64,000 nucleotides of DNA from NCBI GenBank assembly GCA_964586025.1, contig CAZPGF010000001.1, forward strand, positions 29,544 to 93,543, read 5' to 3'. The position numbers and the translations under genes were made by a program. Shown here piece by piece: positions 1 to 64,000 of this stretch. The notes below the pieces were generated by a model that was not told the DNA's origin, made no database searches, and saw only the letters and a list, made by a program, of their open reading frames with translations. Origin of the DNA: an uncultured Planctomycetales bacterium. GTDB lineage: Bacteria > Planctomycetota > PLA2 > JAEUHO01. Position 1 is the first letter of the stretch. Every line of letters starts with the position of its first letter.

Positions 1-147
1 CGCCGCCGGATCGCTGACCGCGACCCGCGCCGTCGCGCGATTGAGGCGCCGGCGGCCCACGATGACGTCCGAGAACGCCAACCGCCGTGCCTCCGCCGCG
101 AAGTCGTAGGTGCCCGCGCCGGGCGAGACTGTCCGTGAGTGCGCCAA
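1..147 (-). CDS. partial ORF (N-terminal part only, continues past window start); unknown function
   Basis: Reverse-strand frame reads LAHSRTVSPGAGTYDFAAEARRLAFSDVIVGRRRLNRATARVAVSDPAA without stops to the window edge. Only a TTG start candidate (145-147) was found. Protein-like composition. Confidence 0.2.
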   Translation of the reverse strand, partial: MAHSRTVSPGAGTYDFAAEARRLAFSDVIVGRRRLNRATARVAVSDPAA

Positions 148-160
148 GGGGTTCCGCCCT

Positions 161-559
161 TCAATTCCCGATCGGCTCGGGCTGGTACTCGTTTGCGGAG
201 ATCGAAACCGAGCCGCCGCGGACGACGATCGAGACCCAGGTCTCCCCCTCGATGTCCACGACCTGCTGCACCGCGACGCCCGCCTCGCGCAGGCGCACCG
301 CGACCGGATACGCGCCGTCGCGAACGTAGACGGTCGGCAGTTCGACCGTCGGAACCCCGCGGGGGTAGGTGACCACGTCGCGCACGACGGCGTAGGCGCC
401 GAGCGCGATGTCTGCCGTCACGTGGCCGCCGGCCGCCGCCAGGCCCGGGACCGAGAGCCACACATGGACGGGCGACTCGCGGCGCTCGACGTCGAAGCTC
501 TTCGAGCAGGAGCCGGCGAGGATCGCCAGGAAGAGGAGCAGGGGTGCCGGCCGCCTCAT
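161..559 (-). CDS. small hypothetical lipoprotein
   Basis: ORF track 161..559. N-terminus MRRPAPLLLFLAILAGSCS has a hydrophobic h-region and a lipobox-like LAGSC. Divergent from pyrB. Confidence 0.5.
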   Translation of the reverse strand: MRRPAPLLLFLAILAGSCSKSFDVERRESPVHVWLSVPGLAAAGGHVTADIALGAYAVVRDVVTYPRGVPTVELPTVYVRDGAYPVAVRLREAGVAVQQVVDIEGETWVSIVVRGGSVSISANEYQPEPIGN

Positions 560-677
560 GAGGGAAGGCTACCGGAACGGCGCCGGGTTGCGACCCCCCG
601 CGCACCGCGTGAACCGCTCGCGACACGCGGCGCGGGCGGTAGACTCGCGCCCCGCGGGCCCGAGGAGGACCGGACGC

Positions 678-1661
678 ATGGCCGACCAGGCAGCGGCTTC
701 GCTTGCCTTCCACGGCCGGAGCGTCGTTTCCAGCGAGGATGTCTCCCGCGACGACATCCTGCTGCTCCTCGATGTCGCGCGCGCGATGCAGCAGTGCGAC
801 GGGGGCGTCGGCCGAGGGTGGGGCGCGGTGCCCCACACCCTGGCCGGCCGCGTGCTCGGGCTCCTGTTCTTCGAACCGTCCACGCGCACGCGCCTCAGCT
901 TCGAGAGCGCCATGCTGCGACTCGGCGGCACCGCCATCGGCTTCGCCGACGCGCGCATGTCATCGCTCTCGAAGGGCGAGAGCCTGCTCGACACGATTCG
1001 CGTCGTCGAAGGCTACTGCGACGCGATCGTGTTGCGCCACCCGCGGGAGGGCGCCGCGCGGCTCGCCGCCGAGACCGCGCACGTCCCCGTGATCAACGGC
1101 GGTGACGGCAGCAACCAGCATCCGACGCAAACGCTGCTCGACCTCTTCACCATGCGTGAGGCGACCGGACGGCTCGACGGCCTCCGCATCGCGTTCCTCG
1201 GTGACCTGCGCTACGGACGCACCGTCCACAGCCTGGCGTCCGCGCTCTGCCACTTCGATGTCGAGCTCTCCTTCGTGGCTCCGGACGGCCTGCGCATTCC
1301 CTCCCAGTTGCGCGAACAGGTTGCCGCCCGCGGTCGTCTCGGACGCGAGGTGGAGCAGCTCGAACGACTGCCGCCGATCGACGTGCTCTACGTCACGCGG
1401 ATCCAGAAGGAACGGTTCCCGGATCCTCTGGAGTACGAGCGGGTCCGCGACGCGTACCGCGTGGATCGCGCCGCCCTCGAGCCGTTCGGCGACGACCTGA
1501 AGGTGCTCCATCCGTTGCCTCGTGTGAACGAGGTGTCGCCGGACGTCGATGACCATCCCGGCGCGCTCTACTTCCAGCAGACCCGCAACGGCGTCGCGGT
1601 GAGGATGGCGCTCTTGCACCTCATCCTGGGCGGGGCGCCGGAGGCGATCGCTCATGTCTGA
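678..1661 (+). CDS. pyrB: aspartate carbamoyltransferase catalytic subunit
   Basis: STRTR and HPTQ motifs plus an LGDLRYGRTVHS motif typical of ATCase. ATG at 678 chosen (MADQAAAS...) in frame with track ORF 408..1661. Confidence 0.9.
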   Translation: MADQAAASLAFHGRSVVSSEDVSRDDILLLLDVARAMQQCDGGVGRGWGAVPHTLAGRVLGLLFFEPSTRTRLSFESAMLRLGGTAIGFADARMSSLSKGESLLDTIRVVEGYCDAIVLRHPREGAARLAAETAHVPVINGGDGSNQHPTQTLLDLFTMREATGRLDGLRIAFLGDLRYGRTVHSLASALCHFDVELSFVAPDGLRIPSQLREQVAARGRLGREVEQLERLPPIDVLYVTRIQKERFPDPLEYERVRDAYRVDRAALEPFGDDLKVLHPLPRVNEVSPDVDDHPGALYFQQTRNGVAVRMALLHLILGGAPEAIAHV

Positions 1662-2097
1662 ACACGCGACGATGCGCGGGCCGAAGGACTTCCGCCTGGT
1701 CGATGGGACGGTGATCGACCACCTGCCCGCCGGGACCGCCAGCGAGGCACTGCGTCTGCTCGGGCTGCCCCGGGACGGGGCGGTCACGATCGGGATGAAC
1801 GTCCCGAGCCAGCGGATCGGTCGCAAGGACATCGTCCGGGTCGAAGGGCTCTACCTGTCGAAGGGCGAACTCGATCGCCTGTCGCTGCTGGGGACCAGCG
1901 TCACGGTCAGCATCGTGCAGGGCGGCGACGTGACGTCGAAGACCGAACTGACCGTGCCCGAGCGTCTCATCGGCGTGCTCACGTGCCGCAATCCGACCTG
2001 CATCACGAATGACGAGCGCGTGCCGTCGGTGTTCGTGCGACTCCCCGGCACCCCGATCCGCCTGCGCTGCCACTACTGCGAGCGCGTCGTCAGTTGA
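1654..2097 (+). CDS. pyrI: aspartate carbamoyltransferase regulatory subunit
   Basis: 147-aa product with C-terminal Zn-binding Cys pairs (CRNPTC...CHYCE), typical of PyrI. Overlaps the pyrB stop by 8 nt. Confidence 0.9.
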   Translation: MSEHATMRGPKDFRLVDGTVIDHLPAGTASEALRLLGLPRDGAVTIGMNVPSQRIGRKDIVRVEGLYLSKGELDRLSLLGTSVTVSIVQGGDVTSKTELTVPERLIGVLTCRNPTCITNDERVPSVFVRLPGTPIRLRCHYCERVVS

Positions 2098-2815
2098 CCC
2101 GCGGCGCGAGGCGCGCGAGCGCGCGGTCGATCGCCGGAACGAAGCTCGCCGCATCGAGCGTGCCCGCACCCGGGTGACGCGAGAAGAAGTGATTCAGATC
2201 CGCCAGGACGTCGAGCTGCGCATGCTGCGGGAGCGCGGCACGCAACTCCTCGGGAGGCGACACGACATCGTTCTCTCCGACGAGCACGACGGTCGGCGGG
2301 CGCAGCGCGCCGAGGGAGCGGGCCACGTCCGGATCGTAGGCGGCGTCGCTGACCGGACGACCGAGCAGCAGATTGCCGAAGTCGCGCGACGTTCGCGGCA
2401 CGCGTGTCGCCGGCGCGAGCAGGAGCAACCCGTCGAAGGCCGGCGTGCGCGCATCGCCCGACGCGAGGAGCGACGCGAGCACACGCGCGCCGTAGGAGAA
2501 CCCGCCCGCGAGGCGGACGCCGAGGCCCGCCCGGCGCGCCGCTTCGTCGGCGGCGCGGCGCCAGTCCTCGAAGTGGCCTTCGAGGTCGCCGTCGCTTCCC
2601 TCGCTCGCGCGGACGCCGCGGAAGTCGAAGCGCAGCGCCAGCAGGCCCGCCCGCGAGGCGCGCTCCGCGGTCGTCACCACGATCGGATGGTCCATGTGCC
2701 CGCCGTGGCGGGGATGGGGGTGCGCGACGACGAGGCTGCCGCGCGACGGGCCGTCCGGAAGGTGCACCCGCGCGTCGAGTCGGTGGACTCCCGAGGCGAT
2801 CGTCAGCTCGATCAC
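2090..2815 (-). CDS. alpha/beta-fold hydrolase (dienelactone-hydrolase-like)
   Basis: 241 aa; nucleophile-elbow-like GFSYG, overall alpha/beta hydrolase pattern. Overlaps the pyrI end convergently. Confidence 0.65.
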   Translation of the reverse strand: MIELTIASGVHRLDARVHLPDGPSRGSLVVAHPHPRHGGHMDHPIVVTTAERASRAGLLALRFDFRGVRASEGSDGDLEGHFEDWRRAADEAARRAGLGVRLAGGFSYGARVLASLLASGDARTPAFDGLLLLAPATRVPRTSRDFGNLLLGRPVSDAAYDPDVARSLGALRPPTVVLVGENDVVSPPEELRAALPQHAQLDVLADLNHFFSRHPGAGTLDAASFVPAIDRALARLAPRVN

Positions 2816-3582
2816 TCCGGCGCGGGCTCGGGGTCGAGTTCGGCGGCGAGCGCCGCGTAGTCCTCAGCGCCCGCCGAGTTCGGTTCGTACGCGAAGATGT
2901 GGTCCTGGTAGCCGGGGGCCTCGGCGAGACGCACGTTCTGGCGGATCCGCGTGCGGAGCAACCGATCGCCGTAGTGCGAACGCACCTCCTGGATCACCTC
3001 GCGCGCGAGCTTCGTCACGGGGTTCACGAGCGTCGGCAGGATGCCCAGGATCTCGATCCGCGGATTGACGTGCTCGCGGACCATCTGGACGATGCGATCC
3101 AGTTGACCGAGACCACGCATCGCGAAGTATTCCGTCTGGACCGTGATCAAGACATGCCCGGCCGCCGCCATGGCGTTCAGCGAAAGCAGGCCGAGGCTCG
3201 GCGGGCAGTCGATCAGCACCCAGTCGTAGCGGTCGTCGCCGAGCGCGGCGAGCGCGCGCGAGAGCCGCAACTCGCGGCCCAGTTCCCCGGCGAGTTCCTG
3301 CTCGGTCGCGGCGAGGTCGGGATGGGACGGGACGACGGCCAACCCCGGCGTCGGCGTCGCGACGGTCGCCTCGTCCACCGTGGCGTCCCCGAGCAACACC
3401 TCGTACACGGTCGCCTTCGCGGCGGCGGCATCGATCCCGAGATGGTCGGTGAGGTTGCCTTGGGGATCCGCGTCGATGAGCAGCACGCGTCGCCCGCGGA
3501 GCGCGAGCGCGGCGCCGAGGTTGACCGCCGTGGTGGTCTTCCCCACGCCGCCCTTCTGATTCAGGATTGCCGTGACCCGCAC
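2812..3582 (-). CDS. ParA/MinD-family P-loop ATPase (orphan; no parB adjacent)
   Basis: Deviant Walker A NQKGGVGKTT, DADPQGN, and LIDCPPSLG motifs. GTG at 3582 gives MRVTAILNQKGG; the track ORF extends to ATG 3627. Confidence 0.8.
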   Translation of the reverse strand: MRVTAILNQKGGVGKTTTAVNLGAALALRGRRVLLIDADPQGNLTDHLGIDAAAAKATVYEVLLGDATVDEATVATPTPGLAVVPSHPDLAATEQELAGELGRELRLSRALAALGDDRYDWVLIDCPPSLGLLSLNAMAAAGHVLITVQTEYFAMRGLGQLDRIVQMVREHVNPRIEILGILPTLVNPVTKLAREVIQEVRSHYGDRLLRTRIRQNVRLAEAPGYQDHIFAYEPNSAGAEDYAALAAELDPEPAPE

Positions 3583-3796
3583 CCGGGGAGCGTACCCACC
3601 CGCTCCAGGGATTGGCGGAAGTGTCATGGCCGGGCTCCGCTCCGGGGGCGTCGAGCGCCCGGCGGCGAACGCGAAGGGAAGGGATGCCCTCGGCGGATTG
3701 AGTCGTCAGGGGTCCTGCGGCAGGAGCGCCGGGCCTGATCGCCCCCGATCTGCGAAGCCGTTCCTCCGCAAGGCCCAAGCCCCCGTGTACGACCAC

Positions 3797-4978
3797 TCAG
3801 GCGGACAGGAGGTCGAGGAGAACCGTCGCAAAGCTGCCCGGCGGTAGGACGAACCGTGCGATCACGTCGTGCGGCCCCGCGCGTACCAGCGACGCCTCGC
3901 GGACCGGCACGACGAGCGGGCGACGCAGGCCCGGACTGCGCACGAAGGGATTGCGCCACACCGCCGGATCGTCGCCCTCGGCCTCGAGGATCGCGGCCTC
4001 GAGGCTGCCCGGCTCGCCATGGGGTCCCCGCAGGCCGAACCCGGGAAGCGGGCCGGTCGGCACGTACCGCCCCGGTTCAGCCGGGGCATCGGCGCGGGCC
4101 GTGACCATGGCGCCGTCCTTGCCGAGCCAGGCGATGTCGCCCTCCAGCACCCGATTCCACGTCCCGGCGGCGATCCGCTCGTCAAGGACGCGGTTGAACA
4201 GGTAGCTCTGCCAGGCGGAGACCCAGATCCTCCGGCGGCTCTTCTCCACCGATTCGATCCACGACGCGGCGTCGCCGCCGCGCGCGCGATGCGACAGCGC
4301 GCGCTTCTCCAGCCGGTGCCGGATCGGCATCTGCTCGGCGGCGATCTCGAACTCGCCCCGGTCGAACGCCGCACGGGCCGCGCGCACGTCGGTGTCGTGC
4401 TCGAGCGGCGAGGGCGTGCCGACCACGCGTGCGAGCATCCCCTCGTAGTCCCCGTGGACGAGCGAGCGGCCGACCAGGTGGCCGTCGAGGCGGGTGCCGA
4501 AGCGCTGTCCGCCGTAGGCGTTCGGCATCCCTTCGCGGACGATCCGTTCGAGACACCGTCGAGCGCGCTCGAAGGCATCGGTGCGGATGTCGCGAATACG
4601 GATCGTGAAGCGGTTTCCGAGCAGATGGCCGATCTTCAGCGGTGCGTCGTGTCGCGCCGCCGAGAGCACGCGCCACCGGGGCGTGACGCATCGCGCGAGC
4701 CGATCCGGCGAGACCTTCGGGATCGTCAGGTACTGCGTCGTGACCGCGCGGCTGTCCTTCAGCCCGGCGTATCCGATGGTCCGCTCGCTGACGCGCGCCG
4801 CCTTGCTGACGAAGAGCAGCGCGTCGAACGTGCTCGTGAGGCGCTTCTCGATCTGGACGAGGGCGTAGCGGCCCGCGCCCGTGGCGCGGGCCAACGGGAT
4901 CTCCTCGACGCGGAAGTCCTCGGGCGCGACACGCAAACGCCCGCCGAGTCCGCCGCCGACGCCGGCGGGCCGGCGCAC
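3797..4978 (-). CDS. truD: tRNA pseudouridine(13) synthase TruD
   Basis: APEDFRVEE, GRYALVQIEKRLTSTFDAL and ERTIGYAGLKD motifs align with TruD. The 834-aa track ORF is a GC over-extension. GTG at 4978 sits about 18 aa before the PEDF motif, as in E. coli TruD. Confidence 0.8.
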   Translation of the reverse strand: MRRPAGVGGGLGGRLRVAPEDFRVEEIPLARATGAGRYALVQIEKRLTSTFDALLFVSKAARVSERTIGYAGLKDSRAVTTQYLTIPKVSPDRLARCVTPRWRVLSAARHDAPLKIGHLLGNRFTIRIRDIRTDAFERARRCLERIVREGMPNAYGGQRFGTRLDGHLVGRSLVHGDYEGMLARVVGTPSPLEHDTDVRAARAAFDRGEFEIAAEQMPIRHRLEKRALSHRARGGDAASWIESVEKSRRRIWVSAWQSYLFNRVLDERIAAGTWNRVLEGDIAWLGKDGAMVTARADAPAEPGRYVPTGPLPGFGLRGPHGEPGSLEAAILEAEGDDPAVWRNPFVRSPGLRRPLVVPVREASLVRAGPHDVIARFVLPPGSFATVLLDLLSA

Positions 4979-5037
4979 GCGGTCGGGGCGTTCCGGCGTG
5001 ACGCCGTCCGATGCGGACGTCGTCCGGTCGGCCGGGC

Positions 5038-6423
5038 CTACTCCCAGCGGTCCTTCCACTTCTTCTGCGGCACGATGCGGATGGACTCGATCGTGGCGCG
5101 GATCGCGGCGCCGTACCGCATCCAGCCTTCGCCGTGGACGCTCACGTAGAGGAGGAAGTCGTGGCTGCCCGAGAGCCAACCGAACTTGACGACGGTCTGG
5201 TCGCCGACGCTCGGATGCTTGCCGCCGATGACCGAGCGGTAGGCCGGGCCCGGCACCTTGAAGTCGGGTCCGACGTTCTTCGACTTCGGTGAGTCGAGCA
5301 TCTTGATCTTCTTCTCGAGCTCGCCGGACGACGCCTCCGGGTCGGGCTTGCGCCGCTTCTCGTCGGAGACGACATGGCGCGTCGCCTCGATCAGGTCCGG
5401 AACGAGCAGGAAGGTCGATCCGTTGGCGACCGTCGTCGGCTTCTTCGGCCAGGGATGCACCCAGACGTCGCCGATTGGATGCGACTCGAGAAAGCTCTGA
5501 TAGTGCTTGATGCCGACCTGTTCGGAGAGATTCACGCGAGCGACGTTGGCGACGTAGGGGATGGCCGAGAGGATGATCTGGTAGCCGCCGTACTGATCGG
5601 ATGCCTCGAACTTGACCAGGGTCGACTCCTCGGAGTCGCTCACCTCGGCCAGGTGCGGGTGCTTGAGCAAGACCAGCAGTTCCTTCTCGAACTCGTAGCG
5701 CTTCTCCTCGCCATCGCCGAGCGTCGCCCCGGCCGAGTCGCCGTCGGACGGAGGGCGTTCGGGGGGCTTCTCGGTCGCGTCGCTCGACTTCAACGCGTTC
5801 TGCGGGTCGAGGATCGTCAGCGCGTCGATCTCCATGAAGTCGAGGTCGGCACCGAGCGCCTCGGCGTCCTTCGCGGACGGCCATGCGTACATGCGCAGCA
5901 GGTAGACCCGCTTGTGGGCGAGCGCGACGAGCATGCGTCCCATGCACGTCCCCTCCTCGCCCGAAAGATTGTTCGCTTTGCCCTCGACGCGGAGCACGCG
6001 GCAGGGAATGTCGTCGTTCAGCGACTCCTCGCGCACGTCGACCGTGGGGGGGGTGCCGACGAAACGCGCGAGCAGGAAGGTGCGAATCGCCGCGTCGGCG
6101 GCCACCCCGTCGAGCGTCGCTCCTTCGGGCGCGGGCCGTATGGCGAGATGCAGGAGGCCGCCCTGACCGGAGCCCTTCGTACCGTCGAGCAACGTGTCGA
6201 GCCGGCGCTCCGCGGCGGTCACGATGCCGTGCTGCGCCCACGAGCTGTCCACCGGGAGGAGGCTCCAGCGCGCGGGGCTCTCCGGGACCTTCAGTTCGCA
6301 CTTGTGCTGGTCGCCACCGGACCAGAGTTCGGCGCGGACCTCGCGAGGGCCTCCCGCGAGGAGCGACGCCGCGACGGCGACGGCGAGCAGCGAGGCGAGT
6401 CCCGACCGATTCAACGAGCCCAT
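5038..6423 (-). CDS. secreted hypothetical protein (signal peptide), unknown function
   Basis: ATG at 6423 gives MGSLNRSGLASLLAVAVAASLLAG followed by a 440-aa Lys/Trp/Tyr-rich mature region. No family recognised. Overlaps the stop of the upstream gene. Confidence 0.6.
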   Translation of the reverse strand: MGSLNRSGLASLLAVAVAASLLAGGPREVRAELWSGGDQHKCELKVPESPARWSLLPVDSSWAQHGIVTAAERRLDTLLDGTKGSGQGGLLHLAIRPAPEGATLDGVAADAAIRTFLLARFVGTPPTVDVREESLNDDIPCRVLRVEGKANNLSGEEGTCMGRMLVALAHKRVYLLRMYAWPSAKDAEALGADLDFMEIDALTILDPQNALKSSDATEKPPERPPSDGDSAGATLGDGEEKRYEFEKELLVLLKHPHLAEVSDSEESTLVKFEASDQYGGYQIILSAIPYVANVARVNLSEQVGIKHYQSFLESHPIGDVWVHPWPKKPTTVANGSTFLLVPDLIEATRHVVSDEKRRKPDPEASSGELEKKIKMLDSPKSKNVGPDFKVPGPAYRSVIGGKHPSVGDQTVVKFGWLSGSHDFLLYVSVHGEGWMRYGAAIRATIESIRIVPQKKWKDRWE

Positions 6424-8285
6424 GCGAAACCCTTCTTCACGGAGTTCACCAGGTCCTTCACGCCCTTGTCGGCGGGGTTGCCGCCGATCTGGAGGCGCAC
6501 CCAGTACGTCGTCTGCTTGTGCTTGAAGACGTAGCCTTCCTCGACGTACGGAACGTCCTTGAAGCGCGCCGTGAACTCGTACTTCAGTCCCTTCTCGCCC
6601 TCGAATGCGCCTTGGCGGTGGTACGGCGGCTTTCCGGACTTCGAGCACTTCGCGGTGTCGCCGAGTCCCGCGAGCCACGCCTTCGCATGGTCGTCGATGA
6701 TCGACTCGGGCTCCTTTCGCTCGTTCTGCAATCGGGCGGCCGCCTCCGCCCAGATCGAGAAGTAGACGTACCCCTGGCCGTCCGGCGTTCGCCCCTCGAT
6801 CGCCATCTGCAATCCCTGCGACTTGGGCTGCGCGAGCGCGAGTTGGGCAAATGCCTTGGATTTCTTGAACGTCCAGCCGTCGGTCTCGGTGTAGCCGCCG
6901 AGGCTGGAGGCCGTACGAGGCGCCCACGAGAACCCGGGCAGCGCGAGCTGGGTCTCCTCGCCGAGTCCGATGCCCCGCGATCCCGTGAACGTGGCGAGCC
7001 CGTCCGTCGGAACCAGCGGCCCGGCGACGAAGTCGGTGGCCTCGATGAACCGCACGCCCTTCATCAGCTCGGCGAGGGGTCGTCCGAACGTCCGCGTGCG
7101 GTCCTTCTCGTATCCCTCGATCGTGAAGATCCAGCGGTAGAGCCAGCCGCGCAACACCGTTTCGATGAAGACGGCCGATGCGGTCCGGCCGTCGGCGCGC
7201 GTGCCCTCGCGTGTGACCATGATCGCCTTGCCGTTCCCGAGGTCGATCGGGCGGATCTGGGACCCGGTGCTGGCGACCTCGGAGAATCCGTAGATCTCCG
7301 GGATCAGGCGGTCGAACTCGGGCGAACGGACGAAGTCGGCCGGATCGTGCTGCCCGGCGAGCTCGAACAGGACGAGATAGCCCTGAAGGACGTTGGACTT
7401 CGGCGCGTCCTCGGGGTCGAACTCACCCTTGGTTCGCTCGACGCTCGCCATGACGTGGACGACCGGGGAGATGGAGGTCCTGTTGCCGTCCCGCTGGAAC
7501 GCGTTCTTGATGTCGCGGATCGGCGACCGCCAGGAGAAGGGCCCGTTCGCAGGAAGGGTCCACTCCAGGTTGTAGCCGGTGAAGGTCAGTTTGTTGCCCT
7601 CGCGGACCGGCCCGTCGGCCGGCCACGGCTCCTGGTCCGACGCACCGTCGTCCCGCTGCTCCGATCGCGGCGCGGAGCCGGCCTCGGTGAACGTCTCGGT
7701 GACGGTCTTCGTGCCGCCGCCCTTGATCAGCTGGAACCCGTCCCGAAGGGCGTTCAACTCGTCCAGGCGCGTCTCGTGCACGTCGTTCTGGATCAACAGG
7801 ATCAGGTGGTAGAAGGTGCCGTCACGCTCGATCGCATACCCGCGAATCTGGATCGACGTGTCGTGTTTGGTCTCGCCCGCGAGGATGACGACCTGACCAT
7901 CGATCCCGGCCAGCACCGTGGGGCGGCGCACGGTCGTTCGGACGCCGGCCGAAGCGAACGCCGCGAGCGAGGAGCGCATCTCCTCGATCCGCTCGTCGAC
8001 CGAGAGCCCGCCGGTCGGGCTCGACGTGCCGATCGCGACGACGTTCTTGTCGTCCGACACGGCGCGTGCGAACGAACCTGCGTCCTTGTCGATGGAAGAC
8101 AGTTCCTGCCACGTGTACTCGAAGTTGGGCAGGGTCCAGCGCACGTTGGCGCCGGGGTAGGAGGCGGTCAGATCGTCGGCGGCGCCGACGACGCCGTGCC
8201 CGGTGGCGAACACCAACGCAAGAACCAAGAGCGGTCGCAAGACGGCGCGGGACGCTCGGGCGGGAGGACGAGGGGAAGGGGACAT
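6411..8285 (-). CDS. secreted hypothetical protein (signal peptide), unknown function
   Basis: ATG at 8285 gives MSPSPRPPARASRAVLRPLLVLALVFATGHGVVGA. 624 aa, no recognised domain. Its 3-prime end overlaps the start of the 5038..6423 gene by 13 nt. Confidence 0.6.
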   Translation of the reverse strand: MSPSPRPPARASRAVLRPLLVLALVFATGHGVVGAADDLTASYPGANVRWTLPNFEYTWQELSSIDKDAGSFARAVSDDKNVVAIGTSSPTGGLSVDERIEEMRSSLAAFASAGVRTTVRRPTVLAGIDGQVVILAGETKHDTSIQIRGYAIERDGTFYHLILLIQNDVHETRLDELNALRDGFQLIKGGGTKTVTETFTEAGSAPRSEQRDDGASDQEPWPADGPVREGNKLTFTGYNLEWTLPANGPFSWRSPIRDIKNAFQRDGNRTSISPVVHVMASVERTKGEFDPEDAPKSNVLQGYLVLFELAGQHDPADFVRSPEFDRLIPEIYGFSEVASTGSQIRPIDLGNGKAIMVTREGTRADGRTASAVFIETVLRGWLYRWIFTIEGYEKDRTRTFGRPLAELMKGVRFIEATDFVAGPLVPTDGLATFTGSRGIGLGEETQLALPGFSWAPRTASSLGGYTETDGWTFKKSKAFAQLALAQPKSQGLQMAIEGRTPDGQGYVYFSIWAEAAARLQNERKEPESIIDDHAKAWLAGLGDTAKCSKSGKPPYHRQGAFEGEKGLKYEFTARFKDVPYVEEGYVFKHKQTTYWVRLQIGGNPADKGVKDLVNSVKKGFAWAR

Positions 8286-8425
8286 GCGGGAACGCGCTCC
8301 TCTCGGCGGGTGACCTCGGCGGCGGAAGGCGCCGCCCATGGTAGCGAACGCCGGCCCACGAGCCGGCGCACGGGTCGGATGTTCCTCCGTCGCGGGGATC
8401 ACCCCCGCCGGGTTCGTCCTGGGGG

Positions 8426-11014
8426 TCACTCCCCGGCGTCGTCGGCCGAGCCGTCGGTCCCCTCGTCCGCCGTCTCGTCCCCGCCGTCTTCCGGGCGGAC
8501 CCAGGCCATGCTCACCAGTCGGTCGCCGTCCGGGACGTCGATCGCCCGGACGCCCGCCGTGGAGCGGCTCATCGGCCGGAACTGCTCGCTCGTGACGCGC
8601 ATCCGGATCGACTTGCCGCCCTGGGTGATCAGAATTACCTCGTCGCCGTCGAGGACGGAGCGCGCGGCCACGACCTCGCCGTTGCGAGCAAGGCCGTCGG
8701 GCGACACGTTGCGAAGTCCCTGACCACCGCGTGACTGGGCGCGGTACTCGGCGAACGCGGTGCGCTTCGCGTAGCCGCGTTCGAACACGGTGAGCAGCGA
8801 TCCCGGCAGGGTCGCGACGTCGCCGTCGGCCGACTCGATCCGCACCTCGTCGCGGGCGATCGCCATGTCGACGACATGGTCGTCTTCCTGGAGGCGGATG
8901 CCTCGCACACCGCGGGTCGAGCGACCCATCTCGCGTGCGTCGGAGACCGGGAATCGGATCGACAGGCCGCGCGCGGTGACGAGCACCACCTCGTCCTTCT
9001 CATCGACGAGCGCGACGCCGAGAAGCGCGTCGCCTTCGACGAGCTGGATCGCGATGATGCCGCCGCGATGGATGTGCGCGAACTCCGACAGCGCGGTGCG
9101 CTTGACGAGGCCGTTGCGCGTCGCGAACAGGAGAGCGCGCGCGTCGCCCATCTCGCTGACCGGCAGCACCGCACGAATCCGCTCCTCGGCGCCGAGATCG
9201 AGCAGGTTGACGACGGCACGGCCCTTCGTGTAGCGCCCGAGATCCGGCAGCGCGAACACGCGATCCTTGAACACCCGTCCGGTGTGCGTGAAGTAGAGCA
9301 TCGTGTCGTGCGTGTTCGCGACGAGCAGGTGCTCGACGAAGTCCCCCTCCTTCGACTCGGTGCCCTTGATGCCCTTGCCGCCGCGGCGCTGGCGGCGGTA
9401 CTCGGCCAGTCCGGTTCGCTTGATGTAGCCCTCGTGCGAGAGTGTGATCACCACGTTCTCGGGGGCGATCAGATCGATCGAGGTGAGATCGTCCTTGGAG
9501 TCCTCGATCCGGGTCCGGCGCGAGACCGGGAATCGGGCCTTCAGCGCGAGCATGTCCTCGCGGAGGATCTGCGTGACGCGCTCGTCGCGCGCCAGGATGT
9601 CGCGGTAGTCGGTGATGCGCGCGAGCAGGTCGGCGTGTTCCGCCTCGAGTTCGCGGCGCTGGAGGCCGGTGAGGCGCTGAAGGCGCATTTGCAAGATCGC
9701 GTCGGCCTGCGCGATCGAGAAGCCGAACCGTTCGATCAGCCCGGCCTTCGCGGTCTGCGGGTCGGGGCTGGCGCGCAGCAGCGCGACGATCTCGTCGATC
9801 AGGTCGAGCGCGCGCAGCAGGCCGGAGACGATGTGGTCGCGCTCTTCGGCCTTGCGCAGGAGGTACCGGGTGCGCCGCGTGACGACCTCGCGGCGATGGG
9901 TGACGTAGGCTTCGATCAGGCGCACCAGGCTGCACAGCTCGGGGCGGCCGTCCACCAGCGCGATCATGTTCACGCCGAGCGTCTCGCGCAGCGCGCTGTG
10001 CTTGTAGAGCTGATTGAGGACGAGTTCGGGGTCGACGTCGCGACGGAGTGCAACGACGATGCGGATGTCCTTGCCGGACTCGTCGCGGACGTCCACGATG
10101 CCGTCGACGCGGTCGCCCTTCGCCAGGTCCGCGATCTTGGCGACGAGCGCCGCCTTGTTGACCTGGTAGGGGATCTCCGTGACGACGATCTGCGCGCCGC
10201 GGCGACCGCCTTCGGGTTCGTGGATCTCGCAGACCGCGCGCATCTCCAACGCGGCGCGGCCGGTCGTGTAGGCGTCGAGGATGGCCGCCCGCCCGCAGAT
10301 GCGCGCGCCGGTCGGGAGGTCCGGGCCCGGCAGGTGCTTCATCAGGCCGTGGACGTCGATCGCGGGGTCGTCGAGGTAGGCGAGGATCGCATCGGCCACC
10401 TCGCCGGGGTTGTGGGGGGGGATGGACGACGCCATCGCGACCGCGATGCCCGCGCCGCCGTTGATGAGCAGGTTGGGAAAGCGGCCGGGCAGGACGGTCG
10501 GCTCGAGGCGGGACTCGTCGTAGTTCGGTCGGAAGTCGACGGTTTCCTTGTCGAGGTCGTCCAGCAACTCGACCGCGGCGTGCGTCATGCGGCACTCCGT
10601 GTACCGCATCGACGCAGGCGGATCGCGATCGATCGAACCGAAGTTGCCCTGGCCCTGGACGAGCAGCTCGCTCATGTTGAACGGCTGCGCCATTCGCACG
10701 AGCGTCGGATAGATCGCCTGATCGCCGTGCGGGTGGTAGTTGCCCATCGTCTCGCCGACGACCTTCGCGCACTTGATCGTCTTGCGACTCGGGCCGAGAT
10801 TCAGGTCGTTCATCGCCACGAGGATGCGGCGCTGACTCGGCTTGAGTCCGTCGCGCACGTCGGGGAGCGCGCGATCGACGATCACGCTCATGGCGTAGCG
10901 CAGGTACGACTGCTTCAACTCGCCCGCGATGTCGAGGTCGAGGATCCGTTCGCTCCCACCACCGCCGCCGGAGGGCGACGGGTCCACGGATTCGGCGGAT
11001 TCGGAAGTCGACAT
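8426..11014 (-). CDS. gyrA: DNA gyrase subunit A
   Basis: [13 protein letters not shown] and [18 protein letters not shown] motifs with the beta-pinwheel C-terminal domain. ATG at 11014 (MSTSESAES...). Confidence 0.9.
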
Positions 11015-11267
11015 CGTCCTCTCTCGAAGCCTCCCGGGAGGGGTCCCGAAGTTGCCTCCGGGGCGCCGCGAACCGCCGCGAACGCATGGCATCGCGGCCC
11101 GACGGCGGGTAGCGGGGCATGGTACCCTCCGCGGCTCGCGGACCGACGGGAATTCGGGGGTTTGCGGCCTCGGAGAAGCCATGGTTCAGCGCGTCGCGCG
11201 TCGCGTCGATCGCCCGGTCGATCGCCCCGTCGCGTCCCGTCGGCCAACGCTTCGGCGAGTTCTCGCG

Positions 11268-12398
11268 ATGGCACTCTTCCTCGCGCTCCTCGGTTGCGGC
11301 GAGCCGTCGGGACCGAGCGATGGTTCGAGCGCCGAGTTCGCTTCCCCGTGGAGCGAATCGGACCGTCAACTGAACCTCGCGGGCACCGCGACCGTGATGG
11401 GCGCGACCCACGGCCGCGTCTTCCGAGACCGCATTCGCGCGCTTCGCGACGAGTGGCTGCCGGAACTGATCGACGCGGGCACCGGTGCCGGCGATCGCGA
11501 GGCGTTTCGCCGGTACCTCCGTTCGATCGTCGATCAGGTCGCGTTCCACCTGCCGGAAGCGTTGCGCGAGGAACTCGATGCGATGGCGGACGCGGCTGGA
11601 CTCGAACCGCTCGACCTGCTCGAGTTGGAAGTCGCTCGCGACGCCGTGCGGATGCGCGACGGTGCGCCGCGCATGTCGGGCGCGTTCGCCTTCCATCGCG
11701 CGATCGACCACGACCACGGCGGGCCCCGTCGCGGACTTCGCGTGACCTGGCACGGACCCGACGCCCGGCGCGTCACCGCGAACGGCGTGCGCATCGTGCG
11801 TGTGCCTTCCGACGGTCGCCCCGCGACGATCTGCGACACCTGGCCCGGCATGCTCGGCGGCATCGTGGTGACGCGACTCGCCGGAACGGAGCGCGGGCGG
11901 AGCGGCGGGCGAGCGGATGCCGACCTCGTGATCGGAGCGGCCGAGGTGGAGGTGCCACCGTCGCATCGCGGATTCGGCACCGGTCTGCCGCTGTCGATGT
12001 CGCTGCGGATCGCCGCCGAAGCGTCCGAGTGGAACGGCATGCGGGGACTCGGCGGCAGCATGGGACACGTCGCGTTCGCGTTCGACCCTCGTCCTGGCGC
12101 GGACCCCGTGGCCGTCGTCGGCACGTTGGCGTCGGTCGCTCCCGACGACGTCGTACGGGCGCTTGACGCGACCGGCGTGCCGGTCCTCGTAGCCGGACCG
12201 CATGCGAACCTCGCCGGCCCCGAGCAGACACAACTCGACGAACGCGTCGCCGAGGCGCCCGAGTCGGCCTATCGGGAGTTCGCGCAACTCGCCGACGTGC
12301 CCGACGCGTCGAGTGCGTCCCACGCCTCGCTCGAACGGACGTACGGGGGATCCGGCGAAGGCGACGACTCGTCGGGCCTGGCCCCGACGCGTCGCTGA
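11268..12398 (+). CDS. hypothetical lipoprotein
   Basis: MALFLALLGCGE has a lipobox LLGC. An alternative upstream ATG lies at 11181. Divergent from gyrA. Confidence 0.5.
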   Translation: MALFLALLGCGEPSGPSDGSSAEFASPWSESDRQLNLAGTATVMGATHGRVFRDRIRALRDEWLPELIDAGTGAGDREAFRRYLRSIVDQVAFHLPEALREELDAMADAAGLEPLDLLELEVARDAVRMRDGAPRMSGAFAFHRAIDHDHGGPRRGLRVTWHGPDARRVTANGVRIVRVPSDGRPATICDTWPGMLGGIVVTRLAGTERGRSGGRADADLVIGAAEVEVPPSHRGFGTGLPLSMSLRIAAEASEWNGMRGLGGSMGHVAFAFDPRPGADPVAVVGTLASVAPDDVVRALDATGVPVLVAGPHANLAGPEQTQLDERVAEAPESAYREFAQLADVPDASSASHASLERTYGGSGEGDDSSGLAPTRR

Positions 12399-12400
12399 AC

Positions 12401-14473
12401 TCAGGGACCGACGGGTCCCAGTCGGTCCAGCGCGCGACGCGCCACGATCCGCAATTCCTTGCGGGCGGGTTCGGGACTCGTCCCCCCGGCCAGATCGGCA
12501 AGTCGCCGTCGGGCGAGCGCGCGACGCGCTTCGTCCGGCGCCGCCGCGTCGACGATGGCGCGCGAGAGGCGGAGGATCTCGTCGATCCATTCCATCGTCT
12601 CCGGGTCCCCCCGGAACGGGCCGCGCAGGGCGTCGTGGCGGAGCGATGCGCGCTCGATCGCCCGCTCCGCCGCGACCAGATCGCCTTCCCTGGCGGCGAG
12701 TCGTGCCGAGAGCGTCTCGGCTCGGAAGGCGATCCACAGCGCGCCGGGGGTGGTCGGCGCGGGGTCGATGCGGAGTGCGTCGATGTCCGTGCGCGCTTCC
12801 ACCACGTCGTCGAGATGATCGAGCGAGATCTCGGCAGCGTGCAGCCGGGCGTCCGCCGCACGTTCGGCTCGCGGATCGCGCTCCGCCGCGCCGCGCCACG
12901 CATCGCGCGCGCTGATCCACAGGCGCTCGGCGTGGATGTCGGCCTCCGGACGCTCGAGCGCACGGCGCTCCAGCCGATCGCCCTCCGCGGCGAGGATCGC
13001 TGCGCGCGCCTCGTCGACCTGCTCCGGAAACGCGCGCGCCGCGAACAGGACGCCGCCCGCGGTGAAAAGGGCGATGCCGACCCGCAGTCGGCGGGAGACA
13101 GCGCGCTCGCGACGCCGCACCGAGTCGTCGCCCGCGTACGACGCGAGCATCTGCGCGCGACTCTCCAGGGTCCCGTGGCGATGCGCCGGGCTTTGGCCCC
13201 CGGTCGCGTGATGCAGACGTTCGAACGCGCGCATCAGGTGGATCGCCGGGACCGACACCGCCCCCTCCGCGGCGCCGTCGCCCGCCGGTTCGCGCGGGAC
13301 GCGCTCCCCGAAGTCCACGGTGAAGAAATCGGCCTCGCGCTCGAATCGACGTGAGATCACGCCGAGCAGGACGAACCAGAACAGCGCCAACTGGCCGACG
13401 AGGATGAGGAACGGCGGGATCCCGAGCGCGACGAGCGGTCCGTGGGCGATGCCGATCCACAGCGCGAGCGAGAGGACCAGAACGATGTACAGGGGAATGT
13501 GGCGTCGGACCGCGTGTCCCGCCTCGTGGAGGAAGACCGCGGCGATCTCCTCCTCCGGCATCGACGCGACGAGGCGGTCGGTGAGGAAGATCCGTCGGGT
13601 GCGGCCGAATCCGACGACCATCGCGTTGAGGATGCGGCCCTGGGTGTTCCACAGGTAGATGCCCTGGAGGGGGAGCCGCAACGACGCCGCGATCTCGACG
13701 AGGCGCGTCTGCAGCGAGCCCGGCGGCAACGGGCTCGCACGCATCAGCCGTCCGGCGATTGCGGGCAGGGCCGGGAGCGCGATCGCGAGCAGGAGCACGA
13801 AGACGCCGAGTTGCAGCAACTCGAAGTGTTCGAGCCAGAGGCCCGCCCGGCGTGCCGGCTCGACACCGAGTTCGCCGGCGACGTGGAGCGCCTCGCCGAG
13901 GCCGAGCAGCACGAAGAGGGGCGCGGCGATCAGCGCGTTGCGACGGAGCCCGGCCCGCACCGCCTGACGGGGTCCGGCGACGCGGGGGACGATCCCTCGC
14001 GTGCGGGCGAAGGCAATCTCGACCTCGTTCTCGGCGACCCAGGTGAAGGCGAACATCACGGCGAGCGGCAGCAGCAGCACGACGTAGGGGGCCATCCAGA
14101 CGACCCGTGGAACCACGGTGGCCGCCCACACGCCCCAATCGAACGCGCTCAGGCAGACGAGCCATGCCGCGAGCGTGCCGAGACGAAGCCCCCGGGTCGA
14201 GGCGAGCGCGACGGCGCCCGCGCCGTCCTCGATCGCCTCCACTCCGCGTTGCGCGACGTGTCGCGTCCACGTCGCGACGGTGGCGACGAGCACGAGCGTT
14301 CCCCACGGAGCCAGGGGCGGCGGCGTCGTCGCGGGACTCAACGTGCCGAGCCCGACCAGCAGTGCGATCAGGACGGTCAGGTCGGGAAGCACCGCCGCGA
14401 AGTGTCGCCGCACCCGCGGCCGTCGACGAGCGAAACCCCCCCGGCGGCACGAGCGTTCCGCGCGTGGATGCAC
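12401..14473 (-). CDS. M48-family zinc metallopeptidase (membrane), C-terminal helical/TPR-like extension
   Basis: HEAGH zincin motif in FLHEAGHAVRRH, multiple TM helices, and a long Ala/Arg-rich helical C-terminus. Start (GTG 14473) is uncertain. Confidence 0.7.
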   Translation of the reverse strand: MHPRAERSCRRGGFARRRPRVRRHFAAVLPDLTVLIALLVGLGTLSPATTPPPLAPWGTLVLVATVATWTRHVAQRGVEAIEDGAGAVALASTRGLRLGTLAAWLVCLSAFDWGVWAATVVPRVVWMAPYVVLLLPLAVMFAFTWVAENEVEIAFARTRGIVPRVAGPRQAVRAGLRRNALIAAPLFVLLGLGEALHVAGELGVEPARRAGLWLEHFELLQLGVFVLLLAIALPALPAIAGRLMRASPLPPGSLQTRLVEIAASLRLPLQGIYLWNTQGRILNAMVVGFGRTRRIFLTDRLVASMPEEEIAAVFLHEAGHAVRRHIPLYIVLVLSLALWIGIAHGPLVALGIPPFLILVGQLALFWFVLLGVISRRFEREADFFTVDFGERVPREPAGDGAAEGAVSVPAIHLMRAFERLHHATGGQSPAHRHGTLESRAQMLASYAGDDSVRRRERAVSRRLRVGIALFTAGGVLFAARAFPEQVDEARAAILAAEGDRLERRALERPEADIHAERLWISARDAWRGAAERDPRAERAADARLHAAEISLDHLDDVVEARTDIDALRIDPAPTTPGALWIAFRAETLSARLAAREGDLVAAERAIERASLRHDALRGPFRGDPETMEWIDEILRLSRAIVDAAAPDEARRALARRRLADLAGGTSPEPARKELRIVARRALDRLGPVGP

Positions 14474-14544
14474 TCGCCGCGGCGGGCGTGTACCTTCGCC
14501 GAACAGGGGGCGCGGCGACGAGTCGAGCGCTCCGGGAGGGCACG

Positions 14545-15624
14545 ATGGACCACCCGACGGATGGGCCGGTGGCTGGGCGTCGATCGTCGACGCGCGCGAC
14601 GATCATGGCGACCGCGCTGTGCGGGTGGCTCGGGTGCGTGACCGCCGGTGCCGACGAGCCGAAGGGCGCGACGTTTCGCGAACCGCAACTCGGACTCTCC
14701 GCGACGGGCCCGAGCGGTTGGCGCGTCGCGACCCAGGGAACGGCGCCCACCGAGTGGACGCGCCTGGCGACGTGGTTCGAGACGGGGAATCCTGCGGAAG
14801 CGGTCCTGAGCGCGCGTCGTCGTTCGGCCATCGACGTGCAGGCGCTGCAGACGCGTGTTCGCGACGAGTGGTCCGCGTCGAAGGAGATCACCGTCGTCGG
14901 CACGCGCTCCGTCGAACCGACCCCGACCGCGCCGATCGGCCAGGTGATCGTCGATGCCACCTACGTCGTCCGCCCGAAGCCCGCCGCGGGCGCCGATCCG
15001 ACCGTGCCACCGCCGCCGGTGCCGTGGAGGATCCGGGCGACCTACTGGCTCGCGCCGCGTGGCGAGGTGCTGCTCTACGCGAAGGCCCCGCAGGCGCAGT
15101 GGGCGCGCTTCGAACCGCTCCTCAAGCAACTCGAGACGAGCGTCGCGTTCGTCGGAGCGGAGTCGGCGGCCGAGCCGGCCGGCTCCGGAACCTTCCGCGA
15201 CGAGAAGAACGGCTTCGCCTGCCGCTACCCCGACGGGTACTCGGTCGCGCTGCCGGCCCAGCGCAACCACATCGTGCAGTTCGCCGCGATCGACGCGGAC
15301 GCGCCGTCGTTCGACGTCTACGTGGTGCCGTGGGAGCGTGCGCTCGACGATGACGTCGCGCGGACCCAGTCGTTCTACGAGAACGAACAGGCGGCCGAGA
15401 CGAGCACGCACCCGTTGACGCTGCTCGGACAGGAGGCGACCCGCCTCGAGGCGCGGGCGCGGATCGGCGGCCGCGACCTGCTGCTGCTGACCGTCTTCGC
15501 GAAAGTCGGGTCGAACCGGGTCTTTCGAATCAAGGCCACGGCCCCGGTCGGTCGAGAGGGAGAACTGCGCCGCGCCCTGGATGCGTTCCTCGGCGGGTTC
15601 ACCCTGATCCCGACCGCGCGCTGA
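14545..15624 (+). CDS. secreted hypothetical protein, possible tandem PsbP/DUF1795-like modules
   Basis: ATG at 14545. Hydrophobic N-terminus (ATIMATALCGWLGCVTAGA) with a possible lipobox. Two similar ~150-aa halves. Confidence 0.5.
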   Translation: MDHPTDGPVAGRRSSTRATIMATALCGWLGCVTAGADEPKGATFREPQLGLSATGPSGWRVATQGTAPTEWTRLATWFETGNPAEAVLSARRRSAIDVQALQTRVRDEWSASKEITVVGTRSVEPTPTAPIGQVIVDATYVVRPKPAAGADPTVPPPPVPWRIRATYWLAPRGEVLLYAKAPQAQWARFEPLLKQLETSVAFVGAESAAEPAGSGTFRDEKNGFACRYPDGYSVALPAQRNHIVQFAAIDADAPSFDVYVVPWERALDDDVARTQSFYENEQAAETSTHPLTLLGQEATRLEARARIGGRDLLLLTVFAKVGSNRVFRIKATAPVGREGELRRALDAFLGGFTLIPTAR

Positions 15625-15783
15625 CGCCCTGAAAAGGCCGGTCGTGGGCCGCGTGTCCACGAATCAGGACGCCTCCCTCCGAGCGACGTGGGGGAGGTCC
15701 GCTCAAGCGCCCTTCGTTCGGCGGCCGATAGGGCCGCGGGTCCGCCGTCCGCCCGGACGGGTCGGAGCACCGGAGGGCGTTCC

Positions 15784-17085
15784 ATGCAGTCCCGCAAGGC
15801 TTCGCGACGGCTCCGCGACGAGCGGGGCATGGTCCTCGTGTGGGTGAGCCTCTGCCTGGTCACGGTCGCCGGGATCATCGTGGCGTCGATGGGACGCCAG
15901 CAGGCTCTCGAGGGCCTCTCGGAGTTCGAGTCCGCCTCGCCGGCCCACGCCCGGGACGTCGCCGAGGCGGGCATCGTGGACACGCTGGCGTGGTTCCGCC
16001 GGCAGACCGATCAGCCGGTCGCCGCGTTCACGCCTCGCCGCGACCTCACGCTCGACCCGCCGATCAACGAGACCGACGACCCGACCCGCGGACTCATCCG
16101 CTCCTACGAGGTCGCTCCGCGACTCTGGGCGCGTTACGAAGTGCTGATCGGCCGCGAGGCGGAGTCGTTCACCGACGAGAACGGCAACGGTCGCTTCGAT
16201 GCGGGCGAGGAGTTCGACGACGCGAACGGCAACGGTCGTCGTGACGAGGCGCTCGGCGTCCGCGACGTCACGGAGCGGCGCGGTGAGACCGGCAACGGGA
16301 TCGTCTGGCGCATCGAGAGCCGCGGCTCCGTGTTCCGCCGCATCGACCCGACGATCCCGCTCGGCGAGGGCGTCAACGCCCGCATCTCCGAGGCACGTCT
16401 CGCGACCGAGATCCGGCGGATGGCGATCAACATGCCGGCGTCGGCGGCGATCTGCGCGGCGCGCGGCGACGGAGTCACCATCGGCGCGCGCACCCGCATC
16501 GCCGGTGGTCCCGGGGCGGGGATCGCGTACGCGTCGGGCACCGGGTCGGCGCTGCTGCTCACGGGCGCCCAGGTGACCGGGAGTCCCGCGCACACCGGGA
16601 TCCCCGGGCTCGACGTCGATGTCGAGTCCGTCTTCGGCACCGATCTCGCGGGGGTGCGCGCCGCGGCCGGCTTCGTGACCGACGACGTCGCGACGCTCCC
16701 GTTGCCGCTCCCGTCGGCCAGCCTCACCGTGTTCGAAGGCAGCCTGACGTTCAACGAGAAGCGTCCGCTGCGCGGAACCGCGATCCTCGTGGTCACCGGC
16801 GACTGCACGATCGAGACGGGCAGCAACAGCTTCTTCAACGGCGTGCTGTGGGTCGGCGGCAACCTGACCGTGCGGGCCCCGACCCTGCTCACGGGAACCA
16901 TCGTCGTCTCGGGCAAGGCCGACCTCCGCGGGCTCGGCGGCGACCACGTGGAGGTGCAGCAGGACGACGAGGTGGTCCACCGCCTGCTGCAGACCTTGGG
17001 CCAGTACCGCTTCGCCAAGGCCATTCACCGCGTCGAGGGGGAAGACGCTCCGCGTCGACTCTCCGGCGAAGGGGGAGGTGCGTGA
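15784..17085 (+). CDS. PilX/GspK-like minor pseudopilin-type protein
   Basis: N-terminus [15 protein letters not shown]|MVLVWVSLCLVTVAGIIVASM resembles PilX/GspK (no Glu at +5). Contains DENGNGRFDAGEEFDDANGNGRRDE Ca-binding-like repeats. GGAGGG sits 6 nt upstream of ATG 15784. Confidence 0.6.
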   Translation: MQSRKASRRLRDERGMVLVWVSLCLVTVAGIIVASMGRQQALEGLSEFESASPAHARDVAEAGIVDTLAWFRRQTDQPVAAFTPRRDLTLDPPINETDDPTRGLIRSYEVAPRLWARYEVLIGREAESFTDENGNGRFDAGEEFDDANGNGRRDEALGVRDVTERRGETGNGIVWRIESRGSVFRRIDPTIPLGEGVNARISEARLATEIRRMAINMPASAAICAARGDGVTIGARTRIAGGPGAGIAYASGTGSALLLTGAQVTGSPAHTGIPGLDVDVESVFGTDLAGVRAAAGFVTDDVATLPLPLPSASLTVFEGSLTFNEKRPLRGTAILVVTGDCTIETGSNSFFNGVLWVGGNLTVRAPTLLTGTIVVSGKADLRGLGGDHVEVQQDDEVVHRLLQTLGQYRFAKAIHRVEGEDAPRRLSGEGGGA

Positions 17086-20000
17086 TGTACCGCCGCGCGT
17101 CGGGCTTCAGTTTCATCGAGATCCTCATCGCTGCGGGTCTCGTCGCGATCGCGTCGATGGCGGCCGCAGCGCACGTGACCCGCAGCGCGCAGCGTTCCGA
17201 CTGGGCGCAGGACCGCATCTTCGCGCGTCAGAAGGCCCTCTCGATCCTCGCCGAACTCCGCGCGTACGTGGAGGGCGGCGACGGCGAGGTCGCGGCGGAC
17301 CTCGACGGCTTCGACGACGGCGTGGCATGGCGCCCGAACCTGACGATCCAGCCCGATCCGAACGATCCGGGCGCATTCCTGCATCCGGGGCATCCGACGT
17401 CGGCGAACGTCGAGAACGAGGGCGTCTGGGCGTGGCAGCGCCAAATCTCCGTCCGGCGTTTCCCGAGCGTCAACACCCGCGACCTCCGGATTTGCACGGT
17501 GCGCGTGTTCCGCCGCCGCGTCGGAGACGTCGATCCCGGTGAACTGATGGCCGAGGTATCCGGCGTCATCCGCACCCTGGGCGACGCGTTCCCGAGCACC
17601 CAGGTCTACGACGTCTACCTCCTCGCGCTCGACAACGTGCCCGGCTGGTGGGTGTTCATGGACGCGATCCAGCCGTTCGTCGAGGCGACCCTCTCGGATC
17701 TCGAGTCCCGCAATCCCGGCCTGCGATTCCGCACGCACTGGATCACCAAGGCGGGCTTCGGTCGAAACGAGGAGTACGCGCCGTACACGAACGAGACGCG
17801 CATCAGCACCGACAACACGCCGTGGGCGTACGTGTATCCGGGGCGGATGCCGGCCGACTCCGCCGCCCAGCGCTACTACGTCGCGCACCGATTCGGTGGT
17901 CGCGTGAACCTCGACGGGGAGATCACGCCGAGCTTCTACAACGACCTCGCGCCGATGGAGCCCTACACCGACACGAACGGCAACGGTCAGCGCGACGCGG
18001 GCGAACCGTGGGACGATCTGGACGCCGACAACACCTGGGACCGCGGCAACCCCGTGCCCTACGCGCTCGCGGACATGCACAACCACTGCATGCGCAGCCC
18101 CGATGAGGTCGCGCGCTTCGAGCAGCGCGTCGCGGTGGGCCAGGAAGACGCCGAGGTGCCGACGTGGCGCATCCTCCTGGATCGGATGATCGCGATGCCG
18201 GATCGCTACCACAACGCGATCCTGATCAACCTCCACGGCGAGCTCCTTCCGATGCCGGCGGTCCGCAACTACAGCGACGCTGCGAAGATCCCCGACCTCC
18301 GTCCCGGTTGGCGCGCCGTGACGCACCCCGAGCGCCTTCGCTCGGTGCGGGTCGCCGGCGCTCCGGCCTCGTCGCAGGAGATCGCTTGGCGCGTGTACGC
18401 CTACAAGACGTCGTGGTCCGGCACGGCCGGCGCCGAGGCCCTCACGTCGCAGGAGGAACCCTTCGTCGACGCCAACCTGAACGGCATCTACGACGACGGC
18501 GAGGCGTACGACGACTGGAACGGGAATGGGTTCCGCGACGAGGGCATCCCGATCCACATTATGATCCCCGGCGGCCGCTTCGATCAGTCCGTCAACATCG
18601 GTTCGACGCCCTCGCTGACGATCCAGTGCATCTCGGGTGGCATCGACGCCAACGGCGACGGAACGGTCGAGGACTACGCGAACTGGGCCAACGCCGCGCG
18701 ATACCCCGACGCCTTCACGGATGTCAACGGAGACACCCGGCGTCAGCGCGCCGAGGCGTACCTCGACCTGAACGGGAACGGGACGCGCGACGTCGATGAG
18801 CCGTTCAGTGACCTGGACGGGGACGGGGTCTACACGGCCGTCGACGAGCCGCTGACCGCGGACTACGACGGCGACGGGATCCTCGACCGGGCCGGTCCGG
18901 AGGAGACGTACACGGACGTCAACGCCAACGGCCGCTGGGACGCCGCCGAGCCCTACCTCGACGTGAACGGCGACGGGACTCGCAACGGACCGGCCGCCTC
19001 ACCGGCGCCGCTGTGGCGGCCGTGGGACCCGCTGACCGACGACGCGACCAACGCGTCGGTCCTCGCCGACTACGTCTACAACTACGGCGAGCCGTTCCTC
19101 GATCTCGACGGCGACTCGGTGTGGGATCCTGCCGAGCCGCTCGTGGACGGCAACGCCAACGGCGTCCACGACGGAGGCTTCCGCCGCGGTGAGATGTGGT
19201 ACCTCGTACGCTACGACGACGAGGGCACGTCGCTCCTCCTCCACGGAACGCCGCTCGAGACGCCGCGCACGTCGTCCGGGCGCGGCCTGTCGTCGACCCG
19301 ACGTCTGTACGAACTCGACTACATCCCGTGCCCGACGCCGACGAGCACGTCCGCCGGCGGCGATCGCTTCGCCAGGAACCTCTACTCGACGAGCAGCCGC
19401 CCGAAGAACACCGCGCGTTGGCGCATCGCGATGTCGCCGACGGCGATCCGCGACGGGTTCGCGTCCGGCGACGCGATCGACCGCGTCGTGCGTCTCGAGA
19501 CGCGTTTCGGGCGCGACCGGACGACCGGCACGATGTGGCCGACGCGCTGGCAGCCGGCGAACAAGAGCGCGTCGTTCACGTGGTACACCGACTCCGTCGA
19601 GGACGTCCCGTTCAGCGAGCGATACCAGTTCATGGGGGATCCGCGGCACATGCCGTACATGGACCTCGACCGACACGGGGAGACGAGCCCGAACGGCTAC
19701 AACTGGTTCTTCGACGACTTCACGACGGGGGCCGGCAACGTCTACGACGACTGGCCGGCCTTCGACGGAGCCCGTCTCCGGAACTCGTGGCGCGGCAACC
19801 GCGGCAGTTCGCTCGACGTGCCGCGTCTGATGTCGTGGTTGCGGTACGCGCTCGTCCGCAACGAGGCGATCTACACGACGCTGACGGGCTTCTCGTACTA
19901 CTACCTGTCCGTCGGCGGGGACATCGGGTACGACGTCGACAACGGGTTCGCGAACAGCATCCCGATGGACGGCGCCCCGTTCGGTCTCACCGGCGACGTG

Positions 20001-21203
20001 TTCGAGAACACAATCACCGACGGCAACGGGACGAGTTCGATCCGCGGCAGCCTGAAGTTCGTCCGGAGCAACGACGGCACCGCGACGAGTTATCGCGACG
20101 CGGGCGGCTACTGGTGGAGCAAGCCGTGGATCGGCGAACTCTTCCCCGACAGCGCCTACGTCGACCAGTGGGCGGAGTGGGGCAACCTGCGCGCCGAGGC
20201 CTCGACGAACGCCGGAACGTTCCGCCAGATCCGTCGCGGGGAGATCACCACCTCGCAGCAGCCGAACGGCACGCAGCTCATCAACACCTACGCGCGGCTC
20301 GCCGAGGAAGGCAGCACGTCGCTGTTCAACATCGGTTCGTCGTCGTCGACGTTCCATCACCAGTACGCCGACGGGCGCACGGGTGGCCTGGTCGAGGACG
20401 GCCCGCAGCTTGCGGCGAACTACAACTTCCCGCTGCCGAACCGCGCCGCGATCAGCCGCCCGTTCGCTCTCAACGTGAACTACGACGGCTCGGTCGGCGA
20501 CGAGTTCTCGTTTACCACGGAGTTCCCGCGCTTCAGCGCGTCGGTCGTCCGCCGCTTCTTCGATCACGAGTTGGGCACGATCGGCAGCGCCCTCGTGCGC
20601 CTGCGCGCGCCCGGGACCAACCCGCGCGGCGGCTATGTCGTGGTGAACGGCCTGGACCGCACGATCGAGAGCGGCTCGGCGTTCATCGCCCGGTACAGCA
20701 TGCTGTCGCTGATCCACAGCTACTTCGCGGGCGGCGTCAGCGATCCGAACCGGATCCGCCAGCTGCCGCGCGTGCAGATCCGGACGCCGACCTTGCTGAC
20801 GGAGATCGACTCGCCGTCCACGATCCCGGTGTCGTGGTCGATCCAGTGGAGGCGATGGGACGGCTTGAAGTACACGACGAACTACCCCGACGACTTCGCG
20901 GAGAACGAGGCGGACCTGATCTACGTGCTCTCCTACAGCAAGGACGGCGGCGCGACGTGGCTCAACATGATGGACGAATCGCCGGCGACGCTCGGCGAAC
21001 TGCCCTGGGACGACGACGCCGGGACGCCGGACGCCTCCCGCACGCTCGTCGACTCGGCGCCGGCGGCCGACGAGACTTACCTCTGGGACACCCCCGCCGC
21101 GAAGCTGCCGAAGGGGTCGTATCGGATCCGCGTCGAGGCGTATCGCCGCACCGAGCCGCTGCACTACGCACAGCACATGGAGAAGATCTATGTCAATCGC
21201 TAG
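17085..21203 (+). CDS. giant (1372 aa) prepilin-type N-terminal cleavage/methylation-domain protein with Ca2+-binding Asp-rich repeats
   Basis: MYRRASG|FSFIEILIAAGLVAIASMAAA is a class III signal (Gly-1, Phe+1, Glu+5). ATG overlaps the upstream stop (TGATG). Long extracellular region with many D-x-N-x-N/D-G-x-x-D repeats. Confidence 0.7.
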   Translation: MYRRASGFSFIEILIAAGLVAIASMAAAAHVTRSAQRSDWAQDRIFARQKALSILAELRAYVEGGDGEVAADLDGFDDGVAWRPNLTIQPDPNDPGAFLHPGHPTSANVENEGVWAWQRQISVRRFPSVNTRDLRICTVRVFRRRVGDVDPGELMAEVSGVIRTLGDAFPSTQVYDVYLLALDNVPGWWVFMDAIQPFVEATLSDLESRNPGLRFRTHWITKAGFGRNEEYAPYTNETRISTDNTPWAYVYPGRMPADSAAQRYYVAHRFGGRVNLDGEITPSFYNDLAPMEPYTDTNGNGQRDAGEPWDDLDADNTWDRGNPVPYALADMHNHCMRSPDEVARFEQRVAVGQEDAEVPTWRILLDRMIAMPDRYHNAILINLHGELLPMPAVRNYSDAAKIPDLRPGWRAVTHPERLRSVRVAGAPASSQEIAWRVYAYKTSWSGTAGAEALTSQEEPFVDANLNGIYDDGEAYDDWNGNGFRDEGIPIHIMIPGGRFDQSVNIGSTPSLTIQCISGGIDANGDGTVEDYANWANAARYPDAFTDVNGDTRRQRAEAYLDLNGNGTRDVDEPFSDLDGDGVYTAVDEPLTADYDGDGILDRAGPEETYTDVNANGRWDAAEPYLDVNGDGTRNGPAASPAPLWRPWDPLTDDATNASVLADYVYNYGEPFLDLDGDSVWDPAEPLVDGNANGVHDGGFRRGEMWYLVRYDDEGTSLLLHGTPLETPRTSSGRGLSSTRRLYELDYIPCPTPTSTSAGGDRFARNLYSTSSRPKNTARWRIAMSPTAIRDGFASGDAIDRVVRLETRFGRDRTTGTMWPTRWQPANKSASFTWYTDSVEDVPFSERYQFMGDPRHMPYMDLDRHGETSPNGYNWFFDDFTTGAGNVYDDWPAFDGARLRNSWRGNRGSSLDVPRLMSWLRYALVRNEAIYTTLTGFSYYYLSVGGDIGYDVDNGFANSIPMDGAPFGLTGDVFENTITDGNGTSSIRGSLKFVRSNDGTATSYRDAGGYWWSKPWIGELFPDSAYVDQWAEWGNLRAEASTNAGTFRQIRRGEITTSQQPNGTQLINTYARLAEEGSTSLFNIGSSSSTFHHQYADGRTGGLVEDGPQLAANYNFPLPNRAAISRPFALNVNYDGSVGDEFSFTTEFPRFSASVVRRFFDHELGTIGSALVRLRAPGTNPRGGYVVVNGLDRTIESGSAFIARYSMLSLIHSYFAGGVSDPNRIRQLPRVQIRTPTLLTEIDSPSTIPVSWSIQWRRWDGLKYTTNYPDDFAENEADLIYVLSYSKDGGATWLNMMDESPATLGELPWDDDAGTPDASRTLVDSAPAADETYLWDTPAAKLPKGSYRIRVEAYRRTEPLHYAQHMEKIYVNR
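17965..19180 (+). repeat. protein-level array of thrombospondin-type-3 / EF-hand-like Ca2+-binding repeats inside the giant pilin-like gene
   Basis: Repeated motifs DTNGNGQRDAGEPWDDLDADN, DANLNGIYDDGEAYDDWNGNGFRDEG, DVNGDTRRQRAEAYLDLNGNGTRDVDEPFSDLDGDGVYT, DYDGDGILD, DVNANGRWDAAEPYLDVNGDGTRNG and DLDGDSVWDPAEPLVDGNANGVHD. Confidence 0.5.
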
Positions 21204-22200
21204 CTGCTCGTCGCCCACGCGCGGGGCCCAACGCGGCTTCACGTTCCTCGAGACGACGCTCGTGCTCGCGATGACCACGCTGCTTGCGTGGGTCGTCGAG
21301 AGGACGTTCACCTCGACGACCGACGCCGATCGTCATCTGGCGGGGGTGCAGAAGTCGACGGATCGTTGTCAGGGCCTGTCGTACCGGATCCGCGAACTGG
21401 TCAGCGCGAGCCGCCGGCTGTTCGGGCGGGACACGATCGGCGAGGGATATCGCGATGCGCTGCAGGTGGACCGCGTCGTGCCGGTCTCGAACCTGCGTCT
21501 GCCGGTGATCGATCCCGTCGGGCGACTCGTCCCCGACGAGACGGGCGTACCGACGACGGGCAACTGCCTCCTGTTCGTGGGGGAGACGGATCCGGCCGAA
21601 GTCGTCGTGGATGCGACAACCGGCGCGACCCGGTTCATCGACATGTACCGGTTCGTCTACGTGGTCCCCGTCGTCACCGGTCGGTTCGTCACGACCCGGC
21701 AGCCGCGGACGGCGGCCCGGGACCTGGTGATCTGGCGCAGCACCGCCTACCCCAGCCACACGCAGATCCTGGGCCTGTCGAGCGCCGCCCACCGGGAGGC
21801 GGCGGTGAGCGCCCTCGTGACCTCCTACGGCTGCAGGTTCGCGTGGGATCCGAGCGGCGCCGTGGACGACAGCTTCTTCGCGATGGACGAGTTCGGTGCG
21901 CTCGCGACGTCCCCCGAGGCCGACATCGAGATCGAAGAGGATCCGGACGTCAGCAGCGTCGGTTCCATCGTCGCCTCCGGCCTGCAGCTCGCGCCGAGCG
22001 ACACCACGCGCGAGTCGTACGACCGACGGGCCTGGATGACATCCGATCTCGGCTGGTGGCCTAACGGCTTCGAAACGAAGATCGTCGGCGGCAGCGGGTC
22101 CCGAAAGATCTGGATGCGGCTGACGCTGGAGGCGCCGAGCGGCGGGCCGTCGACCGTCGTCCACGCATCCCAGGTGATCGCCTCCGCCCACGATCTCTAG
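21190..22200 (+). CDS. pseudopilin-like protein (prepilin-type N-terminal domain)
   Basis: MSIASCSSPTRGAQRG|FTFLETTLVLAMTTLLAW is a class III signal with Glu+5. Overlaps the upstream stop by 14 nt. Confidence 0.65.
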   Translation: MSIASCSSPTRGAQRGFTFLETTLVLAMTTLLAWVVERTFTSTTDADRHLAGVQKSTDRCQGLSYRIRELVSASRRLFGRDTIGEGYRDALQVDRVVPVSNLRLPVIDPVGRLVPDETGVPTTGNCLLFVGETDPAEVVVDATTGATRFIDMYRFVYVVPVVTGRFVTTRQPRTAARDLVIWRSTAYPSHTQILGLSSAAHREAAVSALVTSYGCRFAWDPSGAVDDSFFAMDEFGALATSPEADIEIEEDPDVSSVGSIVASGLQLAPSDTTRESYDRRAWMTSDLGWWPNGFETKIVGGSGSRKIWMRLTLEAPSGGPSTVVHASQVIASAHDL

Positions 22201-22296
22201 GCGGATCCACCTCGCCGTCGCATCGAACTCTTGCCCGTTCGTTGCATTCGACGCAACACCTTGTCGCAGAATGACTTATGACAGAGGCGCTCGATC

Positions 22297-22317
22297 GGCC
22301 TGTCACTTTGACAGGCC
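22297..22317 (+). terminator. perfect inverted repeat GGCCTGTCA-CTT-TGACAGGCC, candidate terminator or operator downstream of the pilin-like cassette
   Basis: 9-bp arms with a 3-nt loop, about 100 nt after the 22200 stop. No U-tract (common in high-GC genomes). Confidence 0.3.
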
Positions 22318-22463
22318 GCCCGGAGGCGGTGGGGGAAACCGTACCAACCGGGACGCGTCCAACAGCGTAGTCAAGCCGGACTGCGATCGCGGGTGTCCAT
22401 CCTCGCCGGACTCCCGCGGCAGCATTCGCCGGGCTCGCCCCGCCTCTGGAGACCCTCCCTTCC

Positions 22464-23255
22464 ATGTCCCTCCCCCTCCCCTCGCAGCCGACTCGAACCG
22501 CCCCCACCCTTCGCCCCCTCCCGCAGTGGGATCGCGTGTTCGATGCGATCGAGCGTGTGCTCCACGCTCAGGGCGTCCACCAGCCCCAGGCGTTGCGCTC
22601 GCCGCGCCTCATCGACGAGGCCCTCGATCCCCGGCTCCTCCCGCACGGTACGATGCTCGTCCTCTCCGAGGCCGAGCGGGTCGCGACCGAAGCGGACATC
22701 GAGGAGACGGTCCGAGACGAACGTGCCGGCGGTTGCGTCCTCGTGACGCTGCCCGCGGTCGAGAAACTCGGCGACCGTGCGAAGGCCTTGCGTGATCTCG
22801 CCGGCGCCGCGGCGACCTTCGGGTTCCACGCCGAATCGCGGCCTCTTCCCGCTCAGCGTCTCGGCCGCGTCCGGCAGGTTCCCTGCCCGGCCGGCCTGTC
22901 GGGTTACCGCTTCCTGCTCGCGGACACCCCGGGCTACCGCGTGGCGTTCGTGCAGCGAAACCTGCCCGGCGGCGGTTGGATCGGTCTTTGGAGCGGGAAT
23001 CCCGCCCTGGTGGGTGAACTGCGGCGCGTGCTCGCCGCGGCGGTCCAGGCGGCCGGCCTGCTGATGCCCGGCGCATCGCCCCGCGTCCCCGAGATCGACG
23101 GCATCGCGGCCGAGGACGAGATCTGGAAGCGGGCGTCGGAACTGCGCGCCTATCGAACCGTCCGCGAGGCCGAACTGCGGGAGATCGCCCGGCAGGCCGC
23201 CTTGCGCGGCGTCCAGCTCCGTCGCGAACGCGACGAGGCGGCACGCTCCGCGTAG
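22464..23255 (+). CDS. hypothetical protein
   Basis: 263-aa ORF with protein-like composition; no family recognised. Confidence 0.45.
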   Translation: MSLPLPSQPTRTAPTLRPLPQWDRVFDAIERVLHAQGVHQPQALRSPRLIDEALDPRLLPHGTMLVLSEAERVATEADIEETVRDERAGGCVLVTLPAVEKLGDRAKALRDLAGAAATFGFHAESRPLPAQRLGRVRQVPCPAGLSGYRFLLADTPGYRVAFVQRNLPGGGWIGLWSGNPALVGELRRVLAAAVQAAGLLMPGASPRVPEIDGIAAEDEIWKRASELRAYRTVREAELREIARQAALRGVQLRRERDEAARSA

Positions 23256-23293
23256 CGGACGGCCCACGCCCGAGCGCCGGATAGCCTGCGGGC

Positions 23294-23980
23294 GTGCCCG
23301 ACGTCTCCCGCGAACTCCTCGATGTGCTTCTCTCCCTCGACGCGCCGCGTCGTCCCTCTCCGGACGAGGCGGCGCGTCTCGTTCGGTACGCCGCGCGGCT
23401 GGTCGAGCATCCGCGTCCGAATCTCACCGCCGCCCGCACCGTGGCGTCGATCATCGAGGTCCTGATCGTTCCGAGCCTCGTCGTGGGGGAGGCATGGCCC
23501 CGCGGACGTCCGGCGCCGCGCGTCGTCCTCGACATCGGCAGCGGCAATGGCTTCCCGGGACTGGCCGCGGCAGCGCTCTGGCCCGGCGCCTTGGTGCACC
23601 TCGTCGAGCGGCGGCAGAGGAAGGCGGCGGCCCTCGCCGAGCATGTCGCGGCATGCGGTTACGGCGAACGGGTTCGGGTCCACGCCGCGGACTCGCGCGA
23701 CCTCCTCGCGCACGAGCCGGGCATGCGCGCCGTTGCGGATCTCGTCGTGCTGCGCGCCGTCGGCCCGCTCTCCGAGTGCAATCGACTCGCGGTGCCCTTC
23801 CTCGCCGGGGGCGGGCGGGTGGTGCACTGGAAGGGACCGGGGATCTCGCGCCACGAGATCGCCGAGGGAAGGCGCGGCGCCGGGCCGCTCGGGCTCGAGG
23901 AGTGCCCGCCGCTCCCGGGCGTCGGCACGCGTTCTCTGTGGGTGTACGAGCGCTCCGGAGGGACCGATGCGACTCGATGA
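23294..23980 (+). CDS. rsmG: 16S rRNA (guanine527-N7)-methyltransferase RsmG (GidB)
   Basis: SAM motif LDIGSGNGFPGL and RsmG-like overall length/order. GTG start. Confidence 0.8.
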   Translation: MPDVSRELLDVLLSLDAPRRPSPDEAARLVRYAARLVEHPRPNLTAARTVASIIEVLIVPSLVVGEAWPRGRPAPRVVLDIGSGNGFPGLAAAALWPGALVHLVERRQRKAAALAEHVAACGYGERVRVHAADSRDLLAHEPGMRAVADLVVLRAVGPLSECNRLAVPFLAGGGRVVHWKGPGISRHEIAEGRRGAGPLGLEECPPLPGVGTRSLWVYERSGGTDATR

Positions 23981-24305
23981 ATTCCAGCGACGTTTCGCCG
24001 AGTTGACGAAGGACGGGTTGGAGCACCCTCGCGTCGCGACCGCGCTCGCCCTCGTCGAGGAGGCGGGAGAAGTCGCGCGGTGCGTGCTCGATCGCGAGAT
24101 CTACAGGACCGGCGACGACGAGGCCCTGCTCGACGAGATCGGCGACGCGCTCGCGGCGCTTGCCGAAGTCTGCGAGCGCCATGGCCTCGCGCTCGACGCG
24201 GCGGCGACCCGCGTCCTCGACAAGGTGGGCGAGCGGGCCCCCGGGTGGCGACGGTCGATCGGAACGCGTTTGACGGACCTGCGCGCGCGCTGGGACGGCG
24301 CGTGA
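23967..24305 (+). CDS. MazG-like nucleotide pyrophosphohydrolase domain protein
   Basis: 112 aa. LVEEAGEVARCVL...DEIGDALAAL matches the EExxE...D MazG-type helix pair. ATG overlaps the rsmG end by 14 nt. Confidence 0.55.
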   Translation: MRLDEFQRRFAELTKDGLEHPRVATALALVEEAGEVARCVLDREIYRTGDDEALLDEIGDALAALAEVCERHGLALDAAATRVLDKVGERAPGWRRSIGTRLTDLRARWDGA

Positions 24306-24440
24306 CCCCAACGACCGTGGTCCGCCGTCCTTTCCGGTCGGAGGGGGCGTCGTCCCGGCGAGCGATCGGCGTCGCGGATCGGGGGCAATCGGAGCCATTG
24401 GGAGCGGGCTCCCAGTCCATCGGGCATCCGAACGGCGCCC

Positions 24441-24809
24441 TCAGTCGATTCGGATGAGTTCGCCGGGCGCGTTCAGCAAACGATGTCGCGTGGCGACCTC
24501 CAACCAGGTGCCGTCACGACCGCGTCGCAGCACGACGATCGCCAGGGGCACACCGGGTGGGGCTCCGCCGAACGCCCAGCCGATGCGGCTCTCGTCACCC
24601 GGCACGCCGACGACCTCGCGGGTCTCGTCCGCCTCGCGCCACCGGGCGACGACACGCCACTCGTCCGGCACGTTCCATCCCTCGGCGACCCCGGGAGGGA
24701 CGGGGTTCGGGGGCCCGTCCACCGCCACCGCCGGCGGGCGTTTGAGGACGATCACGACGAGTCCGACCACGCCGACCGCGAGCGTTGCGAGTCCGACGAC
24801 GATCGCCAT
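24441..24809 (-). CDS. small membrane-anchored hypothetical protein
   Basis: MAIVVGLATLAVGVVGLVVIVL TM anchor followed by a Pro-rich segment. Confidence 0.3.
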   Translation of the reverse strand: MAIVVGLATLAVGVVGLVVIVLKRPPAVAVDGPPNPVPPGVAEGWNVPDEWRVVARWREADETREVVGVPGDESRIGWAFGGAPPGVPLAIVVLRRGRDGTWLEVATRHRLLNAPGELIRID

Positions 24810-24932
24810 GCGCAGGAACAGGGGGGGACGGTCCGCGCGGCGCACGGGCGCATCCTACGGCCCGCGCGCGGCGCGTCCGCCCCTCGGCGGGCTGTGGCTC
24901 CCGGGGACGGCGTGCGGCTATCTTGCGCCGCG

Positions 24933-26837
24933 ATGGGTCGCCACGACGTCGAGATCACCGAACGCCCCGAGGACCTTCGCCGCTTCGAGGAGCGGCTCGT
25001 CGCCGACGCCGACGCGCTCGAGCGGATGCTGCTCGAGAAACGCTTCGAGACCGGCGTGCGCCGGATCGGATTGGAGCAGGAGTTCTTCCTGGTCGACGAG
25101 CACGGCCGACCGGCCCCGCGCGCGAACGAGGTGCTCAAGGCGCTCGGCGGCGACGGGTCGGTCTACCAGAACGAGCTCGCGCTCTACAACGTCGAGGTCG
25201 CCCTGCCTCCGCGGCCGCTCGGCGGGACGTGCCTGCGCGAGATGGAGGAGGAACTGCGGCTGCACGTCGGGACGATCCGCCGCGCCGCCCGCCCGCACGG
25301 CGTCGATGTCCTCGCCATCGGCATCCTGCCGACGCTCACCTGGGACCACCTGCGCCTCGACTGCATGACCCCGTCGCCGCGCTACGAAGCGTTGAACCGA
25401 CGTGTCCTCGCGATGCGCGGTGGCGAGTTCCGAATCGCGATCCGCGGCGTGGACACCCTCCATGCCACGCACGACAACGTGTTGCTCGAGGCGTTCAACA
25501 CGTCGTTCCAGTTGCACCTTCAGGTGGACCCGGACGAGTTCGCGTCAGTCTACAACGCCATGCAACTGGCGACCGGGGTCGTCTTGGCGGGGGCGGGCAA
25601 CAGCCCGCTTCTGCTCGGCGCGCGGCTTTGGGACGAGACGCGCATCGCCCTGTTCGATCAGTCGATCGACACGCGCACCGACCATCAGTTGAGTCGCGGC
25701 AGCCGCCCGCGGGTGTTCTTCGGCGACGATTGGGTCCGCGGCGGCGTGCTCGACCTGGTCCGCGAGGACATCTCGCGCTTTCGCGTCGTCCTGCCGATGG
25801 ACGACGGCGAGCCGTGGCCGGCCGACGTGCTCGATGCGGGTGGCGTGCCGCAGTTGACGGCCCTCGCGCTGCACAACGGCACGATCTACCGGTGGAACCG
25901 TCCGTGCTATGGCGTGTTCGACGGCGTGCCGCATCTAAGGATCGAGAACCGCCCGCTGCCGGCCGGTCCGACCGCCGTCGACAGTGCCGCCAACGCCGCG
26001 TGGCTCTACGGCCTCACGCTGGGGCTCGCGGCGGAGTTCGGCGACGTGGGCCGTCGGATGCCGTTCCACGACTGCCAGGCCAACTTCCACGACGCGGCCG
26101 CCACCGGGCTGCGCGCGTCGCTGCAGTGGATCGACGGGAAGGCGCGCACGGCGGACGAACTCGCCCTGTTGACGTTGCCGCTCGCCGCGGAGGGCCTGCG
26201 GCGCGCCGGCGTCGACAAGGACGACGGGCACCGGCTCCTCGACGTGGTCGCCGCACGCGTCACCGCCGGTCGCACCGGCGCGCGCTGGCTCGTCGACGGG
26301 TTCAACGGGCTGCGCGACGCGATCCCCAAGGACGAGGCGTTGCAGGTGCTCACGCGCTCCTACATGGAGCGTCAGCGCGGGGGGGCCCCGGTCCACACCT
26401 GGGAGGCGGTCGAGACGCCCGAGCCGACGAATCGCCGCGCCGCCTACGAACGCGTCGGACAGGTGATGACCGCCGACCTGCTCACGGTCCAGGAGGAAGA
26501 CACCGTCACGCTCGCCGAAGCGATGATGCGCTGGGAGGGCATCCGCCACGTGCCCGTCGAGAACGAGGCCGGCACGCTCGTCGGGATGCTCGCGCTGCCG
26601 GAGTTGTTCCAGGCGATGAAGCGCGGCAACGGTCAGCCCGAACGCGGGCTGCGGGTCGGTGAGGTGATGAAGCGGGCGCCGGTCACCGTCGCGCCCGAGA
26701 CGCCGACGCTCGAGGCGATCGGCCTGATGAAGGAACACGGTCTGTCGGCCGTGCCGGTCGTCCGCGACGGCCGCTTGGTCGGCCTGCTCACGGTGACCGA
26801 CTTCCTCACCGTGGTGCAGCGCCTGCTCGAGGGCTGA
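24933..26837 (+). CDS. carboxylate-amine ligase (GCS2 / YbdK-type glutamate-cysteine-ligase family) fused to a C-terminal CBS-domain pair
   Basis: N-terminal region GLEQEFFLVDEHGRP...ELALYNVEVAL matches GCS2. C-terminal ~130 aa has two CBS-like units (VMTADLLTV..., VMKRAPVTV...GLSAVPVV). Confidence 0.75.
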   Translation: MGRHDVEITERPEDLRRFEERLVADADALERMLLEKRFETGVRRIGLEQEFFLVDEHGRPAPRANEVLKALGGDGSVYQNELALYNVEVALPPRPLGGTCLREMEEELRLHVGTIRRAARPHGVDVLAIGILPTLTWDHLRLDCMTPSPRYEALNRRVLAMRGGEFRIAIRGVDTLHATHDNVLLEAFNTSFQLHLQVDPDEFASVYNAMQLATGVVLAGAGNSPLLLGARLWDETRIALFDQSIDTRTDHQLSRGSRPRVFFGDDWVRGGVLDLVREDISRFRVVLPMDDGEPWPADVLDAGGVPQLTALALHNGTIYRWNRPCYGVFDGVPHLRIENRPLPAGPTAVDSAANAAWLYGLTLGLAAEFGDVGRRMPFHDCQANFHDAAATGLRASLQWIDGKARTADELALLTLPLAAEGLRRAGVDKDDGHRLLDVVAARVTAGRTGARWLVDGFNGLRDAIPKDEALQVLTRSYMERQRGGAPVHTWEAVETPEPTNRRAAYERVGQVMTADLLTVQEEDTVTLAEAMMRWEGIRHVPVENEAGTLVGMLALPELFQAMKRGNGQPERGLRVGEVMKRAPVTVAPETPTLEAIGLMKEHGLSAVPVVRDGRLVGLLTVTDFLTVVQRLLEG

Positions 26838-28573
26838 TCGCGTCGCCGGCGACGCGCGTCGTCTCCCCGTCGACGATCTCGAACGTGACGCCCGTGACGG
26901 CTTCGTCCGACGGGTCCAACGCGAGGGTGCCGCGCCACGTCCCGGGGCGAAGCGCGAACGGAGCCTCCCAGCCCCGGCCCTGGGCACGTCGTTCGAGCGG
27001 GATCTCGACGTCCGTCTCATGGGGGCCGTCGGCCGCGTACACGCGCAACGTCCCGTCGCGTGGGTCGCCCGGTGCGAACGACTCGTCGATCGCGAGGCGC
27101 CCGCCCGGACGCGGTGTGAACGCCACGTTGCGCACCTCGTCGGCGACGACATCGACGTCCACGCATTCCCACGCCAGGTCACCGTCGCGAGGCAGCACGC
27201 GAACCGACCAGCGGCCGACCTCGAGCCCCCGCGCAACGAACGGCATGGGCGGCGTCCTCGGCAGCCACGTCGTGGATCGCGACCGCGCCCACGGACCGGC
27301 GGGTCCGTGGAGCACCACGGTGGCGCCGCGCGGCCATGCCCCCGTCAGGGAGACGCCGCCCGCCTCGACCGGCGACAGCGCCAGCGCCACCTCGGTCGGT
27401 CCGTTCGATGCGATCGGGCCGACCCGAGCGCGCGCGAACGCCGGGACGGACGGCGTCGTTCGATCCGGGCACGGCCACCTCGACGACGAGGTCGTCCCGC
27501 GCCGCGACGAGGGGCAGCGCGCCGTCGCCGGGAGCGATCCGCAGAGGTCCCGCCGCCCCGACGACCTCGCCCGCGGCGTCGAGGAGACGAACGCGCCACG
27601 GACGCGACGTGCCCGGCAGGTCGGGGTGGGTCAGGTGCAGCCAGGGACGCGCGACGAGTGCGTCGAACTCGGCGAGTCCTCCACCGCCGATCAGCAGCGC
27701 CGGGGGCGTCTCGAGGAACGGTGCTTCGAGGGTCAACTCGTACGGCAACGCGGCGGCCTCGCCGACGGCGAAGACCCCGCTCGCGTCCACGTCGACATGA
27801 CCCCAGACCGTGCGGGTGCCCCCGTCGCGGGACAGCTCGACGACCTGGACGCGGCCCACGCGCAGCGCGCTCGGCAAGGCCTCCGGCCAGTGGATCCGGC
27901 CGTGGATCGGATGCGAGGCCTCGGGTTCGATCTCGACGCGGCGGAGTTCGCCCGGCGCCGGTGCATCGACCACCAATCTCCGGCGCGCGACCGGCCGATC
28001 GCGCGAGAGGCTCGGCTCGGGCTCCACCACCACCGTCACCGTCCGAAGTCCGGGACGGATTCGGAACGCTGCGGCGACGCCGGCGCGGGCGACTCCCTGT
28101 CCGCCGATCGCCGCGATGCGCTGGAGCGGCTCATCCGTTTCGATGCTCGCCCGCGCCGGACCGAGCAGCGTCGTCTTGACGACGAGTTCGAGCACGCCAT
28201 GAGGCTCGAGCGTCGCGCGCGCGAGGAACCGATTCGCGTCGCCGCGTTCGATCGCCAACGCCCCGCCCGGGGGCAACTCGTACCACGGCGCGCGCACCTC
28301 GATCGCGTCGGCGATCGCCTGGGGCGAGTCCGGCGAGGCGTCCGCCGCGAGAGGAACCGGATGCACGCGAGCGCGTCCTTCGGCGTCCGCATCGACCCAG
28401 CCGCCGTCGACGAACCGAGCACGTGCCTGGGCGCGCGGCACCGGTCTCCCGCCGGCGTCCACGATCGTCACGAGCACGGAAAGACCCTCGGGGCCGCGCG
28501 CGCCCCGTGAGCCGAGCCATGCGCCCACGGCGGCGAGGAGCGCGATGGGCAACCACAGCACGACGCGGCGCAT
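26806..28573 (-). CDS. large secreted protein (signal peptide, beta-rich repeats); apparent +/-1 frameshift near 27425-27440
   Basis: ATG at 28573 (MRRVVLWLPIALLAAVGAWLG). Protein-like frame 28573->~27430 then degenerates into Arg-rich text. The adjacent frame (track ORF 26806..27390) continues protein-like text with the same style. The junction lies in a GCGCGCGC run. Confidence 0.45.
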
Positions 28574-29226
28574 CAGGCGAATCCGGCGAGGCGCGCGAAC
28601 GTCGTCACGGCCACCGAGTACGAGCGGTAGAAGAGCGGTCCGCCGAAGAAGAACACGAGGAGGAACCCGGCCTGGAAGAACGGCGCGAGGTCGGGATTGG
28701 ACGTCCAGCGCCGCCATGCCGGCCAGAAGTCCGCGAGCACGGTCGACCCGTCGAGCGGAGGGATCGGCAACAGGTTGAACACGCAGAGCGCGAGGTTCAG
28801 CGTGGCCGCGAGCAGCAGCACGTTGGCGACGCGGAACTCCTCGAAGAACAGCACCCCGTTCGGCGGGGCGATCAGGCCGAAGCGCACCAGGAGGCCCGCC
28901 GAGACGACACCGATCGCCGCGAGCAGGAGGTTCGTCGCGGGGCCCGCGAAGGCGACGGCGGCGCGACCGAATCGACCGCGGAAGCGGTCCGGTCGCACCG
29001 GCATCGCGCCGAAGCCGAGGCCGAGCACCGCGAGCAGGATCAACGAGAACGCGCCCATGTGGACGAGCGGATTCCACGTCATGTGGCCGGTCTCGATCGG
29101 CGTGCGATCGCCTTGGCGGATCGCGACGACGCCGTGAGCGAGTTCGTGCAGCACGATGCTCACGATCACGAGGACGATCCACGTGGCGTAGAACGCCGGG
29201 TTCGACTCGAGAACCTTGAGGAACAT
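28573..29226 (-). CDS. M50-family (site-2-protease-like) intramembrane zinc metalloprotease, short form
   Basis: HELAHG and NLLPIPPLDG motifs; 217 aa with several TM helices. Stop shares one nt with the downstream ATG (TGATG). Confidence 0.75.
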   Translation of the reverse strand: MFLKVLESNPAFYATWIVLVIVSIVLHELAHGVVAIRQGDRTPIETGHMTWNPLVHMGAFSLILLAVLGLGFGAMPVRPDRFRGRFGRAAVAFAGPATNLLLAAIGVVSAGLLVRFGLIAPPNGVLFFEEFRVANVLLLAATLNLALCVFNLLPIPPLDGSTVLADFWPAWRRWTSNPDLAPFFQAGFLLVFFFGGPLFYRSYSVAVTTFARLAGFA

Positions 29227-29340
29227 GCCGGGGGCTCTCCGAGGGCGCCGCCCGTGTACGGTAGAGGCGTCCGCCCGTCGGGGCGAGAAGCACGCGGGCC
29301 CCGGCGAGGACGCTCCATGCGCGACGGCGGCGATCGTTGG

Positions 29341-30480
29341 ATGCTCGGGCTGATGAGCGGGATGAGCCGCGACGGCGTGGACGTCGCGCTCGTGCGGATT
29401 CGCGGCGTCGGCGACGGGCCGCGCGAGGTCGATCTCGTTCACGCCCGAACCGAGCCGTACCCTCCGGCCCTGCGCGCGCGCCTCGCGAGGGCGGTCGGCG
29501 GCGATCTCGCGGAGGTCGCGGCGCTCCACCTCGATCTGCCGGCGGTCTGGGCGCCGGTCGTCCTCGACGTGCTGCGCGAAGCGGGCGTCCGCCCGACCGA
29601 GATCGCCGCGCTCGGGTCGCACGGACAGACGGTGTTTCATCGTCCGCGGAACGGCAACGAGCGCGCCGTGACGTTGCAGATCGGTCATGGCGACGTGCTG
29701 GCGATGGCGACGGGAGTGCGCGTCGTCGCCGACTTCCGCGTGCGCGATGTCGTGTCGGAAGGCGAGGGCGCGCCTCTCGTGCCGCTGGCCGATCTGCTCG
29801 TGTTCGGCCGTTCGGACGAGGCGCGAGCGTGCTGGAACCTCGGCAGCATCGCGAACGTGACGCTCCTGCCCGCGGGCGGAACGGACGTGACCCGCTGCGG
29901 GGTCGTCGCATTCGACACGGGTCCGGCGAACGCGTTGATCGATGCGTTCGTCGGCACGGCGGACGCCGCGGGCATCGACCGCGACGGCGCGCTCTCCGCG
30001 CGGGGCCGGGTGGACGAGGACCTGCTCGCCGACCTCGTCGCGCGTCGCCGGGCGTGGCTCGACCGGTCGCCGCCGAAGAGCGCGGGGTACGCGACGTGGG
30101 GGCCGGACCTCGCATCGTCCCTCGTCGGCGCGCACGAAGGCGTCGCGCTCGCCGACCGCGTGCGCACCGCGGTGGAGGCGACCGCGCGCCTCATGCGGGA
30201 CGCCTGGGACCGTCATGTCGTCCCGCGGCGTCTCGCCGTCCGGCGCGTCATCCTCTCCGGTGGGGGCTGCCGCAACCCGACGCTTCTCGCGGCGATTCGC
30301 GCGTCGTTCGCTGACCTCGACCTCGCGATGGAACCGCTCGAGCCCGCGTGGAGTGACGCGAAGGAGGCGATCGCCTTCGCGCTCCTCGCCGACGAGACGC
30401 TCCACGGACGCGCGGGCAATCTCCCGTCCGCAACCGGCGCGTCACGCGCCGTGCGCCTCGGCACCGTGTTCGATCCGTGA
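29341..30480 (+). CDS. anmK: anhydro-N-acetylmuramic acid kinase
   Basis: [21 protein letters not shown]-terminus plus AnmK-like length and motifs. An alternative ATG lies at 29317. Confidence 0.8.
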
Positions 30481-30930
30481 GTCCGTATGTCCGAATCCGC
30501 CGACGCCGCGCGCGGTCGCGTCGAGTTCGTCCAGGGGCCGCCACGTCGCACGACCGACCGGTGCGAACACGAGTTGCGCGATGCGGTCCCCGCGTTCGAT
30601 GCGAACCGGCTGCATGCCGAGGTTGACCAACAGCACCTGCACCTCGCCGCGGTAGTCGCTGTCGATCGTGCCGGGGGAGTTGAGGCAGGTCACCCCATGT
30701 CGGGCTGCCCATCCGCTGCGCGGACGCACCTGACACTCCCAACCCGCGGGCACCGCGATCGACAGCCCGGTGGGCACGCGGGCCCGCGCGCCCGGTGCGA
30801 GTTCGAGCGGTTCGCCGAGCGCAGCACGGACATCGAGCCCCGCCGCGCCCGCCGTCTCGTACGCGGGCAGCGGCAGCCCACGGGCGTGGTCGAGCACGCG
30901 GATCGGGACGTCGAGATGTCGATCGCTCAT
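30442..30930 (-). CDS. dut: dUTP diphosphatase
   Basis: [34 protein letters not shown] and GGFGHTD motifs. Confidence 0.85.
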
Positions 30931-31099
30931 GACCCCGCAGGCTACGGCGCCGGGGCGACACCCGCTCCACCGAGCCGCTCCCCATCCGCCCCGCCGGCAT
31001 CGCGCATGGCCAAGGACCCCGGCGTCGCGCCTCGACGCGCATCGCGCGACGCGGAGAACGGCATTGACACCCCGCGCCGAAGCCGGACAATCCCGCACC

Positions 31100-32917
31100 A
31101 TGCCCAATCCTCTGCTTGAAATCCGGGGACTCAAGACGTGGTTCCACACCGAGGACCGGATCGTCCGCGCGGTGGACATGGCCTCCGACGTACGGATCAC
31201 GCTGAACGAAGGCCATACGCTCGGTGTCGTCGGCGAGTCGGGCTCCGGCAAGAGCGTCACCGCGATGACGATCATGCAGTTGCTGCCGCCCGAGACCGCG
31301 CGGATCCATGCCGGCGAGGTGTCCTTCCTCGGGCGGGACATCGTCCGCCTGCCGCGTTCGCAGATGCGCGCGATGCGCGGCCGCGACATCGGGATGATCT
31401 TCCAGGAGCCGATGACGTCGCTGAATCCGGTGTTCACAGTCGGCGACCAGGTGATGGAGCCCATCCTTATCCACGAGAAGATCAGTCGTGCCGCAGCGCG
31501 CGAGCGCGTGATCCAGCTGTTCCGCGAGGTGGACATTCCCGACCCGGAACGGCGCATCGACACCTACCCGCACGAGATGTCCGGCGGCCAGAAGCAGCGT
31601 GTGATGATCGCGATGGCCCTGAGCTGCAATCCGAAGCTGCTGATCGCCGACGAGCCGACGACCGCGCTCGACGTGACGATTCAGGCGCAGATCCTCGATC
31701 TGCTGCGACGCCTCCGCGACGAGCGCGGCATGTCGATCCTGTTCATCACGCACGACCTCGGCGTGATCGCAGAGATCGCCGACGACGTCGCCGTGATGTT
31801 CCAGGGGCATCTCGTCGAGTACGGCAACGTCGTGGACATCTTCGGCAACCCCCAGCACCCGTACACCCGAAGTCTCCTGGCGTGCCGTCCCTCGCTCGAC
31901 ACGACTTACAAGCGCCTGCCGACGACGTCGACGTTCATGGACTGGCGTTTGGACGAGGACCATCGACTGATCGTCACGCCGAAGGACGTCAGCCCGGCGG
32001 AACTCGATGCGATCTGCACCCGTGGCCGCGACAAATTGATCGCGCCCGAGGGCGGGCCGTTGCTCTCCGTTCGCGATCTGCGGGTCTGGTTCCCGATCCG
32101 CAAGGGCGTGTTCGGACGCGTCCACGATCACGTCAAGGCGGTGCAGGACGTGGACTTCGACGTGTGGCGCGGGCAGACCCTGGGCCTCGTCGGCGAGTCC
32201 GGCTGCGGCAAGACGACGGCCGGTCGCGCGTTGCTGCGGTTGATCGAGAATAAGAACGGGGTCGAGGTCGGCGGCCAGGCGATCTACGAGGGGCGCGACC
32301 TGTTCCGGATGTCGAACCGCGAGTTCCGGGGGATGCGCCGCCGGATGCAGATCATCTTCCAGGATCCGTACTCGTCGTTGAACCCGCGCATGACGGTCGG
32401 CGACATGATCGCGGAACCGATGGACGTGCACAAGTTGATCCGCTCGCGCTCCGAGCGCACCGATCGCGTGGCGGAACTCCTCGTCGAGGTCGGGCTCAAG
32501 CCCGAACACATGAATCGGTATCCGCACGAGTTCTCCGGCGGTCAGCGCCAGCGCATCTCGATCGCGCGCGCTCTCGCCCTCGAGCCGGAGTTCCTGATCT
32601 GCGACGAGTCGGTCAGCGCGCTGGACGTGTCCGTGCAGGCGCAGGTCTTGAACCTGCTCAAGGACCTGCAGGAAGCGCGGTCGCTGACCTACATCTTCAT
32701 CAGCCACGACCTCTCCGTCGTGAAGTTCATGTCCGACACGATGGCGGTCATGCAGGCCGGCCGGATCGTCGAGATGGGCGTGGCGAGCGAGATCTACCGG
32801 AGCCCCCGCGAGGACTACACCAAGCGTCTGATCGACGCCGTCCCGAGCGACGACATCGAGAAGATCCGCGTTCGTCAAGCCGAGCGCGCCGCGTCCCGCG
32901 TGCCCGCGACCGCGTAG
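31100..32917 (+). CDS. fused tandem ABC ATPase of the oligopeptide/dipeptide (DppD/DppF, YejF/GsiA-like) type; no permease or SBP adjacent
   Basis: Two Walker A sites ([16 protein letters not shown]), two LSGGQ signatures, and the Opp/Dpp-type C-terminal motif ([12 protein letters not shown]). Confidence 0.85.
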
Positions 32918-32930
32918 TTGGAGGCGAGGC

Positions 32931-33203
32931 ATGGACTCCGATCAGGTTCGTCCGCTCGTCGTCACGCTGCAGCCCGGCCGTCACGCGATCTGCGCGTGCG
33001 GGCGCACCGCATCGCCGCCGTTCTGCGACGGACATCACCGCGACACGGAGTTCACGCCCCGCATCGAAGTCGTCGAGGGCATGGCGCGAAACGTCGCGTG
33101 GTGCCGTTGCTTCACCTCGTCGAACGGCCCGTGGTGCGACGGCAGCCACACCGCACTCTGGACGGGCACGGGCCCCGATCCCGACGACGAGGCGACGCGA
33201 TGA
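32931..33203 (+). CDS. CDGSH-type iron-sulfur domain protein (two CDGSH modules)
   Basis: CACGRTASPPFCDGHH and CRCFTSSNGPWCDGSH. Confidence 0.75.
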   Translation: MDSDQVRPLVVTLQPGRHAICACGRTASPPFCDGHHRDTEFTPRIEVVEGMARNVAWCRCFTSSNGPWCDGSHTALWTGTGPDPDDEATR

Positions 33204-33409
33204 ACCCGCCGCCCGGCGAGCGCCGGCTACAGGCGCTCGAGGAGGCGGGCGTGACCCAGGAGCGCGCGCTCGAACGACTCGACGCGGTCGTTCGCGAACG
33301 GGAGGCCGCGCTCGACCGGATCGAACGCCGACTCGCCCTCCTCGAGCGCCGACTCGCCGATCTCCTCGATGCCGCGGCGCCGCCGTACGAGGACGACCTC
33401 CTCGACTGA
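33200..33409 (+). CDS. small coiled-coil hypothetical protein
   Basis: 69 aa, heptad-like LERLDAVVREREAALDRIERRLALLERRLADLL. ATG overlaps the CDGSH stop (ATGA). Confidence 0.35.
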   Translation: MNPPPGERRLQALEEAGVTQERALERLDAVVREREAALDRIERRLALLERRLADLLDAAAPPYEDDLLD

Positions 33410-33553
33410 GCGCCGATTCCATGGGCCGCCCCTGCCGCGCCTGGCGATCCTCTCGCGGCGATTCGGCGTCGCCCCGGAAGCGGCTCCGAGCGTCCTCGCC
33501 CTCGCGCCTTCCCGCGAGGGATCTCGAGCGCGGCCGAGGCGCGGTGCGCTTCG

Positions 33554-34720
33554 TTACCGAGCGAGAGCCCGGGCAAGGTCCGCGATCAGGTCGGACTCGC
33601 TCTCGATACCGACGGAGAGACGGATGAAGCCGTCTTCGATCCCGAGCGCCTTGCGCGCCGCCGCGGGAACGCTGGCGTGGGTCATGATCGCGGGATGCTC
33701 GATCAGGCTCTCCACGCCGCCGAGGCTCTCGGCGAGTGCGGGGATGCGCACGGCCTCCAGGAAGCGGCGCGCGGCGTCCAGGCCGCCGCGCAGCGTGAAC
33801 GAGATCATGCCGCCGAAGCATCGCATCTGTCGCTTTGCGAGCGCGTGCTGCGGATGGCTGGGCAGGCCGGGGTAGATCACCCGTTCGACCTCCGGCCGGG
33901 ACTCGAGGAATCGCGCGATCGCGAGCGCGTTGCGTTCGTGTCGCTCCATGCGGATGCCCAACGTCTTCAGCCCGCGCAGCACGAGGAACGCATCGAGGGG
34001 GCCGGGCACCGCACCGACCGCGTTCTGGAGGAAGGCGAGGCGGGCACCCAGCTCGTCGTCGCGGACGACCAGCGCGCCCCCGACGACGTCGCTGTGGCCG
34101 TTGAGGTACTTCGTGACCGAGTGCAGCACGACGTGGGCGCCGAGGTCGAGCGGTCGCTGCGCGAACGGCGTCGCGAACGTGTTGTCCACGACGACGATCG
34201 CCCCGTGCGCTCGCGTGACGGCGGCGAGCGCCGCGATGTCGAGCACCTTGAGCATCGGGTTGGTCGGCGACTCGAGCCAGACGAGCTTCGTCGCGGGCGT
34301 CAGGGCGGCCTCGAGTGCGCCGGGCTTGGTCAGATCGGCCGCCGTGAATCGCACGCCGTGGCGCGCGACGACCTTGTCGAATTGGCGGAACGTACCGCCG
34401 TAGACGTCGTCGGAGTGAACGACGTGGTCGCCCGCGTCGAGCAGGTGCATCACGGCATCGGTTGCCGCGAGGCCCGACGCGAAGCAGAGCCCGCGCGCAC
34501 CGCCTTCGAGCGCGGCGAGGCACGCCTCGAGCGCGTCGCGGGTCGGGTTGCGCGTCCTCGCGTACTCGAACCCCCGGTGCACGCCCGGGCTCTCCTGCGC
34601 ATACGTGGAGTTGAGGTAGACGGGCGTCATCAGGGCACCCGTCGTCGGGTCGGGCGCCTGGCCGGCGTGGATCGCCAGCGTGTCGAAACCGAGCGGCGTG
34701 TCGCCGGCGGCCGGCTTCAC
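33554..34720 (-). CDS. cystathionine gamma-lyase / gamma-synthase (PLP-dependent Cys/Met metabolism enzyme)
   Basis: YxRxxNPT-like (YARTRNPTRDALE) and SVTKYLNGHSDVVGG (PLP Lys) motifs. GTG at 34720. Confidence 0.85.
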   Translation of the reverse strand: MKPAAGDTPLGFDTLAIHAGQAPDPTTGALMTPVYLNSTYAQESPGVHRGFEYARTRNPTRDALEACLAALEGGARGLCFASGLAATDAVMHLLDAGDHVVHSDDVYGGTFRQFDKVVARHGVRFTAADLTKPGALEAALTPATKLVWLESPTNPMLKVLDIAALAAVTRAHGAIVVVDNTFATPFAQRPLDLGAHVVLHSVTKYLNGHSDVVGGALVVRDDELGARLAFLQNAVGAVPGPLDAFLVLRGLKTLGIRMERHERNALAIARFLESRPEVERVIYPGLPSHPQHALAKRQMRCFGGMISFTLRGGLDAARRFLEAVRIPALAESLGGVESLIEHPAIMTHASVPAAARKALGIEDGFIRLSVGIESESDLIADLARALAR

Positions 34721-35703
34721 GACGCGGCTCCCTCGTCGAAGAAGCCGTTCGCACGCATCCAGTCGTCGGAGAAGAACTTGGAGATGTACGCGCGACCACC
34801 GTCGGGAAGCGGTACGAGGATCGTCTTGCCGGGACCCCACTCGCGGGCGAGCGTCGCCGCGACATGGACCGCGGCGCCCGACGAACCGCCGGCGAAGATG
34901 CCCTCCTCGCGCGCGAGCCGGCGCGCCATCGCGAAGGCCTGCGTGTCGTCGACCTGCCGCACGTCGTCCAGCAGCGCGAGATCCATCGCGCCGCAGACCA
35001 TGTCCTCGCCGATGCCTTCCACCTTGTAGGGGTGCGGCGTCGTGAGCTGTTTCGTGTGGAACAGGTCGTGGTAGATGCTGCCCACCGGATCGACGCCGAC
35101 CAGTCGAATGTCGGGATCCTGTTCCTTCAGGTAGCGCCCCGCGCCGCTCATCGTGCCGCCGGTCCCGAGGCCCGCGACGAACGCGTCCAGACGGCCCTCG
35201 AGTTGTCGCCAGATCTCCGGTCCCGTCGACCGATAGTGCGCCTCGACGTTGTCGCGGGAGTGGTACTGGTTCACGTAGAGGGAGTCGGGGATCTCGCCGG
35301 CGAGGCGCTTCGCGGTGGAGTAGTACGACTCCGGCGAGTCCGCCGGAACGGCCGTCGGCGTGATGACCACGCGCGAACCGAACGCGCGCAACGTGTCCTG
35401 CTTCTCCTTCGACATCTTGTCCGGCATCGTGAACACCGTCGGGTGACCGCGCACCGCGGCAGCCATCGCCAGACCGACGCCGGTGTTGCCGCTCGTGTTC
35501 TCGACGATCGTCGCGCCGGGCTTCAGGGCCCCCGACGCGCTCGCCTTGTCGAGGATGTGGCGCGCCATCCGGTCCTTGATCGAACCGCCCGGATTCATGA
35601 ACTCGAGCTTCACGAGCACGGTGGCGTCGTTCGGACCGACGACCCGATTGAGCCGCACGATCGGCGTGTTGCCGATCGCGGAAAGCACGTTGTCGTGGAT
35701 CAC
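34717..35703 (-). CDS. cysteine synthase / cystathionine beta-synthase family PLP enzyme
   Basis: GNTPIVRL, KLEFMNPGGSIKDR and GNTGVGLA motifs. GTG 35703 is preceded by GGGAGG. GTGA overlap with the downstream lyase. Confidence 0.85.
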   Translation of the reverse strand: MIHDNVLSAIGNTPIVRLNRVVGPNDATVLVKLEFMNPGGSIKDRMARHILDKASASGALKPGATIVENTSGNTGVGLAMAAAVRGHPTVFTMPDKMSKEKQDTLRAFGSRVVITPTAVPADSPESYYSTAKRLAGEIPDSLYVNQYHSRDNVEAHYRSTGPEIWRQLEGRLDAFVAGLGTGGTMSGAGRYLKEQDPDIRLVGVDPVGSIYHDLFHTKQLTTPHPYKVEGIGEDMVCGAMDLALLDDVRQVDDTQAFAMARRLAREEGIFAGGSSGAAVHVAATLAREWGPGKTILVPLPDGGRAYISKFFSDDWMRANGFFDEGAAS

Positions 35704-35747
35704 GGAGGGCCTCCCTGGGACGGCCGCCGAGAATACGGCGCCCGCGG

Positions 35748-37055
35748 TCAGATAGCGCTTGCGGCCCACGCGACGAGCGCGGCCTCGTCCCGGAACGACT
35801 CGAACGAACCGTCGACGAGGCGTTTGCCGTGCCAGCCACCGTCCGCTTCCACGGTGACGACGACGCGCACGCCGACGCGATCCGCGTAGCGCATCTGTTG
35901 CGCGTGCTTCCGGTCCTCGGGATAGACCTCGGTCGGGAGCCCGGCCCGGCGCAGCGCCGCGGCGACCGAGAAGGCGCGCGCGAGTCCCGCCGCGCCGGGG
36001 TGCACCACGAGGACGGCGCTCGAGGCGCCCGCGGCGCCGTCGGCGCCGAGCGCCTCGAGGGCGTCCAGGAGGCGCGTGATCCCGATGGAGCAGCCGACGC
36101 CGGGCAGGTGCGACTTGGTGTAGAGGCTCGCCAGATCGTCGTACCGCCCCCCGCTGCCGACGCTGCCGATCGACGGCAGCGCGTCGAGCTGCGCCTCGAA
36201 GACGAGGCCCGTGTAGTAGTCGAGTCCGCGCGCGATGCTCGGATCCACGCGCAGCGCGTTGGGTCGCACCCCCGCGGCGGCGACGAGTTCGAGCACGGTG
36301 CGGAGGTTCTCGAGCCCCGCCGCGCCGGCCGGCTCGGTCGGGTCGAGCGCCGCGGCGAGACGGGAGAGGACCTCGTCGGCGGCGCCCTCGGGGCGCGTGA
36401 CCTCGAGGAGCATCGCGGCGCCCTCCGGGGTGGCGCCGGCCGCGATCAGTTCGTTCCGCACGATCTCCTCACCGAGCTTCTCGCGCTTGTCGAGAACGCG
36501 CAGCGCGGCGGTCGGCGCGAGGCCCGGAAGGCGCGTCGTCACGAGCGAGGAGAGGACGCGGCGATCGTTCACCCGCAGGGTCACCGCGCCGACTCCGAGC
36601 GCGTCGTACGCAGACGCGAGCAGCACGAGGATCTCCGCGTCGGCGGCGGCCCCGACCGGACCGATCAGGTCCGCGTCGCACTGGAGGAACTCCCGGGCCC
36701 GTCCGCGCTGCGGGCGTTCACCGCGCCAACAGGTGCCGATGTGCGATCGGCGGAAGGGGAAGACGAGTTCGCTCTCGTGCTCGGCGACGAAACGCGCGAG
36801 CGGTACCGTCAGGTCGAAACGAAGAGCGACCTCGCGTCCGCCCTTGTCCTGGAACGCGAACAGCTCCTTGTCGCTGTCTTCGCCGCCCTTGCCCTTCAGG
36901 ATCTCGGCGTACTCGAGCGCCGGCGTCTCGATCGGCGGATAGCCATGCGCGCGGAAGACGTCCTCCAAGGCGCGGACCATGGTCCGCTGGCGCAGGGCGC
37001 GCGACGGCATCACGTCGCGGAATCCCTTCAGCGTTCGGGGAGCGATCAGGGCCAT
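35748..37055 (-). CDS. hisS: histidine--tRNA ligase
   Basis: Class II aaRS motifs (LKGFRD, FQDKGGREVALRFDLTVPLAR, GGRYDDL) and anticodon-binding C-terminus. Confidence 0.9.
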   Translation of the reverse strand: MALIAPRTLKGFRDVMPSRALRQRTMVRALEDVFRAHGYPPIETPALEYAEILKGKGGEDSDKELFAFQDKGGREVALRFDLTVPLARFVAEHESELVFPFRRSHIGTCWRGERPQRGRAREFLQCDADLIGPVGAAADAEILVLLASAYDALGVGAVTLRVNDRRVLSSLVTTRLPGLAPTAALRVLDKREKLGEEIVRNELIAAGATPEGAAMLLEVTRPEGAADEVLSRLAAALDPTEPAGAAGLENLRTVLELVAAAGVRPNALRVDPSIARGLDYYTGLVFEAQLDALPSIGSVGSGGRYDDLASLYTKSHLPGVGCSIGITRLLDALEALGADGAAGASSAVLVVHPGAAGLARAFSVAAALRRAGLPTEVYPEDRKHAQQMRYADRVGVRVVVTVEADGGWHGKRLVDGSFESFRDEAALVAWAASAI

Positions 37056-37063
37056 GTCCTACC

Positions 37064-38629
37064 TCACACGATGGGGAGCGGCGGCTCGAGCCCGGCCGCA
37101 CGGAGCAGCGATCCGTCGTCGATGGCGCGCTTCGCCGCGACGAGCGCGTCGTCCCACGGACGATCGGCGTCGCGGAAGGGCACCGCGGCGCGCACGACGG
37201 ACTTCGCCGCGGCGGTCCGCGGCGCGGGCGCGAAGGGCCGCAGGTCGATCGCCTGGCACGCGACGAGAACCTCGATCGCCAGGACGGACTCGACCAGGTC
37301 GAGGACGTCCTCCGTGCGGCGCGCGGCGATCGGCGCCATGCTGACGTGGTCCTCGATCCCGGCCCCCGTGACGATGCTGTCGGCGCTCGCCGGGAAACAG
37401 AGCTGCTTGCTCTCGGACACCTGCGCGGCGGCCACGTACTGCGGAATCATGAAGCCGCTGTTGAGTCCCGCCTCCGGGACGAGGTACGCGGGAAGGCCCT
37501 CGTTCAGTTTCGGATCGACGAGCGTCGCGGTGCGCCGCTCGCTGATGCTGCCGAGCTCGTGGACCGCGAGACGCAGGTGGTCGAGGGGCAGGGCGATCGG
37601 TTCGCCGTGGAAGTTCCCCCCGCTCACGATGCGCCCGTCGAGCACGAGCGGGTTGTCCGTCACCGCATCGATCTCGCGCTCGAGCGCGCCGCGGACGTAG
37701 GCGATCGCGTCGGCGACCGCGCCGTGAACCTGCGGGGCGCACCGCGTGCCGTAGGCGTCCTGCGGCGCCGTGCGCTTGCCCGGGAACCGGTCCGCCGGCG
37801 CGCCGACCAGACGACTTCCGGCGACGAGCGAGCGTATGCGGCGCGCCGAGGCGACTTGTCCGCGGTGACCGCGCGCGCGGTGCAGGGCGGGATCGAGCGC
37901 GTCCCGTCGCGCCGCGAGCGCCTCCATCGTGAGGGCCGCGGCGAGGTCGGCGAGCAGGACGGCGCGCTCGGCTCGCGCGAGCGCTCGGAGTCCGATCGCG
38001 AGACTCACCTGCATCCCGTTGATCAGCGCGAGCCCTTCCTTCGCGGCGAGCGCGACCGGTTCGAGTCCGGCCTCGCGCAGCGCGTCGCGCGCGGGCATCC
38101 GGCGGCCCGCGACGCGCACCGTGCCGAGACCGAGGAGGGGCAGCGCGAGAAAGGCGAGGGGCGCCAGATCACCGCTCGCGCCGACGCTGCCGCGCGACGG
38201 GACGTCGGCGACGATCCCCGCCTCGAACAGGCGGATCATGGCGTCGAGCGTCGTGCGTCGGATCCCGCTCGAACCTCGGGCGAGAGCGTGGATGCGGAGC
38301 AGCCACGCGAGTCGAACGGTGGCGTCGGGAAGCGGCGGACCGTCGCCGAAGGCGTGACTCGCGATCAGGCGTTCCTGGAGCACGGAGACGTCGTCGGAGC
38401 CGACCGCGCGGTCCGCGTTGCTCCCGAGGCCCGTCGTCACCCCGTAGACGCGCTCGCCGCCGCGAACGGCGTCGGCGATCCGTCGCGCCGACGCGTCGAT
38501 GCGCCCGGCCGCACCGGGGGCGAACGCGAGGCGGCGCGGCGAGGCGATCGCCTCGAGCGCGTCGGCGGCGTCGAGTCGGCCGCCGAGCAGGAGCGCCTGC
38601 GCGCGGAGGGGGGGCTTCGGGCGCGCCAT
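37064..38629 (-). CDS. hutH: histidine ammonia-lyase (MIO-dependent HAL/PAL family)
   Basis: MIO-forming GSVGASGDLAPLA motif. The Ser-His selectivity pair (LIASHAFG) is as in HALs. Ends 8 nt before the hisS start. Confidence 0.8.
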   Translation of the reverse strand: MARPKPPLRAQALLLGGRLDAADALEAIASPRRLAFAPGAAGRIDASARRIADAVRGGERVYGVTTGLGSNADRAVGSDDVSVLQERLIASHAFGDGPPLPDATVRLAWLLRIHALARGSSGIRRTTLDAMIRLFEAGIVADVPSRGSVGASGDLAPLAFLALPLLGLGTVRVAGRRMPARDALREAGLEPVALAAKEGLALINGMQVSLAIGLRALARAERAVLLADLAAALTMEALAARRDALDPALHRARGHRGQVASARRIRSLVAGSRLVGAPADRFPGKRTAPQDAYGTRCAPQVHGAVADAIAYVRGALEREIDAVTDNPLVLDGRIVSGGNFHGEPIALPLDHLRLAVHELGSISERRTATLVDPKLNEGLPAYLVPEAGLNSGFMIPQYVAAAQVSESKQLCFPASADSIVTGAGIEDHVSMAPIAARRTEDVLDLVESVLAIEVLVACQAIDLRPFAPAPRTAAAKSVVRAAVPFRDADRPWDDALVAAKRAIDDGSLLRAAGLEPPLPIV

Positions 38630-38632
38630 CGG

Positions 38633-40699
38633 CTACGGGGGCGTCGCGAGCAACGCGACCTGCTCCACGAGATGCCGAGCCCACCATGCCATGTCGACCT
38701 GGCCGACGATGCGCACCGAGTCCACGTTCAGGTGACCACCGTCGGTGAACAGCCCGACGCGCGCGGAGGCCACGCCGCTGCCGTCGTCACCGACGGCCTG
38801 TCCCTCGAGCCGCACGCGATCCGACTCGCCCTGCATCACGCCGCGCGTCAGGCGCCCCGAGCGCTCGAACTCGAGGCGCAGCCGGTCGCCGTTGCGCAAC
38901 GACGATTCCGGGGACTCGGCGAACTTCACGAACCCGTGCTGGTCCGCGTCGGCGGCGGCCCAGACGCCTTCGCCGACGAGCCACAGCAGGTGACCGGACT
39001 GCGGGCGCGCGGCGTCACCCTTCTTCAGTTTGAAGCGGGTGTTGTTCAGGTGGAACAGCAGCGCACGGTAGCGCGAACCCTCTTCCACGGCGAGGATGCC
39101 GAAGTCACGCGCGACCTCGGCATGGACGGCGGCCTCGACCCGAACGTCGTCGGCGAACACGAGACGATGGAAGAGGCCGGTGCCGAGACGCATCGTGACG
39201 CTGCCTTCCTTCCACGCCGCCTCGATCGGTTGGTCGGTCGCGAACGGTTGCTCGACCGTGAAGTCCTCCGCGAACTGCGCCCGTTGGTCGAACTCGTAGC
39301 GCACCTCGAGCTTGCCACGCTCGAACTTGGCGTCGCCGTGGAGGATCACGTGCGGGCCGTCCCGCCCCGCGCGCGCCCATCGTTCGGCCGCCTCGAGGGC
39401 GGGCCGATGCAGGCGAGGCAGCGTCGCCTCGCCGTGCAGGTCGAGCAGGCCGCGATAGGCCTTGGCCGCATCCGCGTAGCGAGCGGCGAGCAGGTCGGCA
39501 TGCGCCGTCCGCCACGCCTTGCGCGCGATCGCGTCCGGGTCGCTCGCGTCGGGCGGCGGTCCGGGGTCGCGGCCCTCCGACGCCCCCGGCGACGCAGCCG
39601 GACTCGGCGGCGCATCAGGGGGCGGACGTCGCGAGTCGGGGGCGCGAGGTGCCGTGTCCGGCACCTTCTCGTACAGGTGGCGGCGAGCCGACGCGATCAA
39701 CGGCTCGAGGGTCGGTGCGAACGACGCGGGGAAGCGGTCGAGCGCCTCGACGAGTCGGACGTACGCGTCGCGAGGCGCATGCACCACGAGCGGCGCCACG
39801 TCGCGGAGGAACACATCGAGCGAGACGGCCGCCTCGCGCGCGATGCGCTCGCGCAACGGGGTCGCCTCGCTCGCGTCGATCACTCCGGCGAAGCGATGTT
39901 CGTGACGCGCGATGATGTCGAACGCGCGGGCGAACTGCCCGGCGGCGACCGCGTCGTCGACGGCCGCCCCGATCCGGGCGTGCTCCTCCCGGGCGAGGCG
40001 CTCGTGCAGTTCGTTCCAGCGCGCGCGCAGGGCCGCGACGACGTCGGGCTCGCGGGAGCGCTGGATCGCACCGCGCAGTCGATCGAGTTCGGCCGTGATC
40101 GACGCGATGTCGCTCGCGTGGGTGCGGGCGCGGGCGTCGAGTTCGAGCAAGGATCGCGTCTCCTCGGAGATCTCCGTCGGGCCTCCCGCTCGCGGTTCGG
40201 GAAACTCGCGCGCGAGGACCGAGTCCGCTCGACGCGCCGCCTGCAGATGGTCCACGGCGCGCGTCACCGCGTAGAGAACGATGCCGGCGGCCAATAGGGC
40301 GAGCGGCCAGAGCGGTAGCGCGCGGGCCCGCGGGGGCGGCGGGCGCACCGCCTCGCGCGACGGGGGCCGGCTCGGTGGGGGGGGCGCGGCGGGACCGCTC
40401 GGGCCGCGGAAATACGCCTTCTCGCCGCCGATCCCCAACTCCGCGCCGTCGCCGAGCGGCGTGCCGTCGGCCGGTGCGCCGTTGACGAGGACGCCCTCGG
40501 CACCGGGCAACGCCCGGGCGACGTGCTCGTCCCCCTCGCGAGCGATGACGACCGCCGCCTTCGGGAATGGGGTGGGCGCGGCCTCGAGGCCGCCGCGCGC
40601 CGCGGGGCCGACGAACGTCGCCCCTTCGAGGAGGTCGTACTCGAGCAAGCCGAGCGGCGACGGCAGCAGCAGACGGGCTTCTTCTCGAGCGGCTGCCAC
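38633..40699 (-). CDS. FHA-domain membrane protein (N-terminal FHA, Pro-rich linker, one TM helix, large C-terminal domain)
   Basis: N-terminal ~100 aa FHA-like (ATFVGPAARG...VLVNGAPADGTPLGDGAELGIGGEKAYF). TM helix ALPLWPLALLAAGIVLYAV. Ends 3 nt before hutH. Confidence 0.6.
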   Translation of the reverse strand: MAAAREEARLLLPSPLGLLEYDLLEGATFVGPAARGGLEAAPTPFPKAAVVIAREGDEHVARALPGAEGVLVNGAPADGTPLGDGAELGIGGEKAYFRGPSGPAAPPPPSRPPSREAVRPPPPRARALPLWPLALLAAGIVLYAVTRAVDHLQAARRADSVLAREFPEPRAGGPTEISEETRSLLELDARARTHASDIASITAELDRLRGAIQRSREPDVVAALRARWNELHERLAREEHARIGAAVDDAVAAGQFARAFDIIARHEHRFAGVIDASEATPLRERIAREAAVSLDVFLRDVAPLVVHAPRDAYVRLVEALDRFPASFAPTLEPLIASARRHLYEKVPDTAPRAPDSRRPPPDAPPSPAASPGASEGRDPGPPPDASDPDAIARKAWRTAHADLLAARYADAAKAYRGLLDLHGEATLPRLHRPALEAAERWARAGRDGPHVILHGDAKFERGKLEVRYEFDQRAQFAEDFTVEQPFATDQPIEAAWKEGSVTMRLGTGLFHRLVFADDVRVEAAVHAEVARDFGILAVEEGSRYRALLFHLNNTRFKLKKGDAARPQSGHLLWLVGEGVWAAADADQHGFVKFAESPESSLRNGDRLRLEFERSGRLTRGVMQGESDRVRLEGQAVGDDGSGVASARVGLFTDGGHLNVDSVRIVGQVDMAWWARHLVEQVALLATPP

Positions 40700-40768
40700 A
40701 GGCGCCGATTCTCCTCACAACACGTCACGGGACCGTGACGCCGGGCGGGCGCATCGTACGCTGTCCCC

Positions 40769-40951
40769 ATGTCCGACGAAGCGACGCCCACTGCCCACGG
40801 ATCGGCATCCATCGGCTGGGGCCGCTGGGCGCTCGGGCTGTGGGTCGTCCTGATCGCGCTCGCCGCCGCGGGGGTACTCCTCGGCTGGGACGACCTGCGG
40901 CTGGCCCTCGACGTCGATCGCGAGATCCATCTCGCGAAGCCCGCTTCGTGA
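40769..40951 (+). CDS. very small hydrophobic ORF (questionable)
   Basis: 60 aa with a TM-like LGLWVVLIALAAAGVLLGW; no other support. Confidence 0.15.
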   Translation: MSDEATPTAHGSASIGWGRWALGLWVVLIALAAAGVLLGWDDLRLALDVDREIHLAKPAS

Positions 40952-40995
40952 CCCGTGGCGCTCCCTTCGCGTGGAGGGGTCGGAGGGTCGCGGCC

Positions 40996-41820
40996 ATGCG
41001 CGCGGCGAGCCATGCGGCGGCCTTGTTCGACTGGCTGTTCCCGCCACGTTGCGTCGCCTGCGCCGCTCTCGCCTGGGACGACCCGCACGTCGGCCTGTGC
41101 GCCCCCTGCGCCGAGGGGCTCGGCGAGAACGAGGCGCGCTGCCGTCGCTGCGGGCGGGTCCGACCTCGCGACGACGGGGGGCTCGGGTGCGAGCGGTGCA
41201 TCGGGCCGGACGCCGTGCCCGATGCGCTCGGGCGCCCCGACCTGTCCCGGACGTCCGGAGGCGAGGCCCTGCGCCGGGACGCGATCAGCGGGGTGGTGGC
41301 GACGTGGCGGTATCGGGGCACCGCGGGCGTTCTGGTGCGGCGCATGAAGTTCGCGCGACTGCCGGGGGCGGCCCGACCCCTGGTCGCGGGGATGGCCGCG
41401 GCGACGCGGCGTGCCGGGGTGCCCGGCGATCTGGTCGTTCCCCTGCCCCTGCACGCGACCCGCCGCCTCGCCCGCGGTTTCGACCAGGCCGCCCTGCTCG
41501 CGCGCGGCGTCGCGCGGGAACTCGACCTCGCCTGCCCCGCCTTCGGTCTGCGCCGCGTTCGCGCCACCGCGCCCCAGGCGATGCGCCGGGGGCGCACGCG
41601 CTCCCGTGGACTCGCGGGCAGCTTCGAGGCGGTGCCGGCGGTCGTGCGCGGCCGTTCGGTATTGCTCGTCGACGACGTGCTGACGACGGGCGCGACGGCA
41701 CGCGCGGCGGCACGTGCCCTGCGGCGCGCGGGCGCCGCCTCGGTCCATGTCGTCGTCGCGTGCCGCTCCGAGGCCCGCCATGCGTTGCGGACGACCCGCC
41801 GAAGGAGCCCATCGACGTGA
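40996..41820 (+). CDS. ComF-family protein (Zn-finger plus phosphoribosyltransferase domain)
   Basis: LFPPRCVAC...C zinc finger and PRTase motif VLLVDDVLTTGAT. Confidence 0.7.
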   Translation: MRAASHAAALFDWLFPPRCVACAALAWDDPHVGLCAPCAEGLGENEARCRRCGRVRPRDDGGLGCERCIGPDAVPDALGRPDLSRTSGGEALRRDAISGVVATWRYRGTAGVLVRRMKFARLPGAARPLVAGMAAATRRAGVPGDLVVPLPLHATRRLARGFDQAALLARGVARELDLACPAFGLRRVRATAPQAMRRGRTRSRGLAGSFEAVPAVVRGRSVLLVDDVLTTGATARAAARALRRAGAASVHVVVACRSEARHALRTTRRRSPST

Positions 41821-42152
41821 ACGAGTCCGAACTGCCGGTCGTCCTCGTCGCCGGCCGCTTCGTCGACGAGATCGCCGCGAGCGAGGTCGCGGCCGCGCTG
41901 AACGCCTGGTTTGCGTGGATCCTCGGCGGATCCGCCGACGTTCCGCCGACCGCGTTCGAGGCGTTCGGCGTCGCGACGTCGAACTATGCGTGGCGCCTCG
42001 ACGAAGACGTCGACTGGGAGATGGGGCCGCACGCGCGCGCCGTCGATGCGGAGGTGCGCATCGAACTGGAGACCCACGAGACGCACCTCGCTCTCGCGGG
42101 CCTCCTGCGCCGACTCGGCGCGCGGACGACACGGATCATGCGATCCGAATGA
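41817..42152 (+). CDS. hypothetical protein
   Basis: GTG overlaps the comF stop (GTGA). 111 aa, protein-like. Confidence 0.35.
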   Translation: MNESELPVVLVAGRFVDEIAASEVAAALNAWFAWILGGSADVPPTAFEAFGVATSNYAWRLDEDVDWEMGPHARAVDAEVRIELETHETHLALAGLLRRLGARTTRIMRSE

Positions 42153-42876
42153 CCTCCGCGAGACGGCGCTTCGTCGTCGCGATCGCCTGCGGCGAGCGGT
42201 CCCCGGCGATCCACGATCGACCGAGCCGCTCGGCCGCGATGCACGTCGTGCCGCTGCCGCAGCACGGATCCAACACGACGCCGTCCGGCGGTGCGGACGA
42301 CGCGACGATCCGCTCGAGCAATGCGAGCGGCTTCTGCGTCGGATAGCCGGTTCGCTCCCGTGCGTGGTTGTTGATCGCGGGGATGTCCCACACGTCGGGG
42401 GCCTTCTTGTCGAGCCCGGCCATGCGCCGCGAACGGGCCGGAACGCGGGCTGCCTCGAACCAGTGTCGGGACGGATCGCGGGCGTACCAGAGGAGCGTGT
42501 CGTGCTTGCGCGGCCACCAACGCGGGCCGCTGCCGCCGAGTCCGTACATCCACACGATCTCGTTGAGGAACGCGTCCGCCCCGAACACCTCGTCGAGCGC
42601 GACCTTGACGTAGTGGACGGACCGCCAGTCGAGGTGCACGTAGACGGAGCCGGTCGGCTTCAACCGCGTTGCCAGCGGCGCGAGAAACTCCATCAGCGCG
42701 GCGACGAAGGTACGGATCCCGCCGGGCCAGCGGTCGTCGAACGCCCCGTGGTCGCGCCCGGTGAAGAACGGCGGATCGACGTAGGCGAGGTCGATGCTCT
42801 CCTCGGGAAGCGACGCGACGAGGTCCGCCGCGGCGGACTCGACGAGCCGGCAGAAGCGGCCCGTCGTCCCCGTCAC
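42136..42876 (-). CDS. beta-class DNA methyltransferase (N6-adenine or N4-cytosine), orphan
   Basis: Motif IV DLAYVDPPF precedes motif I LDPCCGSGTT (beta-class order). No restriction-endonuclease candidate adjacent. GTG overlaps the upstream stop (GTGA). Confidence 0.7.
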   Translation of the reverse strand: MTGTTGRFCRLVESAAADLVASLPEESIDLAYVDPPFFTGRDHGAFDDRWPGGIRTFVAALMEFLAPLATRLKPTGSVYVHLDWRSVHYVKVALDEVFGADAFLNEIVWMYGLGGSGPRWWPRKHDTLLWYARDPSRHWFEAARVPARSRRMAGLDKKAPDVWDIPAINNHARERTGYPTQKPLALLERIVASSAPPDGVVLDPCCGSGTTCIAAERLGRSWIAGDRSPQAIATTKRRLAEVIRIA

Positions 42877-45719
42877 TTGCCGAAGATGTCGCGCACCTTG
42901 TCGATCGCGTCCTTCGCGAAGTCGCCACCGATCAGCTTGGACAGATCGATCCGCGGCAGAACGCGGGGCTTGTCGAGTGCACCGGTCGCCTTGAGCGGCA
43001 ACGTGCCGTCGCCGCCGATCTTGGCGAGCAGGCGTCCCTCGAGGGTGAGGTCGAAGTCCATGTCGATCCGGCGATCGAAGCCCGCGAAGCCGCGCCCGCG
43101 GATCGTCGCGTTGCGGCCGGCAAGGTCGATCGAGTCGACGGTCACCCGGCGATCGCCGATGCGCGCACGGGAGTCGAGAGATGTGAACAGGAGCGCGCGA
43201 GCGAGGCCCTTCAACCCATCGCCCGCAGCGGGCACGGCGAGCGCGATCGCGGAGACGGCCTTGCCCATCTCGGCTCCCTGGAACAACGTCGAACTGCGGA
43301 TCTCGCCTTCGGACAGCCGGATCTCCGCGGTACCGGTCAACGTGTCCTCCCGCCTCGGCGACGCCAGCGCGGCGGCCGCCAGGCGGACGCGCGCATCGAG
43401 GCGTCCGCTGACCACGGGCGTCGTCACGTCGGCCGGGATCAACGCGGGGATCGCGTACGCGAGGTAGCGTCCCGCGCCGCGGTGGGTCAGGAGCGGTGAG
43501 GTGTCGAGGCCGTTCACGTCGGCCTCCGCCGAGAACGGCCGCCCGGTCCGGACGAGGTCCACGGCGATGCTCGCGGCGATCGTGCCGCCGTTGGCGCGCG
43601 CGTTCACCTTCGCGACGAGCGGCGTTTCGATGTCGGCCCGTGCGATCTGCGCGGTGACGTCGGCGATGTCCAGGCCCTGCGCGCGCCACGAGCCGAGGCG
43701 TCCGTCGCCGTTCGCCAGGAGGCGCCGCCCACCCTCTCCCGGCACGCCGCGAACCGTGACGCGTGCGTCGATCGCGCCGGAGCCGACGAGATCGTGGTAG
43801 CCCTCGCCGAGGACGCGGCGGAGGGAGGGCGCGAGCGCGCCCGCGTCGCCGCGGAGCGAGAACGTCGCGTCGAGTTCGGGCTCCGGCCCGGTGCGCCACG
43901 TTGCGCCGGTGGCGTCGATCTCGATCCCCCGCGCGACGGCGCGGAACCCGTGCAGGCGTCCGGGTGCCCCATCGGTCGGTAGGCTCGCGTCGAAATCGAT
44001 CGTCACGGCGTCGTGGCGGATGCCCTCGTCGCGCGGATCGTTGCGGTAGAGGACGCTTTCGCCGTGCGCTCTCCCGCTCAGCCTTTGCGCGAGGCGTTCG
44101 ACCTCCGTCGCCATCTCAATGCGCAGCGAGCCGGACAGGTCGTCGGTGGGGGGGAGCACGCCCATCGCGCGCATCCAGGCGGAGGCGGCGCGAAGATCGA
44201 CGGTACCGCCCAACGATCCCGACGCCCGCACGTGATCCGCCGACCGGATGAGGACGAGCGGCGAGTTCCGCATCGCCTCGTCCGTGCGCAGGATCGCCGA
44301 CGTCACGCGCAGCACGTCGAAGCGATCCTCGCCAGACCGACGACGCCAGCGCAGATTCGCCTCGATCGGCGACTCGCGCAGGGCGGGCTCGCCGGAGGGG
44401 CCGGGCGCCAGGGCGAGGCGCTCGACCTTCACCCCGATCGACATCGTCGGCGTGCCGGTCGCGGTCCGTTCGACGCGAGCCTGGGCGAGGATCGCTCCTT
44501 CGCGCACGCGGGCGAGCGTGGGCCACGAGCCGAACAGCGCGGCGAGTCGAGCGAGGTCGGCCCGGGCCCGGACCTGTCCGGTCGTCCAGGGCGCATCGTC
44601 GGCGGGAAGCACGAACGGTTCGGCCAGCGACGCCTCGGCGGTCGATCCGGCCGCGAGCGTCGCCTCGTCGATCCGTGTCGCGCCGTCGGGTGAGACCGTC
44701 CATCGCGCGCGCGCCTCGACGGTCGGCTCGGTGAAGCGAAGCGGCGGTCCATCGGGGCGAGGGCGTACGACGTCCACGCCGCGCAGATCGGCGGTGAGCG
44801 TTCCGGACCGCGCGTCGGGCGCGTCCACACGGAGCGTGAGCGAGTCGATGCGCAATGACCCGCCGTTGGGATCGCGGACGACGACGTCGGTCGCGTCGAT
44901 GCCGCCCTTCGCCGAGGTGGGAGCGGATCCGTCGAGCGACGCCTCGATGTCCACCTTCACGCGACCGCGCTCGATGACGTGGCCGCTGACGCGTTCGACG
45001 AGCGCCGAAAGCCTCGCGAGGTCGATCTCGTCGGACGACGTCAACCGCCCGCGCGTCGATCCGTCGTCGGTCTCCGGCAGGTCGGCGACCAGCGTGACGT
45101 CGTTGCCGCTCACCCCCCCCTTCGGCAGGACCGCGACGACGCGGCCGTCGACCGACGCGCCGATGACGCGCAACGCGACATCGATCGGGCCGATGTCATC
45201 GGCGCCGCCGGAGTCCGGGACGCGCACGCGCGCGTCCTTCACCGTGAGCACCAGGTCGATGCCGCGTCGGTCGTCACGGGCCTCCTCGTCGCGCCCGGGG
45301 AACAGGCCGTCGAGGTTCGATCCGCCGTCCGGTCCGCGCATCAACGTGACTTCGGGGCGCGTCACGCTCGCGACGACGTCGATGTCGCCTCGGAACAATC
45401 GGCCCCATGCGATCGTGGCGTGAGCGTGCGGAACGCGGAGCAGGGGCTCGGCGTAGCCGGGACCGCTCTCGACGATCAGGTCCTCGACCGCGAACCCGCC
45501 CGTCCACCAGCCGGAGAGGGAGCCGATCCGAACCGTCTTCCCCGCGCTCGTCGAGAGCGATCGCGCGATCGCATCCCGGACGAAGCCGAGGCGCAGGGAG
45601 AACGGCGCCGCGGCGACGGGGATGAGCAGCAGCAGGAGGAGTCGAAACAGACGACCACGAAAGGTCCGCCGCTTCTTGGACGGAGCGACGACGTCGCTCG
45701 GGCGGGATGCGAGGCTCAT
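42873..45719 (-). CDS. AsmA/TamB-like large envelope protein (N-terminal TM anchor, long beta-rich body)
   Basis: MSLASRP...RLFRLLLLLLIPVAAAPFS anchor followed by a 900-aa repetitive beta-rich region. ATG overlaps the DUF368 stop (ATGA). Confidence 0.6.
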   Translation of the reverse strand: MSLASRPSDVVAPSKKRRTFRGRLFRLLLLLLIPVAAAPFSLRLGFVRDAIARSLSTSAGKTVRIGSLSGWWTGGFAVEDLIVESGPGYAEPLLRVPHAHATIAWGRLFRGDIDVVASVTRPEVTLMRGPDGGSNLDGLFPGRDEEARDDRRGIDLVLTVKDARVRVPDSGGADDIGPIDVALRVIGASVDGRVVAVLPKGGVSGNDVTLVADLPETDDGSTRGRLTSSDEIDLARLSALVERVSGHVIERGRVKVDIEASLDGSAPTSAKGGIDATDVVVRDPNGGSLRIDSLTLRVDAPDARSGTLTADLRGVDVVRPRPDGPPLRFTEPTVEARARWTVSPDGATRIDEATLAAGSTAEASLAEPFVLPADDAPWTTGQVRARADLARLAALFGSWPTLARVREGAILAQARVERTATGTPTMSIGVKVERLALAPGPSGEPALRESPIEANLRWRRRSGEDRFDVLRVTSAILRTDEAMRNSPLVLIRSADHVRASGSLGGTVDLRAASAWMRAMGVLPPTDDLSGSLRIEMATEVERLAQRLSGRAHGESVLYRNDPRDEGIRHDAVTIDFDASLPTDGAPGRLHGFRAVARGIEIDATGATWRTGPEPELDATFSLRGDAGALAPSLRRVLGEGYHDLVGSGAIDARVTVRGVPGEGGRRLLANGDGRLGSWRAQGLDIADVTAQIARADIETPLVAKVNARANGGTIAASIAVDLVRTGRPFSAEADVNGLDTSPLLTHRGAGRYLAYAIPALIPADVTTPVVSGRLDARVRLAAAALASPRREDTLTGTAEIRLSEGEIRSSTLFQGAEMGKAVSAIALAVPAAGDGLKGLARALLFTSLDSRARIGDRRVTVDSIDLAGRNATIRGRGFAGFDRRIDMDFDLTLEGRLLAKIGGDGTLPLKATGALDKPRVLPRIDLSKLIGGDFAKDAIDKVRDIFGK

Positions 45720-46663
45720 GCGGGGATCTCCTCGGGCTGGGCCGGACCCGCAACGCGCGCCTCGACGAGGCGCAGCACGAACACGCACGCCGCTCCGGCG
45801 AGGGCCGCGACGATCACCCCGGCGATTGGCTCCTTCGGAGCGACGTTGACGATCTCTCCGGCCGCCGCGTCGAACCCGCTCTTCCAGGGCCAGACGGCGC
45901 GAAGGCTGCCCGCCATCATGCCCGTCAATACGGCCATCGTCGCGTCATGACGGGCGGCGAGCAGACGACGCAGGAGCGGCACGAAGAGGGCGATCCCGAG
46001 CACCACGCCGAGGGCGGTCGCTCCGACGGGCAGGAGGTTCCGATCGTGGATCGCGCCGGTCACGGTCGCGTACTGGCCGAGAATCACGAGCATCATCGAA
46101 CCGCTGACGCCCGGAAGGAGCATCACGCAGAGCGCGAGCGCACCCCCGGGCACCAGCATCCACAACTCGGGCGGCCGCGACACGTGAGGCAGACCCGTGA
46201 AGAGGAATGCCCCGACCGCACCGGCGGCGAACAGCGCCACGAGACCCACGCGGCGGTCGCGGATCCGTCGCCAGGGTTCGGGAACGCTGCAGACGACCAG
46301 CCCGAAGAAGAAGCCGAAGCAGAGCGGGGCCGTCTCCGGACGGAGCAGAAGGCCCGGGGCGTCCTTCGGGCCGACGAGCAGGCGGGTCCCGAGCCAGAGT
46401 GCGGCCAGGAGCCCCGCGAGCAGGGGCAGGAGGAATCCGATCGCGGCGACCACGTCCGGCCGCTTCCAACGCCACGGCGGGTGGACCACCGCCGCGAGCG
46501 ACGCGAGGAGGCGATCGTAGATCCCGAGGACGAGGGCGATCGTCCCTCCCGACACGCCCGGGACCGCGTCCGCCGCGCCCATCAGCAGGCCCGAGGTCGC
46601 CACGAGGTGCCAGCGGAGCGGCCGAGGCGGCGAACTCTCGACGGCGGGGGGCGCAGCGGGCAC
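45716..46663 (-). CDS. DUF368-family polytopic membrane protein (PopT-like polyprenyl-phosphate transporter family)
   Basis: Duplicated GVSGGT / GVSGSM motifs and about 8 TM segments. An alternative ATG lies at 46582. Confidence 0.65.
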   Translation of the reverse strand: MPAAPPAVESSPPRPLRWHLVATSGLLMGAADAVPGVSGGTIALVLGIYDRLLASLAAVVHPPWRWKRPDVVAAIGFLLPLLAGLLAALWLGTRLLVGPKDAPGLLLRPETAPLCFGFFFGLVVCSVPEPWRRIRDRRVGLVALFAAGAVGAFLFTGLPHVSRPPELWMLVPGGALALCVMLLPGVSGSMMLVILGQYATVTGAIHDRNLLPVGATALGVVLGIALFVPLLRRLLAARHDATMAVLTGMMAGSLRAVWPWKSGFDAAAGEIVNVAPKEPIAGVIVAALAGAACVFVLRLVEARVAGPAQPEEIPA

Positions 46664-46762
46664 GGGCGTTCTCTACCACGGCGCGGCGAGGCTACACTTC
46701 AGGGCGTGGGACCCGAACGCCGTCGTGCGGAACGACACCCTTGCAACCAACCTGGGCGCCTG

Positions 46763-47035
46763 ATGCTCGCCGGCGGGCGCCAGGTCGAGGTGCGCATCCG
46801 AAACATCGGACTGCTCGGCGCGCTGTGCGAGATCGATGACCTGGAAGAGCCCGTGCTCGAAGGGGAACGCGCGTCGCTCTCGCATCCCGAACTCGTCGGC
46901 GAACAGCCCGGCCCCGCGGACGGCCCGATGGTGCGCACGGCCGGCCAGGTCGTTCGCGTCGAACTCGAACTCGCACCCGAAGGCATCCTTCGCCACGTCG
47001 CCATCCAATTCGATGGTGGCGGCATGCCCGTGTAG
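46763..47035 (+). CDS. small hypothetical protein (possibly PilZ-like beta-barrel)
   Basis: 90 aa, divergent from the DUF368 gene; weak resemblance only. Confidence 0.3.
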   Translation: MLAGGRQVEVRIRNIGLLGALCEIDDLEEPVLEGERASLSHPELVGEQPGPADGPMVRTAGQVVRVELELAPEGILRHVAIQFDGGGMPV

Positions 47036-47184
47036 CACCCGCGTCGCGTGAGCCGCCTGCTGCGCCCGGCGAACCCCTCGCTGCGGACCGTCGGTCGCCT
47101 CCCGCCTCGGTCCCCCCGGGCCCGCGACCTCGTCCATCGTGTCGAGCGAGCGGCTCTTCCGATCGGGTGGGCTCGGTCCCCACG

Positions 47185-47200
47185 CTCGCCGATGGGCGAG
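47185..47200. terminator. palindrome CTCGCC-GATG-GGCGAG between convergent genes
   Basis: 6-bp perfect arms; lies at the recJ 3-prime end region. Confidence 0.2.
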
Positions 47201-47211
47201 TCCGATCGGTC

Positions 47212-49050
47212 TCAACGCGCCGGAGACGCGGACGGGCGCGCATCGACCAGGCGCAGTTCGGCGGAAAGGGTGCCGCGGAACGAGTTGAGGACCGGTGTGA
47301 CCGCGAGATCGAGCGGCGCGCCCGAGCCGACGAGATCAAACAGGTCGTAACGCCCCCAGCCGATCACGCGCAGGGGGCGATCGGCCGCGCGGATCAGGAA
47401 CGAGAGGTGACGCCCGGTCTGTCCGAGCAACTTCGGCGCCCCGGCGACCGACGTGCGCGGGAACAGGAAGACGGGCTCGGGATTTCCCGGACCGAACGGC
47501 TCCATCCGGCGCATCGCCTTCACCGCGTCGATGGTCCACTCCTCGGGTTTGGACTCGGCGTCGATGAGCAACGGCCCGACGACGGCCCCCGCCTCGCGCT
47601 GCGCGGCGACCGCCGCGCAGAACGACTCGCGCAGCAGCGAGACGCGTTCGGGGCGGACCTCGAAGCCGGCGGCCATCGCGTGGCCGCCGAAACGGTCGAG
47701 CCCGCTCGCGCATGACTCGAGCGCCGCGTGCAGATCGATGCCGCGAGGCGTGCGACCGGAGCCGCGACCGCGGCCGTCATCGAGGGCGACGACGAGAGCC
47801 GGGCGCTGGAACCGATCGACGAGGCGCGCGGCGACGATCCCGATGACGCCCGCGTGCCACCCCTCGCCGGCGACGACGAGTCCGGCCGGATCGCGGTCGC
47901 GCAGCGCGACTTCGGCCTGGGCCAGCGCCTCGGCGAGGACGCGCGACTCGATCTCGCGTCGTTCGCGATTCGCGGCGTCGAGATCGCGGGCGAGTTCACG
48001 GGCGCGCGGCGGGTCGTCGCAAGTCAGGAGTTCGACGACCAGTTCGGGACGCGACAGGCGACCCGCCGCATTCAGACGGGGGGCGAGGCGAAAGGAGACG
48101 TCTTCCGTCGTCAGCGCATTCGCGCCCACTTCGGCGACCTCGCGCAGGGCGGCGAGGCCCGCATGTTCGGTCGCACGGAGCGAGGCCAGCCCGGCCGAGA
48201 CGAGGATGCGGTTCTCGTCTCCCAGCGGCATCTGGTCGGCGATCGTTGCAAGTGCGACGAGGGCCATCGCATCGAGCAAGAACTGCTTGAAGCGACGTCC
48301 GCCCTCGGTGCCGAGGCGTGCGCGACAGCGATCGGCGATCGCCCACGCGAGTTTGAACGCGAGGGCACATCCGCAGAGGTGCGTCGCATCGTCCGGTCCG
48401 CCCGGCGTGAGATGGGGATCGACGATCGCATAGGCCGGTGGCAACGTCGGTCCGGGAAGATGGTGATCGGTGACGATCGCGTCGATTCCGGCGGCCCGGG
48501 CCCGCTCCAGGGCGTCGTGGGCGCGCACGCCGTTGTCGACGGTGATCGCGACGCGTATGCCGGAGGCCGCGAGCCGATCGACCATGGCGATCGACAGGCC
48601 GTACCCGTCCTCGTGTCGGTCGGGGATCGCCCAGAGCGCGTCCACGCCGAGCAGGCGGAAGAACCGCACGAGCAACGCGGTACCGCTCATCCCGTCCACG
48701 TCGTAGTCGCCGCAGACGGCGATCCGCTCGCCCGAGACGATCGCCGCCGCGACGCGCTGCGCCGCGCGATCGATCGCGGGCAGGCCCCGGGGGGGACGAA
48801 GGTGCTCGAGCCGAGGATCGAGGAAGCGTCGTGCGGCGTTCTCGTCGGCATGACCGCGCTGCACGAGGAGTCTTCCGACGGCGACGGGCACGCCGAGTCG
48901 TCGCGCAAACGACACGAGTGCGTCGTCGTCGGGAACCGGCGCGCTGTCCACGAACCGCCAGGCCCGCGCGTCCCGACGAGGTGCGCGCACCGCGGTGTCG
49001 GCGCTCGGGTCGTCGTCCCGCCGGTCGCGCAACGGAAGCAGGTCGATCAC
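47212..49050 (-). CDS. recJ: single-stranded-DNA-specific exonuclease RecJ
   Basis: DHH motifs (CGDYDVDGMSG, ITVDNG, IVTDHH) and DHHA1 GGHAMAAG. Start approximate (GTG 49050). Confidence 0.8.
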   Translation of the reverse strand: MIDLLPLRDRRDDDPSADTAVRAPRRDARAWRFVDSAPVPDDDALVSFARRLGVPVAVGRLLVQRGHADENAARRFLDPRLEHLRPPRGLPAIDRAAQRVAAAIVSGERIAVCGDYDVDGMSGTALLVRFFRLLGVDALWAIPDRHEDGYGLSIAMVDRLAASGIRVAITVDNGVRAHDALERARAAGIDAIVTDHHLPGPTLPPAYAIVDPHLTPGGPDDATHLCGCALAFKLAWAIADRCRARLGTEGGRRFKQFLLDAMALVALATIADQMPLGDENRILVSAGLASLRATEHAGLAALREVAEVGANALTTEDVSFRLAPRLNAAGRLSRPELVVELLTCDDPPRARELARDLDAANRERREIESRVLAEALAQAEVALRDRDPAGLVVAGEGWHAGVIGIVAARLVDRFQRPALVVALDDGRGRGSGRTPRGIDLHAALESCASGLDRFGGHAMAAGFEVRPERVSLLRESFCAAVAAQREAGAVVGPLLIDAESKPEEWTIDAVKAMRRMEPFGPGNPEPVFLFPRTSVAGAPKLLGQTGRHLSFLIRAADRPLRVIGWGRYDLFDLVGSGAPLDLAVTPVLNSFRGTLSAELRLVDARPSASPAR

Positions 49051-49172
49051 GACGCGGGCTCCCTCCCCGGAGCGATTCCCGGCGCGTGTCCGCCGGATCG
49101 CCGCGAGCGTACGACCCTCCTCCGACACCGGAGGGAGTAGAAGGTGGAGGTGGCCGCCCCCGGAGTCTCCGC

Positions 49173-51116
49173 ATGACCACCGCCCGCGATGTACGCCGCG
49201 TGATCCTGGGCACGGCGGGTCACATCGACCACGGCAAGACGACCCTCGTCGAGAGGCTGACCGGAACACCGGGGGACCGCCTGCCCGAGGAGCGGGCGCG
49301 CGGCATGACGATCGATCTCGGCTATGCGGCGTTCCCGCTGGACGACGGGACCGAGATCGGCGTGCTCGACGTGCCGGGACACGAGCACTTCGTCCACACG
49401 ATGGTCGCGGGCGCCGCGGTGATGGATCTCGCCCTGCTCGTCGTCGCCGCCGACGACGGACCGATGCCCCAGACCCTCGAGCATGTCGAGATCCTGGATC
49501 TTCTCGGTGTGACCAGGCTCGTCGTCGCGCTGACGAAGATCGACCTCGTCGGCGCCGAGCGCGTCGCGGAGGTCGTCGCTGCCGTGCGCTCCCTGATCGA
49601 CACGACCGGGATGCGCGGCGCACCGATCGTGCCGGTCTCCGCGACGACCGGCGAGGGGATGGATGCCCTGCGGAGCGCGCTGCGCGCGGCGCTGCCGGAC
49701 GCCGCGGCGCGGGACGACGACGGCCGCGTCTTCCGGATGCCCTTGCTGCGCGCCTTCCACGTCGAGGGACGCGGCGTCGTCGTCACGGGCGTACCGGTCA
49801 GCGGCCGGATCCGCGTCGGCGATCGGGTCGAGGTCCTGCCCTCCGGCCTCGTGGCCCGCGTGCGGGCGATCCGCATCCACGGCTCGGACGCGGGGGAGGC
49901 GCGCGTCGGCCAGCGGACCGCGCTCGCGTTGAGCGACGTGGAGGTAGGCGACCTGAAGCGGGGGATGGTCGTCGCCGAGGCCGGACGGTTGCGCCCGGCC
50001 GCGCGGCTGATCGCGTCGGCGCGGGTACTCGCGACCGCGCGGCGCGGACTTCGACATCGCGACCGCGTGCGCCTCCACATCGGTGCCTCGCGCCTCGTCG
50101 CGCAGGTCCACCTCCCGGCACGCCATCCGCTCGAGCCCGGTTCGAGCGGGGTCGTCGAACTCGTCCCGGAAGGGCCGACGATCGCGCTGCCGGGCGATCG
50201 CTTCGTGCTCCGGGCGGAGAACGCCTCCGCGACGCTCGGCGGCGGCGTGGTGATCGATCTCTCGGAACGCGCCCTTCCCGCGCGGCGCGACGCGCTGCTC
50301 GAGCGACTGGCCGCCCGCGAGGTCGTGCCGCCGCGGTGCGAGCCGATCCTGCTCGGCGCCCTCGACGCGATCGGCGAGGAGGGGGGGGATCTCGACCTGC
50401 TCGTCGCGCGCACCGGGTTTCGACCGGACGTCGTGCGCGAGGCGGCGGCGTCCCTGGTCGCACGCGGCGCGTTGCGGTCGCTCGGGCGCGGGGATCGTTG
50501 GTGCGACGCCGGCTCGTTCGCCCGCGTCGTCGATCGGGTCGAAGAGGCTCTCCGTCGCCTGCACGCGCGCGACGACGCGATCGCGGCGTGGCCGCTCATG
50601 ACCCTTCGCGCCGCGCAACCGCGACTCGACGCGGATGGGTTCGACGCGGCGCTTGCGGACCTGGTCGCTCGCGGGCGGATCGTACGCACGGCGGAAGGGG
50701 ATCTCCATCACGTCGAGCACGTGGTCGAACTGCCCGCGCGCGAGAGGGCCCTGTGCGACGCCGTCTCCGCGCTGCTCGCGCGCGGCGCGGGCCGCCCTCC
50801 CGACGAGGACGAACTGTCCGGCGCGACGGGCGCGAGCCGCCCCGACGTCGAGCGGGCGTTGCGCCTGCTCGCGTCGCGACGACGCGCGTGGCGAACGGCG
50901 GAGCACTGGTTCGACGCGGACTGGGTGGAGACGGCGAAGGAGCGCCTCGCGGCGTTCGCCGCCGAGCACGGCGGATTCACGCCGGCGGACGCACGGACGC
51001 TGCTGGACACGACCCGCAAGTGGCTGATCCCGCTGCTCGAAGCCCTCGACAAGTCCGGCTGGTCGCGGCGACAGGGAGAGCGCCGGGTCGTGCGCGCCAA
51101 CGGTCCGGTGGCGTGA
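49173..51116 (+). CDS. selB: selenocysteine-specific elongation factor SelB
   Basis: GTPase G1 [10 protein letters not shown] and DVPGHEHF motifs, then a long winged-helix C-terminal extension typical of bacterial SelB. Confidence 0.8.
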
Positions 51117-51184
51117 CGGCGGGTTCGCCGTCGCGGCGGTCGGATCGCCTCGACGATCGGACCCCGCGCGTAGCATGGTCCGCC

Positions 51185-52804
51185 ATGCCCTCCTCGACCG
51201 GAATCGCGGCCCTCGTTGCCCTGCTCGTGGCGTTCGGTTCGCCCCTTTTCGACGCCGGTCCGGTGGGGGCCGATGAGCCCGTTCCGGAGGGAGCGCCGGA
51301 GGGAGAACCGGTTCCTGGCGACGAGCCGAGCGCGGACGAACCCGCGCCCGAGGAACCTCCCGACGACGACCTGCCGGACGACCTGCCGCCCTTGCCCGCG
51401 CCGCCATCCGCGCCTCCTTCGCCGAGCGATCCCCCCGCGTCCGCCGCGGAGGAGCCGCGGGACGTCGCGCCGCCCCTCGCCGAGGACGTCGTCGTGCTGA
51501 CGAACGGTAGCGAGTGGCGCGGGCGGATCTGTCGCGAGACCGAGCGCGAGATCGAGATCGAAGCGGTCGGCCGCTCCGGCTCCGTGCAGCGCGTCTCGCT
51601 GCCGCGCGCGCGGATCGCGGAGGTCCGACGCGCCCCTCGCGACGGTGCCGAGCCCGTCCTCGGTGCGCGCGAGGAGTCCGAGGAGTGGTTCCTGCTGCAC
51701 GCCGAGGGACGCATCGTCGGCTGGCGTCGCGTGAGCGTGACGCGCGTGCGCTCGAGCCAGTTCAGCGGATGGCGACTCGAAGAGGAGATCCTCGAGTTCG
51801 CGCAGGGCCGGCACCTTCCGGAGACGCGAACGCGGCGTCTCGAGGTCATCGACGACGAGTTCGTGCCGCGCCTCATCGAGTACCGGGAGGCGAGCGAGGC
51901 GGAGGGAAGCCGCGGGTACGAGCGTCTCGTCAGCGGCGAGGTCGAGAACGGCGTCTGGCGACTGGTCGCCACCGGCGACGGCGAGACCCGCCGTCGGAAC
52001 GTGGACATCCCCCCGGGGGCGCGCGGCGCGCTGGCGTGGCGCGAGTGGATGCGCCGTGCGACGCCGCGCGCGATCGGGCTCTTCGACGCGCACCTCGTCG
52101 ATCCGGCCGCCGAGGGACTGACGCCGCTCCAGATCGGCTTCGTGTCGGCGGGCTCGACGGCGGAGTGGCATCGCGTCGTCGGCGGACGCCGGCTGGTCGG
52201 TCGGTTCGACGCGAAGGGCGAAGCGCCCTACGAGGAGATCGCCGAAGGGCTGATCGCGCGGCCGTCGACCTCACGTCGCTGTCTCGCTGCCGAAGCCGGC
52301 GAGACGATCGGCGCCGAGGAGCGTGCGGAGGTGGCCGCCGACCCGACACGCATCGTCCACGTCGCGGAGATCGGACTCGCGTTCGATCGACCCACCGAGT
52401 CATGGTCCTGGAAGGCGGACCTCGTGGACGCCAGCCGTACCGGGTGGCGCCGGATCGGCCTCCTCACCGAGAAGCGCCGCCTGATCGACGTGCGCGTCGA
52501 GTGGCACCCCGAAGGAGAGGGCGCTCCCGTTGAGGTGGCCGATCGCGCCGCCTGGCTCGTCACGCGTCTGCGGACACGCTGCCCCGATCTGGTCGAGTTG
52601 CCCGCCGGGCCCCCCCCGGTGATCCCCGGCGCGCAGCGGCTCGACTTCGTCGGCACGCTCCACGGCGAGCGATTGAGGACGATCGTGGTCTGGATCGCAC
52701 GTCCACGTGGGTTGATCGTGCTGATCGGCGCCGGCCCCGAGCGGTCCTGGGCGGAGGACAGCGCCGAATTGGAGCGCTTCCTTCAATCGGTGCGGCTGCT
52801 TTGA
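51185..52804 (+). CDS. secreted hypothetical protein with acidic Pro/Glu-rich linker
   Basis: MPSSTGIAALVALLVAFGSPLFDAG signal, then an acidic PEGAPEGEPVPGDEPSADEP low-complexity stretch and a 400-aa globular region. Confidence 0.5.
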   Translation: MPSSTGIAALVALLVAFGSPLFDAGPVGADEPVPEGAPEGEPVPGDEPSADEPAPEEPPDDDLPDDLPPLPAPPSAPPSPSDPPASAAEEPRDVAPPLAEDVVVLTNGSEWRGRICRETEREIEIEAVGRSGSVQRVSLPRARIAEVRRAPRDGAEPVLGAREESEEWFLLHAEGRIVGWRRVSVTRVRSSQFSGWRLEEEILEFAQGRHLPETRTRRLEVIDDEFVPRLIEYREASEAEGSRGYERLVSGEVENGVWRLVATGDGETRRRNVDIPPGARGALAWREWMRRATPRAIGLFDAHLVDPAAEGLTPLQIGFVSAGSTAEWHRVVGGRRLVGRFDAKGEAPYEEIAEGLIARPSTSRRCLAAEAGETIGAEERAEVAADPTRIVHVAEIGLAFDRPTESWSWKADLVDASRTGWRRIGLLTEKRRLIDVRVEWHPEGEGAPVEVADRAAWLVTRLRTRCPDLVELPAGPPPVIPGAQRLDFVGTLHGERLRTIVVWIARPRGLIVLIGAGPERSWAEDSAELERFLQSVRLL

Positions 52805-52880
52805 GCGACCGCTGCGGTAGGCTCGATTCGTCGCCGTGGGGGGGCCACGCGACGGGGGCCCGGCGGGCAAACGGAGCGTC

Positions 52881-54179
52881 GTGTCGAACAGTCAGGACGT
52901 CGATCTCGCCAAGCGACTGATGAAGGCCGGGCTCGTGACCGCCGACTCGCTGCGCGAGGCGTTCGCCCTGCAGGCGCGCGTCCGCGAGGAACGCGGCGCG
53001 GCCCCGGCGCTCCATCGCGTCATCTACCACCTCGGCCTGCTGCCCGCCGGAAGTCTCGACCTGGCGGTCGGCCCGGGACCCCTGGTGACCCAGCCGTTGC
53101 GCGGCTACCGCCTCGAACGAGTCATCGGGGAAGGCGGGACGAGCCTCGTCTACGGGGGCGTGTACCTCGAGAACCAAGCGCCGGTCGCGGTGAAGGTGCT
53201 CGACCCGGTCCTCTCGCTGAAGGAGGGTTGGGTCGAACGGTTCCGCCTCGAAGGGCGCATCCTCATCGAGGTCGAACATCCGAACATCGTGTTCGGCTAC
53301 GAGGTGGGGTCGGTCGACGGGTGGCACTTCGTCTCGATGGAGCGGATCGACGGCGTCACGGCCGAGGACGTCGTCAACCGACGCGGTCGGCTCGAGTCCG
53401 GCGAGGCGCTTTGGGTCGTCCTCCAGATGGCTCGGGCGCTCGGCGCGTTGCACGCGGCCGGTTACCTCCATCGCGACGTGAAGCCGAACAACGTGATGCT
53501 CCAGGCCAACGGTCGCGCGGTGATGATCGACATGGGCTTCACCCAGATCATCGATCCGACGGTCGGCGAGGAGACGCCGCTCTCGGCGGTCACGGTCGGA
53601 ACGGTGGAGTACCTCTCGCCCGAGCAGGCGCGAGGTCGTGCCGACCTCGATCCTCGCGCCGACATCTACAGCCTCGGCGTGTCGCTCTACCACCTGGTCG
53701 TCGGCGAGGTCCCGTTCCGCGGCGCGAGCCAGGAGGAAGTGCTCGCCATGCAGGTGCTCGGGTCGATCGACGTGCAGAAGCTGAAGCAGCGCCACATCAC
53801 GCCCGAGGTGCAGTTCTTCATCGCGAAGATGATGTCGAAGGATCGCGCGCGCCGCTACGAGACGATGGCCGAGGTCGTGCGCGAACTCGAGGGCTACGTC
53901 CCCGCCTCGGGGACGTCGATCGATCTCGGTCCCGAGCCCTCCGCCCCGGTCACCGCGCCGCCGCTCCACCCGGTCGCTCCGCCCATCGCCGGCCGCCCGA
54001 CGAAACTCGCCCCGACGCCTTCCCCGAAACCGGCCCCGACGTCCGCCCCCAAGCCCGCTCCGAAGTCCATGCCGAAGTCGACTCAACGCCCCTCCCCCAA
54101 GGCCTCGCCGACGCGCGGCGACGCGCCGGTTCCGCGCCGCCGCCGCGATGAGGGCGATCCGCCTCGCCGGCGCCGATGA
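52881..54179 (+). CDS. Ser/Thr protein kinase with Pro/Lys-rich C-terminal tail
   Basis: GEGGTSLVYGG, VAVK, HRDVKPNNVML, DMGF and YLSPEQ motifs. GTG 52881 chosen; the track ORF starts at 52836. Confidence 0.8.
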   Translation: MSNSQDVDLAKRLMKAGLVTADSLREAFALQARVREERGAAPALHRVIYHLGLLPAGSLDLAVGPGPLVTQPLRGYRLERVIGEGGTSLVYGGVYLENQAPVAVKVLDPVLSLKEGWVERFRLEGRILIEVEHPNIVFGYEVGSVDGWHFVSMERIDGVTAEDVVNRRGRLESGEALWVVLQMARALGALHAAGYLHRDVKPNNVMLQANGRAVMIDMGFTQIIDPTVGEETPLSAVTVGTVEYLSPEQARGRADLDPRADIYSLGVSLYHLVVGEVPFRGASQEEVLAMQVLGSIDVQKLKQRHITPEVQFFIAKMMSKDRARRYETMAEVVRELEGYVPASGTSIDLGPEPSAPVTAPPLHPVAPPIAGRPTKLAPTPSPKPAPTSAPKPAPKSMPKSTQRPSPKASPTRGDAPVPRRRRDEGDPPRRRR

Positions 54180-55141
54180 ACGTTCCCGCCGAGTCCGGCT
54201 CGAACGACTCGTCCGCGCCGTGGTACGCGGAGGGGCTGCGGTTCCGCTGCACCGCGTGCGGCGCGTGCTGCACGGGCGAGCCCGGACACGTCTGGGTGGA
54301 TGACGACGAGATCCGGCGCCTCGCGCGAGCGCGAGGGCTCTCCGCCCGCGCGTTCCGGGCGCGGTTCGTACGGCGCGTCGGCAAGCGTTGGTCGTTGAAG
54401 GAGAAGGAGAACGGGGACTGCGTGTTGCTCGAAGGCGGTCGTTGCACGGTGTACGAGCACAAGCCGACCCGATGCACGACGTTTCCGTTCTGGCCCCCGG
54501 TGCTCGCCTCGCCGTCCGCCTGGGAGGAGGCGGGCGAGCGATGCGAGGGGATCGGCCAGGGCGATCTCTACGATCGCGAGGCCATCGAGCAACTCGCCGC
54601 GGGCGATCCACGCCCGCTCGTGGAGCGGCATGCCCGCCCGCCCGATCGGCCGGTGCGGAGCCGACATGATGGGTCCGACGAGTCCGCGCGCGTTCCGGAC
54701 GACGCCGGCGACGACGTCGATTGGCCCGCCGCCTTCGCCGCGCTCGAACGGCTCTACGACGACCTCGATCGCGAGCTGCCGCGCACCGGAATGACCTGTG
54801 CCGCGAGTGGGCGCTGTTGCGACTTCGACGCGTACGGTCATCGGCTCTACGTGACGACGCTCGAGGCGATGTGGTTCTTCACCTGCCTCGACGGGCGTCG
54901 CAACGACGACGCCCGTGCTTGTCCGGCGTGGGGCGCCGATCGACTCTGTCACGAGCGACGCGGTCGCATGCTCGGTTGCCGGACCTACTTCTGCGGTCCC
55001 TACGTGGGCATGACGCCGGAGGACGTGCATCCGCGCTACCACGACCGCCTGAAGGCGCTGCACGATCGATTCGGCATCCCGTACGCCTACAGGGACGTCC
55101 GCGCCTGGGCCGCCGAGATGCGCCCGGCAGCGGGGGAGTGA
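54176..55141 (+). CDS. YkgJ-family (CxxCxxCC) putative Fe-S/zinc-cluster protein, duplicated module
   Basis: CTACGACCTGEPGHVWV...CTVYEHKPTRCTTFPFWP repeated as CAASGRCCDFDAYG...CRTYFCGP. ATG overlaps the kinase stop (ATGA). Confidence 0.6.
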   Translation: MNVPAESGSNDSSAPWYAEGLRFRCTACGACCTGEPGHVWVDDDEIRRLARARGLSARAFRARFVRRVGKRWSLKEKENGDCVLLEGGRCTVYEHKPTRCTTFPFWPPVLASPSAWEEAGERCEGIGQGDLYDREAIEQLAAGDPRPLVERHARPPDRPVRSRHDGSDESARVPDDAGDDVDWPAAFAALERLYDDLDRELPRTGMTCAASGRCCDFDAYGHRLYVTTLEAMWFFTCLDGRRNDDARACPAWGADRLCHERRGRMLGCRTYFCGPYVGMTPEDVHPRYHDRLKALHDRFGIPYAYRDVRAWAAEMRPAAGE

Positions 55142-55299
55142 CGGCGAGTTCGGGAGCGGCGCGGCGCGCGGGTCGGCGCTCGGACCGTGCGGCACGGCGG
55201 CGATCGCCACCGCCTCCGGCGGGGAACTCCACGCAGGGGGCGGTGTCCAACCGGGGCGCCGGACGAACCGTCCCCGCCCGCCCGGCTCGGAGGCATCCC

Positions 55300-57579
55300 A
55301 TGTCGCTCCCTCGTTCCTTCGGTCAGCGCTTTGGACCCGCGCTCGTCGCGTTGCTCGCCGCGTTCGCGGCGGTCGCGTGGGCGGCGCCCGCCCGGGCGAA
55401 CGGCATCCTGACCGTCGATCGCACCGACGTCGTGACGCCGCCCACGGGCCGGCGGCCGACCCATCCGTGGCGCCACCCGTCGGTCACGCTCAAGGACCAC
55501 CGGGTGTCGGCCCGTCTGAAGGATCGCGTCGCGGAGGTCACCGTCGAGCAGGTGTTCCGCAATCACACCGATCGGCAGTTGGAAGGCACCTACCTGTTCC
55601 CGCTGCCCGACGGCGCGAGCGTCAGCCGTTGGGCCATGACGATGGGCGGCAAGATGGTCGAGGGCGAGATCCTCGAGGCCGCCAAGGCGCGCGCGATCTA
55701 CGAGAGCATCGTCCGCGCGCGGCGGGATCCCGGCTTGCTCGAGTACATGGGGCGCGGGCTCTTCCAGGCGCGTGTGTTTCCGATCGAGCCGCGCGCGGAT
55801 CTCACGATCCGCCTCACCTTTCAGCAACTCCTGCCCGAAGACGGCGGCACGATCGAGTTCCGCTACCCGCTGAGCACGGATCGGATGAACGCGACCCCGG
55901 TCGACGGCGTGACGATCGACGTGACGATCCAGAGCGACGTGGACATCAAGGCGATCTACAGCCCGTCGCACGCGGTGGACGTGACACGCCGAGGGGACCG
56001 CGAGGCGCGCGTCGGCTACGAGCGCCATGGGCAGCGCCAGGACAAGGACTTCGTGCTCTACGTCGGGCGCAGCGAGTCCGACGTCGGCTTCTCGATGCAG
56101 AGTCACAAGGCGCCCGGCGAGGACGGCACGTTCCTGATGGTCCTCGCGCCGCGGACCGAGGTGAAGGCCGAGGAGGTCGTCGCGCGCGACGTCGTCTTCG
56201 TGCTCGACACGAGCGGATCGATGGCCGGCCCGAAGATGCGGCAGGCGCAGGACGCCCTCACCTACGGCATCCGCACGCTGGGGCCGAAGGACCGGTTCAA
56301 CGTCATCGGCTTCGCGACGGGGCTCCGTCCGTTCCGCGACGCGCTGCACGATGCGACCGACGAGATGAAGGAGGCCGCCGTGCGCTGGGTCGGAGCGCTG
56401 GCGCCCGCCGGCGGGACGAACATCCACGATGCCCTGCTCGCCGCGCTGGCGATGCGCGGCGACGAGCGCCTGTTCGTCGTCGTGTTCGTCACCGACGGGC
56501 GCCCGACCGTCGAGGAGCGCGATCCGGACCGCATCGTCGAGAAGGTGAAGGCGGTCAACTCGAACAACACGCGGGTGTTCACATTCGGCGTGCTCGGCGA
56601 CGAGCGTGCGGACGTGGACGTGCGCCTGCTCGACCGCATCGCCGAGGTCACCCGCGCGTCCCGTGACTACGTCCACGTCGGCGAGGAGATCGAGGTCGTC
56701 ACGAGCCGCTTCTTCCGCAAGGTCCAGCAACCCGTCCTGACCGATGTCACCCTCGAACTCGGCGAGGGCGTGAAGGACGTGTTTCCGCGCACGCTGCCCG
56801 ATCTCTTCGCGGGTTCGCAGATCGATGTGATGGGGCGCTACGCGACCGGCGGCGAGCGGACCATCCGTCTGCGAGGCAAGGTCGGCACGCGGGAGGTCGT
56901 CCACGAGTTCCGAGCCAACTTCCGGCAGGCGGAGGACGCGGGGTACCTGCCGCGCCTCTGGGCACAGCGGAAGATCGGGTACCTGCTGGATCAGATCCGA
57001 TTGCACGGCGCGGCGAACGAACTCATCGACGAGATCGTCCGACTCGCGACGCGCTACGCGATCGTCACGCCCTACACGTCGGGGCTCGTCGTGGAGGAGG
57101 GCGAACTCGGACGGATGCCGGCCGCCCGTGGCGAGATGCTCCGCGATCTCGCCGAGCGGCGAGGCTTCGACACGGATCGCAGCGGCGGCGCCCCGGGTGC
57201 TCCCCCGAGCGCCGCGCGCGACGCGGCCGACAGCGCGGTGATCGAGAGCCTGAAGGGGGCCACCGCCGAGGACGCGCCGGCCGACGCGGGAGCGGCCTAC
57301 GGTCGGGGCCGACTCGATGCGGAGCGAGCGAAGGACATGCGCGAGGCGGCCGCGTCGGTGCGCCGCGTCGATGATCGCATCTTCCGCCGCGATGCGGAGA
57401 ATCGGTGGGTCGATGCCGCATGGCGTTCCGACGCCACGCCCACATCGATCGAAGCGTTCTCCGAAGCGTACTTCGAGCTTCTGACCCGTCATCCCGCGCT
57501 GGCGCGGGTGTTCGCGCTCGGCGACGCCGTGCGCTTCATGCTGGACGGTCGCGCCTACGAGATTCGCCCCGCCCCGTAG
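55300..57579 (+). CDS. secreted VIT-domain plus von Willebrand factor A domain protein
   Basis: Signal MSLPRSFGQRFGPALVALLAAFAAVAWAAPARA. VIT-like N-terminus, then vWA with MIDAS DTSGSM...GGTN...TDG. GGAGG RBS. Confidence 0.75.
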   Translation: MSLPRSFGQRFGPALVALLAAFAAVAWAAPARANGILTVDRTDVVTPPTGRRPTHPWRHPSVTLKDHRVSARLKDRVAEVTVEQVFRNHTDRQLEGTYLFPLPDGASVSRWAMTMGGKMVEGEILEAAKARAIYESIVRARRDPGLLEYMGRGLFQARVFPIEPRADLTIRLTFQQLLPEDGGTIEFRYPLSTDRMNATPVDGVTIDVTIQSDVDIKAIYSPSHAVDVTRRGDREARVGYERHGQRQDKDFVLYVGRSESDVGFSMQSHKAPGEDGTFLMVLAPRTEVKAEEVVARDVVFVLDTSGSMAGPKMRQAQDALTYGIRTLGPKDRFNVIGFATGLRPFRDALHDATDEMKEAAVRWVGALAPAGGTNIHDALLAALAMRGDERLFVVVFVTDGRPTVEERDPDRIVEKVKAVNSNNTRVFTFGVLGDERADVDVRLLDRIAEVTRASRDYVHVGEEIEVVTSRFFRKVQQPVLTDVTLELGEGVKDVFPRTLPDLFAGSQIDVMGRYATGGERTIRLRGKVGTREVVHEFRANFRQAEDAGYLPRLWAQRKIGYLLDQIRLHGAANELIDEIVRLATRYAIVTPYTSGLVVEEGELGRMPAARGEMLRDLAERRGFDTDRSGGAPGAPPSAARDAADSAVIESLKGATAEDAPADAGAAYGRGRLDAERAKDMREAAASVRRVDDRIFRRDAENRWVDAAWRSDATPTSIEAFSEAYFELLTRHPALARVFALGDAVRFMLDGRAYEIRPAP

Positions 57580-57726
57580 CGCGGTCGGCGGCGCGTGCTC
57601 TCCGGCGGATTCGCCGGAGCGCCCGCCGTCCCGTAGGCTGCGGATGCGATGCGAATCGACCGACCGCCGTCACGCCGCCGCCGGGGTCGACTCGTTCGAC
57701 TCCCGGGCCGCGGGTGGGTGTTCGGC

Positions 57727-58800
57727 ATGGTCGTGGTCGTGCTCGCCGCAGGGTCCGTCGGCGCCGACGAACTCGCCCGCGAGGCGCACCTCTTGGAGCG
57801 GGGATCGGTGTCCCTCCGACGCGCCGCGGTGGCGCGGCTCGAGGCGTGGCCGGCCGGCCCCGAGGGGGCGCGCGCCGACCGCCTGTTGGGCCGCGCCCTC
57901 GACGACGGCGATCCCGTCGTTCGCGCGGCGGCGGCCGCGGCGCTCGCGAGCCGCGGGGCGCGGGGCCTCGCCGACGCGATCCGTGTTCGGGTCGGCGCCG
58001 AGAACGACGCCGGCGCGCTCGCGTCGGCGATCCACGCACTCGGCCGGCTCGGCCTCGCGATCGATGGGCCGCGGATCAACCCGCACGTGCTGCATCGCGA
58101 TCCGACGGTGCGCCGTGCGGCCATCCTCGCGCTCGGCGATCTCGACGCCGACGGCGCGAGGGAGGTCGCGCTCCGCATGCTCGACGATCCGCGCGGAGAC
58201 GATCCGGGTGAAGGCGTGCGCTCCGCCGCCGCGATCGTGCTCGGCCGTCGTGGCCGCGAGGACGACGGCTCGTCGCTCGTGAAGCGACTGGTCGATCACA
58301 CCGTCGATCCGCCTCCCGGCTGGCTCTTGCGCAGCGCGCTTGCGGAAGCGATCGGCCGCCTCGGTGGCGAAGGGTCGGTGGACCTGCTGCGTCGCCTCCT
58401 GCACGATCCCGATGCCCGTGTCGCCGTCACCGCGGCGACGGGTCTGGCGGCGCGAGGCGCGCGGAACACGCTGCTCGGCGCGCTCGGTGCGCCGGAGCCG
58501 GCCGTGCGCGCCGCGGCGGTGGGGGGTGTGGTGCAGGGGCGGGTGACCGACGGCTACCCGGTCCTTCGCGCCCTCGCGAGGCGCGATCCGAGTCGCGACG
58601 TGCGGTGGGCTGCGACCGAGGCGCTCTGGCGGCTCGAGGAGCGCGAGGCCGACCGCTGGGTCCTGGACGGACTCGCGGCGTCAGATCCCGGCGTCGTGCT
58701 CGCGTCGCATCGCCTCCTCGTCGAGCGGCTGCGCGTCGATCATCGCCTCGACCGCGCGGCGTGGACGAGCGAACTCGAGCACTGGTGGCGGCGACGGTGA
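57727..58800 (+). CDS. HEAT-repeat (PBS-lyase-like) protein
   Basis: Repeated DPxVRxAAxxALGxxG units. An alternative ATG lies at 57649. Confidence 0.6.
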   Translation: MVVVVLAAGSVGADELAREAHLLERGSVSLRRAAVARLEAWPAGPEGARADRLLGRALDDGDPVVRAAAAAALASRGARGLADAIRVRVGAENDAGALASAIHALGRLGLAIDGPRINPHVLHRDPTVRRAAILALGDLDADGAREVALRMLDDPRGDDPGEGVRSAAAIVLGRRGREDDGSSLVKRLVDHTVDPPPGWLLRSALAEAIGRLGGEGSVDLLRRLLHDPDARVAVTAATGLAARGARNTLLGALGAPEPAVRAAAVGGVVQGRVTDGYPVLRALARRDPSRDVRWAATEALWRLEEREADRWVLDGLAASDPGVVLASHRLLVERLRVDHRLDRAAWTSELEHWWRRR

Positions 58801-59699
58801 CCTATCCGCGCACCGCGCGCGCGCTCGCCGACGCGCTGCACGCCGCGTCGCTCGCGCCGAATCGCCGCCTCGGACAGTGTTTCCTGACCGATGCCCAGGC
58901 CGTGGACGCGATCGTCCGCGACGCCGGGGTGACGGCCGCCGATCGCGTCGTCGAGGTCGGCACCGGTCCGGGCCTCCTCACGTTCGCCCTCGCCGAGACG
59001 GGTGCCGAGGTGGTCACGTTCGACGTCGATGCGCGCCTTCAGCGCTTTGCGCGATCGCTCACCGACTGGCCGGAGCGGGTCACCTTCGTCGAAGGGGACG
59101 TGCTGTGCGGCAAGCACGACTTCGCTCCGACCTTCGCGGCGGCCCTCGACGCCCCGGCGGGTGCCGGTGGGCAGCGGCTGCTCGTCAGCAACCTGCCGTA
59201 CCACGTCGCGACGCCGATCCTGCTCGGCGCACTGGCTCGGGCGGAACCGCTGGAACGCATCGTCGTGATGGTGCAGCGCGAGGTCGCGGAGAAGCTGCTG
59301 GCGCCCGTCGGCGACCCCGAACGCGGCGCATCCACCGTGCTCGTCGACGTCGCGGCGACCGGCCGCATTCTCCGGCGCTTCCCCCCGGACGTGTTCCGCC
59401 CGCGCCCGCGCGTCGAGTCCGCGTTGCTGCGTCTCGATCCGCGCCGGCCGTCGCCCTATCGCCCGGGCGAGGCGGGTCCCTTCGGACGGTTCGTCACGGC
59501 CCTGTTCACGCGGCGTCGCAAGGTGCTGCGGCAGGCCGTTGCGCACGCCCTCGACGTTCCGGTCGCGGACGCCGCGGTGCATCTCGAGGCGGTCGGGCTC
59601 GATCCCGCGGGACGGCCGCAGGAGGCGTCCGCCCACGCGCTGCTTGCGCTGCTGCGCCGCGCCGGGTCCGGCGGGTCTCACGGGGCTCCCGGGGAGTAG
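58797..59699 (+). CDS. rsmA: 16S rRNA (adenine1518/1519-N6)-dimethyltransferase RsmA/KsgA
   Basis: GQCFLTD, VVEVGTGPGLLT and VSNLPYHVATPIL motifs. GTG overlaps the upstream stop. Confidence 0.85.
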   Translation: MTYPRTARALADALHAASLAPNRRLGQCFLTDAQAVDAIVRDAGVTAADRVVEVGTGPGLLTFALAETGAEVVTFDVDARLQRFARSLTDWPERVTFVEGDVLCGKHDFAPTFAAALDAPAGAGGQRLLVSNLPYHVATPILLGALARAEPLERIVVMVQREVAEKLLAPVGDPERGASTVLVDVAATGRILRRFPPDVFRPRPRVESALLRLDPRRPSPYRPGEAGPFGRFVTALFTRRRKVLRQAVAHALDVPVADAAVHLEAVGLDPAGRPQEASAHALLALLRRAGSGGSHGAPGE

Positions 59700-59738
59700 G
59701 ATCCCGCGCCGCCGCAGCGGCGGCTCCGGAGACGCGCG

Positions 59739-61739
59739 TTGGCGGCGATTCCCGACGAGATCATCCAGCGCGTCCGCGACGCGCACGACATCGTCGACGT
59801 CGTCGGTCGCACGCTCGAACTGAAGCGCTCGGGCGCTGCGTGGAAAGCGTGCTGTCCCTTCCACGAGGAGAAGACGCCGTCGTTCCAGGTCAATCAGCGC
59901 CTGCAGATCTTCAAGTGCTTCGGCTGCGGCAAGGGCGGCAACGTGTTCCATTGGCTGATGGAGACGCGCGGTCTCACCTTCCCCGAAGCGGTCCGTCAAC
60001 TCGCCGACGAACGCTCGATCGCGGTCCCGCTCGCGCGCGGGGCGGACCCGGGCGTGTCGCGCGACGCGCGCGCCCGACTCGGCGCCGCACTCGACGCCGC
60101 CCACGGCTGGTTTCGTGCGGCGCTCGCCGCCCCGGTCGGAGCCGAGGCGCGCGCGTACCTCGAGCGGCGCGGCTACGACGCGGCGCGGTGCGCCGAGTTC
60201 GGCCTCGGCTTCGCGCCGCCGACTTGGGACGGGCTCGTGCAGGCGCTCGGGCGACGCGGACTCGCCGGAGCCACGCTGGAGGACGCCGGACTCGCGCGAC
60301 GCCGCGAGCGGGGCGGCTTCTACGACGCCTTCCGCCACCGGGTGATGTTCCCGATCCGCGACGCGCAGGGACGACTGGTCACGTTCGCGGGCCGCACGCT
60401 CGATCCCAACGAGAACGCGAAGTACGTGAACGGCCCCGAGACGGCGCTCTTCCGCAAGTCGCACGTGCTCTACGCGCTCGATCGCGCCGCACCGGGAATC
60501 CGACGTCGCGGCGAAGCCCTCGTCATGGAGGGCTACACCGACGTGCTGATGACGCACGCGCACGGCTTCGACCACGCCGTCGCGGCCATGGGCACGGCCT
60601 TCACCGACGCGCAGGCGCGGCTTCTCGGCCGCTTTGCCGACCGCGCGGTGCTGCTGTACGACGGCGACGCCGCCGGTCAGGCGGCCGCCGAGCGGACGCT
60701 CGACGTGCTGCTGCCGATCGGACTGGACGTGCGGATCGCCGTGCTGCCCGCCGGTCGCGACGTGGACGAGATCCTGCTCGAAGAGGGGCCGGGCGCGCTC
60801 GAGGCGATCCTCGCCAACGCTCGCGACTGGTTCGCGCACCGGCTCGCGCGCGAGCGCGAGCGCCACGACCTCTCGACCGTCCGCGGGCGAAGCGCAGCCG
60901 CCGAGTCGTTGCTCGCGACGATCGTCCGGGTCAAGAGCGAGATCGAGCGGACGCTGCGCGTGAAGGAACTCGCCGAGTCGCTCGGCGGCGACCTCGGAGG
61001 CGTCGATGCCGAGGCGGTGCTCCGGCGCGTCGCGGGGGCGTCGCTCGCCCGTCGCGCCGGGGCGTCCGGGGCGTCCGGGGCGTCCGGGGCGTCCGGTCCG
61101 GCGCCGATCCGACGCCGCTCGGCCGCGGCCGTCGACCTCGCCCGGGAGTCCCAGATCGGCTACCTGGCGGGGGCGTTCGCCGACCCCCTGCTCGCCGACG
61201 CGATCCTCCGCTCCGTCGGGCCGGAGGAGTTCCCCAGTCCCGTCCTTCGCCGGATGTACGAGGGGATCCTCGACCTCGCCGAGTCCGGGCGACCCCTGCT
61301 CCGCGAGACCCTCGCGGCCCGGCTCGTCGAGGATGCCGAGGCGCTGGCCGAGTTGGCATCCCTCCCGGACGATCCAACCCTGGCCGAGCGGGTACGTTGC
61401 CAGATTGCGTTCCTGGAGCAGCGGCGGCTCGCCGAGGAGCGCAAGGAACGCCTTCGCGCCCAGGTGCGGGCCGCCGCCGCGGGCCTCGTCACGTCGGCCT
61501 CCGAGGTTCCGCCCGAAGCGGCCCGCCCGGCGGCAGCGAGGGCCGATCCGGGGCAGACTCCCAGCGGGGGCCCCGGTCCGGCGGGGGCGCGGTCGGGCGT
61601 GCCGCCGGTGAGGCCCGAGGGCGAAATCGAGGAATTCCCTTGCGACGAGATCGATCCTTTGCTCGGCCTCCCGGTCTTCGACGGCCCCCCGCCCGAGGAC
61701 CTCGACGACTCCGGCGAGGGCGCGACCCACTCCGGTTGA
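59739..61739 (+). CDS. dnaG: DNA primase
   Basis: Zn ribbon CPFHEEKTPSF...CFGCGKGG and TOPRIM EGYTDV...DGD motifs. Start is the track TTG (MAAIPDEI). Confidence 0.85.
   Translation: MAAIPDEIIQRVRDAHDIVDVVGRTLELKRSGAAWKACCPFHEEKTPSFQVNQRLQIFKCFGCGKGGNVFHWLMETRGLTFPEAVRQLADERSIAVPLARGADPGVSRDARARLGAALDAAHGWFRAALAAPVGAEARAYLERRGYDAARCAEFGLGFAPPTWDGLVQALGRRGLAGATLEDAGLARRRERGGFYDAFRHRVMFPIRDAQGRLVTFAGRTLDPNENAKYVNGPETALFRKSHVLYALDRAAPGIRRRGEALVMEGYTDVLMTHAHGFDHAVAAMGTAFTDAQARLLGRFADRAVLLYDGDAAGQAAAERTLDVLLPIGLDVRIAVLPAGRDVDEILLEEGPGALEAILANARDWFAHRLARERERHDLSTVRGRSAAAESLLATIVRVKSEIERTLRVKELAESLGGDLGGVDAEAVLRRVAGASLARRAGASGASGASGASGPAPIRRRSAAAVDLARESQIGYLAGAFADPLLADAILRSVGPEEFPSPVLRRMYEGILDLAESGRPLLRETLAARLVEDAEALAELASLPDDPTLAERVRCQIAFLEQRRLAEERKERLRAQVRAAAAGLVTSASEVPPEAARPAAARADPGQTPSGGPGPAGARSGVPPVRPEGEIEEFPCDEIDPLLGLPVFDGPPPEDLDDSGEGATHSG
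61059..61094 (+). repeat. 9-nt tandem repeat (GGGGCGTCC)x4 encoding (Gly-Ala-Ser)4 in the dnaG linker
   Basis: Direct perfect tandem copies seen in sequence, in-frame. Confidence 0.6.
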
Positions 61740-61794
61740 AGCAAGGCACGGGCGTCTCGCCGCGCCATGATGCGGCGCCTCGGGAGCACGACGC

Positions 61795-63513
61795 ATGACG
61801 CGACGAGTGGATCCGTTCGTTCCGCCCAGCCCGCTCGACGAGACCGAGCCCGAGATCCTCGCGCTGATCGAAACGGGAAAGAAGCGCGGCTACCTCACCT
61901 ACGAGGAACTGAACACCGCCGAGCCGGAGAAGGCGCCCTGCCCGGCGATGATGGACCGGATCCTCCAGACGATCGATCTCGCTCAGATCGAGGTTCTCGA
62001 CGGCGGCGACGCGGCCAAGCGCGAGCGCGAGGCGGCGATCGCGCGCGGCGAGACCCCGCCCGTCGAGCCGCCGACTCCGGGCCGCCGGGTTTCGAGGGCC
62101 TCGTCCACGGAGAGCGTGCTCGACCAGCCGATCTCGACGGAGAAGATCGACGATCCCGTCCGCATGTACCTCACGCAGATGGGCGAGATCCCGCTCCTCA
62201 CCCGCGACGAGGAGATCAGCCTCTCGAAGAAGATCGAGATCACCCGCAAGCGTTATCGCCACGCCGTCCTGGAGAGCGGCGCGGGCATCGCCGCGGCGAT
62301 CGGCATCCTTCAACAGGTCGCACGCGGGGACATCGCGTTCGATCGCACGCTGCGGATCGGTACCGCCGACCCGGTGGACAAAGATGATCTCCAGCGGCGC
62401 ATGCCGTTCAATCTGCGCACGATGGAGAAGATCCTCGCCGACCTGCGCGAGGACATGGCGACGCTCGTCTTCGGCAATCCGAGTGAGCGCACCGCCGACC
62501 ACCTTCGCACCCGCGTCCGTACGCGCCGCCTCCGCTGCCTGAAGCTGATGGAGGAGATCGCGATCCAGACGAAGAAGATCCGCCCGATCCACGAGGAGTG
62601 CTACGAGCGCGCCGAAGAGATCGATGACCTTCGGCGCCGCATCCGCGATCTCAAGCGCCGCAAGGGCGAGCAGATCGAGATCGACGAGTGCGAGGAGCGC
62701 CTCAAGGACATCGAGGTGGAGGTCCTCGAGTCGCCCGACGCGTTCGTGAAGCGCTGCGCGGAGATCCGCCATCGATTCGCGGAGTACGAGGAGGCCAAGC
62801 GCAAGCTGTCCAGCGGCAACCTGCGGCTCGTCGTGTCGATCGCGAAGAAGTACCGCAACCGCGGCCTGACTTTCCTCGATCTGATCCAGGAGGGCAACAC
62901 CGGGCTGATGAAGGCGGTCGAGAAGTACGAGTACCGCCGCGGCTACAAGTTCAGCACGTACGCGACGTGGTGGATCCGACAGGCCATCACGCGTTCGATC
63001 GCCGATCAGGCGCGCACCATCCGCATCCCAGTGCACATGATCGAGACGATGAGCAAGATCCGCAACGTCACCAAGAAGCTGATCCAGCGCCTCGGACGCG
63101 AACCCACCACCGAGGAGATCGCGCAGGCGAGCGGCATCAGCGTCGAAGAGACGAAGCGGGTGATGAAGATCAGCAAACACCCGATCAGCCTCGATCGCCC
63201 GATCGGGGACAGCGAAGACAGCTACTTCGGCGACTTCATCGAGGACGAACAGGCCGAGAGCCCCGTCAACGCCGCGACCCACGAGATGCTGAAGGACAAG
63301 ATCGACCAGGTCCTTCAGACGCTGACGTTCCGCGAGCGCGAGATCATCAAGTTGCGCTACGGCATCGGCGACGGCTACACGTACACCCTCGAAGAGGTCG
63401 GCAAGATCTTCAAGGTCACGCGCGAACGCGTTCGCCAGATCGAGGCGAAGGCGGTGCGCAAGTTGCAGCACCCGGTGCGAGCCCGCAAACTCGAAGGATT
63501 CCTCGACCAATGA
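61795..63513 (+). CDS. rpoD: RNA polymerase sigma-70 factor RpoD
   Basis: Regions 1.2 through 4 present, including [19 protein letters not shown] and [19 protein letters not shown]. Confidence 0.9.
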
Positions 63514-63559
63514 GCGCCGCGGCGAGCGAGACATCGGACCCCGAGGAGCGCTCCCGTTC

Positions 63560-64000
63560 ATGATGCCCACGACCGACGACCTGATCCAGCGGCTCCTCTC
63601 CCTCAGTGCGCTCGACGCAAGGATTCGCGACCTGAACGAGCGGTTGGAGAAGGCGCCGGCCGCGGTGGCGGAGCGGGAGGCCGCCGCCAAGGCGCTCGAG
63701 GAGAAGGCGGCGCAGGTGCGCGCGAAGCTGCTGCAGCTCCGCGCGCAACGACGCCTTCGCGATGCCGAGGTGAGGGGACTCGACGCGAAGTTGACCAAGT
63801 TGAAGGCCCAGTCGGGGTCCGTGCGATCGAACAAGGAGTTCGTTGCGTTCCGCAGCGAGCTGGCGAACGCCCAAGCCGAGTCCGATCGTCTGCAGGGCGA
63901 GATCCTGAAGATGATCGAGGTCGAGGAGCAGGCCGACGCGCGGATCCGGCAGTTGGACGAGCAGCGCGACGCGGAGCGGGCTCGCGCGGAGGCGTTGCGC
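63560..64000 (+). CDS. COG1579-like zinc-ribbon/coiled-coil protein (partial, runs off window end)
   Basis: MMPTTDDLIQRLLSLSALDARIRDLNERLEKAPAAVAE...KEFVAFRSELANAQAE coiled coil. Confidence 0.4.
   Translation, partial: MMPTTDDLIQRLLSLSALDARIRDLNERLEKAPAAVAEREAAAKALEEKAAQVRAKLLQLRAQRRLRDAEVRGLDAKLTKLKAQSGSVRSNKEFVAFRSELANAQAESDRLQGEILKMIEVEEQADARIRQLDEQRDAERARAEALR

Follow-up and report, generated by a model that had tools for sequence, protein, structure and literature searches.

A putative solitary DNA methyltransferase gene downstream of two envelope genes in a Planctomycetota lineage

RESULTS

Organization of the locus

We analyzed a 64-kb stretch of planctomycete DNA (the window) in which a DNA methyltransferase (MTase) gene lies last in a row of three minus-strand genes, behind a DUF368 gene and a gene encoding an AsmA-like protein. 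These three genes, their neighbors, and the sites discussed below are as follows.

38633-40699: 688-aa protein containing long regions rich in Pro and Ala as well as a hydrophobic stretch; no Pfam or PADLOC match
40567-41820, plus strand: ComF-family phosphoribosyltransferase with a double zinc ribbon, given as the maximal ORF (Pfam Pribosyltran, 4.4e-12; DZR_2, 3.7e-9)
40769-40951: small conserved gene encoding a hydrophobic protein, found by tblastn with orthologs
41817-42152, plus strand: conserved 111-aa gene, convergent with the MTase gene, its last 17 bp overlapping the MTase 3' end
42136-42876, minus strand: PF01555 beta-class DNA amino-methyltransferase, 246 aa, GTG start, TGA stop; last gene of the unit
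42244-42270, minus strand: motif I, DPCCGSGTT (SAM binding), MTase residues 203-211
42766-42777, minus strand: motif IV, DPPF (catalytic), MTase residues 34-37
42873-42876, minus strand: GTGA junction of the AsmA-like stop and MTase start, read from the sequence, in the context GGCAAGTGACGGGG
42873-45719, minus strand: AsmA-clan (DUF748/AsmA/YhdP-like) envelope protein, 948 aa, ATG start, TGA stop; middle gene
45716-45719, minus strand: ATGA junction of the DUF368 stop and AsmA-like start, read from the sequence, in the context CCCGCATGAGCC
45716-46663, minus strand: DUF368/VCA0040-like (PopT-type) polyprenyl-phosphate transporter, 315 aa, GTG start, TGA stop; first gene of the unit
46706-47035, plus strand: PilZ-domain protein, 109 aa (Pfam PilZ, 28.1 bits; cut-off, 22.5)

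The three-gene unit is bounded on its 5' side by the PilZ gene, which is divergent from the DUF368 gene across a 42-bp spacer and has orthologs in the related loci L001, L003, L006, L089, and L093. Beyond the other end of the unit, the true start of the ComF gene probably lies past about position 40950, and the ComF protein scored below the cut-offs of the NCBIfam GntX/ComF models. The 111-aa gene is conserved (55-63% identity by tblastn to its orthologs in L003, L006, L088, and L090), and its product had no Pfam or PADLOC match. The gene set between 35.7 and 54.2 kb also includes HisRS, HAL, RecJ, SelB, a 539-aa probable secreted protein, and a Ser/Thr kinase.

Direct reading of the sequence confirmed the ATGA and GTGA overlaps that the initial annotation had described as joining the DUF368, AsmA-like, and MTase genes. 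All three ORFs have a coding-type composition (GC3 of 0.88-0.90 and GC2 of 0.53-0.55), and the GC3 of the MTase gene, 0.90, is similar to that of its neighbors. Another GTGA overlap in the window joins the ComF stop to the GTG start of the 111-aa gene, and in the related loci about 5 of about 50 other same-strand neighbor pairs had a 4-bp overlap (hand count from gene tables). Because such overlaps are frequent in these genomes, an overlap by itself says little about a functional tie. Scans of the 41.5-47.3 kb region for sigma-70 promoters and intrinsic terminators returned nothing above shuffled expectation and were uninformative, and no tRNA or Rfam elements were found in the whole 64-kb window. 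The gene geometry suggests that the three genes are co-transcribed and translationally coupled.

The last gene encodes a beta-class amino-methyltransferase

Among the initial 40 codons of the MTase gene, only the GTG at position 42876 is start-like, and this start agrees with an identical database protein (P0001, 246 aa, 100% coverage). The protein scored 128.9 bits against the PF01555 (N6_N4_Mtase) model of Pfam (cut-off, 26.7), with residues 28-236 covering positions 1-220 of the 221 in the model. As had been noted earlier, DPPF (residues 34-37) precedes DPCCGSGTT (residues 203-211). Motif IV is thus N-terminal to motif I, the circularly permuted order of the beta class. Residues D34, P35, P36, and F37 of motif IV and D203, G207, G209, and T210 of motif I are invariant in 26 homologs, and the MTase retains every residue that is invariant across this set, including DPPF, the GxG of motif I, and YPTQKP.

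The best PADLOC models were type II MTases, the top one being MTase_II (6.7e-59). An AF2 model of the protein (pLDDT of 85.8) was searched with Foldseek, and the top matches were without exception DNA m6A/m4C methylases: M.BceJIV ranked first (8urk, TM of 0.80), and M.RsrI (0.76) and CcrM (0.72-0.74) were also matched. PF01555 score, motif order, and fold therefore uphold the original call of a beta-class amino-methyltransferase. DPPF in motif IV, as opposed to SPPF/Y, favors N6-adenine as the target, and judged by its sequence the enzyme is probably specific for N6-adenine.

Assignment of the two envelope genes

The DUF368 product scored 198.8 bits against Pfam PF04018 (cut-off, 26). Its scores against the NCBIfam polyprenyl-phosphate transporter models, 187.6 and 92.5 bits, are below the equivalog cut-off of 400, so that membership is assigned at the family level only. 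Polyprenyl-phosphate transport is the role described for the DUF368/PopT family (PMC9876793). Orthologs occupy the equivalent position in L001, L003, L006, L089, and L093.

The AsmA-like protein of the window matched three Pfam models over residues 16-298, all below cut-off: DUF748 at 35 bits (E = 5.9e-9; cut-off, 50), AsmA at 18 (29.8), and YhdP at 16 (46). Among its six orthologs, DUF748 was matched at E ≤ 1e-3 by all six (best, 6.5e-17) and AsmA and YhdP by five each. The translation contains a hydrophobic stretch, LFRLLLLLLIPVAAAPF, close to the N-terminus, and a profile search against PDB sequences gave no meaningful match. Of the three genes, this one evolves fastest, with 52, 45, and 30% identity to its orthologs in L001, L003, and L006, respectively. 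The two family labels proposed at the outset hold to different degrees: DUF368 is above the Pfam cut-off, whereas the window protein alone gives a weaker case for the AsmA label, which its orthologs back.

Search for a nuclease partner

The MTase had been annotated as an orphan, and no restriction endonuclease (REase) was found. Pfam searches of the genes between 35.7 and 54.2 kb and PADLOC searches of the six nearest genes (38.6-47.0 kb) returned no match to nuclease or defense models. The search for a cryptic REase, first proposed for 5 kb around the MTase gene, was thereby extended to about 10 kb on either side, with PADLOC applied to the nearest genes. Four neighbors of the MTase gene matched no family. 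The possibility that the 688-aa or the 111-aa neighbor is an unrecognized nuclease was weighed and dropped, as both lack Pfam and PADLOC matches and are syntenic with housekeeping genes.

Relatives of the MTase do occur with nucleases. Five fusions of an MTase to an Mrr_cat domain (P0066, P0067, P0070, P0087, and P0090) share 53-56% identity with the window protein over the whole MTase domain, and an Mrr-type domain follows the MTase in L026, L035, L036, and L068. At nine more distant loci, where the MTases are 28-40% identical, a Res-type helicase-nuclease is encoded beside the MTase. The fusions and the Res-linked enzymes belong to the same PF01555 subfamily and have a conserved middle region in common with the window MTase, which, unlike the fusions, stops at residue 246 and carries no nuclease domain. 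No remnant of an Mrr-type domain was found in the window (tblastn, E > 1), and the nuclease-linked relatives fall outside the clade of syntenic MTases in an NJ tree, which carries no support values.

Conservation and evolutionary rate

The same neighborhood (SelB, RecJ, PilZ, DUF368, AsmA, ComF, HAL, and HisRS) was found in L001, L003, L006, L088, L090, and L089 and in part in L007. L007 and L089 were both recovered from sample ERZ25072999, in which the contig names suggest long-read assembly. MTase identity across the syntenic loci ranges from 81% down to 59%, and their MTases group together as a single clade in the NJ tree. The annotated question of whether the gene is core in its clade has a divided answer: the MTase gene holds a fixed position between SelB-RecJ and HAL-HisRS in at least eight related Planctomycetota lineages, but one locus with DUF368 and AsmA genes, L093, lacks it. 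In a profile scan of genome contigs with the MTase alignment, the relatives among the matches listed were at most 56% identical, and the closest relatives were not among them.

Since dS values of 0.6-1.0 are saturated or biased in a genome of 72% GC, only dN relative to neighboring genes was used. Relative to L001, the dN of the MTase gene was 0.15, close to that of HAL (0.16) and HisRS (0.20) and below that of DUF368 (0.29) and AsmA (0.46). A copy with 59% identity occurs in a different gene context in a Chloroflexi-labeled MAG, indicating that horizontal transfer has occurred in the MTase family.

These data bear on whether the gene is the leftover of a restriction-modification (R-M) system whose nuclease partner was lost or is encoded elsewhere in the genome, the methylase then having no regulatory role or serving a distant nuclease. 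The type II character of the best PADLOC models and the Mrr- and Res-linked relatives point in that direction. However, a decaying remnant should not match the slow rate of HisRS and HAL, retain all family-invariant residues, or keep a single chromosomal position in at least eight lineages. The nuclease-linked relatives also lie outside the syntenic clade, and no nuclease remnant was detected in the 64-kb window. We regard a leftover R-M methylase as unlikely. Fixed position, slow divergence like that of HisRS and HAL, and the lack of a nuclease within about 10 kb on either side together make a solitary, selected, and stably inherited methylase of this lineage well supported. Clade conservation and slow evolution of the sequence fit a selected, possibly epigenetic, function.

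Position of the methylase gene next to envelope genes

The initial annotation described the methylase as hard-wired to envelope genes. The comparison of loci does not bear this out. The ATGA junction of DUF368 and AsmA genes is also present in L001 and L003, and a 4-bp overlap of AsmA and MTase genes occurs only in the window and in these two closest relatives (GTGA in L001 and ATGA in L003). Gaps take its place in L006 (49 bp), L088 (31 bp), and L090 (261 bp). Three further loci break the set. L089 lacks the AsmA gene, and its MTase start overlaps the DUF368 stop (GTGA). In L007, the MTase gene lies beside RecJ and SelB, and both DUF368 and AsmA are absent. L093, the single locus returned by a metagenome scan with the AsmA-like alignment and thus a small sample, keeps PilZ-DUF368-AsmA and has a secreted TPR-like ORF at the place expected for the MTase. 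In a second group, from Phycisphaerales, an MTase homolog lies behind a UDP-glucose dehydrogenase (UGDH) gene with a polyprenyl synthase nearby; a GTGA overlap is present in L091, and most other UGDH-linked loci have gaps of roughly 35-540 bp (tblastn coordinates).

Some of these observations would suit a functional coupling, in which the dosage of a cell-cycle or epigenetic methylase is locked to lipid-carrier recycling and outer-membrane lipid transport or in which methylation regulates the envelope genes. The co-directional order DUF368-(AsmA)-MTase persists across seven lineages, even where identity has dropped to 59% for the MTase and to about 30% for AsmA; L089 has an overlap with DUF368 even though it lacks AsmA; and the separate Phycisphaerales group places a homolog after UGDH, overlapping in L091. 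The absence of the MTase from L093, the absence of both envelope genes from L007, the gaps of 31-261 bp in L006, L088, and L090 and at most UGDH-linked loci, and the general frequency of 4-bp overlaps argue against it. We know of no mechanism tying a DNA MTase to PopT or AsmA proteins. Orphan methylases in mixed-function operons are well known, and dam (PMC4981707) and M.BceJIV in a trp operon (PMC11380664) are precedents for a placement that had been called unusual. Functional coupling is accordingly improbable, and the link between methylase and envelope genes looks like operon housekeeping with no special mechanism.

A bolder reading would make the window MTase one of two Phycisphaerae-wide lineages of solitary m6A methylases, each with a fixed place as the last gene of an envelope-related operon (DUF368-AsmA or UDP-glucose dehydrogenase), and a Dam/CcrM-like epigenetic or cell-cycle regulator translationally coupled to envelope growth. 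To our knowledge, the phylum Planctomycetota divides without FtsZ. We give this reading a similarly low chance.

DISCUSSION

Proposed role of the methylase

On the sequence evidence, the MTase is likely (probability of about 0.7) to be an active solitary beta-class DNA methylase, with m6A as the likely product, that is vertically inherited, is part of no R-M system, and is the last gene of a three-gene operon whose grouping is positional. It would be a resident gene of a Planctomycetota (Phycisphaerae-like) lineage, passed on vertically. The transcription unit is predicted to begin at the divergent PilZ gene and to end where the convergent 111-aa gene overlaps the MTase 3' end. The GTG start of the MTase gene lies in the overlap with the AsmA stop, and the gene shows no promoter-like signal of its own. 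The enzyme therefore probably arises from read-through transcription together with termination-reinitiation, which would keep its expression low and steady. From the conservation of the MTase and the absence of a nearby nuclease, its predicted role is genome-wide methylation of a short motif for epigenetic, replication, or repair use, as with Dam, CcrM, and M.BceJIV. The partnership with the envelope genes would be one of position, a long-lived yet breakable gene order in a housekeeping neighborhood with no functional coupling.

A non-DNA substrate, such as an amino group of RNA, protein, or an envelope precursor methylated by a PF01555-fold enzyme, is very improbable: the recurrent envelope-gene context is the sole contextual point in its favor, and (D/N)PP(Y/F) chemistry does serve non-DNA amino groups in Rossmann-fold enzymes such as PrmC/HemK, but sequence and fold match only DNA methylases over the full length, the wedge loop, His-Asp flipped-base pocket, and major-groove Arg of M.BceJIV are kept, and the fusion of close homologs to restriction-type nucleases is sensible only for a DNA enzyme.

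Control of replication, repair, the cell cycle, or gene expression has repeatedly been traced to clade-conserved solitary methylases such as Dam, CcrM, CamA, and M.BceJIV. Our literature search found none described for Phycisphaerae-type Planctomycetota, organisms of unusual cell biology that are hard to study and for which this MTase gene is a concrete and cheap candidate. Enrichment of its motif in intergenic regions or near the origin would open up epigenetic regulation in Planctomycetota; a motif with no such enrichment would make the MTase one more orphan methylase in a housekeeping operon.

Comparison with known methylases

The top NCBIfam match of the MTase was YhdJ of E. coli (PRK11524, E = 1.4e-26), likewise a small solitary beta-class adenine MTase. 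The score of 93.3 bits is far below the equivalog cut-off of 292, and YhdJ equivalence was rejected.

CcrM of Caulobacter (PDB 6PBD) is a cell-cycle-regulated orphan beta-class MTase that recognizes GANTC. It matched the window MTase in sequence (E = 6.8e-22) and resembles it in the beta-class motif order, the DPP(Y/F) catalytic motif, its solitary state, and its conservation at the clade level. The earlier label "CcrM-like" holds for the motif order and fails for family membership: NCBIfam NF050803 gave 82.5 bits (equivalog cut-off, 830), and the alignment spans 6-252 of the 350 model positions, the C-terminal non-specific DNA-binding domain of about 100 residues being absent from the window protein.

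The best PDB sequence match was M.BceJIV (E = 2e-30; structures 8URK and 9C3S-U), an orphan m6A methylase of Burkholderia cenocepacia that methylates GTWWAC, is conserved in the genus, and is encoded within the trp operon (PMC11380664). Both enzymes are of single-domain size (246 aa here and 283 aa for the longer of two crystallized constructs), and both are orphans embedded in a housekeeping operon (PMC11380664). In the alignment, the base-flipping wedge loop MGG (LGG here), the His-Asp pair, and the equivalent of Arg180 are kept (roles from PMC11380664). Identity is about 30% over the full length, and phylum and operon differ. Among the base readers of M.BceJIV (Arg180, Leu182/Phe183, Trp188, Arg203, His205, and Gln207), the window MTase retains the equivalent of Arg180 alone: Ala, Asn, and His stand at the positions of the minor-groove readers Arg203, His205, and Gln207, and the TRD segment with Trp188 is deleted. 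GTWWAC specificity is therefore not transferable to the window MTase and was rejected.

Dam of E. coli is an alpha-class enzyme (PF02086) whose motif order is not homologous to that of the window MTase. Its gene is part of the mixed aroBK-damX-dam-rpe-gph-trpS operon, where it adjoins the gene for the divisome/envelope protein DamX and has its own promoters inside damX (PMC4981707). Like the putative adenine methylase described here, Dam is solitary, and its gene is a passenger of a mixed operon, directly downstream of an envelope/divisome gene; this operon is the best analogy for the present gene arrangement.

Gene organization of the methyltransferase locus

Three open reading frames with clear coding composition (GC3 0.88–0.90, GC2 0.53–0.55) lie in series, and G+C content stays at ~72% across the window, without a shift in composition at the locus.

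Genes of the three-gene unit
46663 to 45716, minus strand: DUF368, VCA0040-like/DUF368 transporter, 315 aa (Pfam, 198.8 bits)
45719 to 42873, minus strand: AsmA-like protein, 948 aa, weak N-terminal matches to DUF748, AsmA, and YhdP
42876 to 42136, minus strand: DNA methyltransferase (MTase), 246 aa (Pfam N6_N4_Mtase, 128.9 bits)

The stop/start overlaps described in the initial annotation are borne out by the sequence, with 4 bp shared at the DUF368/AsmA junction (CCCGC-ATGA-GCC) and 4 bp at the AsmA/MTase junction (GGCAA-GTGA-CGG). The GTG at 42876 is the sole start-like codon within the first 40 codons of the MTase gene, and database homologue P0001 is identical over 246 aa (100% query coverage) and therefore has the same start. 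Because a 109-aa PilZ-domain gene (46706 to 47035; Pfam PilZ, 28.1 bits) lies on the opposite strand 42 bp 5′ of DUF368, and a 111-aa gene (41817 to 42152, plus strand) converges on the MTase gene and shares its last 17 bp, the unit comprises three genes and no more. Scans for promoters and terminators were uninformative. Overlaps of 4 bp are common in these genomes: a hand count in the gene tables of related loci gave ~5 among ~50 other same-strand pairs, and within the window the GTG start of the 111-aa gene and the stop of a ComF-family gene overlap in the same way (GTGA). The 111-aa gene has no Pfam or PADLOC match, and orthologues 55–63% identical occupy the equivalent position in L003, L006, L088, and L090. 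The PilZ gene (plus strand) is small and of the c-di-GMP receptor type.

The remainder of the window is core chromosome.

Core genes elsewhere in the window
2812 to 3705, minus strand: ParA-like ATPase
8426 to 11185, minus strand: GyrA
23285 to 23980, plus strand: RsmG (GidB)
59700 to 63513, plus strand: DnaG-RpoD pair

Such a set of genes often lies near a chromosomal origin. Cumulative GC skew climbs steadily over the window with no turning point. The composition of a very long ORF of 1638 aa (16287 to 21203, plus strand) is that of coding DNA, and its product matches no Pfam model at E ≤ 0.001. The gene for the selenocysteine elongation factor SelB (48831 to 51116, plus strand) and recJ are divergently transcribed. 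Searches of the full 64 kb turned up neither tRNA genes (tRNA-Sec included) nor Rfam elements.

Search for a nuclease partner

Genes were assigned one by one over 35.7–54.2 kb of the window. Besides the three-gene unit and PilZ, they encode HisRS, histidine ammonia-lyase (HAL), a 688-aa protein without family match, a small hydrophobic protein, ComF, the 111-aa protein, RecJ, SelB, a probably secreted protein of 539 aa, and a Ser/Thr kinase. None of these genes matched a nuclease model in Pfam, and PADLOC found no nuclease or defence system among the six genes nearest the MTase, in agreement with the earlier statement that the enzyme lacks a restriction partner. With four neighbours left unassigned to any family, the evidence for the lack of a nuclease, which can extend no further than the 64 kb of the window, is an absence of matches together with synteny with housekeeping genes. 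Nor did the Mrr-type domain seen at the C terminus of some relatives leave any trace in the 64 kb.

The 688-aa protein (38633 to 40699, minus strand) combines a hydrophobic stretch with long regions rich in Pro and Ala; its C-terminal half is conserved, and it matched nothing in Pfam, NCBIfam, or PADLOC. In related loci its gene is always upstream of those for HAL and HisRS; in L089, only a 345-aa gene corresponding to the C-terminal half is called.

Conservation of gene order and inheritance

Across related loci, the MTase is conserved in a common neighbourhood at identities from 81% down to 59%, which bears on the proposal in the initial annotation to check whether homologues are core in the clade.

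Related loci: MTase identity, gene order, MTase start
L001: 81%; SelB, RecJ, PilZ, DUF368, AsmA, MTase, ComF, ~690-aa protein, HAL, HisRS; 4-bp overlap
L003: 74%; order as in L001; 4-bp overlap
L006: 65%; order as in L001; 49-bp gap
L088: 65%; order as in L001; 31-bp gap
L090: 59%; order as in L001; 261-bp gap
L089: 63%; DUF368 then MTase directly, without an AsmA gene; GTGA overlap with the DUF368 stop
L007: 59%; MTase convergent on RecJ and adjoining SelB, without either envelope gene; separate

A search of metagenome contigs with the AsmA-like alignment yielded one locus, L093, in which PilZ, DUF368, and AsmA are present and a secreted TPR-like ORF occupies the place of the MTase. When the window's neighbours were searched by tblastn in 80 additional loci among the genome-scan matches listed, which carry MTases at ≤56% identity, this linkage did not recur. 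The divergent PilZ/DUF368 pair, with 42 bp between start codons, is kept in L001, L003, L006, L089, and L093 and thus appears to predate the MTase link and to be more stable than it.

Against L001, L003, L006, and L007, the MTase is 81, 74, 65, and 59% identical and RecJ 74, 66, 56, and 47%; the values in this comparison are 66, 66, and 53% for DUF368, 52, 45, and 30% for AsmA, and 75 and 73% for HisRS. The MTase dN against L001 (0.15) equals that of HAL (0.16) and is below those of HisRS (0.20), DUF368 (0.29), and AsmA (0.46); dS is saturated, so dN/dS ratios are unreliable. In a neighbour-joining tree (no support values), the syntenic MTases group as one clade. Such behaviour is that of a resident gene under purifying selection and not of a gene recently inserted or a remnant in decay.

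The wider MTase family

A second Phycisphaerales set (L010, L013, L014, L016, L017, L018, L021, and L091 [6658–8729]) carries a monophyletic homologue (neighbour-joining tree), 46–54% identical, directly downstream of a UDP-glucose/GDP-mannose dehydrogenase (UGDH) gene. In this neighbourhood, which is different and equally stable, a polyprenyl synthase gene lies upstream and an asparagine synthase gene downstream. The UGDH/MTase junction is a GTGA overlap in L091 and a gap of ~35–540 bp in the remaining loci (tblastn coordinates). Placement behind an envelope-sugar gene is a second, independent case.

Other homologues are associated with nucleases. Five (P0066, P0067, P0070, P0087, and P0090), 53–56% identical, carry on the same polypeptide a C-terminal Mrr_cat (PD-(D/E)xK) domain above the Pfam threshold; the domain also directly follows the MTase match in L026, L035, L036, and L068, and in L092 (703–1998) a fusion precedes a small HNH gene. 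These look like an MTase-nuclease fusion subfamily. In nine loci from several phyla (L022, L030, L042, L062, L079, L082, L083 [1874–4783], L084, and L086; MTase 28–40% identical), an adjacent ~900-aa helicase-nuclease with a ResIII domain has a weak C-terminal TnsA-like endonuclease signal and looks like a restriction partner. A Chloroflexi-labelled MAG (L094:8001–9925) carries a 59% identical copy and, after it, another PF01555 methylase (314 aa). The context is unrelated and includes HEPN and nucleotidyltransferase pairs; this suggests inter-phylum transfer or mis-binning. These fusions, adjacent nucleases, and the Chloroflexi copy indicate that some members of the subfamily are restriction-linked and others solitary, and that it has crossed phylum boundaries; the clade of the window's MTase is one of its solitary, domesticated branches.

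A probable solitary methylase in a long-lived gene order

We conclude, with a probability of roughly 0.7, that the gene encodes a solitary, vertically inherited beta-class DNA MTase, probably forming m6A, and is promoter-distal in a three-gene operon. It would be expressed as the last gene of that operon, with termination-reinitiation at the GTGA junction as a plausible route. A real coupling to the envelope genes, the hard-wiring that had been proposed as unusual, would fit the overlap of the MTase start with the stop of an upstream gene that differs between lineages (AsmA-like, DUF368, or UGDH, all three envelope-related), but we consider it improbable: the link is lineage-restricted, being broken in 3 of 10 lineages examined, with gaps replacing overlaps in three others. 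Given also that 4-bp overlaps are common here and that there are textbook cases of an orphan methylase within a mixed operon, such as dam behind damX (PMC4981707) and M.BceJIV in the trp operon (PMC11380664), the tie is a long-lived gene order rather than a mechanism, and the arrangement is not unusual. The enzyme is a reasonable candidate for a first epigenetic regulator in Phycisphaerae.

Comparison with known methyltransferases

DPPF (aa 34–37) precedes DPCCGSGTT (aa 203–211), the beta-class permutation, so the motif order recognized earlier (IV before I) holds. The presence of DPPF rather than SPPF/Y favours N6-adenine as the probable target base. The closest solved relatives by sequence are M.BceJIV, an orphan m6A methylase of Burkholderia cenocepacia (E = 2e-30), Caulobacter CcrM (7e-22), and M.RsrI (1e-18). 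An AlphaFold model built from 26 homologues (pLDDT 85.8) aligns with M.BceJIV from end to end (TM 0.80, 30% identity), followed by RsrI, CcrM, MboIIA, and then N4-cytosine enzymes. Identity with YhdJ was rejected, the NCBIfam equivalog score (93 bits) failing the cut-off of 292 widely. The suggested analogy with CcrM stands at the level of a solitary beta-class enzyme; equivalence does not (82.5 bits against a cut-off of 830), and the CcrM C-terminal domain is absent.

All residues invariant among the 26 homologues are present, and the enzyme looks catalytically competent; its recognition motif is not predictable. When the residue roles reported for M.BceJIV (PMC11380664) are read against the sequence alignment, the wedge loop MGG is seen to be retained as LGG, together with the equivalent of the major-groove Arg180 and the His-Asp pair in which the second flipped base is held. 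The minor-groove readers Arg203, His205, and Gln207 correspond to Ala, Asn, and His, and there is no counterpart of the Trp188 segment.

Follow-up and report, generated by a model that had tools for sequence, protein, structure and literature searches.

A Hanks-type kinase gene paired with a double-YkgJ cysteine-cluster gene in uncultured Planctomycetota

Gene content and organization of the locus

The window, that is, the whole stretch of 64,000 nucleotides that was analyzed, comes from a Planctomycetota metagenome-assembled genome (MAG) and holds a block of conserved, co-directional genes (Table 1). The gene order and the five domain assignments proposed in a first-pass annotation (Pkinase, CxxCxxCC, VIT/VWA, HEAT_2 and RsmA) are reproduced by profile search. 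So are the two overlaps that it reported: the kinase stop and the YkgJ2 start share ATGA at 54176-54179, and the HEAT stop and the rsmA start share GTGA at 58797-58800. The kinase start is a GTG preceded by GGAG, in agreement with the N-termini of its orthologues; the start of the VIT-vWA gene is placed at 55300, correcting an earlier reading. hyp539, directly upstream of the kinase, is a sixth conserved member of the block, an exported PsbP-fold gene that had been overlooked.

The 3' boundary of the block is rsmA, the product of which is an RsmA/KsgA methyltransferase (TIGR00755, 184.2 bits against a cut-off of 171). It is followed by dnaG and rpoD, in synteny with the homologous locus L001. 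No intrinsic-terminator-like site was found on the + strand between 48.5 and 64 kb.

Table 1. Genes of the block and the features that identify their products
Gene or product	Position	Strand	Identifying features
hyp539, exported PsbP-fold protein	51185-52804	+	N-terminal hydrophobic segment, AF2 and Foldseek
Hanks-type Ser/Thr kinase, soluble	52881-54179	+	Pkinase, PF00069
Double-YkgJ protein YkgJ2	54176-55141	+	PF03692 on residues 25-119
Secreted VIT-vWA protein	55300-57579	+	VIT, VWA_3/VWA/VWA_2, signal-peptide-like N-terminus
HEAT-repeat protein	57649-58800	+	HEAT_2; Arg-rich N-terminus, one hydrophobic segment
rsmA/ksgA, 16S rRNA dimethyltransferase	58797-59699	+	TIGR00755

The kinase

The kinase belongs to the Hanks type, with a PF00069 score of 137.7 bits against a gathering score of 31.7 (E = 6e-40). 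GEGGxSxVY, K105, E124, H197-R198-D199 and N204 are invariant in 27 members of its family, as are D217-x-G219, T238/T241 and S246-P247-E248; the DFG motif reads DMG or DLG. A conserved helical N-terminal domain of ~65 amino acids precedes the catalytic domain, which is followed by a Pro-rich disordered tail ending in poly-Arg. Hydropathy analysis shows no hydrophobic segment, so the protein is predicted to be soluble.

The N-terminal domain contains two tandem helix motifs, LxxxLLxxGLLxxxxLxxxLxxQ. Its profile weakly matches domains of the MshEN/T2SSE_N type (6f8l at E = 1e-4 and 5htl at E = 0.013), and it aligns in register with these and with 8pdk at E values from 1e-4 to 0.07. However, Pfam gives no match for the domain, and in what we take to be the c-di-GMP-binding motif the leading Arg and the Gly are replaced by Asp/Glu and Ala. 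These two observations make nucleotide binding by the domain doubtful.

The kinase also matches the PADLOC PD-T4-6 and mad6 kinase models, with E values down to 2e-68. It is very unlikely that this marks an anti-phage defence locus assembled around a PD-T4-6-like kinase: the models span the generic Hanks catalytic domain only, the other four proteins have no PADLOC match save for a weak HEAT-ARM repeat, and the locus, which shows no anomaly of composition, has been conserved vertically together with the housekeeping genes around it.

The double-YkgJ protein

The N half of YkgJ2 is a member of PF03692: it scores 43.6 bits where the cut-off is 23, and the match is confined to residues 25-119. 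This half carries the canonical CxxCxxCC motif, and its eight Cys (C25, C28, C31, C32, C82, C90, C100 and C123) are invariant. In the C half, a degenerate paralogue, seven Cys are invariant and the motif is Cx5CC (C208-x5-C214-C215); residues 176-321 give no Pfam match even at E<=1, so that the second copy conforms neither to the PF03692 model nor to the motif. Homology between the halves is detected by profile comparison only (hhalign, E = 2.5e-5, probability 75%). A variable linker joins them, and all 15 Cys are invariant across 91 sequences. The AF2 model has a pLDDT of 90.8 and a pTM of 0.60, and neither a structural nor a sequence relative was found in the PDB.

As a representative of the YkgJ/UPF0153/COG0727 family, the N half (residues ~15-135) is bona fide, with all eight Cys, and is 45-54% identical to single-domain proteins of Planctomycetota, Chlamydiota and Myxococcota; unlike these, it is joined to a degenerate paralogue in one protein, and its gene is coupled to that of a kinase. 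N-type and C-type halves are separate, adjacent genes in most Planctomycetota; in YkgJ2 these two paralogous Cys-cluster genes are fused into one. The first-pass description of a duplicated CxxCxxCC protein is thus right as to the two paralogous halves and wrong as to the second motif, which is degenerate and belongs to a half that most relatives encode separately.

The exported neighbours

Three products of the block appear to leave the cytoplasm. hyp539, whose only hydrophobic segment is N-terminal, consists of a signal peptide, an acidic Pro-rich linker, a beta-rich middle domain and a C-terminal PsbP/DcrB/LpqN-like domain. It has no Pfam match; its AF2 model (pLDDT 77.9) retrieves PsbP from the PDB by Foldseek (2xb3, E = 7e-4, TMt 0.67), and further matches are to DUF1849 (6ntr), DcrB and LpqN. 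In L001-L009 and L088-L091 the kinase has a hyp539 homologue beside it (in L005 and L006 this lies ~2.5 kb upstream, with one gene between); hyp539 is the most constant neighbour of the kinase.

The VIT-vWA protein is a secreted, ITIH-like member of its class, with VIT (PF08487, 100 bits, 1e-28) and vWA (PF13768/PF00092) domains, a hydrophobic, signal-peptide-like N-terminal segment and an uncharacterised C-terminal region of ~300 amino acids. Its MIDAS motif is intact (DxSxS at residue 303, in VLDTSGSM; GGTNI and VTDGRPT are also read from the translation). The TIGR03788 sortase targets of marine proteobacteria share this architecture and a secretion signal, but the window's protein scores 304 bits against the 551.65 cut-off of that equivalog, and its translated C-terminus, ending in AYEIRPAP, shows no sorting motif; it was rejected as such a target. 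Full-length orthologues are listed for L001-L009, L088 (44%) and L091 (40%).

The HEAT protein is of the HEAT/PBS-lyase-like kind (PF13646, HEAT_2, 93.4 bits, 1e-26, in four stretches), and by hydropathy its N-terminal hydrophobic segment is a signal peptide or an anchor. Its scores against the CpcE and NblB equivalogs fall well short of the cut-offs, so that it is not a bilin lyase. Orthologues occur in L001-L008, L088, L089 and L091.

The presence of a vWA protein and a Hanks kinase in one co-directional block had suggested, at first pass, a dispersed vWA/FHA/kinase signalling module, of a type that may also include PP2C. In the known operons of the vWA-STK-FHA-PP2C kind the vWA protein is cytoplasmic; one such operon occurs in Deinococcus radiodurans (DRA0331-0334; bioRxiv 10.64898/2026.01.23.701218). 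Elsewhere among the relatives of the locus, PP2C follows YkgJ2 in L005, and L127 has an FHA gene at a distance of ~3.4 kb. In the window, however, no FHA, PP2C, further kinase or second vWA gene is found among the ~35 other ORFs tested, a list drawn up by a GC3 heuristic and not exhaustive. The window's vWA protein has a signal peptide that, after export, would put it out of reach of a cytoplasmic kinase, and vWA is missing altogether from two of the gene contexts described below (B and C). Export of the VIT-vWA protein leaves the module unsupported, and we consider it very unlikely.

Conservation of the kinase-YkgJ2 pair

The pairing of this kinase with YkgJ2 is real, and it is conserved in several uncultured lineages of Planctomycetota. 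Of the scorable loci with fused YkgJ2, 13 of 16 have a kinase of the family directly upstream, compared with 0 of 107 loci with split halves or an N-type half only (Fisher p = 5e-15, uncorrected for phylogeny and overstating independence, since the linked loci represent only about four lineages or contexts). Absence of the pairing outside this genome, which the first-pass annotation had named as the finding that would speak against it, is thus not what is seen. The comparison phyla then suggested were Myxococcota and Gemmatimonadota; all named relatives are Planctomycetota MAGs, and all the carriers found are uncultured MAGs or metagenome contigs. The claim that the combination is uncharacterised holds, in that no description of a kinase paired with a double-YkgJ gene was found in the literature searched.

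The adjacent pair recurs in three gene contexts. Context A, hyp539-kinase-YkgJ2-VIT/vWA-HEAT-rsmA, is that of the window and of L001-L004 and L007-L009. Context B, kinase-YkgJ2-(PP2C)-rsmA without VIT/vWA, is found in L005 and L006. In context C (L050, L118, L127 and L172) the order is kinase-YkgJ2-TPR/Peptidase_MA_2-like, with a divergent ClpX-like gene that was observed in just L118 and L127. A fourth arrangement, context E (L088 and L091), has the kinase divergent from an overlapping run of genes, TPR-YkgJN-YkgJC-VIT/vWA-HEAT. The kinases of contexts A, B, C and E are alike in their N-terminal domain, intact catalytic motifs and poly-Arg C-terminus. Four-nucleotide kinase/YkgJ2 overlaps are also present in L004, L005, L006, L007 and L172; the genes are separated by 43 nt in L001 and by 5 nt in L003. 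Among the kinase orthologues whose contig is 3.5 kb or longer, 24 of 41 lie on a contig identical in size to that of a listed YkgJ2 homologue. Linkage has its exceptions: family kinases lack an adjacent YkgJ gene in L089 and L090, and fused YkgJ2 lacks a kinase in L010, L011 and L092. Of 3,774 family representatives, the best 150 include no protein in which a kinase and YkgJ are fused. The split YkgJ N/C pair is widely distributed in the absence of a kinase, which implies that the Cys-cluster proteins also function on their own.

A sequence signature in the C half also goes with linkage. CR[T/S]YFC occurs in 13/13 fused loci that have a linked kinase, and likewise in L088 and L091, as against 3/37 unlinked ones. 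It forecast kinase linkage for the protein P0119; L172 then showed an upstream kinase with a 4-nt overlap.

Conservation of this kind could mean merely that one planctomycetotal lineage has a stable chromosomal backbone, the overlaps being compact packing near rsmA-dnaG-rpoD. Synteny does reach far past the block, taking in an AsmA-like gene, recJ, selB, rsmA, dnaG, rpoD and a CT398-like gene, which indicates that the region is generally stable, and the linked loci come from few lineages. rsmA, moreover, is known in mixed operons. Absence of any specific coupling is nevertheless unlikely: the pair is kept amid otherwise unrelated neighbours in contexts B, C and E; VIT-vWA, HEAT, PP2C, histidine kinase and TPR genes vary in their presence around it, while the 4-nt overlap is still there when YkgJ2 identity has fallen to 35-38%; and linkage contrasts sharply between the fused loci (13/16) and the others (0/107).

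Comparison with characterised systems

FliB, the flagellin lysine N-methyltransferase of Salmonella, is the closest characterised Cys-motif relative of YkgJ2, and in the literature searched no other member of PF03692 has a known function. Its PF03692-type Cys motif ligates an oxygen-sensitive [4Fe-4S] cluster; like YkgJ2 it has a Cys-rich N-terminal motif with eight conserved Cys, and it is cytoplasmic, its substrate protein being exported later (PMC8598068). By this analogy the Cys of YkgJ2 may bind metal, as Fe-S or possibly Zn. The differences are several: FliB has CX4CX3CC in place of CX2CX2CC, in a single copy within a longer protein, and works without a kinase partner in a flagellar context. 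The block contains no flagellar genes, and YkgJ2 matches no curated NCBIfam model, that of FliB included; as a flagellin lysine methyltransferase it was rejected.

The analogy might be taken further. YkgJ2, or the split YkgJ-N/YkgJ-C pair, could be a FliB-like Fe-S enzyme that acts in the cytoplasm on a neighbouring protein awaiting export, VIT-vWA being the most plausible, and modifies it as flagellin is methylated in the cytosol before secretion (PMC8598068); the kinase would do no more than regulate or accompany this step. The YkgJ-C stop overlaps the VIT-vWA start in L088 and L091, with HEAT next; L169 has TPR-YkgJ-VIT; and VIT-vWA always follows YkgJ2 in the window's clade. Yet contexts B and C keep kinase and YkgJ2 with no VIT-vWA gene within the fetched flanks, most split YkgJ pairs have none nearby, and no domain for SAM binding or other catalysis can be recognised in YkgJ2. 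With the difference in Cys spacing, these facts make a modifying enzyme doubtful.

The other instructive comparison is with PknG of Mycobacterium and Corynebacterium, which is regulated through its rubredoxin. PknG is likewise a soluble Hanks kinase that lacks a transmembrane segment; it combines a Cys-ligated metal module with a helical-repeat scaffold, and its gene lies beside that of the exported ligand-binding protein GlnH (PMC6069109, PMC8546545). In PknG, however, the rubredoxin (two CxxCG, four Cys) and the TPR are fused to the kinase, whereas the window's Cys module is a separate YkgJ-type protein with 15 Cys, its HEAT protein appears to be exported, and its block has no GlnX-like membrane relay. 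The window's kinase itself, with only its short N-terminal helical domain and disordered tail beside the catalytic domain, is not of the PknG type.

A proposed function for the pair

The role of the pair is read here from genomic context, from which we infer physical interaction between the products, a direction of regulation and any tie to the exported proteins. Kinase and YkgJ2 would be co-produced and act as a cytoplasmic complex in which YkgJ2, with its 15 Cys, binds one or two Fe-S (or Zn) centres and serves as a redox- or iron-responsive regulatory partner of the kinase, or as its dedicated substrate. To such a cytoplasmic complex of kinase and metal-cluster protein, a loose parallel to PknG and its rubredoxin, we assign a probability of about 0.45.

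A more specific version is tentative and itself doubtful: an Fe-S-gated Hanks kinase, the two-subunit counterpart of PknG/rubredoxin, in which cluster state (O2, redox, NO or iron supply) might switch the kinase, or the kinase might phosphorylate the Thr of CRT270YFC, between two cluster ligands, to control assembly of the cluster; for the window's clade, its output would be tied to the PsbP-fold, VIT-vWA and HEAT proteins. T102, the N-half position homologous to T270, is near-invariant in all family members, so that T270 may mark a subfamily or preserve an ancestral residue instead of being a phosphorylation site.

Planctomycetota encode very many Hanks kinases and, to our knowledge, almost none has a known input or partner. 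The kinase-YkgJ2 pair offers a concrete entry to two problems, the ligands and role of YkgJ domains and the signal input to a soluble, sensor-less bacterial kinase. Were the cluster protein to gate the kinase, an Fe-S- or redox-controlled branch would be added to bacterial Ser/Thr signalling; were YkgJ2 merely its substrate, a dedicated kinase-substrate pair would have been identified. In the window's clade the two genes sit within a wider co-travelling set that includes those of the three exported proteins (PsbP-fold, VIT-vWA and HEAT), and the whole gene set lies upstream of rsmA-dnaG-rpoD.

Organization of the gene block

The kinase gene of the window and the gene of the double-YkgJ protein that follows it (YkgJ2) lie in one co-directional series on the + strand, running from selB through a CT398-like gene. 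The window is ~71% G+C throughout; its genes were called by third-position GC content (GC3) and by synteny with L001, an 80%-identical relative, and the two agree on this series. Every domain named in the first-pass annotation was confirmed by Pfam and NCBIfam, and the two gene overlaps that it had reported are legible directly in the sequence, as ATGA (kinase/YkgJ2) and as GTGA (the HEAT-repeat gene stop with the rsmA start). Scans of the 48-64 kb segment yielded no promoter, no Rfam match and, on the + strand, nothing resembling an intrinsic terminator.

Genes of the block and further open reading frames of the window
Feature	Window position	Strand	Basis
selB	49173-51116	+	GC3 and synteny
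hyp539 (unannotated, 539 aa)	51185-52804	+	GC3 and synteny
Kinase	52881-54179	+	Pfam; start from N-termini of orthologues
YkgJ2 (YkgJ-type gene)	54176-55141	+	Pfam CxxCxxCC
VIT-vWA	55300-57579	+	Pfam
HEAT-repeat gene	57649-58800	+	Pfam
rsmA	58797-59699	+	NCBIfam/Pfam; followed by dnaG, rpoD and the CT398-like gene
ORF, 1638 aa, no Pfam match	16287-21203	+	Strong coding-like GC3 (0.86-0.87)
ORF, 693 aa, no Pfam match	38633-40714	-	Strong coding-like GC3 (0.86-0.87)
ORF, 615 aa, no Pfam match	26663-28510	+	Weaker GC3 (0.80)

Hydropathy analysis finds a single N-terminal hydrophobic segment in hyp539 and in the VIT-vWA and HEAT proteins, and none in the kinase, YkgJ2 or RsmA. Thus, the block encodes cytoplasmic proteins together with three that are exported or anchored. 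The hyp539 protein has no Pfam match; its model, of moderate quality (pLDDT 77.9) because the homologue search gave only 7 sequences from which to build it, suggests a beta domain resembling DUF1849 and, at the C-terminus, a PsbP/DcrB/LpqN-like domain. The MIDAS motif of the VIT-vWA protein is intact. A sortase-target assignment of this protein was rejected on an NCBIfam score below the cut-off, as was a bilin lyase assignment of the HEAT protein, with NCBIfam scores far below the bilin-lyase cut-offs.

The order rsmA-dnaG-rpoD-CT398-like (window 58797-64000) is kept across the clade (L001, L003, L006); in two relatives (L004:18914-21062, L007:15731-18368), genes for a second kinase (~695 aa) and an ECF sigma factor separate rsmA from dnaG. 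Elsewhere in the window, the segment at 40.7-42.9 kb is 75% G+C and has as its sole ORF a ComF-like PRTase/double-zinc-ribbon gene (40567-41820).

Conservation of the kinase-YkgJ2 pair

The kinase and double-YkgJ genes form a conserved pair, often with a 4-nt overlap, that is retained in at least four arrangements of genes. Over all scorable loci, a kinase domain is encoded directly upstream of 13 of the 16 fused YkgJ2 genes but of none of the 107 split or N-only YkgJ genes (Fisher p=5e-15, for loci that are phylogenetically non-independent and fall into ~4 contexts). The pairing is thus conserved outside this genome, and it is associated with the fused form of YkgJ. Upstream kinases were scored by tblastn with the catalytic domain only (a full-length query missed the kinase of L009), and gene context was read from Pfam-annotated contigs of the homologues. 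A scan of metagenome contigs contributed, among the matches listed, distant relatives of ≤37% identity over the full length, which served as background.

The complete order hyp539-kinase-YkgJ2-VIT/vWA-HEAT-rsmA is found in L001-L004 and L007, down to 53% YkgJ2 identity, and again, by tblastn, in L008; L009 agrees with it over its fetched sequence, from hyp539 through VIT/vWA. (The VIT-vWA gene of L009 is tandemly duplicated downstream of YkgJ2, at 6505-10667.) At 37-38% YkgJ2 identity (L005, L006), the locus lacks VIT-vWA and has gained genes for a histidine kinase and a PP2C phosphatase, with HEAT and hyp539 encoded upstream; the kinase-YkgJ2 overlap is still 4 nt. A third arrangement (L050, L097, L118, L127, L172) has the pair followed by a TPR/Peptidase_MA_2-like gene that is conserved on the + strand 3' of YkgJ2 (L050, L118, L127), with a divergent ClpX/HslU-like gene preceding the pair in L118 and L127. 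In L127, genes for an RsmE-type RNA methyltransferase and for a protein with an FHA domain are found 2.5-3.4 kb 3' of the pair (10339-13280); their proximity is possibly coincidental. A search begun from kinase homologues disclosed a fourth arrangement, in which the kinase gene, adjoined by a hyp539 homologue, is divergently adjacent to an operon of overlapping genes, TPR-YkgJN-YkgJC-VIT/vWA-HEAT (L088, L091). Among the kinase orthologues, 41 are on contigs of 3.5 kb or more, and for 24 of these the contig is equal in size to that of a listed YkgJ2 homologue. That the pairing reflects pure synteny inertia is unlikely, since the surroundings of the pair change.

There are exceptions in both directions. 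Fused YkgJ2 occurs without the kinase in three loci (L010, L011, L092); L089 has the order hyp539-kinase-HEAT-rsmA, without YkgJ or VIT, and in L090 (1422-5600) the gene after the kinase orthologue (56% identical) encodes not YkgJ2 but a TIR/TPR protein of 1392 aa. The most constant neighbour of the kinase is hyp539, which flanks it in the complete order, in L088 and L091, and in L089 and L090, and is one gene away in L005 and L006. Joint travel of the pair with the VIT-vWA, HEAT and PsbP-fold proteins is seen in the clade of the window and in one sister arrangement. In L089, rsmA still closes the block on its 3' side although YkgJ2 and VIT-vWA are missing.

The first-pass annotation had suggested a look for conservation in Myxococcota and Gemmatimonadota; all close species-representative matches are instead Planctomycetota MAGs, and the best source-named homologues are entered as "MAG: ... 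[Planctomycetota bacterium]". Every carrier found is an uncultured MAG or a metagenome contig. The vWA/FHA/kinase triad of the first-pass annotation was also abandoned, ~35 further window ORFs having no FHA, PP2C, vWA or kinase domain. A reading of the block as a defence system is not supported and was rejected as well: PADLOC does register a match, but to the generic kinase domain only.

Two YkgJ paralogues, fused and split

The description of YkgJ2 as a duplicated CxxCxxCC protein holds for the duplication and not for the motif. Pfam recognizes one CxxCxxCC domain (residues 25-119), but profile-profile comparison aligns the N half with the C half (E=2.5e-5) with cysteines in register; the C half is thus a diverged duplicate whose first motif is now Cx5CC. 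Alignment of 91 full-length homologues identifies 15 invariant cysteines, eight in the N half (C25, C28, C31, C32, C82, C90, C100, C123) and seven in the C half (C208, C214, C215, C249, C258, C268, C273). The AlphaFold model is confident (pLDDT 90.8), but its pTM is 0.60 and the linker (~residues 160-180), which is acidic in the window protein, is poorly predicted. Neither a PDB sequence search nor Foldseek against the PDB returned a solved relative. N-type YkgJ domains of the Planctomycetota protein and of proteins from MAGs of Myxococcota, Thermoanaerobaculia and Chlamydiota (L054, L068, L073, L078, L085) share 47-54% identity, which is unusually strong conservation for an uncharacterized protein.

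In a survey of one genome per species with reading frames checked, the fused protein is the minority form. Most Planctomycetota, including Phycisphaerae, Brocadia, Isosphaeraceae and Pirellulales MAGs, encode the two halves separately, an N-type gene (~140-150 aa) preceding a C-type gene (28 scorable loci, L012-L062 and others); another 79 scorable loci show the N-type gene alone. The adjacent paralogues probably form a heterodimer. In one subgroup (L017, L037, L044, L045, L051, L052, L057, L062) the split pair is followed by an HU-family DNA-binding gene.

Kinase-linked and unlinked YkgJ proteins can be told apart by one alignment column only, residue 270, which lies between the candidate ligands C268 and C273. 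All 13 fused proteins with a linked kinase have Thr or Ser here, as do the C-type proteins of the split loci L088 and L091; the unlinked proteins nearly all have Val or Ile (Thr in 3 of 37). A prediction of linkage made from the CRTYFC of one listed homologue (P0119) held: its contig, L172, begins with the 3' end of a same-family kinase gene that overlaps YkgJ2 by 4 nt. A firm assignment of T270 as a phospho-site was rejected: its N-half homologue, T102, is near-invariant across the whole YkgJ family, and T270 may therefore mark a subfamily rather than accept a phosphate.

The kinase family

Three features unite 27 members of the kinase family: the full set of catalytic signatures, including two activation-loop threonines that do not vary; a conserved domain of ~65 aa at the N-terminus; and a Pro-rich tail that closes with several arginines in a row. 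All three are found in the kinases of L050, L118, L127 and L172; that of L005 has the N-domain and poly-Arg tail, and that of L006 aligns from its N-terminus and is without the poly-Arg end. The tail (window 53970-54179) is disordered and has a conserved cap (...PRRRR*); it is shared by the kinases of the window, L005, L050, L118, L127 and L172. The N-domain (window 52881-53100) is helical and has no Pfam match; its profile matches MshEN-type domains (MshE, PilB, PilF) weakly but in register (E 1e-4 to 0.07; 6f8l, E=1e-4; 5htl, E=0.013; 8pdk, E=0.05). In our reading, the key Arg and Gly of the MshEN c-di-GMP-binding motif are replaced.

A cytoplasmic kinase with a proposed cysteine-rich partner

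To judge from genomic context, the pair may function as a soluble Hanks kinase of bacteria and a metal-cysteine partner dedicated to it. The kinase and YkgJ2 would form a cytoplasmic complex in which YkgJ2 serves as modulator or substrate of the kinase. PknG, which is regulated via rubredoxin, offers a precedent, and the pair would be its split counterpart. PknG is a soluble kinase that also has a Cys4 rubredoxin module and a scaffold of repeats, and an exported ligand-binding protein is encoded alongside (PMC6069109, PMC8546545).

The only characterized protein with a YkgJ-kind motif found in the literature searched is Salmonella FliB, whose CX4CX3CC motif binds an oxygen-sensitive [4Fe-4S] cluster required for SAM-dependent methylation of flagellin prior to export (PMC8598068). 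By analogy, YkgJ2 may bear Fe-S or Zn centres. FliB also furnishes the main rival reading, that YkgJ is a maturation enzyme acting on the exported VIT-vWA protein. This fits the complete order and the divergent arrangement of L088 and L091, in both of which the VIT-vWA orthologues are full-length, but misfits L005 and L006 and the loci with a TPR/Peptidase_MA_2-like gene.

The protein families themselves are known. Apparently new are their conserved combination, which the first-pass annotation had not known to be characterized, and the fusion of two YkgJ paralogues; no description of either was found in the literature searched. No kinase-YkgJ fusion protein is present among the best 150 of 3,774 matches of a representative search, in which the sole long match, P0347 (421 aa), is a natural fusion of a Metallophos (calcineurin-like phosphoesterase) domain with an N-type YkgJ domain. 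This fusion, and the PP2C (SpoIIE) gene directly 3' of YkgJ2 in L005, hint at a tie between YkgJ domains and phospho-signalling.
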